This document shows, piece by piece, positions 1 through 64,000 of a stretch of DNA of 64,000 bases. Each line of letters begins with the position of its first letter. The first letter of the stretch is position 1. This DNA is from a virus, in IMG/VR virus record IMGVR_UViG_3300045988_054118, positions 1 through 64,000 of that record. The stretch is one strand, 5' to 3'. Below the pieces are notes generated by a model. The model saw only the letters and a program-made list of their open reading frames with translations, had not been told where the DNA came from and searched no databases. The position numbers were made by a program, and so were the translations under genes.

Positions 1-12
1 CTCTTCCGATCT
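1..12. other. Residual Illumina adapter (CTCTTCCGATCT) at contig start; marks an assembly edge, not biology
   Basis: Exact match to the 3' end of the TruSeq universal adapter, read directly from positions 1-12. Confidence 0.7.
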
Positions 13-177
13 GTTCCTAAATATTCTCCAACTAGAGCATCTACGTGTTTCTTTAATAAAGGCGTAAACTCTACCGAAGTGGGGCTACCTATTCCGAAGT
101 TTTCTTCCAGATAACGGAACTATTCAGGATCTCTTTTACCATTATAATAATTATAAGCTTTCTGTAACTCATACTTA

Positions 178-459
178 TCATATACAAGTTCCGCAATAGC
201 CTCGTTTGTCTTGTCTATCAATTCCTTCTCTTTCATAACATAAATTATGTTGTTCTGGAGGAAGTTTAGTAGCGTTATAATACTTAACTCTTTGTAACTT
301 CCTACTTCTTAATTCTTCCTTAATAAATGGCAGAAATTCTTCGTCTGGTAAATCTGCTATTATTACTAATGGCATTTCTGACCTATCAAAGTTAAAAGAG
401 ACTTTATACCCAACTGGGTCTAAACTCTCAATATCTAGTCCGCCTATATACTCCATTTT
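178..459 (-). CDS. Hypothetical protein downstream of TerL (start uncertain; the upstream part of track ORF 178..639 overlaps the TerL 3' end in another frame)
   Basis: ORF ending in TGA at 178-180; the TerL frame continues to TGA at 428-430, so the ORF's N-terminal ~60 codons are probably not translated. Confidence 0.35.
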   Translation of the reverse strand, partial: KMEYIGGLDIESLDPVGYKVSFNFDRSEMPLVIIADLPDEEFLPFIKEELRSRKLQRVKYYNATKLPPEQHNLCYEREGIDRQDKRGYCGTCI

Positions 460-2791
460 GTACAAGTCCCTCATATATTCTAGGATCACTTGTTTCAACT
501 CTGTATGGGTCATCATATTCGTTTCTTTGCATATTAAGTTCAGGAGTTTTCTTAGTTGGAATAACTCCAAATCTTTTAATTCCTCTCTCGTCGTAATAGT
601 AACCAAAATCTTGGAACTATTCAACTTCTTTCTCCACAAGTACGGGCTGTCTTCCTGATAGCTCTTGGTCTGCCAACTCAGTCATACCTACAGCGGCTAC
701 AATATCATACTTACCCTTATTTTCATCATTATATGCAGTAAACTATTCTAGCATTTCTTCGAACCATATAGTATGGCAATAGTCTTCTATAAAGGCGGCT
801 GTTAAATCAGTATGCTATTCGATTATAGTTTTTGTAGCAGGAGTTCCATACTATTTAGTAGTTCCATTTCTAACGTCAGTTAGAGTAGCTCTTGGGCGCT
901 TCATAAAATAGTTAAGGCATCCTTTTTCTCTAGCCCAAGTAACCATACCCATACGAGTAGCTTCTATATTTATTTTACAATTATAATAGCGAGCTAAACA
1001 CATAGCTATTTTATAGGCTTCTCTGATGTCTCCAGGTCTATCCTTGTACATAGCAACATACTGAGGGTCATTCATACCAAACGCACGTTTCTTAATCGTT
1101 ATGCAGAAATCAGACGGGTCTCTGGTTTCCTTAGAAGTCTAATTCGCTCCAATATCAATACCGTCTATACCTGCTACATATAAGTCTCGCATCTCTTTAT
1201 AAACTGGAACTTCAAAATCCTAGCCATTATCTTCTGCCTCCTATCTAAGCTTTTCCATTTGTTCTTTATATAAGTCAGACCATATTGGATGCTCTAGAAT
1301 TTTTACTTTGCCATTGCTGTTAGGAATCCATTTAAAACCATCAATATTATCCTAAGTATGTTTATTATTTTTGTAAAAATAATCAATATAACCACATTCG
1401 GGTCTTGGGCCAATTTGTTTAAGTCTTATATTAGCTATCTATTCGGCAACTAAAATTTTATTAAACTTATTAACACCTTCTAGATTAAATGCTTCTTCTG
1501 CATTCCAACAACGTTCAGCGCATTTCTTTAGGTAGTCTTCTGGTACAACTAACAGATTATCTCGCTCCTCCTATAAGAATTTCTTATATTCCACAGTATT
1601 ACATACTCCTCTGTGGTCCATAAATTCTGGATTCAAAGATTGTATAAAGTATGGAATAAAGAATCCACTCTCTATAGTAGTCCCATCCTAAGTCCAATTA
1701 TGTCTAAATGGAAGAATCTTATATGCTCTTGGATTATAGTAAATCTTTTTTAAGCCCTCTAGAGGAGCACCCATATCACCGCCAGTACCTCCAAACAACA
1801 TTGTTCCACGAGGCATACCTTGAACTTCACAAAGTTCTTGACCTTGTACCACAGCGGTATCAAGTCCAGGCCAGGAACCAGCTTCATCATATATTAATAA
1901 ATCTACACGGTCTCCACGAATGTTAGATGGTTTAGCTCCGTTAATTGCTACAACCTCAGATTTAAATCCTACGTCTTCAAACTAACCATTTATTTTGATT
2001 TGTTTACCTGATTTCTTTCTCAAATCCTGGTCAATAAGTCGCAATTTAAAAAATCCTCCTCCAGTACAGGTATTTAAGAATGTAAGAGCATTGTCAAACT
2101 TACTAAAGGTACCCTTAAGGAAGGTATCATTAAAGCAAGTAATCATAACCCTACTTCTTCTAATAACAGAGTACATACGAGCAGAAAGAGAGGCGTTTAT
2201 TTCAGAGAATCCAATAGAACGAGCTTTCATTAAAGCTGCGTGCTTGTGTAGCACCCTAGCCATCTATAGATAATGAAAGAACATATAATGTGATGCAAAG
2301 AATATTGGGAAGTCATTATCAGTACCCTCACCAGAGGCTTTCTACTAGTCAATAGTAGGTAACTAATAGAAATTTAAGAAGAAGTAATTATCTCCAGTAA
2401 TGGTGTATCCATTAACTGTCATTCCATACTTACATCTTCTATATTGCTCTTTCCAAAATTCGTTGTACCGCTTACTATCTCTAAGGTAGGGACAGTATTG
2501 ACCAGTTCGTTTATATACTTCCCTAGTCTCGGTAAACCAATCTGGATTAAAGTCCAATCCATGAGTTTCGTCAATAGGTCTGTATCCAGTTATTTCATAA
2601 GATAAGGTAGGGTCAAATACTTCTATTTTATCTCCTATTTTAACATCCCAATAGTCAGAATTTCTGACCCTTTCCTCTCTTATTTTCTATACTAGTTCTC
2701 TAGCTTCTTTAGCATCCTCTTTCTATTCTTTTTCTCTTACCTAATCTACAATATTCTATATTTCTTCAGGTAATATCTTTTTTCTTGGCAT
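428..2791 (-). CDS. terL: Terminase large subunit (TerL), translated with TAG read as a sense codon (probably Gln); ~787 aa
   Basis: Continuous frame from ATG at 2789-2791 to TGA at 428-430 once TAG is read through (>15 in-frame TAG). Track fragments 2363..2557 and 851..1075 lie in the same frame. The N-terminus reads like a TerL ATPase (…NPDWFTETREVYKRTGQYCPYLRDSK…) and the C-terminus like an RNase H-like nuclease (AGIDGIDIGANQ…MYKDRPGDIREAYKIAMCLARYYNCKINIEATRMG). Confidence 0.75.
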
Positions 2792-2793
2792 AA

Positions 2794-3354
2794 TTAAAAG
2801 TCTCCTGGGTCAAAACCATCCACAGCTCCAGCTCTAACAGTAGATTGTTCAGTAAGTTCTTTCTTAACCTAGTCTTCTAGTGTTATGAGTTCTTCATGAA
2901 CTTTGTGAAGGGTAGCCATTTCCTTCATTACTTTTTCAGCCTGGAATACTGGCTTGCCGTTATTATCACGCTCATTTAAATCTACAATAGTTTCGAAATA
3001 ATCAATAAACTAGTCTGCAGCTCTTTTAGCTGCTTCTAGTAATTTTATTGACTTGTTTGAATCTTGTAACGCTCTGTATTTCCTACAAGCTTCTCTAAAT
3101 ATAGGGTCATTAAATTCTGACTCTGTCAATCCAGAATCACTAATAGCTTCGTCATGTCGTTCATGTTCCGAATACTAACTGTACGGACTTTTCCAGTCTA
3201 TAGCTAAATAAATGTAAGATAGTTCTCTAGTAGCTCTATCCTTTTCTGCAGATTTATCCCTCTAGATTAAAGCCTTAAATTCCTTAACTAGCAATATCTC
3301 TGGTTCATTTATTTCTAGCTATTTAGTTAAAGTGTTATAGTTAAATACATTCAT
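2794..3354 (-). CDS. Hypothetical protein upstream of TerL, recoded with in-frame TAG (small terminase subunit would fit by position only)
   Basis: ATG at 3352-3354, TAA at 2794-2796; several in-frame TAG codons; protein-like translation (MNVFNYNTLTKQLEINEPEILLVKEF…). Confidence 0.5.
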
Positions 3355-3391
3355 AATCATTAATCATTATCATACACATTAGATAATCTTA

Positions 3392-3970
3392 TTATTTCTT
3401 TTTCATTTTGGAACCGCACTTATTGACTTTCATTTTGGAACCACAAGCGTCTTTCTTAGCATATTGTTTTCTGTCAGGAACCCATTTTCCTTCCTGGAAA
3501 TTACCCTTATGTCCCTTATTGGCCATAGTTTCCTAATCATTGTATTTATTGATTGATATAGAATCTCTTGAGGCTTCGTCTCTAGCAGATTTCATATCTT
3601 TCTTATACTAAGCTCTTCCAGCCTTAAATTTATCAACTTCATTAGCTTTCTTAGTAACTTTAGTTCCTTTTTGTGCTTTCTGGCAAGCTTTACAGATTCT
3701 ACCGCCTTGCTTAAAATATACAAGCTCTTCTCCTTCTGGACATACTCCTTTTAGCTTCTTATAATACTCAAGCTTAGCTCCAAGCCTAGCCATTACTCCT
3801 CCTTGCATTTTCTGCATAAATTCCTGATACTTAGCTTTAATGCCGTCTTCTCCTAATTGTTCAGCATAAGCTTGTAAATCCTATTCAGATTGTACTTGTA
3901 TTCCCTACGCAGCGGCATCTTGTATTAGATATGCCATAAATGCTTTTTGTAATTCTTCCTAGTTAGCCAT
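3392..3970 (-). CDS. Hypothetical Lys/Cys-rich protein, recoded (in-frame TAG); includes track ORF 3608..3817
   Basis: ATG at 3968-3970 (overlaps the upstream TAA as TAATG), TAA at 3392-3394. Track ORF 3608..3817 ends at a TAG and the reading continues protein-like through it (…KFKAGRA-Q-YKKDMKSARDE…CGSKMKVNKCGSKMKKK). Confidence 0.55.
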
Positions 3971-4194
3971 TACTCTTCTACTTTAATTAAATCCTTAGTA
4001 TTAAACACTGCTTCCTACATAAGTCCGGAATCAGTAAACCATCTACATCTTAATCCTCGTAATCCTTGGTTATCTTTAAATAAAGCTGCTTCTCTTCTTA
4101 GAACAAGCATAACTGGAGAATGCATTACTTTACACTACCGTAAAGTAACACAATCCCCAGGCTTAAAATAAACTTTTTCATCAATTGTTTCCAT
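3970..4194 (-). CDS. Hypothetical small protein, recoded (2 in-frame TAG)
   Basis: ATG 4192-4194 to TAA 3970-3972; METIDEKVYFKPGDCVTLRQCKVMHSPVML…. Confidence 0.45.
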
Positions 4195-4783
4195 ACTTCA
4201 ATTCGTTTCTTCTTTCAGTTAGCTTTTCGTTAACTACAGCCATAATTCTGTTCTCATTAACTACAACAAATCCAAACTTGTAGAACGGAACCATGCACTC
4301 GCTAGCTATTGTATAGAATACTATATCTCCAGGTTTTAGGAACTCACACTTGTGCCCGACCTCAATAACAGTACCCACTTTAATAAATTGTTGTTCTTCT
4401 TCTATTTCTCCTGTTTCATTAGATTTATATGTTGGAGCAAATCCACCTAAGTCTGTAATTAATCCACTCTTAGTAGTTTTAATTTTTTGAAACGGATTTT
4501 GTTCGAAAGGTTTAATTAATGCATACCCATACATAGGCATAATTTCTACACCATTCATATCCTCAGATAATGATTTGGCGTAAGATTCTAAAGCTGCATT
4601 ATGTTTAGAGAATTTATCTTCTAATTCATCTACTGCTGTATTGAATCTTTCCTGTTTTTCTCTTAATAAAGTTTTATCTGCAGCTTCTCCATTTACTATA
4701 AGGTGCTGTCCTGTACCTTCCATACCAGTTATAGCTAGTGCTAGTTTCTCATTACTGTTTAATTCTGTTCTTAAAGTTTCCAT
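4181..4783 (-). CDS. Hypothetical protein; the C-terminal half resembles a GroES / gp31-like co-chaperonin fold (inference)
   Basis: Standard-code ORF of 200 aa. C-terminal pattern IKP…K…SGLI…(mobile-loop-like)…KVGTVIEVG…LKPGDIVFY resembles Cpn10. Confidence 0.4.
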   Translation of the reverse strand: METLRTELNSNEKLALAITGMEGTGQHLIVNGEAADKTLLREKQERFNTAVDELEDKFSKHNAALESYAKSLSEDMNGVEIMPMYGYALIKPFEQNPFQKIKTTKSGLITDLGGFAPTYKSNETGEIEEEQQFIKVGTVIEVGHKCEFLKPGDIVFYTIASECMVPFYKFGFVVVNENRIMAVVNEKLTERRNELKYGNN

Positions 4784-4791
4784 AATTCATT

Positions 4792-5130
4792 TTACCATTT
4801 ACATAAATCACAATGTTCATCTTCTATTCTAGTTTTGTTCTCTAGTATACAACCACATTCCTCACATACTTCCCCAAATGAAGTCTGTAATTTATGAGGA
4901 CAAGTATTACAAATATTTAATCTTGTGGTTGCTAAATCTTGATTAATTCCAAATATATGGAAATATATACTCTTCAATATTACTAAAGGTTTAGTAAATA
5001 TTGCTTTAATCCATTTCTTTGACATCTTTTCAGTAGGTTCTTGAGTCATAAGTATATAAGCCTTAGTAGGGTTAGCCATTACTGGAGTCCCATATAGTAA
5101 TAAATTATTTACCATTTCTTCGCAGGACAA
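4792..5130 (-). CDS. Cys-rich small protein (paralog of 5109..5324), putative Zn-binding
   Basis: C-terminus CNTCPHK…CEECGCILE…HCDLCKW shares its pattern with the neighbouring ORF. Confidence 0.5.
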   Translation of the reverse strand: MSCEEMVNNLLLYGTPVMANPTKAYILMTQEPTEKMSKKWIKAIFTKPLVILKSIYFHIFGINQDLATTRLNICNTCPHKLQTSFGEVCEECGCILENKTRIEDEHCDLCKW

Positions 5131-5324
5131 TGCTTCTTCTCATTAGGTATCTTTAATTCCAGTAGACATCCGCATCCTTTTATATATCCTTCTTTTGGAC
5201 CAATACTTATGTCATTGTTTTCTGGATTTAAATACAACTGTCCATTACATATTGCATCTTCTTGATTACATATTGGACAGCGTCTACATATTTTCCATCT
5301 TTCTTCTATTTCCTCTAGTGTCAT
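5109..5324 (-). CDS. Cys-rich small protein (paralog of 4792..5130), putative Zn-binding
   Basis: CRRCPICNQ…CGCLLE…HCPAKKW; same motif order as the neighbour. Confidence 0.5.
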   Translation of the reverse strand: MTLEEIEERWKICRRCPICNQEDAICNGQLYLNPENNDISIGPKEGYIKGCGCLLELKIPNEKKHCPAKKW

Positions 5325-5326
5325 AA

Positions 5327-6241
5327 TTAATATTCAATGCGTTGACGTTTCTTTTTATTTTCTGCCAATATAGATTCTTTCTTGTAAAAAGAAAGCATTC
5401 TTATTACTTCATCTTTTAAATATGGTAAGTGATATACTGTCATGTTATCACTGTGGTCGAAGTGTACTAAAACTAAGTCTTCAATTTCAAATTCTGGGTT
5501 TTTCTTCTGAATCATCCAGGCGTAAGTACTTAGCTGAAGGGCATAATGCCAATAATTAACATCATCTAAATTATTTAGAGGATACTTCATCTTAACTGAT
5601 GTCTTAGTTTTAGAATTAAAGAAGCTCTTTGTTTCTATTTTTTTATTAGTCTTCCAGTCACCAATAATTATCTTATTACCTCTTTTAACTAATAAGTCAA
5701 TTTGTCCAGCTATTCTTAGTTTTCCGTCCTCAGATACTCTAGAGATTAGATACTCAGGATATACCCCATTCTCCAAATCTAGATTGTTATAGTCTTTTAT
5801 ACACTCAAACTTACCACCTATTTGATATTTACTTAGATCTATATCCTTCTTCTTTTTGTAAAAAGAGTTTTCCAAATCTGCATGGATTCTAGTTCCTCTC
5901 TCGCAAGAGTTTCTGTTCTCCATATCCCATGCATCTAAGATAGCTTGTTGTTCTTTATTAAACTCGTCTTCTGTAATGTTATGAAGTTCAAGTAGAACTT
6001 TGTCAAATTTCTTAGTATTCAGCAGAGATTTTTTCTCGATAGCCCAATCTTCTTTAGGTAGAAGTTTCTCTAGTGCTTTATAAGCTGACCAGAACTCTTT
6101 ATCAAAGGGTTGGGTGAAAGAATGAATTAAAGTCGTTACAGATATAAATTTCTGTTCTGGCTTTGTAACATCATAATAAATATGAGCTTCCTCTTCGAAA
6201 GCTATGTTCCCATTTTGTTTTGTAATTTTACTTTTGTCCAT
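5327..6241 (-). CDS. PD-(D/E)XK nuclease of the RecB/Cas4-like family (no Fe-S Cys cluster)
   Basis: Motifs IAGQIDLL…IIIGDWKT (D…D/E-x-K) and ALQLSTYAWM (QxxxY) are typical of RecB-family nuclease domains. Confidence 0.6.
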   Translation of the reverse strand: MDKSKITKQNGNIAFEEEAHIYYDVTKPEQKFISVTTLIHSFTQPFDKEFWSAYKALEKLLPKEDWAIEKKSLLNTKKFDKVLLELHNITEDEFNKEQQAILDAWDMENRNSCERGTRIHADLENSFYKKKKDIDLSKYQIGGKFECIKDYNNLDLENGVYPEYLISRVSEDGKLRIAGQIDLLVKRGNKIIIGDWKTNKKIETKSFFNSKTKTSVKMKYPLNNLDDVNYWHYALQLSTYAWMIQKKNPEFEIEDLVLVHFDHSDNMTVYHLPYLKDEVIRMLSFYKKESILAENKKKRQRIEY

Positions 6242-6355
6242 TAGTCATAATTCATTTAATCATTTATCACATTTATCTATATTTATTTGATACTTTTCAA
6301 GTATATTAATATTCTTTGTAAGATACAAATCAATAAATAATACATTATATTAAAA

Positions 6356-6697
6356 ATGTCTAATATGACAAAAATGGTAACATTTGGATGTCCAATTTTT
6401 AAAAACGGGTCAGGCATTCATATTAAAGAGAAAAACAAAGGTAAATTTACTGCCTCTGCTAAGGCTGCAGGATAGTCTGTACAGGAACATGCTAAATCTG
6501 TACTAAACAATCCTAATGCTACTCCTCTTCAGAAGAAGCGTGCTAACTTTGCTAGAAACGCGGCTAAATGGAAACACGAAGATGGAGCTAAGATACATAA
6601 ACCAAGTGGACATAGATCTATTCTAGATAATGGATGGATTCCTACTACTAGATTAAAGAAAGGAAATTATGGATTAATTAAAACAAGAAAGCAATGA
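6356..6697 (+). CDS. Hypothetical basic protein on the plus strand inside the late module, with an in-frame TAG at 6473-6475
   Basis: ATG 6356 to TGA 6695-6697. The translation stays protein-like across the TAG (…SAKAAG-Q-SVQEHAKSVLNNPNATPLQKKRANF…). Confidence 0.5.
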
Positions 6698-6772
6698 ACG
6701 CTGTAGTTAAATTAATTAAAGAATTTATACTTAAGATATATCTTTATTTACTATTTATATTTAATAAGTAAT

Positions 6773-6964
6773 ATGGACTATAATAGAGCAACTCTTTATG
6801 CGGCTACTGGTCGTACTTTATTACTCCCTGGCTGGAAAGGGTATTTTTATTGGGACTATACTAAGAATGAATTAAATTTTAGAAATGGAGACTATCATTT
6901 AGATAACAAATAGCTCAAGGAGAAAGGGGTTATGGAACGTAATGATTGGTATTATATAATATGA
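6773..6964 (+). CDS. Hypothetical small protein with an in-frame TAG at 6911-6913
   Basis: ATG 6773 to TGA 6962-6964, which overlaps the next ATG as ATGA. Confidence 0.4.
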
Positions 6965-7353
6965 TAATTAAAAATAATATTATACCGTTTGGAGGTTATA
7001 AAGTAATTAATCTGTTTGGATTAATATTTACTAAGTCGGATTTGACTGATGAGGATAAGAATCACGAGAATATCCATTCAGTATAGATTTTGGAATGTGC
7101 AATAGCGTTTGCAATACTTATATCTATATTATTTGGATTAGAGTGGGTATGGTTAGCTATTCCATCTTTCTATATCTGGTATGGATTAGAGTATTTAATT
7201 ATACGACTATTAAGACTTAAAGATTCTCAAAATGATTGCTACAGAGATGTAAGCTTTGAAGAAGAAGCTTATATGAATGAAGACAATTTACAGTATCTAG
7301 AAGGATAGAGAAAGATGTTTTCATGGATAAAATATCTAAAAGTTAATGCATAA
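6961..7353 (+). CDS. Membrane protein with two TM helices and a holin-like topology; in-frame TAG at 7084-7086 and 7306-7308; includes track ORF 7090..7308
   Basis: ATG 6961 to TAA 7351-7353. Hydrophobic stretches AIAFAILISILFGLEWVWLAIPSFYIWYGLEYLII. The track ORF is exactly the TAG-to-TAG segment. Confidence 0.5.
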
Positions 7354-7356
7354 CAA

Positions 7357-7401
7357 AATAGGCGAACTTAGACAATTAAGTCTAGGCTCGCCTATTTTTA
7401 T
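7357..7401. terminator. Bidirectional hairpin between convergent genes (nested stems AATAGGCGA…TCGCCTATT, then T-tract)
   Basis: 9-bp outer stem with an inner TAGAC/GTCTA stem, followed by TTTTTATTT; lies between the plus gene ending at 7353 and the minus gene ending at 7398. Confidence 0.6.
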
Positions 7402-7601
7402 TTACTATTATACGTACAAGTGATTCTGTTTGGCTCTTCCCACCAAGGTTTATCTGAAAGTGGAGTTCTGATGCTATTGGGCCAATTTATAATTGGAGTA
7501 GTTTCTTCTACTATAGCCTCCATTATTTTAAATAATGTATCCAAGTCTAGCTCTGGAAGCAGCTCATGAATATTAGTTATTGTTTTCTTATAATTTATCA
7601 T
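7398..7601 (-). CDS. Hypothetical protein
   Basis: Standard-code ORF with a TAA stop. Confidence 0.45.
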   Translation of the reverse strand: MINYKKTITNIHELLPELDLDTLFKIMEAIVEETTPIINWPNSIRTPLSDKPWWEEPNRITCTYNSK

Positions 7602-7808
7602 ATCCTTAAAGTGTTGTTAATAATTACGTAGTATCTACTGACATATTAGTACGATACACTTAGCTTATTTAAGTTGTCTAGATAATCTAAGAACCATTGT
7701 TCGTTTTGTTTTCCTTCTTCTACAATAGTATTAATTAAAGATTCTATAGCTAATAGTGTTATTTCTGCTAGTTCCTCTAATTCCGATTTAGTAAGTTCGT
7801 TATATTTT

Positions 7809-8123
7809 TCAATCAAGTTTAACATAATCCATCCAGTCTTTTATATATGATTTACATTCTTCCAAATCTGGATAGATACTTGTTATAGAGCATCCAGTTT
7901 TCGGATTTTTAAAGTGGTGCATCTTAGCCTCTTCTTTTTTCTCCTCTTCTGTATTTCTATTTAATGTTCTATTCCAATAGTTGTACTTTTCATCTAACAT
8001 TTCCATATCACATTCCTCTAATATTTTCATATTAGGGTTATTCATTATCTTGTCGTATTTTCTCTTTAAATTAGAGACTTTGACAACATCATTTCCATTT
8101 AATACAACTGCACACTGTTTCAT
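7809..8123 (-). CDS. Hypothetical protein
   Basis: ORF with a TGA stop. Confidence 0.45.
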   Translation of the reverse strand: MKQCAVVLNGNDVVKVSNLKRKYDKIMNNPNMKILEECDMEMLDEKYNYWNRTLNRNTEEEKKEEAKMHHFKNPKTGCSITSIYPDLEECKSYIKDWMDYVKLD

Positions 8124-8347
8124 TTCAATACCTTATAAGTACATATCTTGCCTATCTGTTTTCCTTGAATTGTTATTTGCGGAAGAAAATAGCAGGCTTG
8201 ATTTTCAAATTCTTGAGGTACAAAGATATAATCAAACTTACTTCCAACTACCTTCTCACAAACTTTATTCCAATCGTCTCCCTCTTCTATAATAAGAGTT
8301 TTAGCTCCTGTTGGAGTTACTACATAATTCTCATTTAATTTTATCAT
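8120..8347 (-). CDS. Hypothetical protein (start moved to the internal Met so it does not overlap the tRNA)
   Basis: The track ORF 8120..8422 N-terminus overlaps the tRNA at 8365..8436; internal start MIKLNENYVV…. Confidence 0.4.
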   Translation of the reverse strand: MIKLNENYVVTPTGAKTLIIEEGDDWNKVCEKVVGSKFDYIFVPQEFENQACYFLPQITIQGKQIGKICTYKVLK

Positions 8348-8364
8348 AACTATTAATTTTGGCG

Positions 8365-8436
8365 TTGCCCTACTAGGATTCGAACCCAGACTAAATGATT
8401 TAGAGTCATCTGTGCTGACCATTACACCATAGGGCA
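8365..8436 (-). tRNA. Suppressor tRNA, anticodon CUA (reads UAG); Gln-tRNA-derived
   Basis: Cloverleaf read on the minus strand: acceptor TGCCCTA/TAGGGCA, D-stem GTGT/GCAC, anticodon stem GATGA/TCATT with loop CTCTAAA (anticodon CTA), T-arm CTGGG-TTCGAAT-CCTAG. The architecture is nearly identical to the tRNA-Gln(TTG) at 23373..23444. Confidence 0.8.
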
Positions 8437-8441
8437 GTAAC

Positions 8442-8561
8442 TTATTTCTCTTTTAGAGATTTATTTTCTGCTGCCAATTTCTCTAGTTCTTTTCTTAATT
8501 GTTCATTTTCGTGAAATAAAGCCTGCATAGTAGCGTTGATATTAGCTAATAGTATTCTCAT
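8442..8561 (-). CDS. Small coiled-coil protein (39 aa)
   Basis: MRILLANINATMQALFHENEQLRKELEKLAAENKSLKEK; ATG 8559-8561 to TAA 8442-8444. Confidence 0.3.
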   Translation of the reverse strand: MRILLANINATMQALFHENEQLRKELEKLAAENKSLKEK

Positions 8562-8574
8562 TTGAGCAACCTAT

Positions 8575-8976
8575 TCATACATAAGCTTTCAGTTGTTCAA
8601 TTCTCTTTTTAGCTATATCTGACAATGCCATTTTGAATTTAGCAATACCAGCTCTTACTGTTTCTAACTTGCCGCTTTCTAAGCATTCTTGTATTTTATG
8701 AACTTCAAGCTCTCCTAGATATTCGCATACATCTATAAATAAATCATCATCTAAAGATTCTAAATATTTCTGGAATTGGTCTACCTCTTCATTAGCTAGA
8801 CAGCTTTCTTCCTTCTATCTTTCATAAGATATTAATAAGAACAAAGAATCGTCGGCAGATTCGGACTTAATAGTTAGCCCATTACCAGACATATAATATT
8901 CTTGATTCGTATTAATTGCCTCAACTAGCTATTTAAACTAGTCCTAATTTAACAATGTTTCTAAGTCTGTAATCAT
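8575..8976 (-). CDS. Hypothetical acidic protein, recoded (4 in-frame TAG); first gene of the leftward late operon
   Basis: ATG 8974-8976 to TGA 8575-8577; MITDLETLLN-Q-D-Q-FK-Q-LVEAINTNQEYY…. Confidence 0.5.
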
Positions 8977-8999
8977 AATTGTTTTCTTTTTAGTTATAT

Positions 9000-9294
9000 A
9001 CAACAATAACCTCCGAAAAGTTAAACGCAAAGTTAAAAAATTCTAATTCAAATATTATACATATTTTATATATTAAGGGGAAAGCCGGTACAGGTACTTT
9101 ATATAAATAGCCCCCTGGGGTTATTATAAATTCCGACTTTTATATTTGGAGGGTAATTACCTAGATTCCAAAAATTCATAGAGTGAGTGTAGTGGCGGTC
9201 CACAACCCCTTTAGTCCCCCCCTGTATATTGATATAAAACTAAAACAAAAACAAAAATCAATTTCCAGTATTAACATTCTAAAATTTTAAGATT
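9000..9294. promoter_or_regulatory. Divergent intergenic region separating the recoded leftward module from the rightward module; candidate Bacteroidales -7 box TATATTTG at 9141-9148
   Basis: No ORF on either side; TAnnTTTG motif present; genes diverge from here. Confidence 0.45.
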
Positions 9295-9741
9295 ATGACA
9301 CTCGAAGAATTGAAAGACCAGAACGTAAACGCAGTAGAAAGAGCTAAGGCAGTAGTATCAGCATTGGGACTGAAAGGTGATGAACGCTCAGTTGTTGTCG
9401 GCTTGTCAAAGGGCGATAAGTTTAAGTTGGTAGCAATGAACAAGGTAGATTTACCTGCAAATGCCAACCAACCAAATCAAAGCAACTTTACTCCAATCAC
9501 ATTCAGCACTGACACAGGTGCAACCATTGGTGCAAAACACTTTGCGGGCGTAGAAATCGACGACGATGCTCCGGCAATCGGTTCAACTCCGTTGGAAAAT
9601 GCCGTTTTCCTTGTTTATTGCATTGACCACAATGTAACATTTAAGGTAGACAAAAAGGTAACGGAAGACATCGAAGCTACCGCAGACCGCCAAGCCTACA
9701 AGAAAAATACTTACAAGCTGGTAGTGGAAGACTATGATTAA
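9295..9741 (+). CDS. Hypothetical protein (locally GC-richer)
   Basis: ORF of 148 aa, TAA stop. Confidence 0.5.
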   Translation: MTLEELKDQNVNAVERAKAVVSALGLKGDERSVVVGLSKGDKFKLVAMNKVDLPANANQPNQSNFTPITFSTDTGATIGAKHFAGVEIDDDAPAIGSTPLENAVFLVYCIDHNVTFKVDKKVTEDIEATADRQAYKKNTYKLVVEDYD

Positions 9742-10704
9742 AAGATTGGGGAGAAATCCCCTTTCTTTTACATACAAATAAGCTTTGTAGAAATGGACAT
9801 AAGAAAAAAGTTTAAGACTATAAAGTGTTTGTATAATTGGGGCATAATCTATGACCCAAAGACTAATGAAAAGTTAAATTTCAAAGCCAAACGTGTTTAT
9901 TGCGTAACTTCTTGGGCTTGGATTATGACCTATCAAAAGTCAGAAGAAGATATCCCTGAGATAATTAGGATAGTCTTTGTAGATTAACTCTAAGGTACTA
10001 TGAGTTTTAAATAAAGTGCCCAACATGAACCCCATCATCGGAACGTTGGTTAACGGGGAAAACAACAAATCAAATCAAAGTTTTTGTTTAGTTTTAGGAT
10101 TATATCTGGCAGCTTGGAAAGACAAGCAAAATCTTTATACCTATCTGCTAATAGGTTTAGTGTTCAACGCGAAAATTCGGTAAAGGAGAGAAATTGTCCA
10201 CTAAAAAGACCCTCAATTTCCGGACTTTTTCCGATTTTCAAAAAATCCGCCAGAGTAGGAGTTATATAGCTCACACTCTCTATGGACATTATTTAGTATT
10301 TAGCCTATAAAAAGGCAACAAAAAGCGAGGCTACGCAGAAGAGCCTAACACCAAAAATAACTGCTACAAATTCTATGTGCATATTCGCAAACTTGAGCAC
10401 TATAGGATTTAGGTTGAGCTGTAAGGATTGGTCACTTATAGCAATATTATGAGTACTGCTGATATGTCAGTGACCGTACATATCACATATAAAATATGTT
10501 ATACAATTATGTTAGAAGTTGCCAGGTCTAAGAAGCCTGATTAAAATCTCTAGATAGTAAGAGAGAACCTCATAAGGGTTCATTTTCCATCTCGAATCTA
10601 TTCGCAAGTTTTGAGATTAGCTACCTCAGAATTTAGTGAACGTTGTATGTCTGGAAAACATACTAAATAATCTCCTATCTTATACTAGTTGTCAAGATAG
10701 GATT

Positions 10705-10775
10705 TCCCCATTAGTATAATGCTATTGCGCCTTCCTCTAAAGAAGGAGATTCTGGTTCGAGTCCAGAATGGGGGA
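10705..10775 (+). tRNA. Second tRNA-like gene with anticodon CUA (anticodon loop CTCTAAA); D-arm non-canonical
   Basis: Acceptor TCCCCAT/ATGGGGG (one G·U pair), anticodon stem CCTTC/GAAGG with loop CTCTAAA, T-arm TCTGG-TTCGAGT-CCAGA, discriminator A. Confidence 0.55.
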
Positions 10776-11192
10776 ACTTGGTATTTGAAGACTACAACTA
10801 CTTGTAGACTCTGTTGCAGTTAAAGATTATAATGGGTACGCCCTGAGACTAATGCAGAGCATCTCTTATGAATAGAGGTGTCTTATCGTGAGATAAGGCA
10901 AAGTATTGTGAGATTGAGAGAATTACTAGCTAAAATGTTAGAAGAAGACCCAGATTCAAGTAGCAATATCTACAAAGAAATATGGGGAGCTTATACTGCT
11001 GGGATGAACTCCTTGCTCGAGTAGCAACAATTCCAAGCTTGGTGAATTAAAACTAGCTAACCTAATTACTCTTTATAAGGTTGAGAATGTAAAAAGAGAA
11101 TTGGAATGGTAAGCCCATCTCCCTTCGTCCTTTGCTGGTTTAGAAGTGAAACAGAAACCAGCACTTTTTAGTAACTTATAAACTTTTATAAT

Positions 11193-11672
11193 ATGAATAC
11201 ATTAGCATTAGATCATGTAAACAAGCGCGCAGAATTCGTAATGTCGTTTACTATTCCTTTCAAAGCAGTTGAAGATCCAACGTCGCAGGCCAAGTGCTAC
11301 AGTCCGCATGAAGTAATTATGGCATGGCGAGAGGTGTGCATCAAAGCATTACGAATGAGAATCGATGCCTGTATGGAAATGTTGTTCCGCAACAAGGACA
11401 GAGTGATAGGCTCGGACGAACGTGGCGTTTTGTTTAAGAAGAAGAATGGAAACATTCACCACTTTTCTCATGCTAGCTGTTTTGCTATGGAGGCTTTCAT
11501 AGAGATATTGGAAGAAGCAGAGAGTGCCGGGGACATAACTTTCGATGCTCTTCAAATACAGCAACTGATAAAGGCTTTGTACTGGATTCCAGACGAACTG
11601 AAGAACGATCATCAGGGAATAGGTTTCGGAGAACTAATTGACTGCCTGCTCTGCATTTTAGCAACTCTCTGA
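11193..11672 (+). CDS. Hypothetical protein
   Basis: ORF of 159 aa. Confidence 0.5.
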   Translation: MNTLALDHVNKRAEFVMSFTIPFKAVEDPTSQAKCYSPHEVIMAWREVCIKALRMRIDACMEMLFRNKDRVIGSDERGVLFKKKNGNIHHFSHASCFAMEAFIEILEEAESAGDITFDALQIQQLIKALYWIPDELKNDHQGIGFGELIDCLLCILATL

Positions 11673-12186
11673 TAAACGAGTAGGAACTATCGTAATGATA
11701 GCTCTAATAGTTTCATCATTTAATTAGCATATGAAATATAAGATTGAATTTAACTATCGTTACGGTAAAGACTATGTATACTGTAATGAGTACCATGAAG
11801 ATGAGCGGTTCATACAGCCACTTAATTCTAATGGTAAACCCTTATGTACTATTGCAAAGACTAATATATTATCTATTAGAGAATGCAAATAACGCCAATG
11901 CTATAAAGATTGGCAAATTTAAGATTGCACATGGAGATCGAACGCTGAAACATGTGGTAACTAAATAGGAGAGGTCTGGTAGGTTCAAGGTAGTTCCGCT
12001 TAGTGTTTGCCTACTAAGTATCACTACACAGTCAGTTGGAAGACTGACATTTAAAAACTTAATAACTTCCCAAGACATTGAGGGCACCAGTTTCTTTACT
12101 ATAAAATGCGCGCAAACTACCAAAAGGTGTGAGTTGCTGCTTGTAAAGTTTTAGGTGTAAAATGCGATTAATAAAAGAAAAAGATT

Positions 12187-12780
12187 ATGGAACAGTATTT
12201 AGATGCAAAAATTAAGAGATTTACTCAAAAGCAATTATTCAAGAAAATAACTAAAGTTAAAACTATGCTAGGTTTAGGAGGATTACATCCTGAGAAATAC
12301 CTAGAAGTTGTACCCGAACATAAAAATTGTGTCCTAGTTGACTTCAATCCAGCAGATGCATTAGTAAGAAGAAATTCTCTTATTGGAGAGTTTGATTTAC
12401 TTACTAATTCTCCAGCGGAGAGAAGTCCGCTTAACTTCGTTGATTGTGATTTCTGCAAGTCTATTATAAATAATGGAGCAGATTTACTATATATTTATAC
12501 GAAGATGCAGCTTTCTCCAATTAGAAACAAGTATATCACATTTACTTTTAGTTGTAGAACTGCGGGAGACGAGAGAACAATTGAGTGGTTGGCAAAGAAT
12601 TTCCCAGAACTTGATATTCCAAGAAATTACGTGTTTATAAATGATACAAGATGTAAGGAGATTGGATATCGTCAGTATGTTAAACGTATGTATGATCCAA
12701 CTAGAGACAGATTCTTAGACATATACAAATACAGAGATTCTGGAGATAACATGATTACCGGACTAATTAAAATCCTCTGA
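12187..12780 (+). CDS. Hypothetical protein
   Basis: ORF of 197 aa. Confidence 0.5.
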   Translation: MEQYLDAKIKRFTQKQLFKKITKVKTMLGLGGLHPEKYLEVVPEHKNCVLVDFNPADALVRRNSLIGEFDLLTNSPAERSPLNFVDCDFCKSIINNGADLLYIYTKMQLSPIRNKYITFTFSCRTAGDERTIEWLAKNFPELDIPRNYVFINDTRCKEIGYRQYVKRMYDPTRDRFLDIYKYRDSGDNMITGLIKIL

Positions 12781-12845
12781 TGAGTCTTTGAAAATTAAGA
12801 CGAAACTACCCATCTTTGGGTAGTCAGGATTAAAAAGAAAAAGAA

Positions 12846-13046
12846 ATGAGAAAGTACAACAGATTAAATTGCGATTCAACTGTTCGCGCAAGATTTATAG
12901 ATACTTGGGGACGAGTAATAACTTTAGTCGGAACCCATGCCTTCGAATATGCCATTCACATAGAAGGAGTAAGAACAGTTACTGAAACATTTGAGAATGG
13001 AATATTAGCAAGAAAAAGATTTAACGAATTAAAAAAGAAACCATGA
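12846..13046 (+). CDS. Hypothetical small protein
   Basis: ORF; overlaps the next start as ATGA. Confidence 0.4.
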   Translation: MRKYNRLNCDSTVRARFIDTWGRVITLVGTHAFEYAIHIEGVRTVTETFENGILARKRFNELKKKP

Positions 13047-13276
13047 GAAAGAGATTTAAGATGAGCAGAATTGCTTCATCAGACAACTATGAGTTGTCAA
13101 GAAAGATTCACGCAATGTACCTCCAAAGATTTCACGAGGAGAACATAGAAGTGATTACAGAGATTTCATCTACATTAGTAATTAAAGAACAAAAGTATAT
13201 TCGGGTATTTGGGAAGTTAATTCCTGTTTCCGAAGAAGAATTGAGAATACATAACACTTTAATATCTGTGAAATGA
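13043..13276 (+). CDS. Hypothetical small protein
   Basis: ORF; overlaps the next start as ATGA. Confidence 0.4.
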   Translation: MRKRFKMSRIASSDNYELSRKIHAMYLQRFHEENIEVITEISSTLVIKEQKYIRVFGKLIPVSEEELRIHNTLISVK

Positions 13277-13515
13277 TGGAAGATTTGTTAACAATAGTAA
13301 GATGGGCAATAACATTGCCTGTTTGGTTGCTAGAACATATACTTAAGGCTATGACCTTGATAGTTCTGGTATTGGTAATCATCGTCATGGCGGTATTATA
13401 TCCGCTATTTCGGTCTATCTGGCGTAAGACAGGACAGTCTGTGATTTTTAAGTATGCAACAAAATGGAGAGGAAACTATCCGCTAACCAAAAAAGTATTT
13501 GACTTATGGCAATGA
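13273..13515 (+). CDS. Small membrane protein
   Basis: Hydrophobic stretch WAITLPVWLLEHILKAMTLIVLVLVIIVMAVLYPLF. Confidence 0.4.
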   Translation: MMEDLLTIVRWAITLPVWLLEHILKAMTLIVLVLVIIVMAVLYPLFRSIWRKTGQSVIFKYATKWRGNYPLTKKVFDLWQ

Positions 13516-13792
13516 TGAGAAGAATTACCGAAATAAACGGTGAGATAATTGTGGTAGAAACTATGATTATCGTAGGAGAAATAGTATTAATTACAGTACA
13601 AATAAATGGAGAACTAGTTCGCTATGAAATATTATCTGTTAGACAGTTATGGGAAGGTCGTTAGGGCCTTCTCAAGCTGGTCTGAGGCTAACAAATTTCG
13701 TATAACTAGAAATAGACCAGATTGGAGGATTGTATGACATACATCGTTGTATTTATAATATTAATCATCATGTGGAAAATGATTGAAGACGA

Positions 13793-14752
13793 ATGAAAAC
13801 AGTATTAACCCATACAGGAAAAATCTATGTTGATACAGAACATAGACTAGAGTTCTTAACTGTAGGAGACTATGGTAAGGAGAACAACATCAAGGCTGAT
13901 TTCTTAGGTCTAACTAAGGAAATCAATGGAGTAGAGAATACAGCAGTAGACCTAAGCAAGAAATGGGTAGCAACTATTTCAACTCAGAAAGGCTGTCCTA
14001 TGCATTGTAAATTCTGTGATGTTCCCAAGTTTGGATTCTATGGAAATGCTTCTATAGAAGATATGGATAGACAAATCCGAACTATTATAGAAGGCGAAAG
14101 TGTCAGAGAAACAGACAGGTTTAATGTACACTTTGCTAGAATGGGAGAACCAACATGGAATGATAATGTATTAGCATTTGGACTTGCTCTCAGAGGTGTG
14201 GTTAAGTCTGCAGGGTTAATAGCTAAAACTGTTCATCCAGTAGTTTCCACGATGCTTCCGAAAGCAAATAATAAGCTTGGAAACTTCTTACAGGTTTGGT
14301 GTAGCATAAAAAATGAGTTCTACAATGGAGAAGCAGGCTTACAGTTTTCAATCAATTCTACAGACGATGAACAGAGAAACGAGCTGTTTGACTCTAAGAG
14401 TTTGTCACTAGCACAAATTTCCCGGTTGGCTGACGAGTTACCAATGCCAGTAGGCAGAAAGTATACTCTAAATTTTCCAGTAACCTCACAAACTATTCTC
14501 GATGCGAAGGAATTGTCAAAGCTATTTGATAGGGAGAAATTTATTGTTAAAATCACTCCTATACATGAAACAGCTTCTGCTATAGAGAATGGTTTCCAGG
14601 TAACTGGATACTCTGATTATGACGTTTATCGTCGCTTCGAACAACCTTTATTGAAAGAAGGTTGGGATGTTATAGTGTTTGTTCCATCTAAGGAGGAAGA
14701 TTCTGACCGAATTACTTGTGGGAACGCACTAATCTCTGAAGAAAAGATTTAA
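13793..14752 (+). CDS. Radical SAM enzyme, function unknown
   Basis: CX3CX2C motif (GCPMHCKFCDVP) about 70 aa from the N-terminus; 319 aa. Confidence 0.6.
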   Translation: MKTVLTHTGKIYVDTEHRLEFLTVGDYGKENNIKADFLGLTKEINGVENTAVDLSKKWVATISTQKGCPMHCKFCDVPKFGFYGNASIEDMDRQIRTIIEGESVRETDRFNVHFARMGEPTWNDNVLAFGLALRGVVKSAGLIAKTVHPVVSTMLPKANNKLGNFLQVWCSIKNEFYNGEAGLQFSINSTDDEQRNELFDSKSLSLAQISRLADELPMPVGRKYTLNFPVTSQTILDAKELSKLFDREKFIVKITPIHETASAIENGFQVTGYSDYDVYRRFEQPLLKEGWDVIVFVPSKEEDSDRITCGNALISEEKI

Positions 14753-14814
14753 CAATTCTTAACTAAGAGAAATCTAGATTATACTATATAATAGTAGGCA
14801 AACTCTTAGTTATC

Positions 14815-14886
14815 CTTTCCTTAGTTCAATGGATAGAACCTCTGTCTTCTAAACAGATAATTCCAGTTCGAATCTGGAAGGAAAGA
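14815..14886 (+). tRNA. tRNA-Arg (anticodon TCT)
   Basis: Acceptor CTTTCCT/AGGAAAG, anticodon loop CTTCTAA, T-arm TCCAG-TTCGAAT-CTGGA. Confidence 0.75.
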
Positions 14887-14893
14887 CTATTAT

Positions 14894-14967
14894 TCTCCCT
14901 TAGCTCAACGGTAGAGCTTTCGACTTTTAATCGAAAGACAAGAGTTCGACTCTCTTAGGGAGAACCA
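14894..14967 (+). tRNA. tRNA-Lys (anticodon TTT), CCA encoded
   Basis: Acceptor TCTCCCT/AGGGAGA, D-stem GCTC/GAGC, anticodon loop CTTTTAA, T-arm AAGAG-TTCGACT-CTCTT, then ACCA. Confidence 0.8.
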
Positions 14968-15519
14968 ACTTTAAATAATTAAGCTATGATAAATGTAGAC
15001 GAATTAAGAAACAAAAAGTAGCTCGGAGAAATAGGAGAGCGTATAGCCATTGGTGAATTATCAAAATATGGATTAGATATTTTATTACCAATGTCTGACA
15101 ATCTACCATTTGATTTTGTTATATATTATAATAACAAGTTTTACAGAACTTAGGTGAAAACTACTGCGAGTAAAACTGTAAATAACTCGTTGAACTTTAG
15201 TTTAACAAGTAATAATTATAACAAAGGGACCGTTCACAAATACAACGAGGATGAAATAGATATTATGATATGTTGCGACCTTCATAACATCTATATATTT
15301 CCAGAATGTGATGTTGCTAATAGAAATTCTATTACTATTAGGGAGGAACCTCCAGCTAATAATTAGACAAAAGGTATAAACTTTGCAAAAGATTGCATCA
15401 TATCTATAGAAAGATTAAATTATACTTTCTCTAAGATAGAGAAATAATTCCCTATTAATAGGGAAGTCTTTTTCTTTTATTCCGCTAGTAAACATTTGTT
15501 GTGAAACACGTGTTTGCAT

Positions 15520-15592
15520 CTGGGTATAGTCGAGTTGGTAAGATGCTACATTTGGGATGTAGAGACCGCAGGTTCGAGTCCTGCTATCCAGA
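15520..15592 (+). tRNA. tRNA-Pro (anticodon TGG)
   Basis: Acceptor CTGGGTA/TATCCAG, anticodon stem CTACA/TGTAG with loop TTTGGGA, T-arm GCAGG-TTCGAGT-CCTGC. Confidence 0.75.
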
Positions 15593-15797
15593 CAAGAAGT
15601 AATCAACATTCACTATTAGTACAGCAATTAGGACTGTAGGGTGCCTTTTAGATGAATCCCTGATTACTCCGATTAACAGAGGCAATGTCCTTAATATCGT
15701 TACCACGCACTGCGGCTATTAGCTGTTAGATGATTTGGGGTGCCAAATGGAAGAACGGTAACAGCTATGTTAATTAGAACGAATCTGTTAATTGTAT

Positions 15798-15880
15798 GGG
15801 AGTGCGCCAACGTTGGAGAGTTGGGCTTGACTGTAAATCAAGTGCCTATGGCTTAGAAGGTTCGAATCCTTCCACTCCCA
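15798..15880 (+). tRNA. tRNA-Tyr (anticodon GTA), class II
   Basis: Acceptor GGGAGTG/CACTCCC, anticodon stem CTTGA/TCAAG with loop CTGTAAA, long variable arm, T-arm GAAGG-TTCGAAT-CCTTC. Confidence 0.75.
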
Positions 15881-15973
15881 CAAATTTAATGAATATGTTA
15901 ATAGGATTTTTAGTATTTATTACTCTAGAAATAGCTATAATAGCTACTATAGGGTTTACTTATTTTCACGAAG

Positions 15974-16345
15974 ATGATAAGAATTTCAAGAATTATCGCA
16001 AAGGAAAGAATAGCTGATTTGTTAGACTTAAATTTCGTGTCTAAGATAGAATTAAGACAGGGAAAACAAGGATTTAATAATCCTGCTATTTGTAGAGTAG
16101 AAATCTATTTACTACTTGAAAACGACAAAGAGTACTTTAACTCCAAAATGACTGATATTATGTCATGGGCACAAAAGAACAAATGTAACATTGCTTTTAC
16201 TACTGCTAGTATGGCTCTCAAAGACGGATTTATTAAAGAATCTGCTTTTGATGACTTTAACTATCCAGTTCCTAAAAAGTATAAGGCATTATGTGATATT
16301 TATTCAGCAAGTTACTTTAATCTATTTAATAGAAGAAAGCTATAA
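15974..16345 (+). CDS. Hypothetical protein
   Basis: ORF of 123 aa. Confidence 0.45.
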   Translation: MIRISRIIAKERIADLLDLNFVSKIELRQGKQGFNNPAICRVEIYLLLENDKEYFNSKMTDIMSWAQKNKCNIAFTTASMALKDGFIKESAFDDFNYPVPKKYKALCDIYSASYFNLFNRRKL

Positions 16346-16502
16346 TGGAAGACAAGTACGAAGGATTATCTGATGAAGAACTTAAAGAGATTTTCGAAGA
16401 TATGGAAGCAGACTATTGGATAGACTACTATCAGTCTCTTTGCGAATGAAACGCAGCAGTTGGCTTTCGGAATCTCTGTCTTAACAAAATGAGTCCGTAA
16501 TT

Positions 16503-16586
16503 GGGATTGTAACCGGTAATTGGTAGCCGCGCAGACTGTAAATCTGCTCTCTTTTGAGACTGGAGGTTCGAGTCCTCCCAATCCCA
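16503..16586 (+). tRNA. tRNA-Tyr (anticodon GTA), second copy, class II
   Basis: Acceptor GGGATTG/CAATCCC, anticodon arm GCAGA-CTGTAAA-TCTGC (identical to E. coli tRNA-Tyr), variable-arm hairpin TCTC-TTTT-GAGA, T-arm GGAGG-TTCGAGT-CCTCC. Confidence 0.7.
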
Positions 16587-17077
16587 CACATTTTAATTAA
16601 TTAGATTATGACAAAAGAAGAAGCAATTAGAGCTATGTCTGAAGGGAAGAAAGTAAGGCATAGATACTTTAGTAAAGACGAATGGGTAACTATAAATTCC
16701 AGCGGACTATATGAGTTCGAGGATGGTATAAAAGTTGACTCATCGTTATTCTGGATGGACAGACAGGATTCCTATTGGAATGATGGATGGAGCTTAGTTT
16801 AACTTTAAATAAGAATAAAAATGACAACGTATGAATACGGAAAAGGATACTTGCCAGAAATCTGGTACTAGTGTAATATTCCAAAAAGAAATTACGCAGT
16901 GTAGGAATGTCCCCATTGTAGAATCGCTCCTGACCCAGACCCTGATGACTGGTTCAATGACGATGATGAAAAAGCGCTTTGTAAAGAAGCTGGAAATAAA
17001 CTAATTGAGGGAATGTTAAGACCTTACGAAAGGGTATTAATTCCAGATTGGTGTCCATTAAAAACTAATAAACAAAA

Positions 17078-17542
17078 ATGAATAGAATTAAGACAAAAGC
17101 CTATCTTGAGGTAACTTTAGAGCAGGCACGCGAATGGTATGAAAGCGGTAATGAAGACTTGAAGAAATTAGCTCTTACTGCATTTAGTGAGGAAATGCTA
17201 ATTCCTTCCTTTAAAGAGATAGTAGAGTCTGAAGAAGATTATGGTTTTTGGAATACATTAGTATGTCCTCCAAGCATGGCAGAACAACTCAGTTCTCTAG
17301 CTAGTTTACAAATAGTTGCTAACTATCTAAATAAAGGATGGATCAAAGCAGAAGGTAATACTGGCTATTTTCTTGGAAAAGGTTCTTCTCTGTCTGGAAA
17401 GACGGAAACTGATATAAAAGGAGTGTACGTCGCCATGCATCAAAATGTAAAGTATCCAGGTGTTGTTTATTTCAGAACTGTAGCTGATGCACAGAAAGCA
17501 GTAAAGATTCTTGGTAAAAAGTTATTGCCATTACTTAAATAA
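17078..17542 (+). CDS. Hypothetical protein
   Basis: ORF of 154 aa. Confidence 0.5.
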   Translation: MNRIKTKAYLEVTLEQAREWYESGNEDLKKLALTAFSEEMLIPSFKEIVESEEDYGFWNTLVCPPSMAEQLSSLASLQIVANYLNKGWIKAEGNTGYFLGKGSSLSGKTETDIKGVYVAMHQNVKYPGVVYFRTVADAQKAVKILGKKLLPLLK

Positions 17543-17548
17543 TTTGAT

Positions 17549-17622
17549 GGTGTTATTAGTTCAGTTGGCAGAACGCTACATTGTGGCTGTAGAGGTCAGC
17601 GGTTCGAGTCCGCTATAACACC
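17549..17622 (+). tRNA. tRNA-His (anticodon GTG) with an encoded G-1
   Basis: An extra 5' G opposite discriminator C; acceptor GTGTTAT/ATAACAC, D-stem GTTC/GAAC, anticodon loop TTGTGGC, T-arm AGCGG-TTCGAGT-CCGCT. Confidence 0.8.
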
Positions 17623-17652
17623 CTAATCATGTTTTATTAAATATTATAACGA

Positions 17653-18213
17653 ATGAAAAAGACAATTGAAATTGAATGTCCAGATGGTTATAAACCCATC
17701 TATAATGCCGAAACTGGCAATGTTGAAATCGTTCCAGAAAACATTATGGGACGGATAAGAACCTATGAGGATGCTGTAAACTATCTAGGGTGTGTTACTA
17801 GAGATACTATTTACTATAATAGATCTGTAAATTCTCTAGCTAAGTTGCAGACAGTCTTGGATGCGCTAAATGAAGGTCACAAGTTCAATCTGTTAACTGG
17901 TACTATATGGTATCCCTGGGTTCGCTTCTTTAGAATGAAATCAGTTCCGAAGGATGCAGAGGTCATTGGTCACTTCCGTTATCAGGGCGAGAAATTCGCG
18001 TTGGTAGGCGGCCGCGCGGATCTTGGCGGCATTGCGGGTCTCGGCTATTTCGTTTCTCGCTTTGGCGTCGGCTTTGCCGCTTCCTATGTCGGGATGCTAG
18101 CGTGCAAATCTGAAGAAATTGCAAAATATGTGTCAACTCAGTTTGGAAAGCTAGTGTTTGATGCTTGTTTTGCAAGACATTTTGAAGGTAGAGAATTTGA
18201 ATGGCTTGACTAA
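17653..18213 (+). CDS. Hypothetical protein containing a ~100-nt GC-rich island (17990-18090)
   Basis: ORF of 186 aa; abrupt local shift in GC content and codon usage, including a GCGGCCGC (NotI) site. Confidence 0.5.
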   Translation: MKKTIEIECPDGYKPIYNAETGNVEIVPENIMGRIRTYEDAVNYLGCVTRDTIYYNRSVNSLAKLQTVLDALNEGHKFNLLTGTIWYPWVRFFRMKSVPKDAEVIGHFRYQGEKFALVGGRADLGGIAGLGYFVSRFGVGFAASYVGMLACKSEEIAKYVSTQFGKLVFDACFARHFEGREFEWLD

Positions 18214-18692
18214 TGAAAAAGTTCCTTGTATTTATGCTTGCTATGCTCTGGATGAGCGTAGCAGCTTTTTCTCAGATAACTATATCACAAGAAGACTATG
18301 ATAAGTTGCCAAGCGATACTAGAACTCAAATTGAGAAGATAACAACAGAGAAAGCTATAAAGGGTGAAATCAAGGAAGTTTCTGAGTATGCAAGTCTCGG
18401 AAAGGAGATTGGAGTTGCAGTAAATGAGACACTAAAAGCAGTTGAAGATTCGGCTATAAGAATATCTGAATCTAATCTAGGACAAACAGCGATAACTATT
18501 GTAGTATGGAAATTACTATATAAGGAGATAGCTGGAGTCGTAATAGGTATACTACTGTTAGGAATATCTCTATTTTTACTAATAACTGGAAGAGGAAAAC
18601 TATCTAAAGACGATGAAGATGCTGGCGGATGGATAAGTGTAGTCGGTGGCGCAGTATTCTTTATTTCTTCTATGATTTGTGTATTTGGCTGA
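18213..18692 (+). CDS. Secreted or membrane-anchored protein (signal peptide plus two C-terminal TM helices)
   Basis: N-terminus MKKFLVFMLAMLWMSVAAFSQ (Bacteroidetes-type SPase I site); C-terminal hydrophobic segments. Confidence 0.55.
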   Translation: MKKFLVFMLAMLWMSVAAFSQITISQEDYDKLPSDTRTQIEKITTEKAIKGEIKEVSEYASLGKEIGVAVNETLKAVEDSAIRISESNLGQTAITIVVWKLLYKEIAGVVIGILLLGISLFLLITGRGKLSKDDEDAGGWISVVGGAVFFISSMICVFG

Positions 18693-18765
18693 GGAGCAGT
18701 CCAGGCTATAGGCTGGTGTATTCTAGCTATATTCTGTGTAATATTGCTTCTTGGTATGATTTTTG

Positions 18766-18788
18766 GCTAGTCATAAGACTAGCTTTTG
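18766..18788 (+). terminator. Rho-independent terminator (GCTAGTC-ATAA-GACTAGC, then TTTT)
   Basis: 7-bp perfect stem, tetraloop, T-tract. Confidence 0.6.
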
Positions 18789-18888
18789 GAAGGGTGGCAG
18801 AGTCAGGTTTAATGTAATCGTAAAGATGAAAATCTAATACAAATTTTGTAAAAATGAACGCTTGGGAAAGTTAGTATAAATCTCATCA

Positions 18889-18959
18889 AGGGAATTTAGG
18901 ACTAGGAAGAGCTATAGCATACTATACTGCTCATTGCATTCCGGTCCTAATTCCCTTGA
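18889..18959 (+). other. Long-range inverted repeat (AAGGGAATTTAGGAC … GTCCTAATTCCCTT) enclosing ~40 nt; candidate structured RNA or regulatory element
   Basis: ~15-bp complementary arms with one bulge, in an intergenic region. Confidence 0.4.
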
Positions 18960-19247
18960 ATGATACATAGAAATATGACATTGTAGTAGATAAAGAGGGT
19001 TTGAAGAGAGTATCAGTTAAAACTACTCAACATTAGGTAAAGAGTGGAAATTATGAAGTCTTGTTGAAGAATTGCGGAGGTTCATCTGGAGATTCTAAGA
19101 TTAGACATTTTGATAATTCTACTTGTGATGTAGTATTTGTAGTAGTTATAACTGGGGACATGTATGAGATTCCCTCAAGTGAAATAAATGTTAAAGGGGC
19201 CTTGACATTAACCAGTGATTGGGATAAATATAAGGTTTCATTATAAT

Positions 19248-19339
19248 GGAGGTATAAGCCTAATTGCTAAGGCAGCAGTCTTGAAAACTGCCAGTAATCG
19301 TGTAACAGCGATGTGTGGGTTGGAGTCCCACTGCCTCCT
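19248..19339 (+). tRNA. tRNA-Ser (anticodon TGA, reads UCA), class II
   Basis: Acceptor GGAGGTA/TGCCTCC, anticodon stem GCAGT/ACTGC with loop CTTGAAA, long variable arm (ATCG…CGAT), T-arm GTGGG-TTGGAGT-CCCAC. Confidence 0.7.
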
Positions 19340-19345
19340 CAATCT

Positions 19346-27451: not shown

Positions 27452-27532
27452 TCCGATTTAGCTCAGTCTGGTTAGAGCGTCCGCATCCAAAACATCAGCG
27501 GGAGGTCAGGGGTTCAAATCCTTTAATCGGAA
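27452..27532 (+). tRNA. Aberrant tRNA: canonical acceptor, D and T arms but a 13-nt anticodon loop (TCCGC-ATCCAAAACATCA-GCGGG)
   Basis: Acceptor TCCGATT/AATCGGA, D-arm GCTC-AGTCTGGTTA-GAGC, T-arm AGGGG-TTCAAAT-CCTTT. The only anticodon stem that can form leaves a 13-nt loop. Confidence 0.45.
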
Positions 27533-27536
27533 CAAT

Positions 27537-27610
27537 CTCGGTGTACCAGAGTGGTTTAATGGCTAGGACTGCAAATCCTTAGTTCGTCAGTTCGAATCTG
27601 ACCACCGAGT
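27537..27610 (+). tRNA. tRNA-Cys (anticodon GCA), second copy
   Basis: Acceptor CTCGGTG/CACCGAG, anticodon stem (T)AGGA/TCCT(T) with loop CTGCAAA, T-arm GTCAG-TTCGAAT-CTGAC. Confidence 0.6.
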
Positions 27611-27616
27611 CAATAT

Positions 27617-27693
27617 AGTGGAGTAGAGAAGTTGGTCATCTCGCTAGGCTCATAACCTAGAAATCGTCATAAACGGTTCGAATCCGAGTGGGG
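27617..27693 (+). tRNA. tRNA-Met-like pseudo-tRNA: intact D-arm and CAT anticodon arm, defective acceptor and T stems
   Basis: D-arm GAGA-AGTTGGTCA-TCTC and anticodon arm CTAGG-CTCATAA-CCTAG are perfect. The 5' AGTGGAG and 3' AGTGGGG are same-sense rather than complementary, and the T stem has only 3 bp. Confidence 0.35.
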
Positions 27694-27723
27694 GATCTTA
27701 ACCATTAAATTAGATTAATTTTT

Positions 27724-28398
27724 ATGACTAGATTAGAAAAGTATTTAGTAGCAACTGCTACTGAGATTATCGAAGCGGAAACAACTGTTTCTCGCTACTT
27801 TGTCATTGGAAACGTCAAAGTTAGAGTATCAGACCATTTAAGTAAAATGAGTGATGCAGACTTACAAGTGATTATTCCATTGAACGGAGGGACTAAGTAT
27901 ATAGTTACTGTTAAGGATAGTCCTGGAAAATTTCTTGTATGGAATGCAACTCAAATAAAAGACTTTATTCCTTCATTGCAGATTATTAAGGGCTTGAAGG
28001 AAGGAGTGCAACTTAAGCCAAAACCTAAAGACTCTGCAGTTCAGAAGATTCAGCTAGCATTAAATAATAGTAATACCGATGGAGGTTCGTTAACGTTTGA
28101 TGGTACTATTATTGAGTCTAGATTGAAAGAAAAGCAACTTACTTCCAAACAGCGGGAAGTTTTCAGGAGAACTAAATCTACTTGGGATATTTCTCAGATT
28201 GGGACATTACCCAGTATGATTAAAGTAGATTTAGGATTGTCAAATGGTTCTGTAAACGAAGATGTGCAGATATTTCTAACTTGTACATCTTTAACCTACA
28301 AAGAAATTCTGAACATTTATAAAATAATAGTTGTTGATAACCGTATGGTTCCAACTATTAAACTGTTGCAAGAAGCTTATAGCTTGATTGTGCAGTAG
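27724..28398 (+). CDS. Hypothetical protein; the only plus-strand gene here that ends in TAG (read-through would add 6 aa before TAA)
   Basis: ORF of 224 aa ending …LIVQ-TAG; a TAA follows 18 nt later, inside the 5' edge of tRNA-Glu. Confidence 0.5.
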   Translation: MTRLEKYLVATATEIIEAETTVSRYFVIGNVKVRVSDHLSKMSDADLQVIIPLNGGTKYIVTVKDSPGKFLVWNATQIKDFIPSLQIIKGLKEGVQLKPKPKDSAVQKIQLALNNSNTDGGSLTFDGTIIESRLKEKQLTSKQREVFRRTKSTWDISQIGTLPSMIKVDLGLSNGSVNEDVQIFLTCTSLTYKEILNIYKIIVVDNRMVPTIKLLQEAYSLIVQ

Positions 28399-28401
28399 GA
28401 T

Positions 28402-28473
28402 AGCGCCATCATCTAATGGTTAGGATTCAGGCTTTTCACGCCTGCCATACGGGTTCGAATCCCGTTGGCGTTA
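28402..28473 (+). tRNA. tRNA-Glu (anticodon TTC)
   Basis: Acceptor AGCGCCA/TGGCGTT (one G·U), anticodon stem CAGGC/GCCTG with loop TTTTCAC, T-arm ACGGG-TTCGAAT-CCCGT. Confidence 0.7.
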
Positions 28474-28480
28474 CTATGTA

Positions 28481-28514
28481 CCCCAGCAGCGAAAGTTGTT
28501 GGGGTATTTTTTGT
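28481..28514 (+). terminator. Rho-independent terminator (CCCCAGC…GTTGGGG, then TATTTTTTG)
   Basis: 7-bp GC-rich stem followed by a 6-T tract; closes the tRNA cluster. Confidence 0.7.
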
Positions 28515-28524
28515 TTAATTTAAT

Positions 28525-28851
28525 TTGTGTTTAATGCGAAAAACATTTGAATTTGTAAAAGTGGGAGGAGTCTGGTTTTATTGGTGGCCAGACTTCGATG
28601 GAGACCCAGGAGAGTTGGCTATGGTTGGCGGGGCTGACGATCTTCTTGATTCTCTTGATGATAGATTTGTTAGGTTGCAGATGGTTGACCCTTCTGTAGC
28701 TAAGATTGTTCTATCTAAGATTGAAGAAGATGAGAATGGAGCTACTTACTTGTGTAAAAGTAAGAATTATAACGATAGAGTTTGGATTTGTCCAGTAACT
28801 CTACTAGTATTTAACGAATATCCTCAAAACATTTATTTGTCTGAATTATAA
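28525..28851 (+). CDS. Hypothetical protein
   Basis: ORF of 108 aa. Confidence 0.45.
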   Translation: MCLMRKTFEFVKVGGVWFYWWPDFDGDPGELAMVGGADDLLDSLDDRFVRLQMVDPSVAKIVLSKIEEDENGATYLCKSKNYNDRVWICPVTLLVFNEYPQNIYLSEL

Positions 28852-29300
28852 TGAAAACATTAGATGAAATCGTAAACAATTACGAAGAATGGTCTGTATT
28901 TCTTGACGATAGATTTGGAGTTAGATTAGCTCAATTTCTGACACAGGAACAGTTAGAGAAAATAGGTTTTAAGTGGAATAGTGATGAACCTTATCCTGAA
29001 CCCAAAGAGTGGACTAGAGAGAATATTCTTTCCCAACTTAAAGAAGATGTAGAGTTCGGATTTGAAAAAGCCCTTGACAAGAGAGGTATTTCTGCAAGTC
29101 TGATGTTTGCTGTAGTTCTTAGATGGAATAGAGTTCTTGAGGAAGGCTTGGAGGATTATCCAGAGGATAACTATGCTATGTATTTGCCATTATTTAAGGC
29201 TACTGCGGAAAAGTATGGCTGGGAGAATCCTATCGGAGATGATAGTGGAAGCGAGGACTATTATAACGAAGAGTATGATGAAGGATTGTACTGCGATTAA
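28851..29300 (+). CDS. Hypothetical acidic protein
   Basis: ORF of 149 aa. Confidence 0.5.
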   Translation: MKTLDEIVNNYEEWSVFLDDRFGVRLAQFLTQEQLEKIGFKWNSDEPYPEPKEWTRENILSQLKEDVEFGFEKALDKRGISASLMFAVVLRWNRVLEEGLEDYPEDNYAMYLPLFKATAEKYGWENPIGDDSGSEDYYNEEYDEGLYCD

Positions 29301-29466
29301 AGTCATTGCCGAAGCTCTGGAAGAATATGAAAATAATTTCAACCATAAGATAAATATCTTAGAAAGCAAGATTATTCTCTATGAAAAGGAGAGAAAAGCT
29401 ATTATAAGACATCTTAAGGAAGGGAATATAGAATTATTAAAGAGTTATTTTGGAATTGAAAAATGA
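29275..29466 (+). CDS. Small coiled-coil protein (start placed at an internal Met of track ORF 29137..29466)
   Basis: The 5' half of the track ORF overlaps the previous gene in another frame; the downstream part is protein-like (…IKVIAEALEEYENNFNHKINILESKIILYEKERKAIIRHLKEG…). Confidence 0.3.
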   Translation: MMKDCTAIKVIAEALEEYENNFNHKINILESKIILYEKERKAIIRHLKEGNIELLKSYFGIEK

Positions 29467-29623
29467 AGGAATACTACCTGATTAAGTGCAGAAATAATAT
29501 CCCATTCATTATAGGTCAGTATGATACCGAAGAAGATGCCAGGAAGGCGAAGAATCGTGAGAATCCTAATTCCGAGCTTATGATAGTAGTTAACATAGAA
29601 AAGGATAAGCCTGAGAAAACATC

Positions 29624-29920
29624 ATGATTACTGAGATTTCATACGATAAGGACTTATTAGGAAAGGAAGTTAGGGGTACAAATACTTCCTACTGGGGTAT
29701 ATCAGCTTTACAGGCAGGCCACGATGACATCCGCCAAGATATTTCAAAATATTTATTTAGAGACTGTGTGGTAGATAGTGGACATAAAGGGATAATTATA
29801 GGGTTCGAAGATAATAACCAATTCTTTGATTACTATTATATAGTCTATGTCCCAGAACTTGATAAAGTTGTTTATCAACTATGTAATGATGCAAGATTTA
29901 TTAATTCTATTGAGATATGA
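29624..29920 (+). CDS. Hypothetical protein
   Basis: ORF of 98 aa. Confidence 0.45.
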   Translation: MITEISYDKDLLGKEVRGTNTSYWGISALQAGHDDIRQDISKYLFRDCVVDSGHKGIIIGFEDNNQFFDYYYIVYVPELDKVVYQLCNDARFINSIEI

Positions 29921-30414
29921 AAAAGAGAGTTTTAATTATTTTAATGATTAGTATTGTATTCGGATTTGCAACTGGTTATTCCTTGCACCACTGGATACAT
30001 TCTGCGAGGTTTCCAGAGGAGAAAATTATGCTGATGCCGGAACATCCATTCTATTTGATGGAGGAGGTGAATGAGGAAGTATTGTATAATACTCTTAAAC
30101 ACTATGATTTCCCAAGTCCTGCTATCATAACAGCTCAGGCTATTCTAGAATCTGGTAACTTCAAGTCTAAACTTTGTAAGGACAACAATAATTTGTTCGG
30201 ATTGTATAATTCAAGAACGATGTCCTATTTCAAGTTTGACAGTTGGATAAGCTGTGTATTTGCTTATAAGCAATTTATTCTAAGTAGGTACGATCCAGAA
30301 GAGGACTATTATAGGTTCCTAGATAGGATTGGATATGCTGAAGATTCTCTATATGAGAGTAAAGTTAAAGAATTAGAGTTAGATATTATTAACAAGTATG
30401 GAAGCCCAGATTGA
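29917..30414 (+). CDS. Membrane-anchored peptidoglycan hydrolase (GH73 / FlgJ-type N-acetylglucosaminidase domain); endolysin candidate
   Basis: N-terminal TM or signal anchor MKKRVLIILMISIVFGFATGYS; motif AQAILESGNF…NNLFGL typical of the glucosaminidase (PF01832) family. Confidence 0.6.
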   Translation: MKKRVLIILMISIVFGFATGYSLHHWIHSARFPEEKIMLMPEHPFYLMEEVNEEVLYNTLKHYDFPSPAIITAQAILESGNFKSKLCKDNNNLFGLYNSRTMSYFKFDSWISCVFAYKQFILSRYDPEEDYYRFLDRIGYAEDSLYESKVKELELDIINKYGSPD

Positions 30415-30619
30415 AAAGGCTATTAAGCTTAGAAAACAAGCTAACTTTAAGATTTTAACTAGACTAGCTCAAATCATAGAATGCAGTCCGCATTTGCGAT
30501 TCCAGCAAATATTATCCAATTACAAAGTCTGTGAATTAGGTAAGGATAAGTTCTATGAAGAGAGTATAGAAACTCTTAGGAATTTAGAAGGAGAAATGAA
30601 CAAAAAGTTGAACACTTAA
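30398..30619 (+). CDS. Hypothetical small protein
   Basis: ORF of 73 aa. Confidence 0.4.
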   Translation: MEAQIEKAIKLRKQANFKILTRLAQIIECSPHLRFQQILSNYKVCELGKDKFYEESIETLRNLEGEMNKKLNT

Positions 30620-30629
30620 TAGATTTAAA

Positions 30630-31121
30630 ATGGAATTTAAGAATTTTAAGAAAGATGTAGAAGCTGCTTTCAATAATATGATTGCAGAAAATCTGTTTGT
30701 TGCTAATGTTGATAAAGACCTCCTTTGGATGGGCTATCTTCTGTCGTTTGAGGACGAAACTATTAGACAAGACCATAACTGCAATGCCTGTAAATCTTTT
30801 ATCCGGCATTAGATTGACCCTCAAACGTATAAGGTTAAAACATTCTGGGATGATGTGCACACTCCTGGATATGAGAAAACAGCACAGGCTTTAGCTAAAT
30901 TAGTTAAGGCAGCTGGAATAGGAGACGTCTTTATTCAAGATGTGAACGAATTTCATGGTTGTGACCATAATGTTCAACTACTTCCTGATGGAACAACTAG
31001 GACTTGGACGCATCTGTATGTAACTATTCCGAATAACTTCAAGTTCAACAAACGAGTTCATGGTTTCGACTCTGCTGCTGGTTACAGAGGAGATGTTAGA
31101 GCAAGAGCCGGGGGTATTTGA
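30630..31121 (+). CDS. Hypothetical protein with a single in-frame TAG at 30810-30812; track ORFs 30630..30812 and 30855..31121 are one frame
   Basis: Both track ORFs are in frame 0. The 42 nt between them translate protein-like (IDPQTYKVKTFWDDV), and the second ORF's apparent M is a GTG codon within the continuous frame. Confidence 0.5.
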
Positions 31122-32631
31122 ACGCTCCATCAGCGAGCTTAAGCTAGAGGCAGTTGAAACTGTTATTGAGCTTATAGAAGGAAATAATCTCTATAGAGGT
31201 GCAGAGTTCTTGAAGAGTTTGGAGGAATTTAGAAGAACACTAGTTACTGCTCAAACTCTGAGTCCAGAAGTAAGAACTAACTATTGCTGGTTAAACTTTA
31301 AGTCTCCTATAGCTAAGATTAGAAATACGGCTATGGGAACTTTACTTATTGACCTAAGTAATGGTGTAGATTTGGAGAGAGCCGTAAGAGCATATGAAAA
31401 CATCATGGCTCCTGCTAACTATAAGAGACCTACTGCTCTTATTACTAAGAAGCAAATTGAAGCTGCTCAGAAGAAGGTAGAAGAGCTGGGTCTTACTGAT
31501 GCACTTCCTCGTCGTCACGCTCACGTAGAAGATATTTCTGTGAATGATGTTCTATTCGTAAATAGAGATACTAGAGCAAAGATGAAGGGAGGAATGTTTG
31601 ATATGCTCTCTGAGACTTCTACAGTAAATCCAAAAGAGTTTACCAAAGCCCAAGAAGTTTCTGCTGATGCCTTTGTCAAGAATGTACTTCCAGGAGCTAA
31701 GGAGGTTTCTATCTTGGTAGAGAACAGACATATTCCCAACTTTGTTACTCTGACTGCTCCTGAAAATCCGGATGCTGGACAGTTGTTTAAGTGGAATAAC
31801 AACTTTGCTTGGGTTTATAATGGTTCTGTAGCCGATTCCTTCAAGGAGAAGGTAAAGGCTGCTGGTGGAAATGTAGACGGTTTCATGAGATGCTCTCTTC
31901 ACTGGTTTAACTATGATGACCTTGACCTTCATGTAACCGAACCTGGTGGAAGAGAAATCTATTATGGAAGCAAAACTGGTTATACTGGAGGAACTCTTGA
32001 TGTTGACATGAATGCAGGTTCCGGAAAAACTAGAGATGCTGTTGAGAACATCATATGGACAGACCCTAGCAGACTAAGACCGGGAGATTATGTGGTAAGA
32101 GTGCATAACTTCTATAAGAGGGAAAGTATTGATTTTGGTTTCGAAATGGAAATCGAGATTAATGGAGAACTTCACAAATTCCAGTATGGAAAAGTAGTTC
32201 TGAGCAAGGAATACATTGAAGTTGCTCGTATCCATGTTGATGGACAAAGAAACATTTCCATGACTCCTACTATTAAAGAGGGTTCTACATCGTTCAAATC
32301 TACTAACGAGTGGGGAATTGATACAATGAAATTCCAGAAGGTTTCTTGTATTATGTTCTCTCCTAATCATTGGGAAGGCAACGCTATAGGAAACAAGCAT
32401 CTGTTCTTTATGATAGATGGATGCAAGAATCCAGACCCTGTTAGAGGTTTCTTTAATGAATATCTGAGAGCTGACCTTGAAAAGGAGCATAGAAGAGTGT
32501 TTGAAGCTCTTGGTTCTAGAGCAAAAGCTGAGTACAGTGATGACCAGTTGAGTGGATTGGGATTTTCTAGCACATCACACAATGATGTTGTTGTAAAAGT
32601 TGATAATAAATCATTTAAAATCATTTTCTAA
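31060..32631 (+). CDS. Large hypothetical protein (523 aa); its 5' end overlaps the previous gene by 62 nt in the +1 frame
   Basis: Long ORF; no confident family assignment from motifs. Confidence 0.55.
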   Translation: MVSTLLLVTEEMLEQEPGVFERSISELKLEAVETVIELIEGNNLYRGAEFLKSLEEFRRTLVTAQTLSPEVRTNYCWLNFKSPIAKIRNTAMGTLLIDLSNGVDLERAVRAYENIMAPANYKRPTALITKKQIEAAQKKVEELGLTDALPRRHAHVEDISVNDVLFVNRDTRAKMKGGMFDMLSETSTVNPKEFTKAQEVSADAFVKNVLPGAKEVSILVENRHIPNFVTLTAPENPDAGQLFKWNNNFAWVYNGSVADSFKEKVKAAGGNVDGFMRCSLHWFNYDDLDLHVTEPGGREIYYGSKTGYTGGTLDVDMNAGSGKTRDAVENIIWTDPSRLRPGDYVVRVHNFYKRESIDFGFEMEIEINGELHKFQYGKVVLSKEYIEVARIHVDGQRNISMTPTIKEGSTSFKSTNEWGIDTMKFQKVSCIMFSPNHWEGNAIGNKHLFFMIDGCKNPDPVRGFFNEYLRADLEKEHRRVFEALGSRAKAEYSDDQLSGLGFSSTSHNDVVVKVDNKSFKIIF

Positions 32632-32633
32632 TT

Positions 32634-33008
32634 ATGTTTAAACAAGCGTCAAAAATGAAGTTGCGTTTCGCAACTAGTAAAGGTAATCTGAGTGTAGAAG
32701 ATTTGTGGGACTTGAGCCTGCCAGTATTGGATAAATTAGCCGTTTCTTACGATGAGGAACTAGCTAAAAGTCCAAGAAAGTCTTTCATAACTAATGATAC
32801 TCCCAGCAATACCGAACTTGAATTGAAGTTCAATATTGTGAAGGAGATTATAACGGATAAGCTAAAAGAGAAGGCTGATAGAGAGACAGCTAAGAATAAG
32901 GCTGCTGAAAAGGCTCGCCTGACGGAACTGTTAGCTAAGAAACAATCTGAGAAGTTAGAAAGCTTGTCCGAAGATGAAATCAAACGGAGACTCGCCGAAC
33001 TCGGATAA
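32634..33008 (+). CDS. Hypothetical protein
   Basis: ORF of 124 aa. Confidence 0.45.
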   Translation: MFKQASKMKLRFATSKGNLSVEDLWDLSLPVLDKLAVSYDEELAKSPRKSFITNDTPSNTELELKFNIVKEIITDKLKEKADRETAKNKAAEKARLTELLAKKQSEKLESLSEDEIKRRLAELG

Positions 33009-33288
33009 TTGTGTCGTATTGAAAACAGTTAGTCCACAAATCTTAGATAAACTAAGAGAAAGTGGATTGACTGTTTGTACGTGTTGTGAATTTCCTGGTA
33101 CAGCCTGGTTAGTATTCAGACCAAATATGCCTACATCGGATATTCACGGTGAGGGGTATGACTTCGAAGAGATAGGACTTTTTGGAACAGAGGCCGTTCT
33201 CAAATACTTCGAAGCTAACACTCCGAATTATGTAGATTGCGGAACTGATGTCGATAAATTTATTAACATTTGTTTGCAGTTTAAATAA
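32974..33288 (+). CDS. Hypothetical protein
   Basis: ORF of 104 aa. Confidence 0.4.
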   Translation: MKSNGDSPNSDNCVVLKTVSPQILDKLRESGLTVCTCCEFPGTAWLVFRPNMPTSDIHGEGYDFEEIGLFGTEAVLKYFEANTPNYVDCGTDVDKFINICLQFK

Positions 33289-33374
33289 GTTAACGGTTTT
33301 TAACTTTGAATTTAACACTTGTACTGTTATTATAGTAAGTTGATTAGCGGTACGTGAGTATAGCTAATCACTAT

Positions 33375-33460
33375 GCCCGAATGGTGGAATTGGTAGACAC
33401 GTCAGATTTAAGCTCTGATGCCCAGTAATGGGCGTGTGGGTTCGAGTCCCACTTCGGGTA
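33375..33460 (+). tRNA. tRNA-Leu (anticodon TAA), class II
   Basis: Acceptor GCCCGAA/TTCGGGT, anticodon stem TCAGA/TCTGA with loop TTTAAGC, long variable arm, T-arm GTGGG-TTCGAGT-CCCAC. Confidence 0.7.
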
Positions 33461-33651
33461 CTAATTTAATATCAATAATATGGAAAGATATATAGAAGAA
33501 CTTATTGAAATATATAGAAAAAATACTCTAAAGTCAGATGAAGAATTAGAATCTCTGAAGAGTTTACTTAGAAATGTTCATCGTGATGGATTTATAGCAG
33601 GAGAAGAATCAATAATTAATGTTGTGGATAAACTAACAAAACGTAACTAAT

Positions 33652-34563
33652 ATGAACAGTGTATTTTTTGGAAATGAAGGGTTGACTTCTACGTCAGCAA
33701 ACTTCTATGCGAACATCGCACAAGAAATGATTCAAGCAGCACAGGAACGCTTGAATAATGTGAAATTCTTTCAAGTATCTGTAGCCTCTATCGGTGGAGG
33801 AGAAAAGCAGTTAATGACAGTAGGACAAAAGTCCCTTGACTTTATAAAAGATGATTTGGAAAAGGTCGCTGCCATGAATAGTTTTTGTGCTTGGGTACGA
33901 GAAGCTATCAAAGAGAAAGAAGGAATGATTGGCAAAGTATCTGCTACTATGCTTGATGATTGGGCAGAAAGTCAGGGAATAGGACTGCCAGAGCAGCCTA
34001 AGTATCCAGAAGCTCTACCTTCTCCGACTGAAGAGACTATCATAAAGTCGTGGGATATTAACAAGAGAAATAAATTCCTAAGATTAGAGGCGTTTGCTTC
34101 TACCTATGGAAAGTATATTCATCCAAAAGGAGCCTTTAGTAAGGCACGAAAAGAAGTTCATGCAGCTGAGAATTGTCCTATCTATAAGGAAGGCTCTGGA
34201 AGAGATTTAATTCTCTACTACCAAGACCCTACCATCGAAGTAGAAAAAGTGGACAATATGTTCATGTCTCTTCAAGATACCTATCGTTCTTACGAGAAGG
34301 AGTTAAATGCTCTTAAAGCTGAGCTTAAGGAGGAGGTTAATAAACTTTCTAACACTCAAGAACAAGAGTATCGTGAGAAAATGGCTGAATTTAAAGCAAA
34401 CTACGACAAATATACCTCCGAATTAGGAGAGTTGAGAAGTCGTTTCAATAGTTGGAAAACTTCTGAAATGGAACGTATTTCCAAACTAAAAATCGCTTTG
34501 CCTAAGAATCTTTTAGATATTTTCGAAGAGATTAGGAGACAAGGCGACTCTTCCTCTAAGTAA
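33652..34563 (+). CDS. Hypothetical protein with a coiled-coil C-terminus
   Basis: ORF of 303 aa. Confidence 0.5.
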   Translation: MNSVFFGNEGLTSTSANFYANIAQEMIQAAQERLNNVKFFQVSVASIGGGEKQLMTVGQKSLDFIKDDLEKVAAMNSFCAWVREAIKEKEGMIGKVSATMLDDWAESQGIGLPEQPKYPEALPSPTEETIIKSWDINKRNKFLRLEAFASTYGKYIHPKGAFSKARKEVHAAENCPIYKEGSGRDLILYYQDPTIEVEKVDNMFMSLQDTYRSYEKELNALKAELKEEVNKLSNTQEQEYREKMAEFKANYDKYTSELGELRSRFNSWKTSEMERISKLKIALPKNLLDIFEEIRRQGDSSSK

Positions 34564-35037
34564 TTAGAGGACTTCCGTAGGAAGCTAACATAACATACTT
34601 AACAGGAATAATTATGAACAGTATATTTTTAAATCCGCATGGATTTAATCTTTATTCGCTGGCTACACAAAAATTTACAACCCACTCTCTAATTGAGAGT
34701 CTTTGTCTTAGTCTTTGTTAGTGTAGCTAGGTCTTTGACTACGGCTTCATCTTTGCCTGCGCGTTAGCTTCCTACATAGCTCGTCAACCACGTGTTGAAG
34801 GAGTTACGGAATCCCTTCGGGATTCTAGCCTTTTGCTTCAGTTACAAGTAATCTTTAAACTTGGTGACTATTATCCCAAATTCTCAACAAGATGAAGAGG
34901 GAGGTTGACCAACCTAATAATGGTACAAGCTCTTCGGAGTGATAGGAGTGGGGAAAGTATCTGGTGAAGCACAGATACTGGAACCACTCTTTTTTTTGAT
35001 AGATAAAATGATTATTAACTAATTTAAATTAAGAAAA
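34564..35037 (+). ncRNA. Candidate structured non-coding RNA (~470 nt intergenic): multiple hairpins including UUCG tetraloops, ending in a terminator-like hairpin plus T8 tract
   Basis: No ORF. Hairpins: GCTACAC…GTGTAGC, CTCTC-TAATT-GAGAG, TCAAC-CACGT-GTTGA, GAATCCC-TTCG-GGGATTC, CTC-TTCG-GAG, and AGTATCTG-GTGAAGCA-CAGATACT followed by GAACCACTC-TTTTTTTT (34976-34998). Confidence 0.45.
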
Positions 35038-35211
35038 ATGAAGAAAGTACTATTGCTTTTCGGAATGGTTGCACTGATGTCTGCTTGTGCAGGTAATACA
35101 AAAACTCAGGCTCCAGAAAACGATTCTATCGCAATCGTTAAAGAAGTTGCTGACACAATGAGTGTAGACACTCTAGGTGTGGATAGTCTTGTAATTGATA
35201 GTATTCAGTAA
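35038..35211 (+). CDS. Small lipoprotein (57 aa); not in the ORF track
   Basis: MKKVLLLFGMVALMSAC-AGNTKTQAP… : signal peptide with a lipobox-like …MSAC cysteine. Confidence 0.5.
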   Translation: MKKVLLLFGMVALMSACAGNTKTQAPENDSIAIVKEVADTMSVDTLGVDSLVIDSIQ

Positions 35212-35536
35212 TATGGATTTTATCGCAACCAGAGTCAATGAACTCTTAAGTAGGGTATCTCCTATTAAGCGATGGCTTATTTCTGATGTTGCGAATGAAT
35301 ATTATCGAGCAGGATATCAAGATGGTCAGAAACTAGTCTACAGAAATGTGTTAAAGGGAAGCGCATTGAGAGAGTTTATCGAAATTCTAAATCATTGCGG
35401 AATTAAACTTAGTTACAACTTACGTAAGGGTGGGCTACTGGTCAGTGTAAGAACTGATAAGTTGTCCAACTTACAGAATCTTGTTAATTGTTACAAAAAT
35501 GAGCAAAACAAAGAGAACAGTCCTGACAAGGGATGA
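35195..35536 (+). CDS. Hypothetical protein
   Basis: ORF of 113 aa. Confidence 0.45.
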   Translation: MIVFSNMDFIATRVNELLSRVSPIKRWLISDVANEYYRAGYQDGQKLVYRNVLKGSALREFIEILNHCGIKLSYNLRKGGLLVSVRTDKLSNLQNLVNCYKNEQNKENSPDKG

Positions 35537-35879
35537 TTGTCCCCCATTGGAGGAACAATACAAAAGCATTATGGAGAACTTTGATTTTGATAAGGTTCTG
35601 GAGTATATGCAGTGGAACAAGAGTCATAGAGAGTATGATGACGAGGGTCGCTGTATAGGCAAAAGTACATGGAAAATGTATGTAGGTCCGAACGAACACA
35701 GAGTTCCCACTCTTTACGAACTATCCAGAAATGCTAGTATACTACTAAGAGAAGTAATGAAGCTGTACAATGACAACAAAAGTCCTTATCTTTCTATAGC
35801 TACTGGACCATTCAAGGTTATTTGCAGATATGGGATGCTGGAACTTATAGCTTGCCTAGAAACTTGGAGTTATGATTGA
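35499..35879 (+). CDS. Hypothetical protein (start moved to an internal Met so it does not overlap the upstream gene)
   Basis: Track ORF 35481..35879; MSKTKRTVLTRDDCPPLEEQYK…. Confidence 0.45.
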   Translation: MSKTKRTVLTRDDCPPLEEQYKSIMENFDFDKVLEYMQWNKSHREYDDEGRCIGKSTWKMYVGPNEHRVPTLYELSRNASILLREVMKLYNDNKSPYLSIATGPFKVICRYGMLELIACLETWSYD

Positions 35880-36285
35880 ATTTAATCAGATTTTTTGTGA
35901 GGATTTGAAAGATGATTTCGAGGAAGCTGGTAGGCATGAGAGAAATTTCGAGTTAGACGAGTTTATTCAGAAGGATTTAAGTAGAGCATTTGCGTTTGGT
36001 TATTGTCATTTAGACTGGATAAAGGAGAAAATGTGGTTTCCTGTTCCTATTAGGAAGGCTTTACGGCATTTAGGAGACGACCTAGAAGATTTTGCTCCTC
36101 AGCTTAAATGGCTTAACGAAAAATATGGTGCTATAGGAAAGAGAGTTAGAATTGTTGATTACGCAAACTATATTTTAGATAATATATTTTGTGACAATCA
36201 AGACGATTTGCTAAAGATAGCAATATTACTCGGAACTAACATGAGAGTAAATACTGCTGATGAGCAGGCTAGAAGTGTTCACTGA
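35872..36285 (+). CDS. Hypothetical protein
   Basis: ORF of 137 aa. Confidence 0.45.
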   Translation: MIEFNQIFCEDLKDDFEEAGRHERNFELDEFIQKDLSRAFAFGYCHLDWIKEKMWFPVPIRKALRHLGDDLEDFAPQLKWLNEKYGAIGKRVRIVDYANYILDNIFCDNQDDLLKIAILLGTNMRVNTADEQARSVH

Positions 36286-36703
36286 TGGAGCTTTTAGCTC
36301 GTCTAGAGACACAGGAGGAGTAGGAGTTGTATTCGTAATTGATGGGGAAAAAGCCTATGAATTTAGTAAGATGATTCCTAATACTACTAATAATAAATGT
36401 GAGTTGTTAGCAGTAATTTATGCTCTAAATGCAGTAAGTCGTAAAATCGAATCTCTGACTATTTACTCAGATTCTCAGTACGTCATAGGATGTGCTACTA
36501 AAGGATGGAAAAGAAAGAAGAATATAGAGTTATGGAATTTATACGACAAGGTCTTAAATAAGGCAAAGCAATTTTGTCCTAATATAGATTTTTGTTGGGT
36601 GAAAGGACATACTTCAAGTTCAGACTTCTTTTCTCAGATGAATAATCTCGCAGATAAATTAGCAGTTGAAGCAAGTCAGGAATATGAAACTAAGAAAGAA
36701 TAA
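36260..36703 (+). CDS. rnhA: Ribonuclease H (RNase HI-like)
   Basis: Catalytic pattern TDGAF…ELLAVIYAL…YSDSQYVI…WVKGHTSS…NNLADKLA. Confidence 0.75.
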   Translation: MSRLEVFTDGAFSSSRDTGGVGVVFVIDGEKAYEFSKMIPNTTNNKCELLAVIYALNAVSRKIESLTIYSDSQYVIGCATKGWKRKKNIELWNLYDKVLNKAKQFCPNIDFCWVKGHTSSSDFFSQMNNLADKLAVEASQEYETKKE

Positions 36704-37100
36704 GAATAAGAAACTTATCAAAGAAGCTATGAAGTTTTATCCATTCGATTATGGATTTGTTCTCTCTTTAGAGAAACAAGCCCTAATTAGAATGTATGAA
36801 TACTTTAAGGTATCTAGAATTGCGGAAGGCAATGAACGTGTCGAAAAAGAGCTAAATCTAGCACTAAAGCTATTAGATATTGTGCTAGAAATAGATTCTG
36901 CGTATCACCATGACTTTAGACCTGGGTCAAAGGGATTTGTAGATAGACACATAAATACTAAAAATTGGAATCGATTCCACCCTAAGGCTGCTGATCTCGA
37001 TTGGAATACCCCAATCCTTAAAGATTATCTGAGAAGAGAAAAAGCCTGGTACTTATACAACAAACTAAAGTTTGAACGTATGAGGTCTTGGTGGGATTAA
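36666..37100 (+). CDS. Hypothetical protein
   Basis: ORF of 144 aa. Confidence 0.45.
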   Translation: MKQVRNMKLRKNKNKKLIKEAMKFYPFDYGFVLSLEKQALIRMYEYFKVSRIAEGNERVEKELNLALKLLDIVLEIDSAYHHDFRPGSKGFVDRHINTKNWNRFHPKAADLDWNTPILKDYLRREKAWYLYNKLKFERMRSWWD

Positions 37101-37116
37101 TTTAATTAATAGAATT

Positions 37117-38133
37117 ATGAAGAAAATTTTTAGTATTATTTGTTTGTGTTTAATGTGCGTGTTTGCTAGCGCACAAGTTGTTGAAACTGGAAGTTTGAAA
37201 GATAACTGGTATGTTTCTGGTAATGTAAGTACTACAATTTGGGACAACTCAAGAAGTTGGGCTGAACCTCATGATGTATTAGTAAATATTGCGGTGGGTA
37301 AAGAAATTACTCCTATCTTCGGACTAGAGTTAGATATGATGGCAGGTATGAATCAAGGCAGTAAAACGTTCTTCGATTCCCATAACCTTACAGCTAATGT
37401 AACTACTAATCTAACTAATCTTATTTGTGGATACGAAGGCTCTAGACGTTTATTTGAGCCTGTATTACTGATAGGTGCTGGTTGGTATCATACTTATGGT
37501 GATGTTTATAATAATGTATCTGCAAGAGGTGCAATTAGATGCAACTTTAATATTACTGATAGTTGGGCACTAAATGTTACTCCAGAGTATATGCTACTTC
37601 CAAAGACTACTCCTCTAAATCATGAAGTAAATGTTTATGTAGGAGCTACTTACCGATTTAAGTCTAATAAAGGAAACTTTCCTATGATGAAACTATATAG
37701 TGACGCTGAAGTAGAAAGTCTTAATGCTGCCATTAACGAGTTGAGGGCTAAGAATAGCGAATTGGAATCTCGTAAACCAGTAGAAATAATTAAGACTGAT
37801 ACTATAGTAGTTACTAAGGTAGAACTTCTTACACCTAAAATTCAGTTTTTACAGAACTCTTCTGAAATCTCTACAACTTCTAATGTTGCAGTATCGGAGT
37901 TAGCAGCTTATATTTCAAATAGTGGTAAGTCATATATGATTGAGGGATATGCTTCTGAAGAAGGTCCAGTAGATTTTAATGACAACTTAGCTGTAGCTAG
38001 AGCAGAATCTATGAAGAAGGCCCTTATCAGTTATGGCGCTCCAGAGGATAAGCTTATAGTTAAAGGCTGCGGAAGCACTACTGAGTTTGGAGATAGAGAA
38101 TTTAACAGAATCGTAATCGTAACAGAACAATGA
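37117..38133 (+). CDS. OmpA-family outer-membrane protein (signal peptide, beta-barrel-like N-domain, C-terminal OmpA peptidoglycan-binding domain)
   Basis: Signal peptide MKKIFSIICLCLMCVFASAQ; C-terminus …EGYASEEGPVDFNDNLAVARAESMKKALISYG… matches the OmpA_C fold. Confidence 0.65.
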   Translation: MKKIFSIICLCLMCVFASAQVVETGSLKDNWYVSGNVSTTIWDNSRSWAEPHDVLVNIAVGKEITPIFGLELDMMAGMNQGSKTFFDSHNLTANVTTNLTNLICGYEGSRRLFEPVLLIGAGWYHTYGDVYNNVSARGAIRCNFNITDSWALNVTPEYMLLPKTTPLNHEVNVYVGATYRFKSNKGNFPMMKLYSDAEVESLNAAINELRAKNSELESRKPVEIIKTDTIVVTKVELLTPKIQFLQNSSEISTTSNVAVSELAAYISNSGKSYMIEGYASEEGPVDFNDNLAVARAESMKKALISYGAPEDKLIVKGCGSTTEFGDREFNRIVIVTEQ

Positions 38134-38380
38134 AATACAAGAAAAAAGTAAAATGGTTAAAGGATAAACAGGGAAAAGATTTCCAAGCTGCAACCACTAG
38201 ACCTGGTTCCGTTAAAACTCGATAATCTATGTTAGCTATTATACTAGCAATAGTCTTGATAATCGCCTTTATTTATTACGACCCATATGTAGATATTACA
38301 GAGGATAATGTCTTATTATGGTATAATGGTAAGGGATATAGGGAATACATTATTCTGTGGTCCAGAAATACTAATTAAGT

Positions 38381-38695
38381 ATGGACGTAAAGATTATGTT
38401 GATAAGTGATTGTATAGGAGTTGTGCTCTATGCGCTCCTATACTATACACTTTATCATACCTATGAACTAGATTATTTAGGTTCTGGAAGGTGGAGAAGG
38501 TGGAGAAGAATATCTGTGCCTGGTTGGGCTGTAGTTATAGCCCTAGTGAGCCTATGTCTTCCTCCTGTAGCTGTCTCGCTTTCTATAGTAAGCTGGATTA
38601 TATATATGCTTAAGTTTCTCGGCGATAAATATTACGAGGTAGACGTTTCTTTTATTAAGTTTTTATCAAACTCAATACATGACACGAATATTTAA
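38381..38695 (+). CDS. Small membrane protein; contains a tandem 9-bp repeat (GGTGGAGAA x2) encoding RWRRWRR
   Basis: Two TM segments. Confidence 0.4.
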   Translation: MDVKIMLISDCIGVVLYALLYYTLYHTYELDYLGSGRWRRWRRISVPGWAVVIALVSLCLPPVAVSLSIVSWIIYMLKFLGDKYYEVDVSFIKFLSNSIHDTNI

Positions 38696-39191
38696 ACATC
38701 TAATTAGGATTATTAAGCATAAATACTGGGTAGCACACTATTGTTTCCAGTTAGGTCTTTATTGGCAGGGAATAGTACATGACTGGTCTAAGTTTAGCTA
38801 TACTGAATTTAGTAGGTCAATAAAGTACTGGGACGATACTATTAGTCCTCTAGCTAATGAGAAAAACATACACGGATATTCTGAAACCTTCCTACATCAT
38901 CGAGGAAGAAATCCACATCACTATGAATATTGGGTTCATAGTTTAGATGAAGGAGGAGTTCCAGCGAAAATGCCAAGAAAATATGCTTTGGAATTAGTCT
39001 GTGATTATCTGGCTGCTGGGAGAACCTATAATAAAGATTTTACCTATGGGAGTGAGTACAACTGGTGGATTAAATTTCTAAGTTCACCTAGAGCTATACA
39101 CTCAGAAACCAAGGACTTCGTAACTAAATGCTTTAGGCATTTGAGTGCCGGAGGTAATATTAAATATTTATTGAAAATTGACTATGAGTAA
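38679..39191 (+). CDS. Hypothetical His-rich protein (possible metal-dependent hydrolase)
   Basis: H-rich motifs VHDWSK and HHRGRNPHHYEYWVH. Confidence 0.4.
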   Translation: MTRIFKHLIRIIKHKYWVAHYCFQLGLYWQGIVHDWSKFSYTEFSRSIKYWDDTISPLANEKNIHGYSETFLHHRGRNPHHYEYWVHSLDEGGVPAKMPRKYALELVCDYLAAGRTYNKDFTYGSEYNWWIKFLSSPRAIHSETKDFVTKCFRHLSAGGNIKYLLKIDYE

Positions 39192-40002
39192 GATAATAGG
39201 GCAAGACAAGTTAATTAAGGAAGTTAATAGAATATTTCAGGTATTTGTAAATAGTAATTGCAAGATGAGACCGCACTTTATTCTTACAGGCGAGAGCGGG
39301 TCTGGTAAGAGCTTTACTATTAAACAGTTGTGTGATATGAATGAACTTAACTTTCTAGAAGTTAATGCAGCTCAAATAACTAAAGAGGGTATTTCTGGAA
39401 ATAGTTTAAGCAAAATTCTATCTCCACTTATTAACTATAGTCACACACCTATTGTAGTCTTCGTAGACGAGTTTGATAAACTTTTCATCAACGGAAACAC
39501 TAATAGCCAACTGGCTAATGAATCTACTGCCAGTGTACAGAATGAGTTTCTCAAACTTTTAGAGTCTGATACTACTAGTGTTTTTGGCGATTATGGGAAG
39601 TATATATCAGTCCCTATTGATAATGTACTATTTGTGTTTGCCGGAGCCTTCAATAATGAGCCTCACATTACATTAGATAGACTAAGAGACTTTGGAGTTA
39701 AAACAGAGTTTCTTGGAAGAGTAGGATTAATCTACAATACTAAACCTCTCACTCTAGAGGATTTGTATTCTATTTTGGAGTGTTCAGACTTGTTGCAGAA
39801 TTATCTTGACTTATTCTTTAATGTAAATAGAGAACAAGTCATTAGTGATTTGAAAGGGTATCTCGAAAGTTCTTTTCGCAATAATACTCTTGGAGCAAGA
39901 ACAATTAATACTCTTATTCACCAATACTTTATCAAAGGTGGAAAACTTGAAACTGAAGAAGTAAAAGAAATAACTTTTAACAAAAAATTAGAATGGAAAT
40001 AA
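39178..40002 (+). CDS. ClpX/HslU-like AAA+ ATPase domain protein (no zinc finger)
   Basis: Walker A GESGSGKS, Walker B VVFVDEFDKLF, and ClpX-like segments VQNEFLKLLE and VLFVFAGAF. Confidence 0.6.
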   Translation: MTMSKIIGQDKLIKEVNRIFQVFVNSNCKMRPHFILTGESGSGKSFTIKQLCDMNELNFLEVNAAQITKEGISGNSLSKILSPLINYSHTPIVVFVDEFDKLFINGNTNSQLANESTASVQNEFLKLLESDTTSVFGDYGKYISVPIDNVLFVFAGAFNNEPHITLDRLRDFGVKTEFLGRVGLIYNTKPLTLEDLYSILECSDLLQNYLDLFFNVNREQVISDLKGYLESSFRNNTLGARTINTLIHQYFIKGGKLETEEVKEITFNKKLEWK

Positions 40003-41543
40003 TTAATGCTACAGATGGTTACAAATTGGGCCATCACAGAATGTACCCCGAAGGTACTGAACAAGTTTATAGTAACTGGACTCCTAGAAGTAACAAGTAC
40101 TTTCCAGAAGCTACCGAAGGTTCTGTAGTATTCGGAATCCAATATTTAATTAAAAAGTATTTGATCGACGAATTTAATAAGAATTTCTTTGTATTGCCTA
40201 AAGAGAAAGCTATAGAAATGTTTTATCGGAGAGTCCACAACTTCGTTGGAATTGAGTCCGTGGGATATAGACATATTGAGGCTTTGTATGATTTAGGATA
40301 TCTCCCTATTCGTATTAAAGCGTTGCCAGAAGGTTCAGTATGTCCTATTAGAGTTCCTATGATGACTATTACTAATACGAAACCAGAGTTCTTTTGGTTA
40401 ACTAATTATCTAGAGACTTTGATTAGTTGTACTTTGTGGATGCCTTGTACCTCTGCCACTAGAGCAAGACTCTATAAGAAAGAACTCAAAAGACACTCAG
40501 TACACACTGGATTTCCGGAGGATGTAAACCTGGATTTCTTGTGTCATGACTTCTCTATGAGAGGAATGGCTGGTTTGGAAGCGTCTGTTATTTCTGGTAT
40601 GGCTCATATGACTTCATTTGTAGGAAGTGAAACTATTCCTGCTATTGCAGCTCTTGAAGAGTATTATGGAGCTAATTCGGATAGTGAATTAATTGCTGCT
40701 ACTGTTCCGGCTACTGAACATTCGGTAATGTGTGCAGGAGGAGAAGAGGACGAGTTAGGAACATATAAACGTCTTATTAATGAGTTATATCCTACTGGGT
40801 TTGTTTCTATTGTATCTGATACTTGGGATTTCTGGAATGTAATTGAAAATTTCTTGCCTAAGCTGAAGAAAGACATTATGGCTCGTGATGGTAGAGTAGT
40901 AATCCGTCCTGATAGTGGAGACCCAGTAGATATAATCTGCGGGTTGAGAACTAATCCTCACTTCAATACCAGAATGAAAGAAGGTAAGTATTATTGCTGC
41001 TATGCTCCGTTTAACGACGATGCAGAGTATGTTGAAGTGTCCGAAGGTCAATATTATGGGGCATATTATATGCTTGGTAAAATCTTCGGATGGAATACTA
41101 CTTCAAAGGATTACCGCTATCCTAGCACTAAGGTTGGTCTGCTTTATGGAGATTCTATTACTCTAGAACGTCAAAAGCAAATCTACTTGAGATTAGAAAA
41201 CGCTCATATGGCGGCTTGTAATCTCGTTCTGGGAGTAGGTTCATATTCCTATCAGTATGCAAGTAGAGATAGTCTTGGGTTTGCTATTAAGGCTACTGCT
41301 TGCGTAGTAAATGGCGAGTTGAAAGAAATCTTCAAACATCCTAAAACTGATGATGGTACTAAGAACTCTTTGAAAGGTTTGATTGCTGTCTATAAAGGTC
41401 TGGATGGGAAGTATACTGCTACCGACCAGGTCTCAATCGAGGAAGAAAAAGAGGGATGCTTAGAGACTGTCTTTGAAGATGGTATCTTGAAGAAAGAATA
41501 TTCTCTTGAAGAAATCAGACAAAGAATTGACCATGGACTTTAA
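39993..41543 (+). CDS. nadV: Nicotinamide phosphoribosyltransferase family protein (Nampt/NadV-like; may instead be the nicotinamide-ADP-ribose transferase Namat of NARP1)
   Basis: 516 aa; N-terminus INATDGYKLGHHRMYPEGTEQVYS and overall length typical of NadV/Nampt. Confidence 0.65.
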   Translation: MEIINATDGYKLGHHRMYPEGTEQVYSNWTPRSNKYFPEATEGSVVFGIQYLIKKYLIDEFNKNFFVLPKEKAIEMFYRRVHNFVGIESVGYRHIEALYDLGYLPIRIKALPEGSVCPIRVPMMTITNTKPEFFWLTNYLETLISCTLWMPCTSATRARLYKKELKRHSVHTGFPEDVNLDFLCHDFSMRGMAGLEASVISGMAHMTSFVGSETIPAIAALEEYYGANSDSELIAATVPATEHSVMCAGGEEDELGTYKRLINELYPTGFVSIVSDTWDFWNVIENFLPKLKKDIMARDGRVVIRPDSGDPVDIICGLRTNPHFNTRMKEGKYYCCYAPFNDDAEYVEVSEGQYYGAYYMLGKIFGWNTTSKDYRYPSTKVGLLYGDSITLERQKQIYLRLENAHMAACNLVLGVGSYSYQYASRDSLGFAIKATACVVNGELKEIFKHPKTDDGTKNSLKGLIAVYKGLDGKYTATDQVSIEEEKEGCLETVFEDGILKKEYSLEEIRQRIDHGL

Positions 41544-41970
41544 TCATCCTTTTGGGAAAGAAGCTTGCAAGAAACGACTATTAGAAGAGTATCATAAATA
41601 CAGAAAGCTAATAGTCGCTTTCGATTTTGATAATACTATTTTCGATTACCATAATACTGGCGGAGATTATAGTTGCGTTATAGAACTACTTAAAGAATGC
41701 TCACTTCTAGGTTTTGAAATGATTTTATTCACCACTGATGAAGATGATTATAAAATTATGGCAAAGCAGACAATTTGTATGCGATTAGGAATAGCAAATA
41801 TTACTTCTAATACTTTATCTGCTCCAAACATTAGTAGTTCTATATTCTCTAAATCTAAGAAACCTTATTACAATATCCTCCTAGATGATAGGGCAGGTCT
41901 AGAAGAAAGTTATGAAATCTTAAAATATGTAGTAGATGAAATTAAACTTAATCAACAAGGAAATCAGTGA
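41506..41970 (+). CDS. HAD-superfamily hydrolase-like protein
   Basis: DxDxT motif (VAFDFDNTIFDY) near the N-terminus. Confidence 0.45.
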   Translation: MKKSDKELTMDFNHPFGKEACKKRLLEEYHKYRKLIVAFDFDNTIFDYHNTGGDYSCVIELLKECSLLGFEMILFTTDEDDYKIMAKQTICMRLGIANITSNTLSAPNISSSIFSKSKKPYYNILLDDRAGLEESYEILKYVVDEIKLNQQGNQ

Positions 41971-42745
41971 AATTAAGTACGATGTTACTAGATTTCCTGA
42001 TGGAGAGCCTCAGTTTTTCCTTACTGAGGAATTAAACAGAAAGGAATCTATTGATGTCATTTGTAGAATATCTAATACTGAGGATTTATTTCTCTTAATG
42101 CAAGTAGGAGATATTTTAGATAGACAAGAAGTAGAATGGGATTTACACATTACTTATTTAATGTCTATGCGTATGGATAGAGTAATGAGTTTTAATCGTC
42201 CATTCTCCTTGAAAGTAGTATGTAATATGTTAAATAGCTTAGGCTATAGAAACATATATGTTCTTGAGGCACATTCTAGTAGAACTTTTCATCTTCTTGG
42301 TGACAGATGTTTACCTTGGGAATTTGGACACCATTCTTGGATTCCAGCCCAAAGTAATATCGTGTTCCCAGACCATGGGGCGAAGGACAGATATGGAAGT
42401 AACTATTCTCACTATGGTTATTTAGTCTTCAAAAAGGAAAGAAATCTAGAGACTGGAAGAATTGAGTCCTTTGAAATAGAGGAGTCTAAGAATTGCTACT
42501 ATTCTACATTTGTGTTCATTGATGACTTGTGTGATGCTGGAGGAACTTTCCTAGGAGAGCTTAAGGTTCTCAAAGAGAGATATCCAAATAGCAAGTTTAT
42601 CATAATCGTATGTCATGCAGTTAATGATAAAGGCCTGGTTAATATGTGTAATAATTTTGACCAGGTTATTGTATCTAATTCTCATAGGGATATTAATTAT
42701 CGTCCCAGCAACGAGAACTTAACTGTAATAGACGTTTGTAAATAA
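41936..42745 (+). CDS. prs: Ribose-phosphate pyrophosphokinase family protein (Prs-like; may instead be the ADP-ribose pyrophosphokinase Adps of NARP1)
   Basis: PRPP-binding motif FVFIDDLCDAGGT (compare VIIVDDIIDTGGT); 269 aa. Confidence 0.55.
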   Translation: MKLNLINKEISEIKYDVTRFPDGEPQFFLTEELNRKESIDVICRISNTEDLFLLMQVGDILDRQEVEWDLHITYLMSMRMDRVMSFNRPFSLKVVCNMLNSLGYRNIYVLEAHSSRTFHLLGDRCLPWEFGHHSWIPAQSNIVFPDHGAKDRYGSNYSHYGYLVFKKERNLETGRIESFEIEESKNCYYSTFVFIDDLCDAGGTFLGELKVLKERYPNSKFIIIVCHAVNDKGLVNMCNNFDQVIVSNSHRDINYRPSNENLTVIDVCK

Positions 42746-42754
42746 CAAAATAAA

Positions 42755-43057
42755 ATGGTAATTGAAGGTCCTTTTTACAGACTTACTCCCATTAGTGAAT
42801 CTTCTCCGAGGTTTGACTTGGAATTGTTGTATGATATTGGTGGGAAAAATCCGAGAAAAGAATTTAAAGTGGAGGGCTATGGCTATCCCCTAGAAGCTGC
42901 TATAGAGCGATGTCGCCATTATGCAGTAAGAAAAAAGTTCGGAAAAGATGAAGTTATAACTTTAGGTAGGTACTTAGATGAGTTTAAAAAGGCAAAGGAG
43001 GAAATTAAACTCGAAGTCTCAGGAGATTCAGGAGATTCTAGCGGAGAGGCTGAATAA
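42755..43057 (+). CDS. Hypothetical protein
   Basis: ORF of 100 aa. Confidence 0.4.
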   Translation: MVIEGPFYRLTPISESSPRFDLELLYDIGGKNPRKEFKVEGYGYPLEAAIERCRHYAVRKKFGKDEVITLGRYLDEFKKAKEEIKLEVSGDSGDSSGEAE

Positions 43058-43451
43058 GCTTTGTAGATTCTTAGATGAGGAATATGACGTTAATTGTGGA
43101 GGGTGTTGCTATATAGCATACTGTCTAGCCAGGCTACTAAGTAGAGATAAATTCAAGTTCAAAGTCATTATTTACGAGGATTATGAACTAGAAGAAAAGT
43201 TTAGCGAAGTAGCGAGAAGTCATTATCATTATGCGATTTCTATTGGAAAGTACACCATAAACGCAGCAGATTGTGATGATGACGATAGCTTTTGCAGAAA
43301 TGTGTATACTGGTGTAAAAGCTTCCGAACTACTATCTCACTATCAGAAATGTAGCTGGAATGACTGTTATAATACTCAAAAGAATCAATTCATTTTTAAG
43401 ACTATAAAGGTATTTTATGACGACCTCACGGAGGACTTACGAGAAGGATAA
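42978..43451 (+). CDS. Hypothetical protein (N-terminal start uncertain; overlaps the upstream ORF)
   Basis: ORF of 157 aa. Confidence 0.4.
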   Translation: MSLKRQRRKLNSKSQEIQEILAERLNKLCRFLDEEYDVNCGGCCYIAYCLARLLSRDKFKFKVIIYEDYELEEKFSEVARSHYHYAISIGKYTINAADCDDDDSFCRNVYTGVKASELLSHYQKCSWNDCYNTQKNQFIFKTIKVFYDDLTEDLREG

Positions 43452-43681
43452 ACAGATTGTGCATACGCATGATAAGTTTATCTACTGTAGTTCAGTATAT
43501 CAAATATGGAGCTGGGGAGCTGCTCTAATGGAAGAAAAATACTACTCTTCTAATAAACCCATTGTATTGAAAAAGAATCAACTATGCTGTAAGAGGAAGA
43601 AATACTCTCTGCATAGGTTCTTTGAATTACAATTTGCTCCCGAAGAATATTTAATTAATAACGGTTTTAAAATTGTAGAAA

Positions 43682-44266
43682 ATGAAACAGGATGTGATTG
43701 AGTACATGGTAGACTCATTTGTAGACTTTAAGGGTGAAGAACGTAAAATTGTAGCTTGTGCTTTAAGTCAGGCTGCTGAAGTAAGTGAGGATGATTGTGT
43801 CTTAGCAGTAGGTTGGGTGGCTCCCGATGAATACATATGCACAAATGATCCGGACTATGCTAGAATCTGTAGAGTAGTAACCGTTGGTATTGCAGTATGT
43901 AATCCTAGTGATACCTTCGATTTGGCTAAGGGACAGAAGAAGGCTTACGATAAGGCTCTTCATGATCCAAAGTGTCCAGCTATTTATACTACATCTAGAG
44001 GTGTAGCAGGTAAAGTGCTGGTAAAAGCATTCTTGGAACAGGAGCTTACTTTCTTGAAAGAAAATCCAGAGCGTATCATTAAGGGATATAACCAAATGAA
44101 AGCTCGGTTTGAAAGAAAAGAAGCCCTCAAAAATGAAATCAAAAATCTCTCTGATAAAGAGAAGCAAGCTTTGAATCTAGCTAAAGAAGGTATAGATGTA
44201 GTTAAATGCGCTGAACTGGTAACTAAAGCCAAAGCAATAGGCGTTGATCTGAATGAACAGGACTAA
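43682..44266 (+). CDS. Hypothetical protein
   Basis: ORF of 194 aa. Confidence 0.45.
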   Translation: MKQDVIEYMVDSFVDFKGEERKIVACALSQAAEVSEDDCVLAVGWVAPDEYICTNDPDYARICRVVTVGIAVCNPSDTFDLAKGQKKAYDKALHDPKCPAIYTTSRGVAGKVLVKAFLEQELTFLKENPERIIKGYNQMKARFERKEALKNEIKNLSDKEKQALNLAKEGIDVVKCAELVTKAKAIGVDLNEQD

Positions 44267-44558
44267 GTTTTGCTATATCTTAATAGCCTTGATGGGATTG
44301 TTAATTATTTATTTGCTAATACCTAAGAAGGAAACCACAGTTTCTCCACCTAATGTGCAGGAAATAGTAAGGGATTCTATAATTAGAGATAGCATCTATA
44401 TAGTTAACGATTCCATCGTGGAGAAAATTAAGTATATAGACAAAGAGTATGATGAGAAAGTATCTACTATTATGTCTAGTTCTGATAGCATCAATTTGTG
44501 CTTTTTCTCAGAATACATCGACCGTTACAATAACCAGCGAGCAACTAAAAACAACTAA
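44253..44558 (+). CDS. Membrane-anchored hypothetical protein
   Basis: N-terminal TM helix FCYILIALMGLLIIYLLI. Confidence 0.4.
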   Translation: MNRTKFCYILIALMGLLIIYLLIPKKETTVSPPNVQEIVRDSIIRDSIYIVNDSIVEKIKYIDKEYDEKVSTIMSSSDSINLCFFSEYIDRYNNQRATKNN

Positions 44559-44823
44559 TCTGATATTTGCTGAGCATCAGAAGTTGTCTGAAACTGTTCC
44601 GTTATTGAATAAGCGAATAACTAATCTAGAACTAATAAATAAGAGTTGGGAAAAAACGGATTCTCTTCGTAGAGTTCAGTTACTGTATTATGGAAACATA
44701 ATTGAAGATAAAAATAGATCTATTGAAGGTCTTAATAAGTCTTTAAAAAAGAAGCAGAATGTCATTAAATATGGCGCTGCTGGTTCATGTGTATTAATAT
44801 TATTATGCCTATTACTGAAGTAA
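44449..44823 (+). CDS. Secreted coiled-coil protein with a C-terminal TM anchor
   Basis: Signal peptide MMRKYLLLCLVLIASICAFSQ; C-terminus AAGSCVLILLCLLLK. Confidence 0.5.
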   Translation: MMRKYLLLCLVLIASICAFSQNTSTVTITSEQLKTTNLIFAEHQKLSETVPLLNKRITNLELINKSWEKTDSLRRVQLLYYGNIIEDKNRSIEGLNKSLKKKQNVIKYGAAGSCVLILLCLLLK

Positions 44824-44996
44824 TGTTTAAGGACAAAGATGGTTTTCACTACAAACATCCTGAACGTAGCTGCACTAGGTGTAAGAATTACCCTTGCTTG
44901 CCTAACATGGATAAGCTGCAAGGAGACTTCGCTTCTTATGGTTGTAGGAAGTTCGAGGATATTAATACATTTGAAGTGTGGAAACCAAAGAAGTAA
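44787..44996 (+). CDS. Small Cys-rich protein
   Basis: CTRCKNYPC…YGCRKFE. Confidence 0.35.
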   Translation: MCINIIMPITEVMFKDKDGFHYKHPERSCTRCKNYPCLPNMDKLQGDFASYGCRKFEDINTFEVWKPKK

Positions 44997-45301
44997 CTTA
45001 CCATGTCAAATTTGTTGCTGAATGTGAGGACGGGATGGGATACGCTAATTATGTCTTTGAAAGGCTAGAATATGATAATCTAGATTACAAGGATATAATG
45101 TGTGTTCGATTCCCGAATTGGAACCAGTGTTCTATGAAATTAGGAGATGTCGGCTATGTTTCACTAAGATACGTAGAAGAAGGCATCGATAAATGGTACG
45201 ATGGTAAAGATTTTGTTCCATACAAGGATAGTAATATAATTTTCTTGAAATTTATTCATGAAAAGCCTATCATTGAAGATAGACAAATATTATTAGATTA
45301 A
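44978..45301 (+). CDS. Hypothetical protein
   Basis: ORF of 107 aa. Confidence 0.45.
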   Translation: METKEVTYHVKFVAECEDGMGYANYVFERLEYDNLDYKDIMCVRFPNWNQCSMKLGDVGYVSLRYVEEGIDKWYDGKDFVPYKDSNIIFLKFIHEKPIIEDRQILLD

Positions 45302-45346
45302 CATTAAAAAGGAGATAAACTATAAAGTATTTTTAAAGAATAATTT

Positions 45347-46210
45347 ATGACTGTATTAGGAGATAAGCTGAGAGAGGCTTTGAGCGATAAAGCAAACGAC
45401 GTTAATAGCTATGTATGGAAAGGACCTAAGGTAAATGGGGTCCAGGAGGAAATTAAATTGGTAGACGCAGGTTATGACCAGCTGAGACGATTCTACAATC
45501 ATTGTGAACAAATGTTGTACAACTCTGATACCAAGAATCCGGGTCGTGTAACATTACTCGGAATTGTGTCCGACCAAATACAAAGATGTCGTGCAGAGCT
45601 TCTTATTAGATGGCTTAGAGCTGAAAAGCAATACACAAACACACGTTGTTTGGAAGACTTGAAAGCTGTTATCAAAAACAATAAGGAAGTGTTAACTAAT
45701 GAGGCTATTAAGGTCTATCCAATTGGAGAAATTCTTAATGGAATCCCTGTAGAGTTTAGAGAAGTACCAGTAAGTTTAGTTATGGATGCTTGTTTAGATT
45801 CCTTGGGATTGTTTGACAACTCTCATTTGACGCTTAACTTCATTGTAAAAATGGGACTGTGGTTTACACAGCAAGAAATGCAGAAAGACTTGTATCGTAA
45901 AGACCCAGTGACAGGTAAAGCTGTTAACAGACTGTTAGTAGTAAGTAAGGAACTTCGTTTGAATCCTTCTATAGCTCTGAAAATCTGTGATACTGGATTA
46001 AGTTATGCTGAGTTTAGATCTATGTGTAGATTGAAACGAGATAAATATGCTAACTTAACTAGTGATCAGCTCAGACTGCTATCAAACAAAGTTCTTTATC
46101 GCTTCCAAAATCAATGCGAGAACCAGGCTAAACAATGGAAGGATAAGATGGAAGAAATCAAGAAAGTTGCAGAACTTAAAGGATGGGACATCACTAGGAA
46201 TATAGATTGA
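45347..46210 (+). CDS. Hypothetical protein
   Basis: ORF of 287 aa. Confidence 0.5.
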   Translation: MTVLGDKLREALSDKANDVNSYVWKGPKVNGVQEEIKLVDAGYDQLRRFYNHCEQMLYNSDTKNPGRVTLLGIVSDQIQRCRAELLIRWLRAEKQYTNTRCLEDLKAVIKNNKEVLTNEAIKVYPIGEILNGIPVEFREVPVSLVMDACLDSLGLFDNSHLTLNFIVKMGLWFTQQEMQKDLYRKDPVTGKAVNRLLVVSKELRLNPSIALKICDTGLSYAEFRSMCRLKRDKYANLTSDQLRLLSNKVLYRFQNQCENQAKQWKDKMEEIKKVAELKGWDITRNID

Positions 46211-47484
46211 TGAAAGACCTCTTTACTCCTGTTACTCGTGATGAGCGACAGGAGCAATGTAAGAGAGCCTGGTTATTACATAAAGGAAGAGGCACCATAG
46301 AAGCCTGTACAGGCTTTGGTAAAACACGATGTGCTATTAATTGTTTAAAGGCTGTTCTATCTAAATATCCTACTATTAGAGCATTGGTAGTAGTCCCCAC
46401 GGAACTTTTAAAGAATCAGTGGATAGATATATTAGATAAGGAAGGTCTAGGGTTAAATACAGAGGTGCAAGTTGTAAATACTACAGCAAAGAATGGATAC
46501 GAATGTGACTTTTTAATCATTGATGAAATCCATAGAACTGCTGCTGAGACTTTACAATTTGTATTTAGTAAGGTTAAATACAAGTTAATTCTTGGACTAA
46601 CTGCTACTCTGGAAAGACTTGACGGTAGACATACTATAGTCGAGAAATATTGCCCTGTAGTTGATAGCGTAACTATTGAAGTAGCCAAAGCCAATGGTTG
46701 GGTATCTGATTTTACTGAATATCAAGTAATTATCACAGCAGAAGACATCGAAAGCTATCGAGAGCAAAATAGGGAATTTATAAGACATTTTGAATTCTTT
46801 AACTTTGATTTTGGACTCGCAATGAGTATGGTTGGTAAAGACGGCCTCAGAAATAGGCTTAATTACAGAAACCAGATTTGTAGTAGTTCGGATAAAGCTG
46901 AGCTGTCTAATGCTTTGAAGCAGATTACCTTTCATTCTACGGCTTTTATGAGAGCTTTACAAGCTAGAAAAAAGTTTATCCATAATCATCCGGCTAAATT
47001 AGAAGTGGCTAGGGAGATTATTGCTCATAGAGCAGACAAGAAAATTATTACATTCTCTGCTAACACTGCAATGGCAGAGAAGATAGGAGTAGGATATGTT
47101 TACACTGGCAAAGAAAGTAAAAAACAAAACAGAATTACACTTGAGGAGTTCGCCCTACTAGACAAGGGCGTGATTAATAGCTGTAAATTGGCTATTGAAG
47201 GTTTTGATTGTCCCGGTCTATCGGTCGGGATAATGCTTGGAGTTGACTCTAGTAGCACAAAAAGCACTCAAGCCGCTGGTAGGGTCATTAGAAAAGAAGG
47301 TTCTAAATACTCTGAAATATTCACATTAGTGCTAGAAGATACCGTTGAACAAGAATGGTTTAAGAAGTCTCATCAAAAGAGCGAGTATGTTACTATTGAT
47401 GTAGATAACTTACGAAAGTTACTTAATGGAGAGCCTTGGGAACCTTACAAGAAAAAATTGCAGAATTTTACCTATCGTTTTTAA
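46207..47484 (+). CDS. SF2 (DEAD/DEAH-box) helicase
   Basis: Motif I TGFGKTR, motif II DEIH, motif VI-like QAAGRVIR. Confidence 0.65.
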   Translation: MMKDLFTPVTRDERQEQCKRAWLLHKGRGTIEACTGFGKTRCAINCLKAVLSKYPTIRALVVVPTELLKNQWIDILDKEGLGLNTEVQVVNTTAKNGYECDFLIIDEIHRTAAETLQFVFSKVKYKLILGLTATLERLDGRHTIVEKYCPVVDSVTIEVAKANGWVSDFTEYQVIITAEDIESYREQNREFIRHFEFFNFDFGLAMSMVGKDGLRNRLNYRNQICSSSDKAELSNALKQITFHSTAFMRALQARKKFIHNHPAKLEVAREIIAHRADKKIITFSANTAMAEKIGVGYVYTGKESKKQNRITLEEFALLDKGVINSCKLAIEGFDCPGLSVGIMLGVDSSSTKSTQAAGRVIRKEGSKYSEIFTLVLEDTVEQEWFKKSHQKSEYVTIDVDNLRKLLNGEPWEPYKKKLQNFTYRF

Positions 47485-47741
47485 TTATGGAAACTTATTA
47501 CACTAAAAAAGAGTTTAATGAGATGAAGTCTGCTTTGACTAAGAAGTGCAAAGCATTGGAAACTAAAGTTAGTAAGCTTACCGCTGAATTGAAGGAATTA
47601 AAGAAGGACTATGCAGTACTTCTTGAAACTGCCAGCGAAAAAGTTGAGGACTAAAGTTTATCACGTAACCAAGTTTTAACGCTTTAACAAGTAAACTAGA
47701 CTTGGTGTATAGATTAGTAGAAAATCTATTAATTTGTACAC

Positions 47742-48347
47742 GTGAAAAATCTTGAACTGAAACAGCAACTTTTGTTTTGTGAAAAATATAGCATAAACCC
47801 AAGTGAGCTGTTGTTGTTAGAAATTCTTCTTATCGCCCAAGAGGGTGATGAACCCGAAATTGTCCACGAGTATTTCTCTTCTAGAGTATGCGCTCGTGGT
47901 TTTACAATAGAACTATTAACTGGACTTCGCGATGCTGGAGTTATTCATAAATCCTATAAGATTCCTGAGAAAGGGTCTGTATTTAACCCACTAGATGTTC
48001 CTCTAAATAAGTTAGTTGTGAAAGACTTTTATAAGTGTTCATTCGACTTAGGTAAGGAATTGTGGGATACTTATCCATTATTTGGAATAGTTAATAATAC
48101 ACAAGTGGGTCTGAAAAGCGTATCTAAGAAATTTGATACAATTGAAGACTTCTATAGGTTTTATGGTAAAACTATCAGATGGAAGCCAGAAACTCATAAC
48201 CATATTATAGAGTTAGTTAAGTGGGCTAATGAACACAATATATTGTGTACCACAATAGCTAATTTTGTAATAGACCATAAGTGGGAAGAACTAGAGGCAT
48301 TAAAGAATGAAGGCGGAGTTAATTATGATTCTATGAGATTACTATGA
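47742..48347 (+). CDS. Hypothetical protein
   Basis: ORF of 201 aa. Confidence 0.45.
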   Translation: MKNLELKQQLLFCEKYSINPSELLLLEILLIAQEGDEPEIVHEYFSSRVCARGFTIELLTGLRDAGVIHKSYKIPEKGSVFNPLDVPLNKLVVKDFYKCSFDLGKELWDTYPLFGIVNNTQVGLKSVSKKFDTIEDFYRFYGKTIRWKPETHNHIIELVKWANEHNILCTTIANFVIDHKWEELEALKNEGGVNYDSMRLL

Positions 48348-49438
48348 TTTCTGATAAACTTCTCAATGAAATTGATAGAGGTAGACAGGGACTAAATCAT
48401 GGTATTTCTATGAAACTTCCTAAGCTAGAGAGTATTATTGATGGAGTTACTAGGGAAACCTATACTTTAATTCTATCAAACTCTGGTGCAGGTAAGACTT
48501 CGTTTGCCTTATATGCTTATGTATATCGACCACTAATGGAACATCTTGATGATGATGATTTTAAGGTATTGTATTTCAGTCTTGAAATGGGAGAAGTAGC
48601 TTTGTATATTAAGCTGTTATCCATATATATATTTGAGACCTATGGAATCCAACTATCTTTTAAGAAGATATTGTCAAGAGAAAAAGAATATATTTTATCT
48701 GATGAGCATTATGACTTAGTTAAGCAATGTATGCCTTGGATAGATAAGATTAGTAAGAAGTTAGAAATCTATGACAAGAAGGTAACTCCGAAGAAGGTAT
48801 ATGCCATCTTGAAAACTAGGTTGGAGGAAATGGGAACCTTTTCTGAAAGCGAAACCCGCCTCGTCTATACTCCAAATAATCCTAATCTTATTTATAATGT
48901 AGTTGTAGACCATATTGGTCTTGTTGGTACAAAGCCTGATATTGATTTGTTGTCTAGCTATCTTCTTTTTCTTAGAGATAAGTGTTTTATTAGTCCTGTA
49001 GTAATACAGCAAGCTAATAGAGAGCAAGGAAATATTGAGAGGTTTAAACAAGGCAAAAGTGCGTTTACTATTCACGATGCTAAGGATTCAGGTAATACTG
49101 TGCAAGATTGTAATATCATGATTGCATTGTATAATCCTCACAGAGATGGATTGAAGACTTATAAACATTACAATATTGAGTATCTAGGCTCTTATTATAG
49201 GAGTATTATGGTACTTAAGAACCGATATGGGGATTGCGATGTTGAGGTTGGAGTAAACTTCTTTGGATGGATTAATATGTTCTACGAGCTGCCGAAGCCC
49301 GATGAAATTTATGATTATGAGAGATATACAAGTCCAAACTATATATTAGAAGATAATAGTTCTATTGTAGAACAGGAGCTAGATGATATTACAGAATTAG
49401 ATAATTCAAATTCGAATTTTAATTTTGCATTAGAATAA
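48344..49438 (+). CDS. DnaB-like replicative helicase (RecA-fold C-terminal domain)
   Basis: Walker A LSNSGAGKTSFAL and a DnaB_C-like architecture; 364 aa. Confidence 0.55.
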   Translation: MISDKLLNEIDRGRQGLNHGISMKLPKLESIIDGVTRETYTLILSNSGAGKTSFALYAYVYRPLMEHLDDDDFKVLYFSLEMGEVALYIKLLSIYIFETYGIQLSFKKILSREKEYILSDEHYDLVKQCMPWIDKISKKLEIYDKKVTPKKVYAILKTRLEEMGTFSESETRLVYTPNNPNLIYNVVVDHIGLVGTKPDIDLLSSYLLFLRDKCFISPVVIQQANREQGNIERFKQGKSAFTIHDAKDSGNTVQDCNIMIALYNPHRDGLKTYKHYNIEYLGSYYRSIMVLKNRYGDCDVEVGVNFFGWINMFYELPKPDEIYDYERYTSPNYILEDNSSIVEQELDDITELDNSNSNFNFALE

Positions 49439-50133
49439 TGGCTGCTGAAACAATTGCTATCGTAGGTGAATCAGGTACTGGAAAAAGTACAAGTTTAAGA
49501 AATCTTAATCCCGAAACTACTTTTATTATAAGTACTACGGGTAAACCCCTTCCCTTCCGTGCATGGAAGAAGAAGTATATTCCCATCAAAATCGAAGGAA
49601 AGAACGTGAGTGGTAACTACTATGTAAGTTCAAAGTGGGACCAAATACTGAAAATTCTTCAAATTATTGATAAGATGATGCCGCACATTAAGCAGGTAAT
49701 CATTGATGACTTCCAATATGTTCTCTCTTATGAGTTCGTTGATAGAGCAACTGAAGTTGGTTATACTAAGTTTAGTGAATTAGCTCAACACGCTATGGAA
49801 ATTCTGAGATATTCAGAAAAGATGAGGGAGGATTGCAAAATGATCTTCTTGACTCACTCAGAAAATGTTGGAGACAACGTTAATCCTAAGTATGTTATCA
49901 AGACTGTTGGTAAGTTGCTGTCTGAAAAAGTAACCTTGGAAGGTTTGTTTACATATATCTTCTTTACTAAAGTAAACGAAGGAGACTCCGGTAGAATGGA
50001 GTATAAGCTTATCACTAACAATGATGGTAGCTGTGTAGCAAAGACTTCTTTGGGAATGTTTGAAGACTTAGAAATTGATAATGATTTGGATGAGATTATT
50101 AAAGTTATTGACGCTTATAACGAAGGGGAATAA
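49438..50133 (+). CDS. P-loop ATPase (Sak4 / RecA-like recombination or loader ATPase candidate)
   Basis: Walker A IVGESGTGKST; ~230 aa; sits between the helicase and the SSB-like gene. Confidence 0.5.
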   Translation: MAAETIAIVGESGTGKSTSLRNLNPETTFIISTTGKPLPFRAWKKKYIPIKIEGKNVSGNYYVSSKWDQILKILQIIDKMMPHIKQVIIDDFQYVLSYEFVDRATEVGYTKFSELAQHAMEILRYSEKMREDCKMIFLTHSENVGDNVNPKYVIKTVGKLLSEKVTLEGLFTYIFFTKVNEGDSGRMEYKLITNNDGSCVAKTSLGMFEDLEIDNDLDEIIKVIDAYNEGE

Positions 50134-50708
50134 TGAAATTAGACATACTGTTTCACTATGATGTGAATGAGCAAACGGGTGAAATCACCTATATTGGTAA
50201 AGAAGAAATCCATGTTGACACCGTAGCTACTAAGAAAGCTGCAAGTAGTAAATCTTCATCTGCTAAGGTAGATGAAAATCCTGAACCTATTATTACGCTT
50301 GATTCTAACAAGTTGATTTTGACCCAAGGGGCAGTAGACTTGTTACAAGTCTGTGCAGATTGTCGTGTAGACATCAAGTATAAGAAAAAGGATAAGAAGG
50401 CAGTTCCTATTATTGGAACCGATGCTGCTTTCGGTACTAAGGCTGGAAACAAGCTGACTAAAAGTAATACTGTAAGTTATAGAGGAGCTGCTAACGAAAA
50501 GCTTTCTGCTTACGGTACTGTCTTTAAGTTGGAACCTACAGAGGATAAAGGAATTTATTATCTGATAGGAGACAAGGTACAGGAGTCAAATCCTGTGCCG
50601 GAAGAGATAATTGATATCGAAAAAGAACTCGATATAGAAGCATTAGATAATTTAAACATAGACGAAGATGACAAAAACTTAGAAAAATTTGATTTTAATT
50701 TGAATTAA
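50133..50708 (+). CDS. Hypothetical protein
   Basis: ORF of 191 aa. Confidence 0.45.
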   Translation: MKLDILFHYDVNEQTGEITYIGKEEIHVDTVATKKAASSKSSSAKVDENPEPIITLDSNKLILTQGAVDLLQVCADCRVDIKYKKKDKKAVPIIGTDAAFGTKAGNKLTKSNTVSYRGAANEKLSAYGTVFKLEPTEDKGIYYLIGDKVQESNPVPEEIIDIEKELDIEALDNLNIDEDDKNLEKFDFNLN

Positions 50709-50710
50709 TT

Positions 50711-51406
50711 ATGGCATTTAATTTTGGTATATCAGCAGACTCAGCAGTAAGAAACACACGTCGTCCTTTAACCCCTTGGAATATCCATGATGTAAAATTC
50801 ATGGGTTGCGAAATCAAGGAATTTGATGGGAAGAAGGACCCAACAGCCCACTATAAAGTTTTGTCTATCAATTTTGAGAACGAAGATGGTTACTTCTCAG
50901 TAACTCAATTCTTCCCGAAAGCTGGTGATGATGAGAGACGAGAATTTGATAGTAAGAATGGTGGAAAGGTAGTGATGCCCTCCAACTTCGAAACTTTGAT
51001 GGCTGTAGTTAAACAGACTGCGCAGGTTCTTAACCCTGCAGGATTCGAAAAGATGCAAGCAGCTAGCTCTAAGTTTAAGAGCTTCGACGATGTAGCTAAG
51101 GCTTTGATTACAATCACTGAGAAGGTGAAGGGAACAGAGACTAAGTTGAAGTTGATTGGTAGAAACCGTGACGGTAAGGTAGTTGCTGATATACCGCGTA
51201 TTGTTGGTATTAACAAACAGGGTGAGTCGTTCATTTCTGATAACTATATTGGCGATAAGCTGTTCTTCTCTGACTATGAGGAAGGAGAACGTCAGAAATA
51301 TCTGAAGGCTAAGCCTACTGAAATGAAGTCAGAAGATCCAATTGCAGATGTAGCAGGAGTAGACCAAGCTCCAGCAGATGATTTGGACATCACTGACTTA
51401 CTCTAA
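50711..51406 (+). CDS. Putative single-stranded DNA-binding protein
   Basis: Acidic C-terminal tail (…PADDLDITDLL) typical of SSB; within the replication-module context. Confidence 0.4.
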   Translation: MAFNFGISADSAVRNTRRPLTPWNIHDVKFMGCEIKEFDGKKDPTAHYKVLSINFENEDGYFSVTQFFPKAGDDERREFDSKNGGKVVMPSNFETLMAVVKQTAQVLNPAGFEKMQAASSKFKSFDDVAKALITITEKVKGTETKLKLIGRNRDGKVVADIPRIVGINKQGESFISDNYIGDKLFFSDYEEGERQKYLKAKPTEMKSEDPIADVAGVDQAPADDLDITDLL

Positions 51407-51440
51407 TGATTTGTTAGTAGAGTAATTCATAAATTCCTTA

Positions 51441-52454
51441 GTGACCATGTTTGATTATACTTTTGAACCAAAAATTACTAAGGAATTTCTTCTATCTAAA
51501 AACAATGAGGAGACTTACATGACTTATTATCTGGGCATCCCAGTTAAGAAAGGATTGTTTAAGTCTCCTTTGCGCAGTGACAGTCATGTCACTTGCAGTT
51601 TCTTTAGAGGAAAATCTGGAAACTTGTATTTTAAAGACTTTGCTTCTGGAAAATGTCTCACATTCGAAGGAGTAGTTATGGAAAAGTATAATTGTAACTA
51701 CCACACTGCTTTAAGGATTATAGCTAAAGACTTTGGATATACGAAAGATTCTTCCGTAAAGAAAGTTGCAGTGAAAATCCAGCCTAAGTTTGAAGAAGAG
51801 AAACAAACTTTTATTCAGATAGAGGCTAAGGATTTTTCAGAACCTGAGTTGAAGTGGTGGGGAAGTTTTGGTATAACTAAAGACATCCTATATAAGTTCA
51901 AAGTATACAGTTGTAGTACTGTATTTTTGAATGGGAACATATATGCACAATCTGCCCAGCATAGTCCTATATATGGCTATTATTTTGGAAAGAAAGAGAA
52001 CATCGAGCAATGGCGAATTTATATGCCAAAACGAAAGGAGTTTAGATTCATAGGAAATGTTTCAACCAAGACTATTCAAGGCTATAAGCAATTAGCTAAG
52101 AGTGGAAAACTAGTTGTTATAACTAAATCTATGAAAGATGTAATGTGTTTATACTCTTTAGGAATACCAGCTATAGCTCCCAACTCTGAAACTCAGTTTG
52201 TTTCTGATAAGATTTTAGAAGAATTAAAGCAGAGATTCAAATACGTTGTGTTGCTATATGATAATGATTTGACTGGAGTACGTTTTACTAATAAGATTAG
52301 GAAAGAGCATCCAGAACTAATTGTATCAATGATTCCCAGAAGCACAGGAGCTAAGGATATAAGTGATTATTACCATATGTATGGAAGAAAAGGTACACAA
52401 GAATTTATTACTAATTACATAAAGAAACTTAAGAAGAATGAAAAAGTAGACTAA
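51441..52454 (+). CDS. DNA primase (TOPRIM domain)
   Basis: TOPRIM-like segment VVITKSMKDVMCLYSLGIPAIA…VVLLYDNDLTG. Confidence 0.6.
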   Translation: MTMFDYTFEPKITKEFLLSKNNEETYMTYYLGIPVKKGLFKSPLRSDSHVTCSFFRGKSGNLYFKDFASGKCLTFEGVVMEKYNCNYHTALRIIAKDFGYTKDSSVKKVAVKIQPKFEEEKQTFIQIEAKDFSEPELKWWGSFGITKDILYKFKVYSCSTVFLNGNIYAQSAQHSPIYGYYFGKKENIEQWRIYMPKRKEFRFIGNVSTKTIQGYKQLAKSGKLVVITKSMKDVMCLYSLGIPAIAPNSETQFVSDKILEELKQRFKYVVLLYDNDLTGVRFTNKIRKEHPELIVSMIPRSTGAKDISDYYHMYGRKGTQEFITNYIKKLKKNEKVD

Positions 52455-52533
52455 TACAAGTGTTACAGCCATCTTTAAGGACGGTAGTAGAAAAACTTTT
52501 GAATCTGTTGAATTAGCCTCCGAAGGAACTGGT

Positions 52534-53028
52534 TTGGAGATAAACTCAATCAAAGCTAGAGCTAATAAGCCTGGCTCTGGAGCAAAATCAAAAGACGGAA
52601 TTACCTTTGAATGGGCAGACCCCGCAGTTAGAAGAAGTAAGCAGGCAAAGAAGAGTAAACAAAAAGGCTCTCAGTATGAGTTAGAAATAATTCACAAACT
52701 TAGAGATATAGGATACGAAGGATGTGTGTCTAGCAGAAGTCAAAACAAATTGGCTGATGCTGACAAAATAGATATTGTTGACATGAACAATGAACTTCCA
52801 GTTAATATCCAAGCTAAATTTACTCAGAATATGCCTAACTATTTTGATATTAGAGATGCTTGCAGTGATAAGTCAAAGCCGTTCTGTATATGCTGGAAAA
52901 AGGCAGGAAAGAATGGAGAGTCAGCTAGAGGGCAAGTTGCTGTAATCCCAATCAGCTTTTTTTATGAGCTACTAGAAATGTGCAAGAATGGAGGAATGGA
53001 AGGTATATCCAGAGTTTCCGACGTATGA
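52534..53028 (+). CDS. Hypothetical protein, possible PD-(D/E)XK nuclease or resolvase
   Basis: DKIDIVDM…IQAKF pattern. Confidence 0.3.
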   Translation: MEINSIKARANKPGSGAKSKDGITFEWADPAVRRSKQAKKSKQKGSQYELEIIHKLRDIGYEGCVSSRSQNKLADADKIDIVDMNNELPVNIQAKFTQNMPNYFDIRDACSDKSKPFCICWKKAGKNGESARGQVAVIPISFFYELLEMCKNGGMEGISRVSDV

Positions 53029-53455
53029 AGTGTCTAATAATGGACAAGTACGAAATAGGAAAAGAGGAAATATATTAAAGCCTCATGAGGATAAGGATGG
53101 ATATTTAGGAGTATGCCTATGCTTTGAGGGTAGGAAGTACCATAGAAGAATAAATAGGATAGTTGCTATTACTTTTATTCCTAATCCCGACAATCTGGAG
53201 ATAGCTGACCATATTGATAAGGATAGAAAGAATAATTGTGTTTCTAATCTTAGATGGGTTGATACTATTGGAAATAATAGAAATAAAATTTCTAACTCCA
53301 AAGTTGATATTTGTGACAAAGATGGGAACATATTGAAGTCTTTTGATTCTATATCTGAGGCAGCAGAATATTATAATGTACCAGATGATAAGATGTGCGC
53401 AGCGGTAGTAGTTAATAAGAAAATTGGAGGTTATGTTAAATACTCTGAGAAATAA
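52988..53455 (+). mobile_element. HNH homing endonuclease
   Basis: N-terminus EEWKVYPEFPTYEVSNNGQVRN and …RINRIVAITFIPNPDNLEIADHIDKDRKNNCVSNLRW… (HNH_3-type). Confidence 0.7.
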
Positions 53456-53500
53456 AGTTGCTGTAATACCTATAGAATATTTTTATGAATTGCTTAGAAA

Positions 53501-53749
53501 ATGAAAAAGTTAGTAGTTAAAGGTCCAGTTCCTACGATTAAAAATTGTATAGTTAATGACTTTGATGATGAATATGCTCTTTATTTAAGGACAGCTAAAA
53601 AGAATTGGAGAACAATGGAAGCATTCTCTCTTGAGTTTGATTCCACTTTATCTGATTTGAAGAAAAGTCATTTCATCTACGTAGATAGAGAAGACCTAGA
53701 GCTATTAATAAAGAAGCGATTGAACGTTATTGAAGTAATCGAGTTATGA
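53501..53749 (+). CDS. Hypothetical protein
   Basis: ORF of 82 aa. Confidence 0.4.
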   Translation: MKKLVVKGPVPTIKNCIVNDFDDEYALYLRTAKKNWRTMEAFSLEFDSTLSDLKKSHFIYVDREDLELLIKKRLNVIEVIEL

Positions 53750-53967
53750 ACATATATTTATTTCCATGGCATACAGACGAAGTCTGTACTATTAGCAAAG
53801 TAGTAGCAAGAAGCTATGAGGATTGCGAAGAGAAGATAAAGAGTATGTATATAAATAAATACGACGATTTAGATGATCTTCTGGATTATGATGATTTCTG
53901 TATAGAACTTGCTGAAAAACATGGAATATATTTAGGAGACGTATCTGAGATAAATGAATTTATGTAA
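53746..53967 (+). CDS. Hypothetical acidic protein
   Basis: ORF of 73 aa. Confidence 0.4.
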   Translation: MNIYLFPWHTDEVCTISKVVARSYEDCEEKIKSMYINKYDDLDDLLDYDDFCIELAEKHGIYLGDVSEINEFM

Positions 53968-54472
53968 TCCATTAAGGATAGCGTTAGACTTGGATGACAC
54001 AATCTTCGATTTCTGGGGAGCATATAAAACACTATTCCCTAGAGAATCAGATTTAGTTGAGCACGTAATTACACGAAACGTAGTAAGTCTTCGCTACAAC
54101 AAGGAGTTTTGGGAAAATTTACCCTTGCTAGAAAAGCCAAATTTCGAGCCGCATATTTATGCAACCAAAAGAATTAACAGTAAAACTTATACTCGAAATT
54201 GTCTAGCTAAATACAATTTACCCATAAGACCTATTTATCAAATGTATTATCAGCACGGAAACAAGGCTGACTTGATAAAAGGCAAATGCGATGTATTAAT
54301 CGACGACAGTATTAGTAATGTGACTATGGCAATAAACTCTGAACTTCCAGCATTGCTAATAGATAGGCCACATAACCAGAATGGAGATCCTTTATTCCGC
54401 ATTTATAGTTTAGATATTGACGAAATTAGATTTGCATATGAATTAGAATTAGCAACTTTAGGATGGAATTAA
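53954..54472 (+). CDS. HAD-family 5'(3')-deoxyribonucleotidase-like protein (NT5C-like)
   Basis: DxDxT motif IALDLDDTIFDF; ~170 aa; common in phage nucleotide-metabolism modules. Confidence 0.55.
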   Translation: MNLCNPLRIALDLDDTIFDFWGAYKTLFPRESDLVEHVITRNVVSLRYNKEFWENLPLLEKPNFEPHIYATKRINSKTYTRNCLAKYNLPIRPIYQMYYQHGNKADLIKGKCDVLIDDSISNVTMAINSELPALLIDRPHNQNGDPLFRIYSLDIDEIRFAYELELATLGWN

Positions 54473-55512
54473 AAGATATCAAGCTTAGGCCGCTGCTAGA
54501 CACACTAAGATTGGAGAAGATAAGTGATAAGGTATATTTTTCTGAACAGTACAGTGGATACGTTAGTAATTCCCGTTTAGGATTAATTAATCCTCGGCAG
54601 GATGGTAATCCAGATAAATTCTTTACTGGGTTTAAAAATACTTTCTCTTCTGCTCTGGAACTTGGAAGTGCTGTACACGAATTGGTGCTACAGCCAGATA
54701 GTTTTGAACTGTCAGAAGACATTGGTAAACCTACTGCAAAGTTAGGAGCAATGGCTAATGAACTCTATCCCGTTTTTCTGAAAGGAGAAGTAAAATTCGA
54801 TGATGTGAAGAAAGCATCGGACAAAGTCGAATATTACAAGGGAAAGCTTACCAAGGAACTAGCTAAATCTGTGATTGAAGCTTCTACTAACTATTGGAAG
54901 AATAGACAGCTAAAAGAATTTGATTTAACACAAGATAAGGAAATTATATATCTTGACAACAAATCACTAGAAATCGTAAAGTCTTGTGTATCAGCATTAA
55001 ATAGCAATAAGCAAGTGCAGAAACTTTTACATCCTGAAGGGATAACTAAAACACCTATTTCTGAAAATGAGCAAGCTATTTTATTGGACGTGGAGGCGAC
55101 CTGCCCTAATGGAAAAAAGTTTATCTTACACCTGAAGTCCAAACTAGATAATTATACAATAGATACAGAAACTAACACTATTGTAGTGAATGATATTAAG
55201 ACGATTGGAAAAATCGTTAGTGAAATTGATACCAATATCAATAAGTATCACTATAGTAGGGAGTTTGCGATGTATTTATACCTTCTGAAGTTGTGTGCTG
55301 AAAAGTTCTATAACTTGGAGAATCCAAAATTGCAAGCTAATTACTTAGTAGTTTCTACCATTCCGAACTTTTATAGTAAGGTTAGGCCAGTTACTTATTT
55401 GGAATTGCGACAAGGATTTCATGAGTTCAAGACTCTTTTGAAGTATGTAGCCTATCAGATAGGTTATAGAGACTATTCTCTTGATGAACGACCTTCAAAA
55501 TATCAGCTTTGA
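54463..55512 (+). CDS. Hypothetical protein
   Basis: ORF of 349 aa. Confidence 0.5.
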   Translation: MELKDIKLRPLLDTLRLEKISDKVYFSEQYSGYVSNSRLGLINPRQDGNPDKFFTGFKNTFSSALELGSAVHELVLQPDSFELSEDIGKPTAKLGAMANELYPVFLKGEVKFDDVKKASDKVEYYKGKLTKELAKSVIEASTNYWKNRQLKEFDLTQDKEIIYLDNKSLEIVKSCVSALNSNKQVQKLLHPEGITKTPISENEQAILLDVEATCPNGKKFILHLKSKLDNYTIDTETNTIVVNDIKTIGKIVSEIDTNINKYHYSREFAMYLYLLKLCAEKFYNLENPKLQANYLVVSTIPNFYSKVRPVTYLELRQGFHEFKTLLKYVAYQIGYRDYSLDERPSKYQL

Positions 55513-55834
55513 ACAATTGTCATCAATTTACTCAAAATACTTTACCTTAAACTACCTAGGGAGCAATATGGGTGATAAACTAGCCTGTATTGCTCTTACT
55601 TGTTATATAACTAATGAGTTAAAGAAAAAAGGTCAAAAGGTAACGTGTTATGATGTTTTATTGAAAGTCGGAAAAGATTTTAGGGAAGGAGAGAAAAATA
55701 CCTTTCTGAAGTCTTTAGGGGCTATCTGTGAGGATTTAATGTACGGGTGTACCACTTTTCTTGACTTTGGTATTAAGCCGAAAGATATGCCCAAACAGCT
55801 CCAGATTTTGCTCGACAATTATGTACCATTTTAA
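55481..55834 (+). CDS. Hypothetical protein
   Basis: ORF of 117 aa. Confidence 0.4.
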   Translation: MMNDLQNISFEQLSSIYSKYFTLNYLGSNMGDKLACIALTCYITNELKKKGQKVTCYDVLLKVGKDFREGEKNTFLKSLGAICEDLMYGCTTFLDFGIKPKDMPKQLQILLDNYVPF

Positions 55835-56015
55835 GAGATTTTTAGTTAAGAGGATTTTAACGTCCTTTAACATAAAATTAACATTTGAAGATTAGGGTTT
55901 CTATGTATGATGTAGTATAATTGATTACATCAGTAAGGGAAACAATACTGATTAGATACGGAAAAATAATTTCAGATTATATGTTAATGATTTATGTTTA
56001 AAAATTTTATTTATT

Positions 56016-56573
56016 ATGAGTACAACGATTTTGAATTTTAAGAAAGTAGAAGTAGTAGCAGAAAGCAAAGAAGCAGCAATCGCACAAGTTGAAAGCACAT
56101 TATTCCATGTAAATGGTGATGCAACTCAGGCTTACAAAAATTGGAAAGCTAAACAGACTAAGGGTATTACTGAGCGTGATGTAAAAGAGTTTATGCTTGA
56201 ATATCTCGCTAAGAAAGGCAAGAACTGCCCCGGTGCTGGTTATCTGATTACTATCGAATCGTCTGTTGCAGATACTCGTGAGCGTCCGTACAAGATTGAC
56301 GATGTTAAAGGTGATGGAAAGCGTAAGTTTAAGACTTTCTACAAGTGGATTGACAAAGAAACTAAGACTGTTGTTTGCCAAGTTGATACTAACAAAGCTG
56401 ACGCTAAGAACGCAATCAAAGAATTGTATAAGAGCGGTAAGTATAAAGGAAATGCTGAGTTGGTGAAAACTAAGGATGTTGTTGAAGGACAGGCAGTAGT
56501 AGCAACTGCACAATATACTCCTTCTAAGAATACCAAGAATGGTACTTGGTTAGCTTTCGGTATCGAAGCCTAA
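56016..56573 (+). CDS. Hypothetical Lys-rich protein, probably highly expressed (long AT-rich upstream region and a strong terminator)
   Basis: ORF of 185 aa, preceded by a 180-nt AT-rich intergenic region containing an inverted repeat TGATGTA…TACATCA. Confidence 0.5.
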   Translation: MSTTILNFKKVEVVAESKEAAIAQVESTLFHVNGDATQAYKNWKAKQTKGITERDVKEFMLEYLAKKGKNCPGAGYLITIESSVADTRERPYKIDDVKGDGKRKFKTFYKWIDKETKTVVCQVDTNKADAKNAIKELYKSGKYKGNAELVKTKDVVEGQAVVATAQYTPSKNTKNGTWLAFGIEA

Positions 56574-56594
56574 TTTCTTGAAAGATATACGTTT

Positions 56595-56636
56595 AAAAGG
56601 AAGATTGCCTAAGGGTGGTCTTCCTTTTTTATTTTG
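56595..56636 (+). terminator. Strong rho-independent terminator (AAAAGGAAGA…TCTTCCTTTT, then TATTTTG)
   Basis: 10-bp stem followed by a T-rich tract. Confidence 0.7.
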
Positions 56637-56706
56637 AGATAAGCAATATTTAATAGATATTAAACGTAATTTAATTATGGAAGTGTAACAACTAATTAAC
56701 AATTAA

Positions 56707-57297
56707 ATGGAATTTACTCCTATAACAGGACTTCAGATTAGAATTAATTTCTATACAAACAGAGGTTGTGTGCTTGAAGATGTAATAGAAAATCATTTCT
56801 ATAACTATTTTAGCTTAGTTAATCCTCTAATAATCGGAAGAAAAGAATCCATCGCGGGAAAACCTACAGATGGAATAGTTAGGTTCTATGATGAAAACCG
56901 GAATGTCAAGTTCTGGATTCTTCAAGAAACTAAAAGAGATATAGGTATTAACTCTGTTTTCGTACATAGGTCTTTATTACAGGCTATGATGTATTTAGGA
57001 AACGTGTATTATGATACTAGTACTCATTTAGGAGTAGATAATTTCAATGGAGTATTTCTCGATTCGGCAAGGTATTTTTGCTACATTCCGAGAAGAGAAA
57101 TAGATACTCTAATGGAAAAATTTGAACCTTTATGGCGCAAACATTTTCGAGTTTCACCTTCCAAAGCATACAAAGAACCAGAATTAGAGAGTTTTGCAGA
57201 ATTAGCTATGTATTCTCTAAGGCATAGAGTTAAAGCATTGGATGAACACTTTAGATTAGACCTCCTATTAAAGGAGATTTACTATAATAATGTTTAA
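56707..57297 (+). CDS. Hypothetical protein
   Basis: ORF of 196 aa. Confidence 0.45.
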   Translation: MEFTPITGLQIRINFYTNRGCVLEDVIENHFYNYFSLVNPLIIGRKESIAGKPTDGIVRFYDENRNVKFWILQETKRDIGINSVFVHRSLLQAMMYLGNVYYDTSTHLGVDNFNGVFLDSARYFCYIPRREIDTLMEKFEPLWRKHFRVSPSKAYKEPELESFAELAMYSLRHRVKALDEHFRLDLLLKEIYYNNV

Positions 57298-57299
57298 AT

Positions 57300-58067
57300 A
57301 TGGAATTGACGATTGAACAATTGATGCAAGGGAAAGCAACTAGAATTAAGGATAAAGAGTATTTTACTACTGAAGCCTATGTAACTCCGTTTATAGACAG
57401 AGTATCTAAAATGACTGATAATTTTATCATTAATGCTAAGCCTGCTGACCAAATATCGCTTACTAAAGATGGGGAGATTAATTTTGATGATGTAATATAC
57501 AATAGAGTTTGGATTCAAGGTGTTTTGCCGGACGAATATGCTTGGGATAATCATAAAAGAGTAATTAGTATGATTTATGCCCTTGACACTCGTAAACCAT
57601 TAGTTAAGTTCTATGTAGGAGCTTTAAATATGGCTTGTCTAAACTTGTGTGTATTTAATCCAGAAATGTTAAATGTTTCTGAGCTAGAGCCAGAATCTGC
57701 TATTAACTATAGCTTCTTAAGAAATGCTATGTCGATGACAGATGAAACCAACTTAATGCTTAAGAAACTTTCAGAGATGGAGTATAAGAAAGATGATATA
57801 TATGCTGACCTAGGTCACTGGGTTGACAACTGCATCAATTCTAAAATCAACATGGGATTTGGTTCTGTAAAATTAGCTGAATCTGCTCCGATTGATGTTT
57901 ATAAAGATTTGTTTTATGATGAAAAATCTAAGTATTATACAACAGACAATGTTGTAGATGGATTTACCGTGTATAACGCATTTACTGACTTGATTACCCA
58001 GGATAAGAGAGACTTAGTAAATAAATTCGAGAAGACATTGTTAATTAAGGACGTAATGGGTATTTGA
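57300..58067 (+). CDS. Hypothetical protein
   Basis: ORF of 255 aa. Confidence 0.45.
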   Translation: MELTIEQLMQGKATRIKDKEYFTTEAYVTPFIDRVSKMTDNFIINAKPADQISLTKDGEINFDDVIYNRVWIQGVLPDEYAWDNHKRVISMIYALDTRKPLVKFYVGALNMACLNLCVFNPEMLNVSELEPESAINYSFLRNAMSMTDETNLMLKKLSEMEYKKDDIYADLGHWVDNCINSKINMGFGSVKLAESAPIDVYKDLFYDEKSKYYTTDNVVDGFTVYNAFTDLITQDKRDLVNKFEKTLLIKDVMGI

Positions 58068-58068
58068 T

Positions 58069-60237
58069 ATGCAAGTAGTAAAGAGAGACGGAAGTTTACA
58101 GGAATTTGACGGTAATAAGATAGTAGAAGCAATATCTAAAGCATTTAATGCTTGCTGTCCTGAAGAAAATAAAGAAGTCATTACAGCTATGGTGGCTGAT
58201 ATGCATTTATGGGACGGCATTACTATAGAAGAGATTCAGGACGTAGTAATAGAAACCTTGAGGGACTATGGTTACGATGATGTAGCCTCAGCATATTCTC
58301 AGTATAGAAGTGAACAATCTAGACTTAGAGAAATCATAGCTAAGATTAGTTATCAAGATAACTATATTAATAGTTCCGAAAATGCAGCTACTTCATCTGA
58401 AACAGATGGAAATGCTAACGTTGTATCTAAGAACGTTGCTACATTAGAGAGTGAGGATAGAAAGCGCGAGAACAGAGAAATTCAGCGCTATCGTATGAAG
58501 AAGAAATTAAAGCTTCTTTATCCCGAACTCTCTTCTCAATATTCTAGAGACCTAGACAGTCATATTATTTATACTCACGATGAGGCTTCTACGTCAGTAC
58601 TTAAACAGTATTGTATGGCAGTCTCGTTATATCCTCTAATGTTAGAGGGAGTAGGTAATATTGATGGAGTTACTCCTGGCCCTCCTAATGATTTGCAGTC
58701 ATTTAGTGGGCAGGTTACTAACTTAGTATTTCTATTGTCTTCTCAATGTAAAGGAGCAGTTGCTGTAGGTAGCTATTTTATTGCACTTAACTATTATATT
58801 ATTGCTGAATACGGAGAAAAGTGGTACGAGAAGCTCGACTGTATATGTACTTCGGAACATTCTCTTATTAAGAGAACTATAGAAGACTCTATCCTTAAAG
58901 CTTTTAAACAGTTTGTTTGGGGAATTAATCAACCTGCTGGAAACAGAAGTTATCAATCTCCCTTCACTAATGTTTCGTACTATGATAAGACCTATTTTGA
59001 ATCTCTATTTGGAGAATTTTACTATCCAGATGGAACTAAGCCGGAATGGGTAGCAATTGATACTTTACAAAGATTGTTCATGTCTTGGTTTAATAAGCTT
59101 CGCTTGAAACAAGTTCTGACATTTCCAGTAGAAACCTTTGCTATGGTGCATGACGGTAAAGACATTATAGATAAGAACTATAAAGACTTATGTGCAGAAA
59201 TGTATTCTCAAGGTCATAGTTTCTTTACCTATATCTCAGACAGTGCAGATAGTCTTGCATCTTGTTGTCGTCTTCGTAATGAATTAGCTGAAAATACATT
59301 TAGTCCTACTTCTGGTATGACTGGTGTAAAGACAGGTTCTTGTAATGTTATTACTCTGAATATTAACAGAATTGTCCAAGATTGGGCTAGACAAGAAACT
59401 ACTTGGTGGAGTGAAGATGGAGACAAAAATCTCTTGCATTGTAAAGATAATGTTGCCCTACTCAAAAAATATCTAATAGATATTCTAGAGAGAGTATACA
59501 AGTATCACATTACCTATAAGACCATGCTCTATGAGTGGGAGGATAAGAAGATGTTTGCTTCTTCAAATGGAGGTTACATAAACATCAAAGACCTATATAG
59601 CACTATTGGGCTAAATGGTCTGAATGAAGCTGCTGAGTTCTTAGGAATGAAGGTATCTAATAATCCAGAATATTTTGAGTTTTTACAGCTCATACTTGGA
59701 ACAATAAAAGAGCAGAATAAACTTCATTCTATCCATGACAAAAAGCGTCCCTTCTTATTTAATTCTGAGGTAGTACCTGCAGAAGGTCTAGGAGGTAAGA
59801 ATTATAAATGGGATAAAGCAGATGGCTATTGGGTTCCTGAAGATAGGAATCTATACAATAGTTACTTCTATAATGCCCATGATGATACATCAGTATTAGA
59901 TAAGTTTATACTTCATGGAAGGCAGACTTATCAGTATACAGATGGAGGTAGTGCGGCTCACATTAACTTGGAAGAACATCTGTCTAAGGAGCAATACTTG
60001 AAGCTTATAGACTTTGCTATTCAGCAAGGAACTAATTACTTCACGTTCAATATTCCTAATAGTAAGTGCGAGGATTGTAAACATATTGTGAAAGCCCCCA
60101 TTAAGGTATGTCCTAAATGTGGAAGTGAACATATTACTCAATATACCAGAATTATTGGCTATCTAAGACCCATCACTGCTTTTGGTAAGGATAGAAGAAT
60201 AGAAGCTGAAAGAAGAACATATTCAAAAAATGTATAA
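58069..60237 (+). CDS. nrdD: Anaerobic ribonucleoside-triphosphate reductase (class III RNR large subunit)
   Basis: N-terminal ATP-cone (MQVVKRDGSLQEFDGNKIVEAISKAF); C-terminal Zn-ribbon CEDCKH…CPKCGSEH and glycyl-radical motif RIIGYL; 722 aa. Confidence 0.8.
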   Translation: MQVVKRDGSLQEFDGNKIVEAISKAFNACCPEENKEVITAMVADMHLWDGITIEEIQDVVIETLRDYGYDDVASAYSQYRSEQSRLREIIAKISYQDNYINSSENAATSSETDGNANVVSKNVATLESEDRKRENREIQRYRMKKKLKLLYPELSSQYSRDLDSHIIYTHDEASTSVLKQYCMAVSLYPLMLEGVGNIDGVTPGPPNDLQSFSGQVTNLVFLLSSQCKGAVAVGSYFIALNYYIIAEYGEKWYEKLDCICTSEHSLIKRTIEDSILKAFKQFVWGINQPAGNRSYQSPFTNVSYYDKTYFESLFGEFYYPDGTKPEWVAIDTLQRLFMSWFNKLRLKQVLTFPVETFAMVHDGKDIIDKNYKDLCAEMYSQGHSFFTYISDSADSLASCCRLRNELAENTFSPTSGMTGVKTGSCNVITLNINRIVQDWARQETTWWSEDGDKNLLHCKDNVALLKKYLIDILERVYKYHITYKTMLYEWEDKKMFASSNGGYINIKDLYSTIGLNGLNEAAEFLGMKVSNNPEYFEFLQLILGTIKEQNKLHSIHDKKRPFLFNSEVVPAEGLGGKNYKWDKADGYWVPEDRNLYNSYFYNAHDDTSVLDKFILHGRQTYQYTDGGSAAHINLEEHLSKEQYLKLIDFAIQQGTNYFTFNIPNSKCEDCKHIVKAPIKVCPKCGSEHITQYTRIIGYLRPITAFGKDRRIEAERRTYSKNV

Positions 60238-60574
60238 AATAGAAGAGTTTGTAGGAACAGCTGCTGAGCTGGAGAAGTTCCTTAATGAAATGCAAGTTAT
60301 TAAACATTTTAATCTATCTCATATAGTATCTAGACCAGCTAAAACTTTTGTAGGACCTGGATGCTCAGTTGATAGAACCGTTTATACCTTAGTATTTTCT
60401 GGGAATGACGAGGAAAAGAAGAGACAAATATATCTTGAATATGCCAAAGAAAACTTATGTAAAGATTGCTTGACTTGTGCAGACTTCGGGTATTATTGTA
60501 GAGGAAATAAAGAAAGATGTAATGCGTGGAAATACGATGAAAAAGCACATTATAGAATTGATAAAGTTGTATGA
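60230..60574 (+). CDS. Cys-rich hypothetical protein
   Basis: CKDCLTCADFGYYCRGNKERC. Confidence 0.4.
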   Translation: MYKIEEFVGTAAELEKFLNEMQVIKHFNLSHIVSRPAKTFVGPGCSVDRTVYTLVFSGNDEEKKRQIYLEYAKENLCKDCLTCADFGYYCRGNKERCNAWKYDEKAHYRIDKVV

Positions 60575-61236
60575 GTAAAGTTTTAATTATTCCAGATGTT
60601 CACGGTAGACCATTCTGGAGAAAAGCAAAAGAGAAGATTAATAGTGTGGATAAGGTAGTCTTTTTAGGGGACTACCTCGACCCATATGGTTATGAAGGTA
60701 TTACTAGAGAGAATGCGATAGAGGAGTTTAAAGAGATTATCCAATTCAAAGTTGATAATCCCGATAAGGTAATACTACTCCTTGGAAATCACGACTGTGC
60801 TTATTGCTATGATTTCGGAAGTGCTTCTAGGTATGATTACGCTAATGCAGAGCTAATTAAGGAAATGTTTGAGAATTTCAAGTCTCTATTCCAACTCAAG
60901 TACTACTCGGAAGGTATTCTATATACTCATGCTGGAGTTACTAATGATTGGTTAAAGAGCATGGATTTTACTATTACTGACCTAATTACTAAGCCTGAGG
61001 ACTTTCTAGTTGGCTTCCTATGGGAAGTATCTCGTATGAGAGGAGGGTGGTCTAATACAGGCAGTATGGTATGGAGCGACGTTAGAGAAGGAGATAGAGA
61101 GTCTACATATTATCAAATATTTGGACATACTCAATTGGAATCAGAACCCATTATTACTGACAAGTTTGCTTGCTTAGACGTAAGAAGACCTTTTATATTA
61201 GATACAGAAACTAAAAAGATTGAAGAGTATGCTTAA
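60571..61236 (+). CDS. Calcineurin-like metallophosphatase
   Basis: Motifs PDVHGR, VFLGDYLD and LLGNHD. Confidence 0.65.
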   Translation: MSKVLIIPDVHGRPFWRKAKEKINSVDKVVFLGDYLDPYGYEGITRENAIEEFKEIIQFKVDNPDKVILLLGNHDCAYCYDFGSASRYDYANAELIKEMFENFKSLFQLKYYSEGILYTHAGVTNDWLKSMDFTITDLITKPEDFLVGFLWEVSRMRGGWSNTGSMVWSDVREGDRESTYYQIFGHTQLESEPIITDKFACLDVRRPFILDTETKKIEEYA

Positions 61237-61723
61237 ATATGTTGATGCCAGAGTAGTCTTTCAGGAAATTCCGGATGAGATTACATTAGCTATAAATATA
61301 TCTAACTGTCCTTGTCATTGTAAAGGATGTCATAGTCAATACCTAGCCGAAGATATAGGTAAACCATTAATTGAATATCCGCAGGGGTTCTCCGATGATT
61401 ACATTATTCATCTAGACGAACTAATTACAGATGGTATTTCGTGTATAGCATTTATGGGAGGGGATTCTGATCCTCACCTAGTAAATGTGTTAGCTAGTTT
61501 TGTTAAAGATTATTATCCGAATTTAAAAGTGGCATGGTACTCAGGTAGACAAGAACTATCTGAGCACGTGAATATGAAGCATTTCGATTATATCAAGCTA
61601 GGTCCATATATTGAAGAAAACGGACCTTTAAATAGTAAGACAACTAATCAAGTTATGCTTCATATAGATAATAGCTGTGGAAAACCCATAGTTAAAGACA
61701 TAACATCACGTTTTTGGAAATGA
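61220..61723 (+). CDS. nrdG: Anaerobic RNR activating protein (radical SAM)
   Basis: CX3CX2C motif (NCPCHCKGCHS) near the N-terminus; ~167 aa; 1 kb downstream of nrdD. Confidence 0.7.
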   Translation: MKSMLKYVDARVVFQEIPDEITLAINISNCPCHCKGCHSQYLAEDIGKPLIEYPQGFSDDYIIHLDELITDGISCIAFMGGDSDPHLVNVLASFVKDYYPNLKVAWYSGRQELSEHVNMKHFDYIKLGPYIEENGPLNSKTTNQVMLHIDNSCGKPIVKDITSRFWK

Positions 61724-62019
61724 TTCTTAAGGTTGCATATGATGATAACAGTCAACATCTGGTTGACGAATTAAAAAAGGTTCTTTCTAAATATCCTTTA
61801 GTAGAATTACAAACTTACCATGAAGGCTTGTTTAAGGAACGTAAAAACGCCTTCAAGCTTAAGGGAGGTTTTAGCGCTAGACATACTCCATTTGCTGTAT
61901 TAATTGATAATGATGCAGCTCCAGTAATGGCATTCTACAGTGAAGCTAATACTTGTACCATAGAAGAGATAATGAAAGCATTAAATAATCCTGTAGTGTA
62001 TGGTAGAATTGAAGGTTAA
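61714..62019 (+). CDS. Hypothetical protein
   Basis: ORF of 101 aa. Confidence 0.4.
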   Translation: MEMILKVAYDDNSQHLVDELKKVLSKYPLVELQTYHEGLFKERKNAFKLKGGFSARHTPFAVLIDNDAAPVMAFYSEANTCTIEEIMKALNNPVVYGRIEG

Positions 62020-62341
62020 AGATATTATTGAAAGGAAGAAACTTCTGATAAAAGGACTTGAAGAGAATATCTTCAAGGACTTTACTGAAGAAGAAGAAAA
62101 TCTCTTGCACTCCAAGCACGGAATGATTAAAGTTAGTCATAGGTCAGGCGCTGGTAAAGTGTACGAAGGGATAACTGGAGCGTTTAAGGTTGGGCTTCCT
62201 CTAATTATTGATAGTGAGCCGACTAAGATAATACAGAGAATTACCATGATAGATTGGGACTCTAGTATGTTCCAGGATGCAGATGGAGAGTGGTTTATAT
62301 TTGAATTTACTCCAATAAGACTCTACGAATTAAGTGTATGA
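62000..62341 (+). CDS. Hypothetical protein
   Basis: ORF of 113 aa. Confidence 0.4.
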   Translation: MVELKVKDIIERKKLLIKGLEENIFKDFTEEEENLLHSKHGMIKVSHRSGAGKVYEGITGAFKVGLPLIIDSEPTKIIQRITMIDWDSSMFQDADGEWFIFEFTPIRLYELSV

Positions 62342-62643
62342 TAAGAAAATTTACTAACATCGTTTGTGTATATTACAACGACAAAAATTATATTCCAGCT
62401 AAGTATAATTGTCCAGACCTAGAGATTGATGATGTAATTCTCAACCTAACTACAAACAAGGAACAGAATTATGAAAAGATTTCTGAGATTATTGTTGATT
62501 ATGCCTTTGCTTTGTTCTGTAACAAATCTGATTTAAAAGATTTTTCACAAGACCTTAAGAAGTATAAGAGGCAGAACTGGAAATTGCTCGACTTTAGGGA
62601 AATAATTAAAACAACAGAGATAAAACCAAAAGATCAGAAATGA
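62338..62643 (+). CDS. Hypothetical protein
   Basis: ORF of 101 aa. Confidence 0.4.
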   Translation: MIRKFTNIVCVYYNDKNYIPAKYNCPDLEIDDVILNLTTNKEQNYEKISEIIVDYAFALFCNKSDLKDFSQDLKKYKRQNWKLLDFREIIKTTEIKPKDQK

Positions 62644-63194
62644 AATATGGAGTTATTTTAGCTAGGTTTCAGCCCATTCACAATGGGCACCTAGCTTTAA
62701 TTAAAAAAGCTTGTTCAGAGAACGATAAGGTTCTTTTGTTAGTTGGTAGTGCTGATAAAGTAAACAAGCGTAATCCTATTCCTATAAAGGTTAGGATAAA
62801 ATTACTAGAAACTGCCTTAGAGGACGAAGGTTTACTTAGTAGATGTATCATTCAACCTCTTAATGATTTGACTGATGAGTCTGATAACTCTCAGGATTGG
62901 GGATTCTATTTATATGCTAACATAGTTAGTATTATAAAAGAGTCCCATTTTAATATCTACTATAGCGATGGATACGAAATTATTACAACATGGTTTCCAA
63001 AGTTTATGCTGAAGGGTTATATATCAATGACTCTCATGGCAAGAGAACAGGTAGAAGAAGGTATATCGGCTACTGTTGTAAGAGATGCCCTAAGATCTAA
63101 TTTAAGCCTAGAAGGACTAGTTCCTAAGTGTGTTATAGATGCAAGATTTTATTTAACTGAATTTATTTTATTACATGAAAGTACTCATAATTAA
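62640..63194 (+). CDS. nadM: Nicotinamide-nucleotide adenylyltransferase (NadM-type NMNAT)
   Basis: N-terminal signature [17 protein letters not shown] (compare GRFQPFHKGH of NadM/NMNAT); 184 aa. Confidence 0.65.
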
Positions 63195-63756
63195 TAAATC
63201 AAGACATCAACTTCCTCAGTATGAAACTCCCTTATCAGCAGGTATGGATATTAGAGGAGACTTTAGTAGAATTAAGTTAGTAGACAATAAGCCTGAGAAA
63301 TTCTTTTTCGATGCTGATGTTGTAGCTATTAGTAAAATTGAAGATCCAAATGGTCCATTTGTGGTAGACAAGGAAGGAAATCCTACTGATAGAAGAGTTC
63401 CCAGTATTCCCGTTGCTTCTACTATTGAAATAAAGCCAGGAGGTAGATGTTTGATTCCGACTGGATTGTTTATAGCTTTACCTAAGGGTTACGAGGCGCA
63501 AGTTCGACCACGAAGCGGTCTTGCACTAAAATTGGGGCTTACTGTTCTTAATTCACCTGGAACCATTGACGCCGACTACAGAGGAGAGATTGGAGTTGTA
63601 TTAGTGAACACTTCCAATGTCCCAGTTAGAATTACTGATGGAGAAAGAATTGCCCAAATAGTTATTGCTAAGCATGAAACTATAGAATGGGAAGTTGTTG
63701 AAGAATTACCTTCTACTGAACGAGGAGAAGGAGGATTTGGACATACTGGAGTATGA
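63175..63756 (+). CDS. dut: dUTP diphosphatase (dUTPase)
   Basis: Motifs [35 protein letters not shown] and a C-terminal [10 protein letters not shown]. Confidence 0.75.
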
Positions 63757-63998
63757 TATGGGTATTAATGGTATTGGGGTTATGTAATTTAGCCCTAATA
63801 CTTTGTCTCATGCGGAGAGTTGAGGACATTAGTAATCAAATCAAAACTAATTATCACTTTATTGATGATACAAGAGACAAAGTCAAGTATCTAACTTCTC
63901 TAATGGATATACGAGTGAATATTCCAGAAGAAATCGAGAAGCAATTTGGTAAGATGAAAAAGGAAATTGTTGTTAAAAATGTATTAAAAGTACCATGA
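63753..63998 (+). CDS. Small membrane protein
   Basis: N-terminal TM helix [20 protein letters not shown]. Confidence 0.4.
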
Positions 63999-64000
63999 CT

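Follow-up and report, generated by a model that had tools for sequence, protein, structure and literature searches.

A predicted HAD-superfamily phosphatase as a third component of a NARP1 NAD+ reconstitution operon in an uncultured gut crAss-like phage

A 64,000-nucleotide stretch of the IMG/VR virus record IMGVR_UViG_3300045988_054118 (positions 1 to 64,000, hereafter the window), which derives from an uncultured gut crAss-like phage, almost certainly carries at 39993-42745 a NARP1 NAD+ reconstitution operon, read here from sequence, with three genes in the order Namat, HAD phosphatase, Adps. It is a known system in a new variant, and the small HAD phosphatase is a new, previously unreported element of NARP1 operons. 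In the NARP1 family (Osterman et al., bioRxiv 10.1101/2024.02.11.579819; structures in PMC12774641 and PMC13586617), a defence NADase cleaves NAD+, leaving ADP-ribose and nicotinamide; Adps moves pyrophosphate from ATP to ADP-ribose to yield ADPR-PP, and Namat, which prefers ADPR-PP to PRPP, joins ADPR-PP with nicotinamide to give NAD+ and PPi, so that the phage can replicate. The Adps and Namat of the window would rebuild NAD+ after attack by a host NADase in this manner, and the best reading of the whole, which we consider probable, is a NARP1 operon with an accessory HAD phosphatase that most likely converts phosphorylated ADP-ribose to ADP-ribose. The genes concerned are as follows.

39178-40002, + strand: AAA+ ORF (ClpX-like), 274 aa, with weak ClpX/HslU matches
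39993-41543, + strand: Namat (nicotinamide ADP-ribose transferase), Nampt family, NARP1 enzyme 2, 516 aa
41533-41970, + strand: predicted capless (C0-type) HAD-superfamily phosphatase, conserved accessory gene of the module; alternative TTG start at 41506
41936-42745, + strand: Adps (ADP-ribose pyrophosphokinase), Prs-like, NARP1 enzyme 1, 269 aa
62640-63194, + strand: stand-alone NMNAT-like nucleotidyltransferase, 184 aa, PF01467

The five + strand ORFs of the initial annotation are all present, and family scans agree with its label for each. Neighbouring genes of the cluster share overlaps of 10-35 nt, indicating one tight operon. The HAD gene had been started at the TTG at 41506; the gene itself stands, and the ATG at 41533, giving 145 aa, is the most likely start because the homologues are 143-145 aa long. 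The PRPP-binding motif formerly given for the Prs-like protein, VxxVDDxxDxGGT, is only approximated by the actual loop, FVFIDDLCDAGGT. Two amber-suppressor tRNAs were present in the window, and they leave these gene calls unaffected since no module gene ends in TAG.

The Nampt-like protein is a Namat by its sequence features. Family scans matched it to PF04095 and PF18127 and to NF006629 at 525 bits, and against PDB sequences its best solved relative was SPbetaL1 Namat (9W5X/9W5W, PMC12774641) with 495 bits, compared with about 224 for human NAMPT. In blastp it aligned with SPbetaL1 Namat at 466 bits and 48% identity and with the NARP2-type Nampt of phT4A at 177 bits and 28.5%, which puts it nearer the characterised Namat than Nampt. 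The selectivity-clamp helix, GSYSYQYASRD, fits the Namat consensus GS-X-phi-X-phi-X-phi-TRD with aromatic X, having Tyr at positions 3, 5 and 7 and Ser for the Thr before RD; the NARP2-type Nampt shows GGGLLQEVTRD at this site. The clamp loop should offer Arg at position 3, or Lys or Tyr there with a stacking residue next at position 4; by this measure SNKY is of the Bas63 type, for which the Felix O1-like phage REP5 has SDKW. The catalytic core of SPbetaL1 (D13, Y15, F189, R192, D215, the catalytic His, R306, D308, G360 and D361) is kept except for D215, which is Glu in the window (GSETIP) as well as in cr126_1 and DAC15. Asp215 contacts nicotinamide in Namat, and the Glu found there across the crAss-like clade was counted against the NARP1 reading.

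The Prs-like protein is identified as Adps by profile scores and diagnostic residues. On TIGR01251, with a cutoff of 113 bits, it scored 59 bits against 423 for E. coli Prs, lower and thus more divergent than the characterised Adps of SPbetaL1 (106) and REP5 (127), while an independent six-sequence Adps profile gave 144 bits for the window protein and 111 for E. coli Prs. A neighbour-joining tree nested it inside Adps, weak evidence in view of the single outgroup. Based on the ICP1 Adps features (PMC13586617), F18, R87, H121, D161, K185, D212, D213, C215, D216 and F221 correspond to F20, R79, H113, D146, K167, D196, D197, C199, D200 and F205 of the window protein, respectively. The PP loop and donor lid are remodelled, with Cys199 and Phe205 at positions where true Prs (E. 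coli, Mucilaginibacter) have Ile and Leu/Ile, and the protein lacks the alpha11-alpha12 module found at the C-terminus of true Prs, ending 1 residue past the ICP1 C-terminus where E. coli Prs runs 22 further. ICP1 Phe92, an adenine contact, is Met84 here; this site is not diagnostic because it varies among characterised Adps (Glu in SPbetaL1, Met in REP5). In addition, the Namat gene belongs to the same operon and is two genes upstream, within the ten-gene proximity used for such pairs. In the survey by the NARP1 discoverers, the homologues from DAC15, cr126_1, BPS10C and Zuko appear among the Namat-associated Adps, and relatives of the window genes (DAC15, cr126_1, BPS10C) had already been counted as NARP1 there.

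Compared with the NARP1 operons of SPbetaL1, Bas63, ICP1 and Fado, the window shares both enzymes in one operon, the Namat clamp, and the catalytic, PP-loop and truncation features of Adps. It differs in the reversed order with Namat first, in the HAD gene lying between the two and overlapping both, in the Glu at Asp215 and in the low score of its Adps on the Prs model.

The distant NMNAT-like protein is probably a real NMNAT, as suggested by its HxGH (HNGH, residues 14-17) and SxTxxR (SATVVR) motifs and by its best solved relatives, all of which are NMNATs (archaeal/NadM/NadR; top MJ0541, E 1e-9). It scores below family cutoffs (57 bits vs 127) and contains no Nudix domain. Its gene lies 20 kb from the module. 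The two occur together in 47 of 51 close-clade contigs, and none of 26 more distantly related phages with the module has the gene; it shows no evolutionary coupling to the module, and possibly provides a complementary NAD+ repair step. These genes bear on a very unlikely alternative, ordinary NAD+ or nucleotide salvage, by which NadV would make NMN from PRPP of the phage Prs and the NMNAT would finish NAD+ in a NARP2-like or housekeeping manner, with the HAD as an unrelated gene of nucleotide metabolism. Annotation pipelines do label the genes Nampt and Prs, SPbetaL1 Namat is published to keep about half of the human Nampt activity with PRPP in vitro, and the phage also encodes the probable NMNAT. 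Both proteins nevertheless show Namat- and Adps-specific features, the score on TIGR01251 is far from that of true Prs, SPbetaL1 Adps yielded no product in the published Prs-activity control, leading its authors to conclude that it is not a Prs, the NMNAT is uncoupled from the module beyond the close clade, and the linkage of the HAD described below is far too consistent for chance. The initial proposal of a NARP1 Adps and Namat pair instead of housekeeping NadV and Prs was borne out by the clamp, the Adps residues and the scores.

The further suggestion that the window also encodes NARP2 is not supported. NARP2, as in Vibrio phage KVP40, consists of Nampt and a bifunctional Nmnat/Nudix enzyme, and the likeness lies in the presence of Nampt-family and NMNAT-like genes and in the ability of Namat to make NMN from PRPP in vitro. 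However, the sole Nampt-family gene of the window is Namat-type, a Nampt of the non-Adps clade being absent, and the remote NMNAT-like gene lacks Nudix and is not co-inherited outside the close clade. For NARP3, defined by a PnuC-like transporter and a NadR-like bifunctional enzyme (PMC13464706), tblastn of PnuC and NadR queries against the window gave no match at E < 1e-6.

The third gene of the operon encodes a confident, capless HAD fold in which all four catalytic motifs (DxDxT, S/T, K, DD) are intact and invariant, supporting the prediction of a catalytically competent phosphatase; the motifs point to phosphomonoester hydrolysis. Among the family models, the protein reached no HAD family with a known substrate. 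The BT0820 family (NF046079), which it matched at 20.7 bits against a cutoff of 165 and which is matched only weakly by 20 of the 22 members of its own family, is related but distinct.

The 'extra HAD step' entertained in the initial annotation proved to be a real and strongly conserved third component in phages and bacteria. Of 74 assessable viral loci, 73 have the HAD beside Adps, and the IMG/VR loci contain the full trio in 71/77 and HAD-Adps only in 2/77, although many viral loci are near-identical and the independent lineages are far fewer than these counts. On bacterial chromosomes, the HAD is linked to Adps in 61 of 80 loci. At least five gene orders of the trio or of HAD-Adps are seen across phages (crAss-like, Bacillus and Lak) and Bacteroidota and Bacillota chromosomes, including Namat-HAD-Adps in crAss-like phages, Adps-Namat-HAD in Bacillus Herelleviridae and Adps-HAD-Namat in one viral locus (L086), and in Lak megaphages HAD and Adps stay together with Namat 225 kb away. 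The typed partners of the HAD comprise 111 of Namat type and 7 of Nampt type (94% of the ADPR-specific type). It is very unlikely that the HAD is a passenger kept nearby through shared descent only. For such a passenger speak 19 of the 80 bacterial HAD loci, with no NAD genes within 5 kb, and one unlinked viral HAD (L088); this unlinked copy, however, has lost the second catalytic Asp (DFGNT), the trio has remained intact through the reshuffled orders in Crassvirales, Herelleviridae, Lak phages and the chromosomes of two bacterial phyla, and the Lak HAD has stayed with Adps despite the relocation of Namat. The HAD is very likely tied in function to the NARP1 pathway. Accessory status is indicated by a 99%-identical phage in which a 2.1 kb deletion has removed Namat.

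Bacterial NARP1 is represented by Paenibacillus foliorum (PMC12774641). The same HAD family occurs in chromosomal operons with Adps/Namat and, less often, Prs/Nampt; in Mucilaginibacter it ends a canonical operon of NrtR-like, NadM-like, Nampt and true Prs genes. Bacterial NAD salvage clusters associated with the NrtR family, of the nadV-prs-nadM type, were reportedly described by Rodionov and colleagues in 2008. An NrtR-like gene was found near the HAD in 43 of the 80 bacterial loci, whereas the phage version is without NrtR-like regulator, PnuC or NadR. No mention of a HAD component in bacterial NARP1 or NrtR-type operons was found in the searchable literature.

The closest precedent for the HAD is NARP1-AP of Vibrio phage Gary (bioRxiv 10.64898/2026.01.28.702374), composed of Adps, the Macro-domain (Poa1p-like) phosphatase Adpp, which turns ADPR-1''P into ADPR and allows escape from aRES, and Namat. 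There too a phosphatase gene is embedded in a NARP1 operon of three genes, and its exact Adps-phosphatase-Namat order recurs in L086 and 21 bacterial HAD loci. The phosphatase here differs in its capless HAD fold, unrelated to Macro domains, in having a candidate substrate only, and in occurring also with canonical Prs/Nampt. As a non-homologous counterpart of Adpp, it would strip the phosphate from phosphorylated ADP-ribose to leave plain ADP-ribose, the sole substrate of Adps, with ADPR-1''-phosphate (from RES-type NADases), 2'-phospho-ADPR (from NADP+) and a breakdown product of ADPR-PP as candidate substrates; that the HAD acts on a phospho-ADPR is a tentative assignment. Pfam Macro matched nothing in the module or its neighbours, and a Macro-Adpp profile that scored its positive control at 195 bits had no match across the 64 kb window or among the HAD loci. 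NARP1-AP is hosted by phages of Gammaproteobacteria and the HAD form by those of Bacteroidota and Bacillota. In Table S1 of the aRES preprint, mentions of Macro-Adpp number 72 for Pseudomonas phages and 40 for Vibrio phages, with none for Bacillus, Staphylococcus, Listeria, Mycobacterium or Escherichia phages. In the two phyla that host the HAD-bearing phages, aRES is carried by 10.4% (Bacillota) and 4.7% (Bacteroidota) of genomes. The analogy with Adpp draws support from the shared order, the lack of Macro-Adpp in HAD loci, its distribution among phages and the presence of aRES in the host phyla. Another accessory enzyme inside a NARP1 operon that could feed in ADP-ribose is RyDEP of mycobacteriophage DyoEdafos (bioRxiv 10.64898/2026.05.28.727677); it is a RyR-domain glycosidase of another fold that converts cADPR Thoeris signals to ADPR, in contrast to the phosphomonoester hydrolysis indicated for the HAD.

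The presence of the HAD in canonical Prs/Nampt clusters of a few bacteria weakens a strict analogy with Adpp, and it favours a function that the PRPP and ADPR-PP routes share, such as removal of PPi or AMP or of an anomeric 1-phosphate, over a dedicated ADPR-1''P phosphatase. One such role, which we regard as unlikely, is the clearance of the shared products PPi (from Namat, Nampt and NMNAT) or AMP (from Adps and Prs; an inhibitor of Adps), pulling the reactions forward or easing product inhibition. Both products are common to the two routes in which the HAD occurs, and HAD-family inorganic pyrophosphatases exist, BT2127 presumably being an example. Among the weak structural matches of the HAD model are phage proteins that carry a 5'-nucleotidase annotation, and 500 uM AMP leaves ICP1 Adps with about 35% of its activity (PMC13586617). 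Against this, pyrophosphatase is already abundant in cells, destruction of AMP would waste adenylate during infection, and nearly all typed partners of the HAD are ADPR-specific. Moreover, capless HADs mostly take bulky substrates and not PPi.

A broader form of the preferred reading, that of a NARP1 operon with an accessory phosphatase acting on phosphorylated ADP-ribose, is more doubtful, namely that the HAD form is an unreported, widespread three-gene NARP1 dominant in the phages and chromosomes of Bacteroidota and Bacillota, whose HAD evolved independently of the Macro Adpp and returns phosphorylated ADP-ribose, e.g. ADPR-1''P, to the Adps pool. If true, crAss-like and Lak gut phages could escape RES-type NAD+ depletion and, with the stand-alone NMNAT re-ligating NMN left by Metis-type cleavage, would hold repair routes for three chemically different NAD+ destructions.

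The AAA+ protein belongs to phrog_5534 (function unknown), and at 64 bits against a cutoff of 359 and a length of only 274 aa, without the full-length architecture, it was rejected as ClpX. A role for this gene in the module is not supported: of 77 related loci, 16 have it, in the pattern of a presence/absence cassette inserted independently.

Depletion of NAD+ is among the commonest antiviral strategies of bacteria, and phages counter it most often with NARP1, composed of Adps and Namat. All of the open reading frames named in the initial annotation of this uncultured crAss-like phage were found on the + strand at their reported places.

Open reading frames called in the window
39178-40002, + strand, AAA+ ATPase
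39993-41543, + strand, Nampt-like protein (516 aa)
41506/41533-41970, + strand, HAD-like protein
41936-42745, + strand, Prs-like protein
62640-63194, + strand, NMNAT-like protein

Consecutive genes overlap by 10-35 nt, indicating a single tight operon, and the HAD start is likely the ATG at 41533, since its homologues are 143-145 aa long. The module formed by the Nampt-like, HAD and Prs-like genes shares 95% identity with the human-faecal phage contig MT836666, and its first gene region shares about 71% nucleotide identity with Bacteroides phages DAC15 and DAC17; outside the module, hardly any of the window matches deposited phage genomes at the nucleotide level.

The 516-aa protein is assigned by its sequence to Namat and not to Nampt. 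Among solved structures the SPbetaL1 Namat (9W5X/9W5W) is nearest, scoring 495 bits where human NAMPT reaches about 224, and the pairwise scores were 466 bits for SPbetaL1 Namat versus 177 bits for a T4-like Nampt. Namat is defined by a "selectivity clamp" binding the adenine of ADPR-PP, which consists of a helix motif, GS-X-phi-X-phi-X-phi-TRD with an aromatic X, and a loop giving a stacking residue (PMC12774641). Both elements occur in the window protein as the helix GSYSYQYASRD and the loop SNKY, whereas a NARP2-type Nampt carries GGGLLQEVTRD and no equivalent loop. The catalytic core is kept save for the nicotinamide-contacting Asp215 of SPbetaL1 (Asp219 in human NAMPT), which is replaced by Glu at residue 213 of the window protein; the same swap is present in cr126_1 and DAC15, all three reading GSETIP instead of GTDTIP.

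Likewise, profile scores and residues mark the Prs-like protein as a predicted Adps and not a Prs. Against TIGR01251, a curated model of Prs with a cutoff of 113, E. coli Prs scored 423, characterised Adps proteins 106-127 and the window protein 59, while a profile built from the Adps of six NARP1 operons, neither crAss-like nor HAD-linked, gave 144 bits for the window protein and 111 for E. coli Prs. The structure paper on ICP1 Adps supplies the features of the family (PMC13586617), and all the diagnostic ones are present here. R87, H121, D161, K185, D212, D213 and D216 of ICP1, its catalytic and acceptor residues, correspond to R79, H113, D146, K167, D196, D197 and D200; the PP-loop Cys (C199) and the lid Phe (F205) stand where true Prs has Ile and Leu/Ile, and the C-terminal alpha11-alpha12 module is missing. 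In the supplementary tables of the NARP1 discoverers, the homologues from DAC15, cr126_1, BPS10C and Zuko are listed as Namat-associated Adps and those from cr126_1 and Lak-B7 as Adps-associated Namat, so the two-gene core is already known as NARP1. Clamp motifs, scores and Adps residues all fit Namat plus Adps, in agreement with the NARP1 system proposed in the initial annotation.

The extra HAD step suggested at the same time was likewise upheld, as the HAD is kept beside Adps and Namat in both phages and bacteria. Among cultured phages, the order is Namat-HAD-Adps in crAss-like phages and Adps-Namat-HAD in Bacillus Herelleviridae. In Lak megaphages (MK250021 and others; loci L005 and L006), the HAD adjoins Adps with Namat about 225 kb distant, so it is Adps, and not Namat, that the HAD accompanies there. 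A search of IMG/VR gave 77 viral loci, many of them near-identical, so that the number of lineages and of gene orders, and not the raw count, measures the independent evidence: 71 contained the full trio, including a higher-GC phage (L086) with the order Adps-HAD-Namat, two had HAD-Adps only, three could not be assessed as the contig ends just beyond the HAD, and one held an unlinked HAD copy that had lost the second catalytic Asp. In a bacterial set of 80 loci, mainly from Flavobacteriia, Saprospiraceae, Cohnella and Paenibacillus, the HAD was linked to NAD genes in 61, arranged as Adps-HAD-Namat (21), Namat-HAD-Adps (22), HAD-Adps-Namat (10), Namat-Adps-HAD (5) or partially (3); the remaining 19 loci contained the HAD alone with heterogeneous, uninformative neighbour genes. 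The order has been reshuffled repeatedly with the genes kept together, which indicates that the HAD is functionally coupled to Adps and Namat. No paper linking NARP1 with a HAD was found in a literature search. The HAD, conserved in crAss-like, Lak and Bacillus phages and on many bacterial chromosomes, is an accessory undescribed in the literature searched and therefore a new variation on the known NARP1.

As for what the HAD may do, its sequence had no significant match in the PDB, Foldseek against the PDB returned BT_0820 as the sole match, and nothing relevant was found in the BT0820 literature. Matches in BFVD were uncharacterised phage HADs only, and 22 members of the HAD family, scanned with Pfam and NCBIfam, hit no family with a characterised substrate. 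Capless HADs, such as this one, typically act on bulky substrates. Two accessories have recently been described as widening the substrate range of NARP1, the Macro-domain phosphatase Adpp for ADPR-1''-phosphate and RyDEP for cyclic ADPR. The RES-domain defence NADase aRES splits NAD+ into nicotinamide and ADPR-1''-phosphate, the latter of which cannot be used by Adps, and some phages place Adpp in the operon (NARP1-AP), restoring ADPR (bioRxiv 10.64898/2026.01.28.702374); RyDEP routes cyclic-ADPR signals into NARP1 (bioRxiv 10.64898/2026.05.28.727677). The window HAD occupies the same operon position as Adpp, and the published Macro-Adpp list is limited to phages of Gammaproteobacteria. A Macro-Adpp profile (positive control 195 bits) detected none in the 64-kb window or any HAD locus, a negative of limited sensitivity given that the profile was built from seven sequences. 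aRES is most frequent in Bacillota, at 10.4% of genomes, and reaches 4.7% in Bacteroidota (bioRxiv 10.64898/2026.01.28.702374), and the phages that carry the HAD infect hosts of these two phyla. Operon position, the lack of Macro-Adpp, the host range of Macro-Adpp, the phyla carrying aRES and the general preference of capless HADs for bulky substrates would all agree with a HAD that, without homology to Adpp, plays its part and turns phospho-ADPR back to ADPR, and by this analogy a phospho-ADPR is tentatively proposed as its substrate. If true, the extension of NARP1 would have evolved repeatedly, with the HAD as a third accessory whose fold is unrelated, and the NAD+ arms race would extend to the abundant crAss-like and Lak phages of the human gut.

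The chromosomal clusters bear on this proposal. In Mucilaginibacter, the same HAD family stands at the end of a canonical operon that also encodes a regulator resembling NrtR, an NMNAT of NadM-like type, a Nampt that lacks the clamp (GGALLQKVDRD) and a true Prs (189 bits), a context that cuts against a dedicated ADPR-1''P phosphatase. The HAD follows canonical NAD salvage genes at L213, L214, L219 and L221 (Mucilaginibacter) and at L244, L209 and L222, so the ADPR-based route is not its sole setting; across all typed loci, its partner was of the Nampt type in 7 bacterial loci versus 111 of the Namat type. Its presence beside the Nampt/true Prs route makes a role common to both routes possible, such as clearing PPi or AMP, which both routes produce. 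Adps is inhibited by AMP (PMC13586617). Such product removal is judged rather unlikely as the function, and less likely than the tentatively proposed action on a phospho-ADPR. Another possible role shared by both routes is removal of the anomeric 1-phosphate from a 5-substituted ribose.

Members of the NrtR family are ADPR-responsive repressors. An NrtR-like gene was found nearby in 43 of the 80 bacterial HAD loci (L177-L241), as is usual for the chromosomal trios of Bacteroidota and Bacillota, and in Paenibacillus psychroresistens (L220, 4181-9372) the cluster runs NrtR-like, HAD, Adps, Namat, PnuC and NadR. The nearby regulator and the continuation into PnuC/NadR suggest that the chromosomal trio may recycle ADP-ribose as a regulated operon, and the phage trio could have been derived from it. 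In a different NARP1 operon, that of Mycobacterium phage Bromden (L167, 4048-4986), a polynucleotide kinase gene directly follows Namat. The Pnkp family contains a HAD-type phosphatase domain, and this gene may be a coincidence or another phosphatase accessory.

The NMNAT-like protein, with intact HxGH and SxTxxR motifs and NMNATs as all of its solved relatives, is probably an NMNAT. The initial annotation had drawn it into a possible NARP2 system (Nampt plus Nmnat), which did not hold: the gene has no Nudix domain, lies 20 kb from the module amid ribonucleotide-reductase and dUTPase genes, and co-occurs with it in the close clade only. There, 47 of 51 contigs carried both, while farther afield the gene was missing from all 26 phages that bear the module, and the module from all 19 contigs that bear the NMNAT; a coupling between the two was therefore rejected. 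NARP3 (PnuC plus NadR) is absent from the window. Complementary roles are biochemically possible, as the NMNAT could finish NAD+ synthesis from NMN if the residual PRPP activity of Namat makes NMN, or could re-ligate NMN left by Metis-type NAD+ cleavage.

The AAA+ gene, described in the initial annotation as ClpX-like and just upstream of the cluster, proved to be a presence/absence cassette between the DUF5662 gene (38679-39191, overlapping the start of the AAA+ gene) and Namat. It was found in 16 of 77 related loci and its presence is independent of phage relatedness: phages with a HAD 98-100% identical to that of the window, where DUF5662 abuts Namat, lack it, phages with a HAD of just 67-68% identity carry it at 96-98% identity, and it is missing from every other lineage. 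This patchy spread rules it out as a part of the system and suggests that it recently moved horizontally into a hotspot. The protein belongs to phrog_5534 and lies far below the ClpX cutoffs. In 47 of the 77 viral loci, DUF5662 stands immediately before Namat; crAss-like contigs are the only ones where it neighbours the module, and it was ruled out as a fourth component. PADLOC models gave weak generic matches only.

Some strains have lost NARP1. One phage (L007, Logan SRR19378445), 99% identical to the window, lacks about 39507-41599, so that Namat is gone and the AAA N-terminus is fused in frame to the C-terminus of the HAD, with an intact Adps behind the fusion; three such AAA-HAD fusion proteins occur in public assemblies (P0005, P0006, P0008). 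These variants show the module to be dispensable, as expected of counter-defence genes. Microhomology at the L007 junction was dismissed, the 15-nt blastn overlap being no true repeat.

Elsewhere in the window, a conserved element of about 110 nt at 12046-12165, in which ARAGORN called no tRNA, is 94-99% identical to several otherwise unrelated crAss-like genomes (cr109_1, cr53_1, cr118_1 and others). The window carries 19 tRNA genes, with a tRNA array at 14815-33461, and two tRNAs have the anticodon CTA of amber suppressors (8364-8436, - strand; 10704-10777, + strand). TAG is the stop of just 1 of 70 long + strand open reading frames. Avoidance or recoding of TAG has been reported in some crAss-like phages, and the suppressor tRNAs and rare TAG stops are consistent with either.
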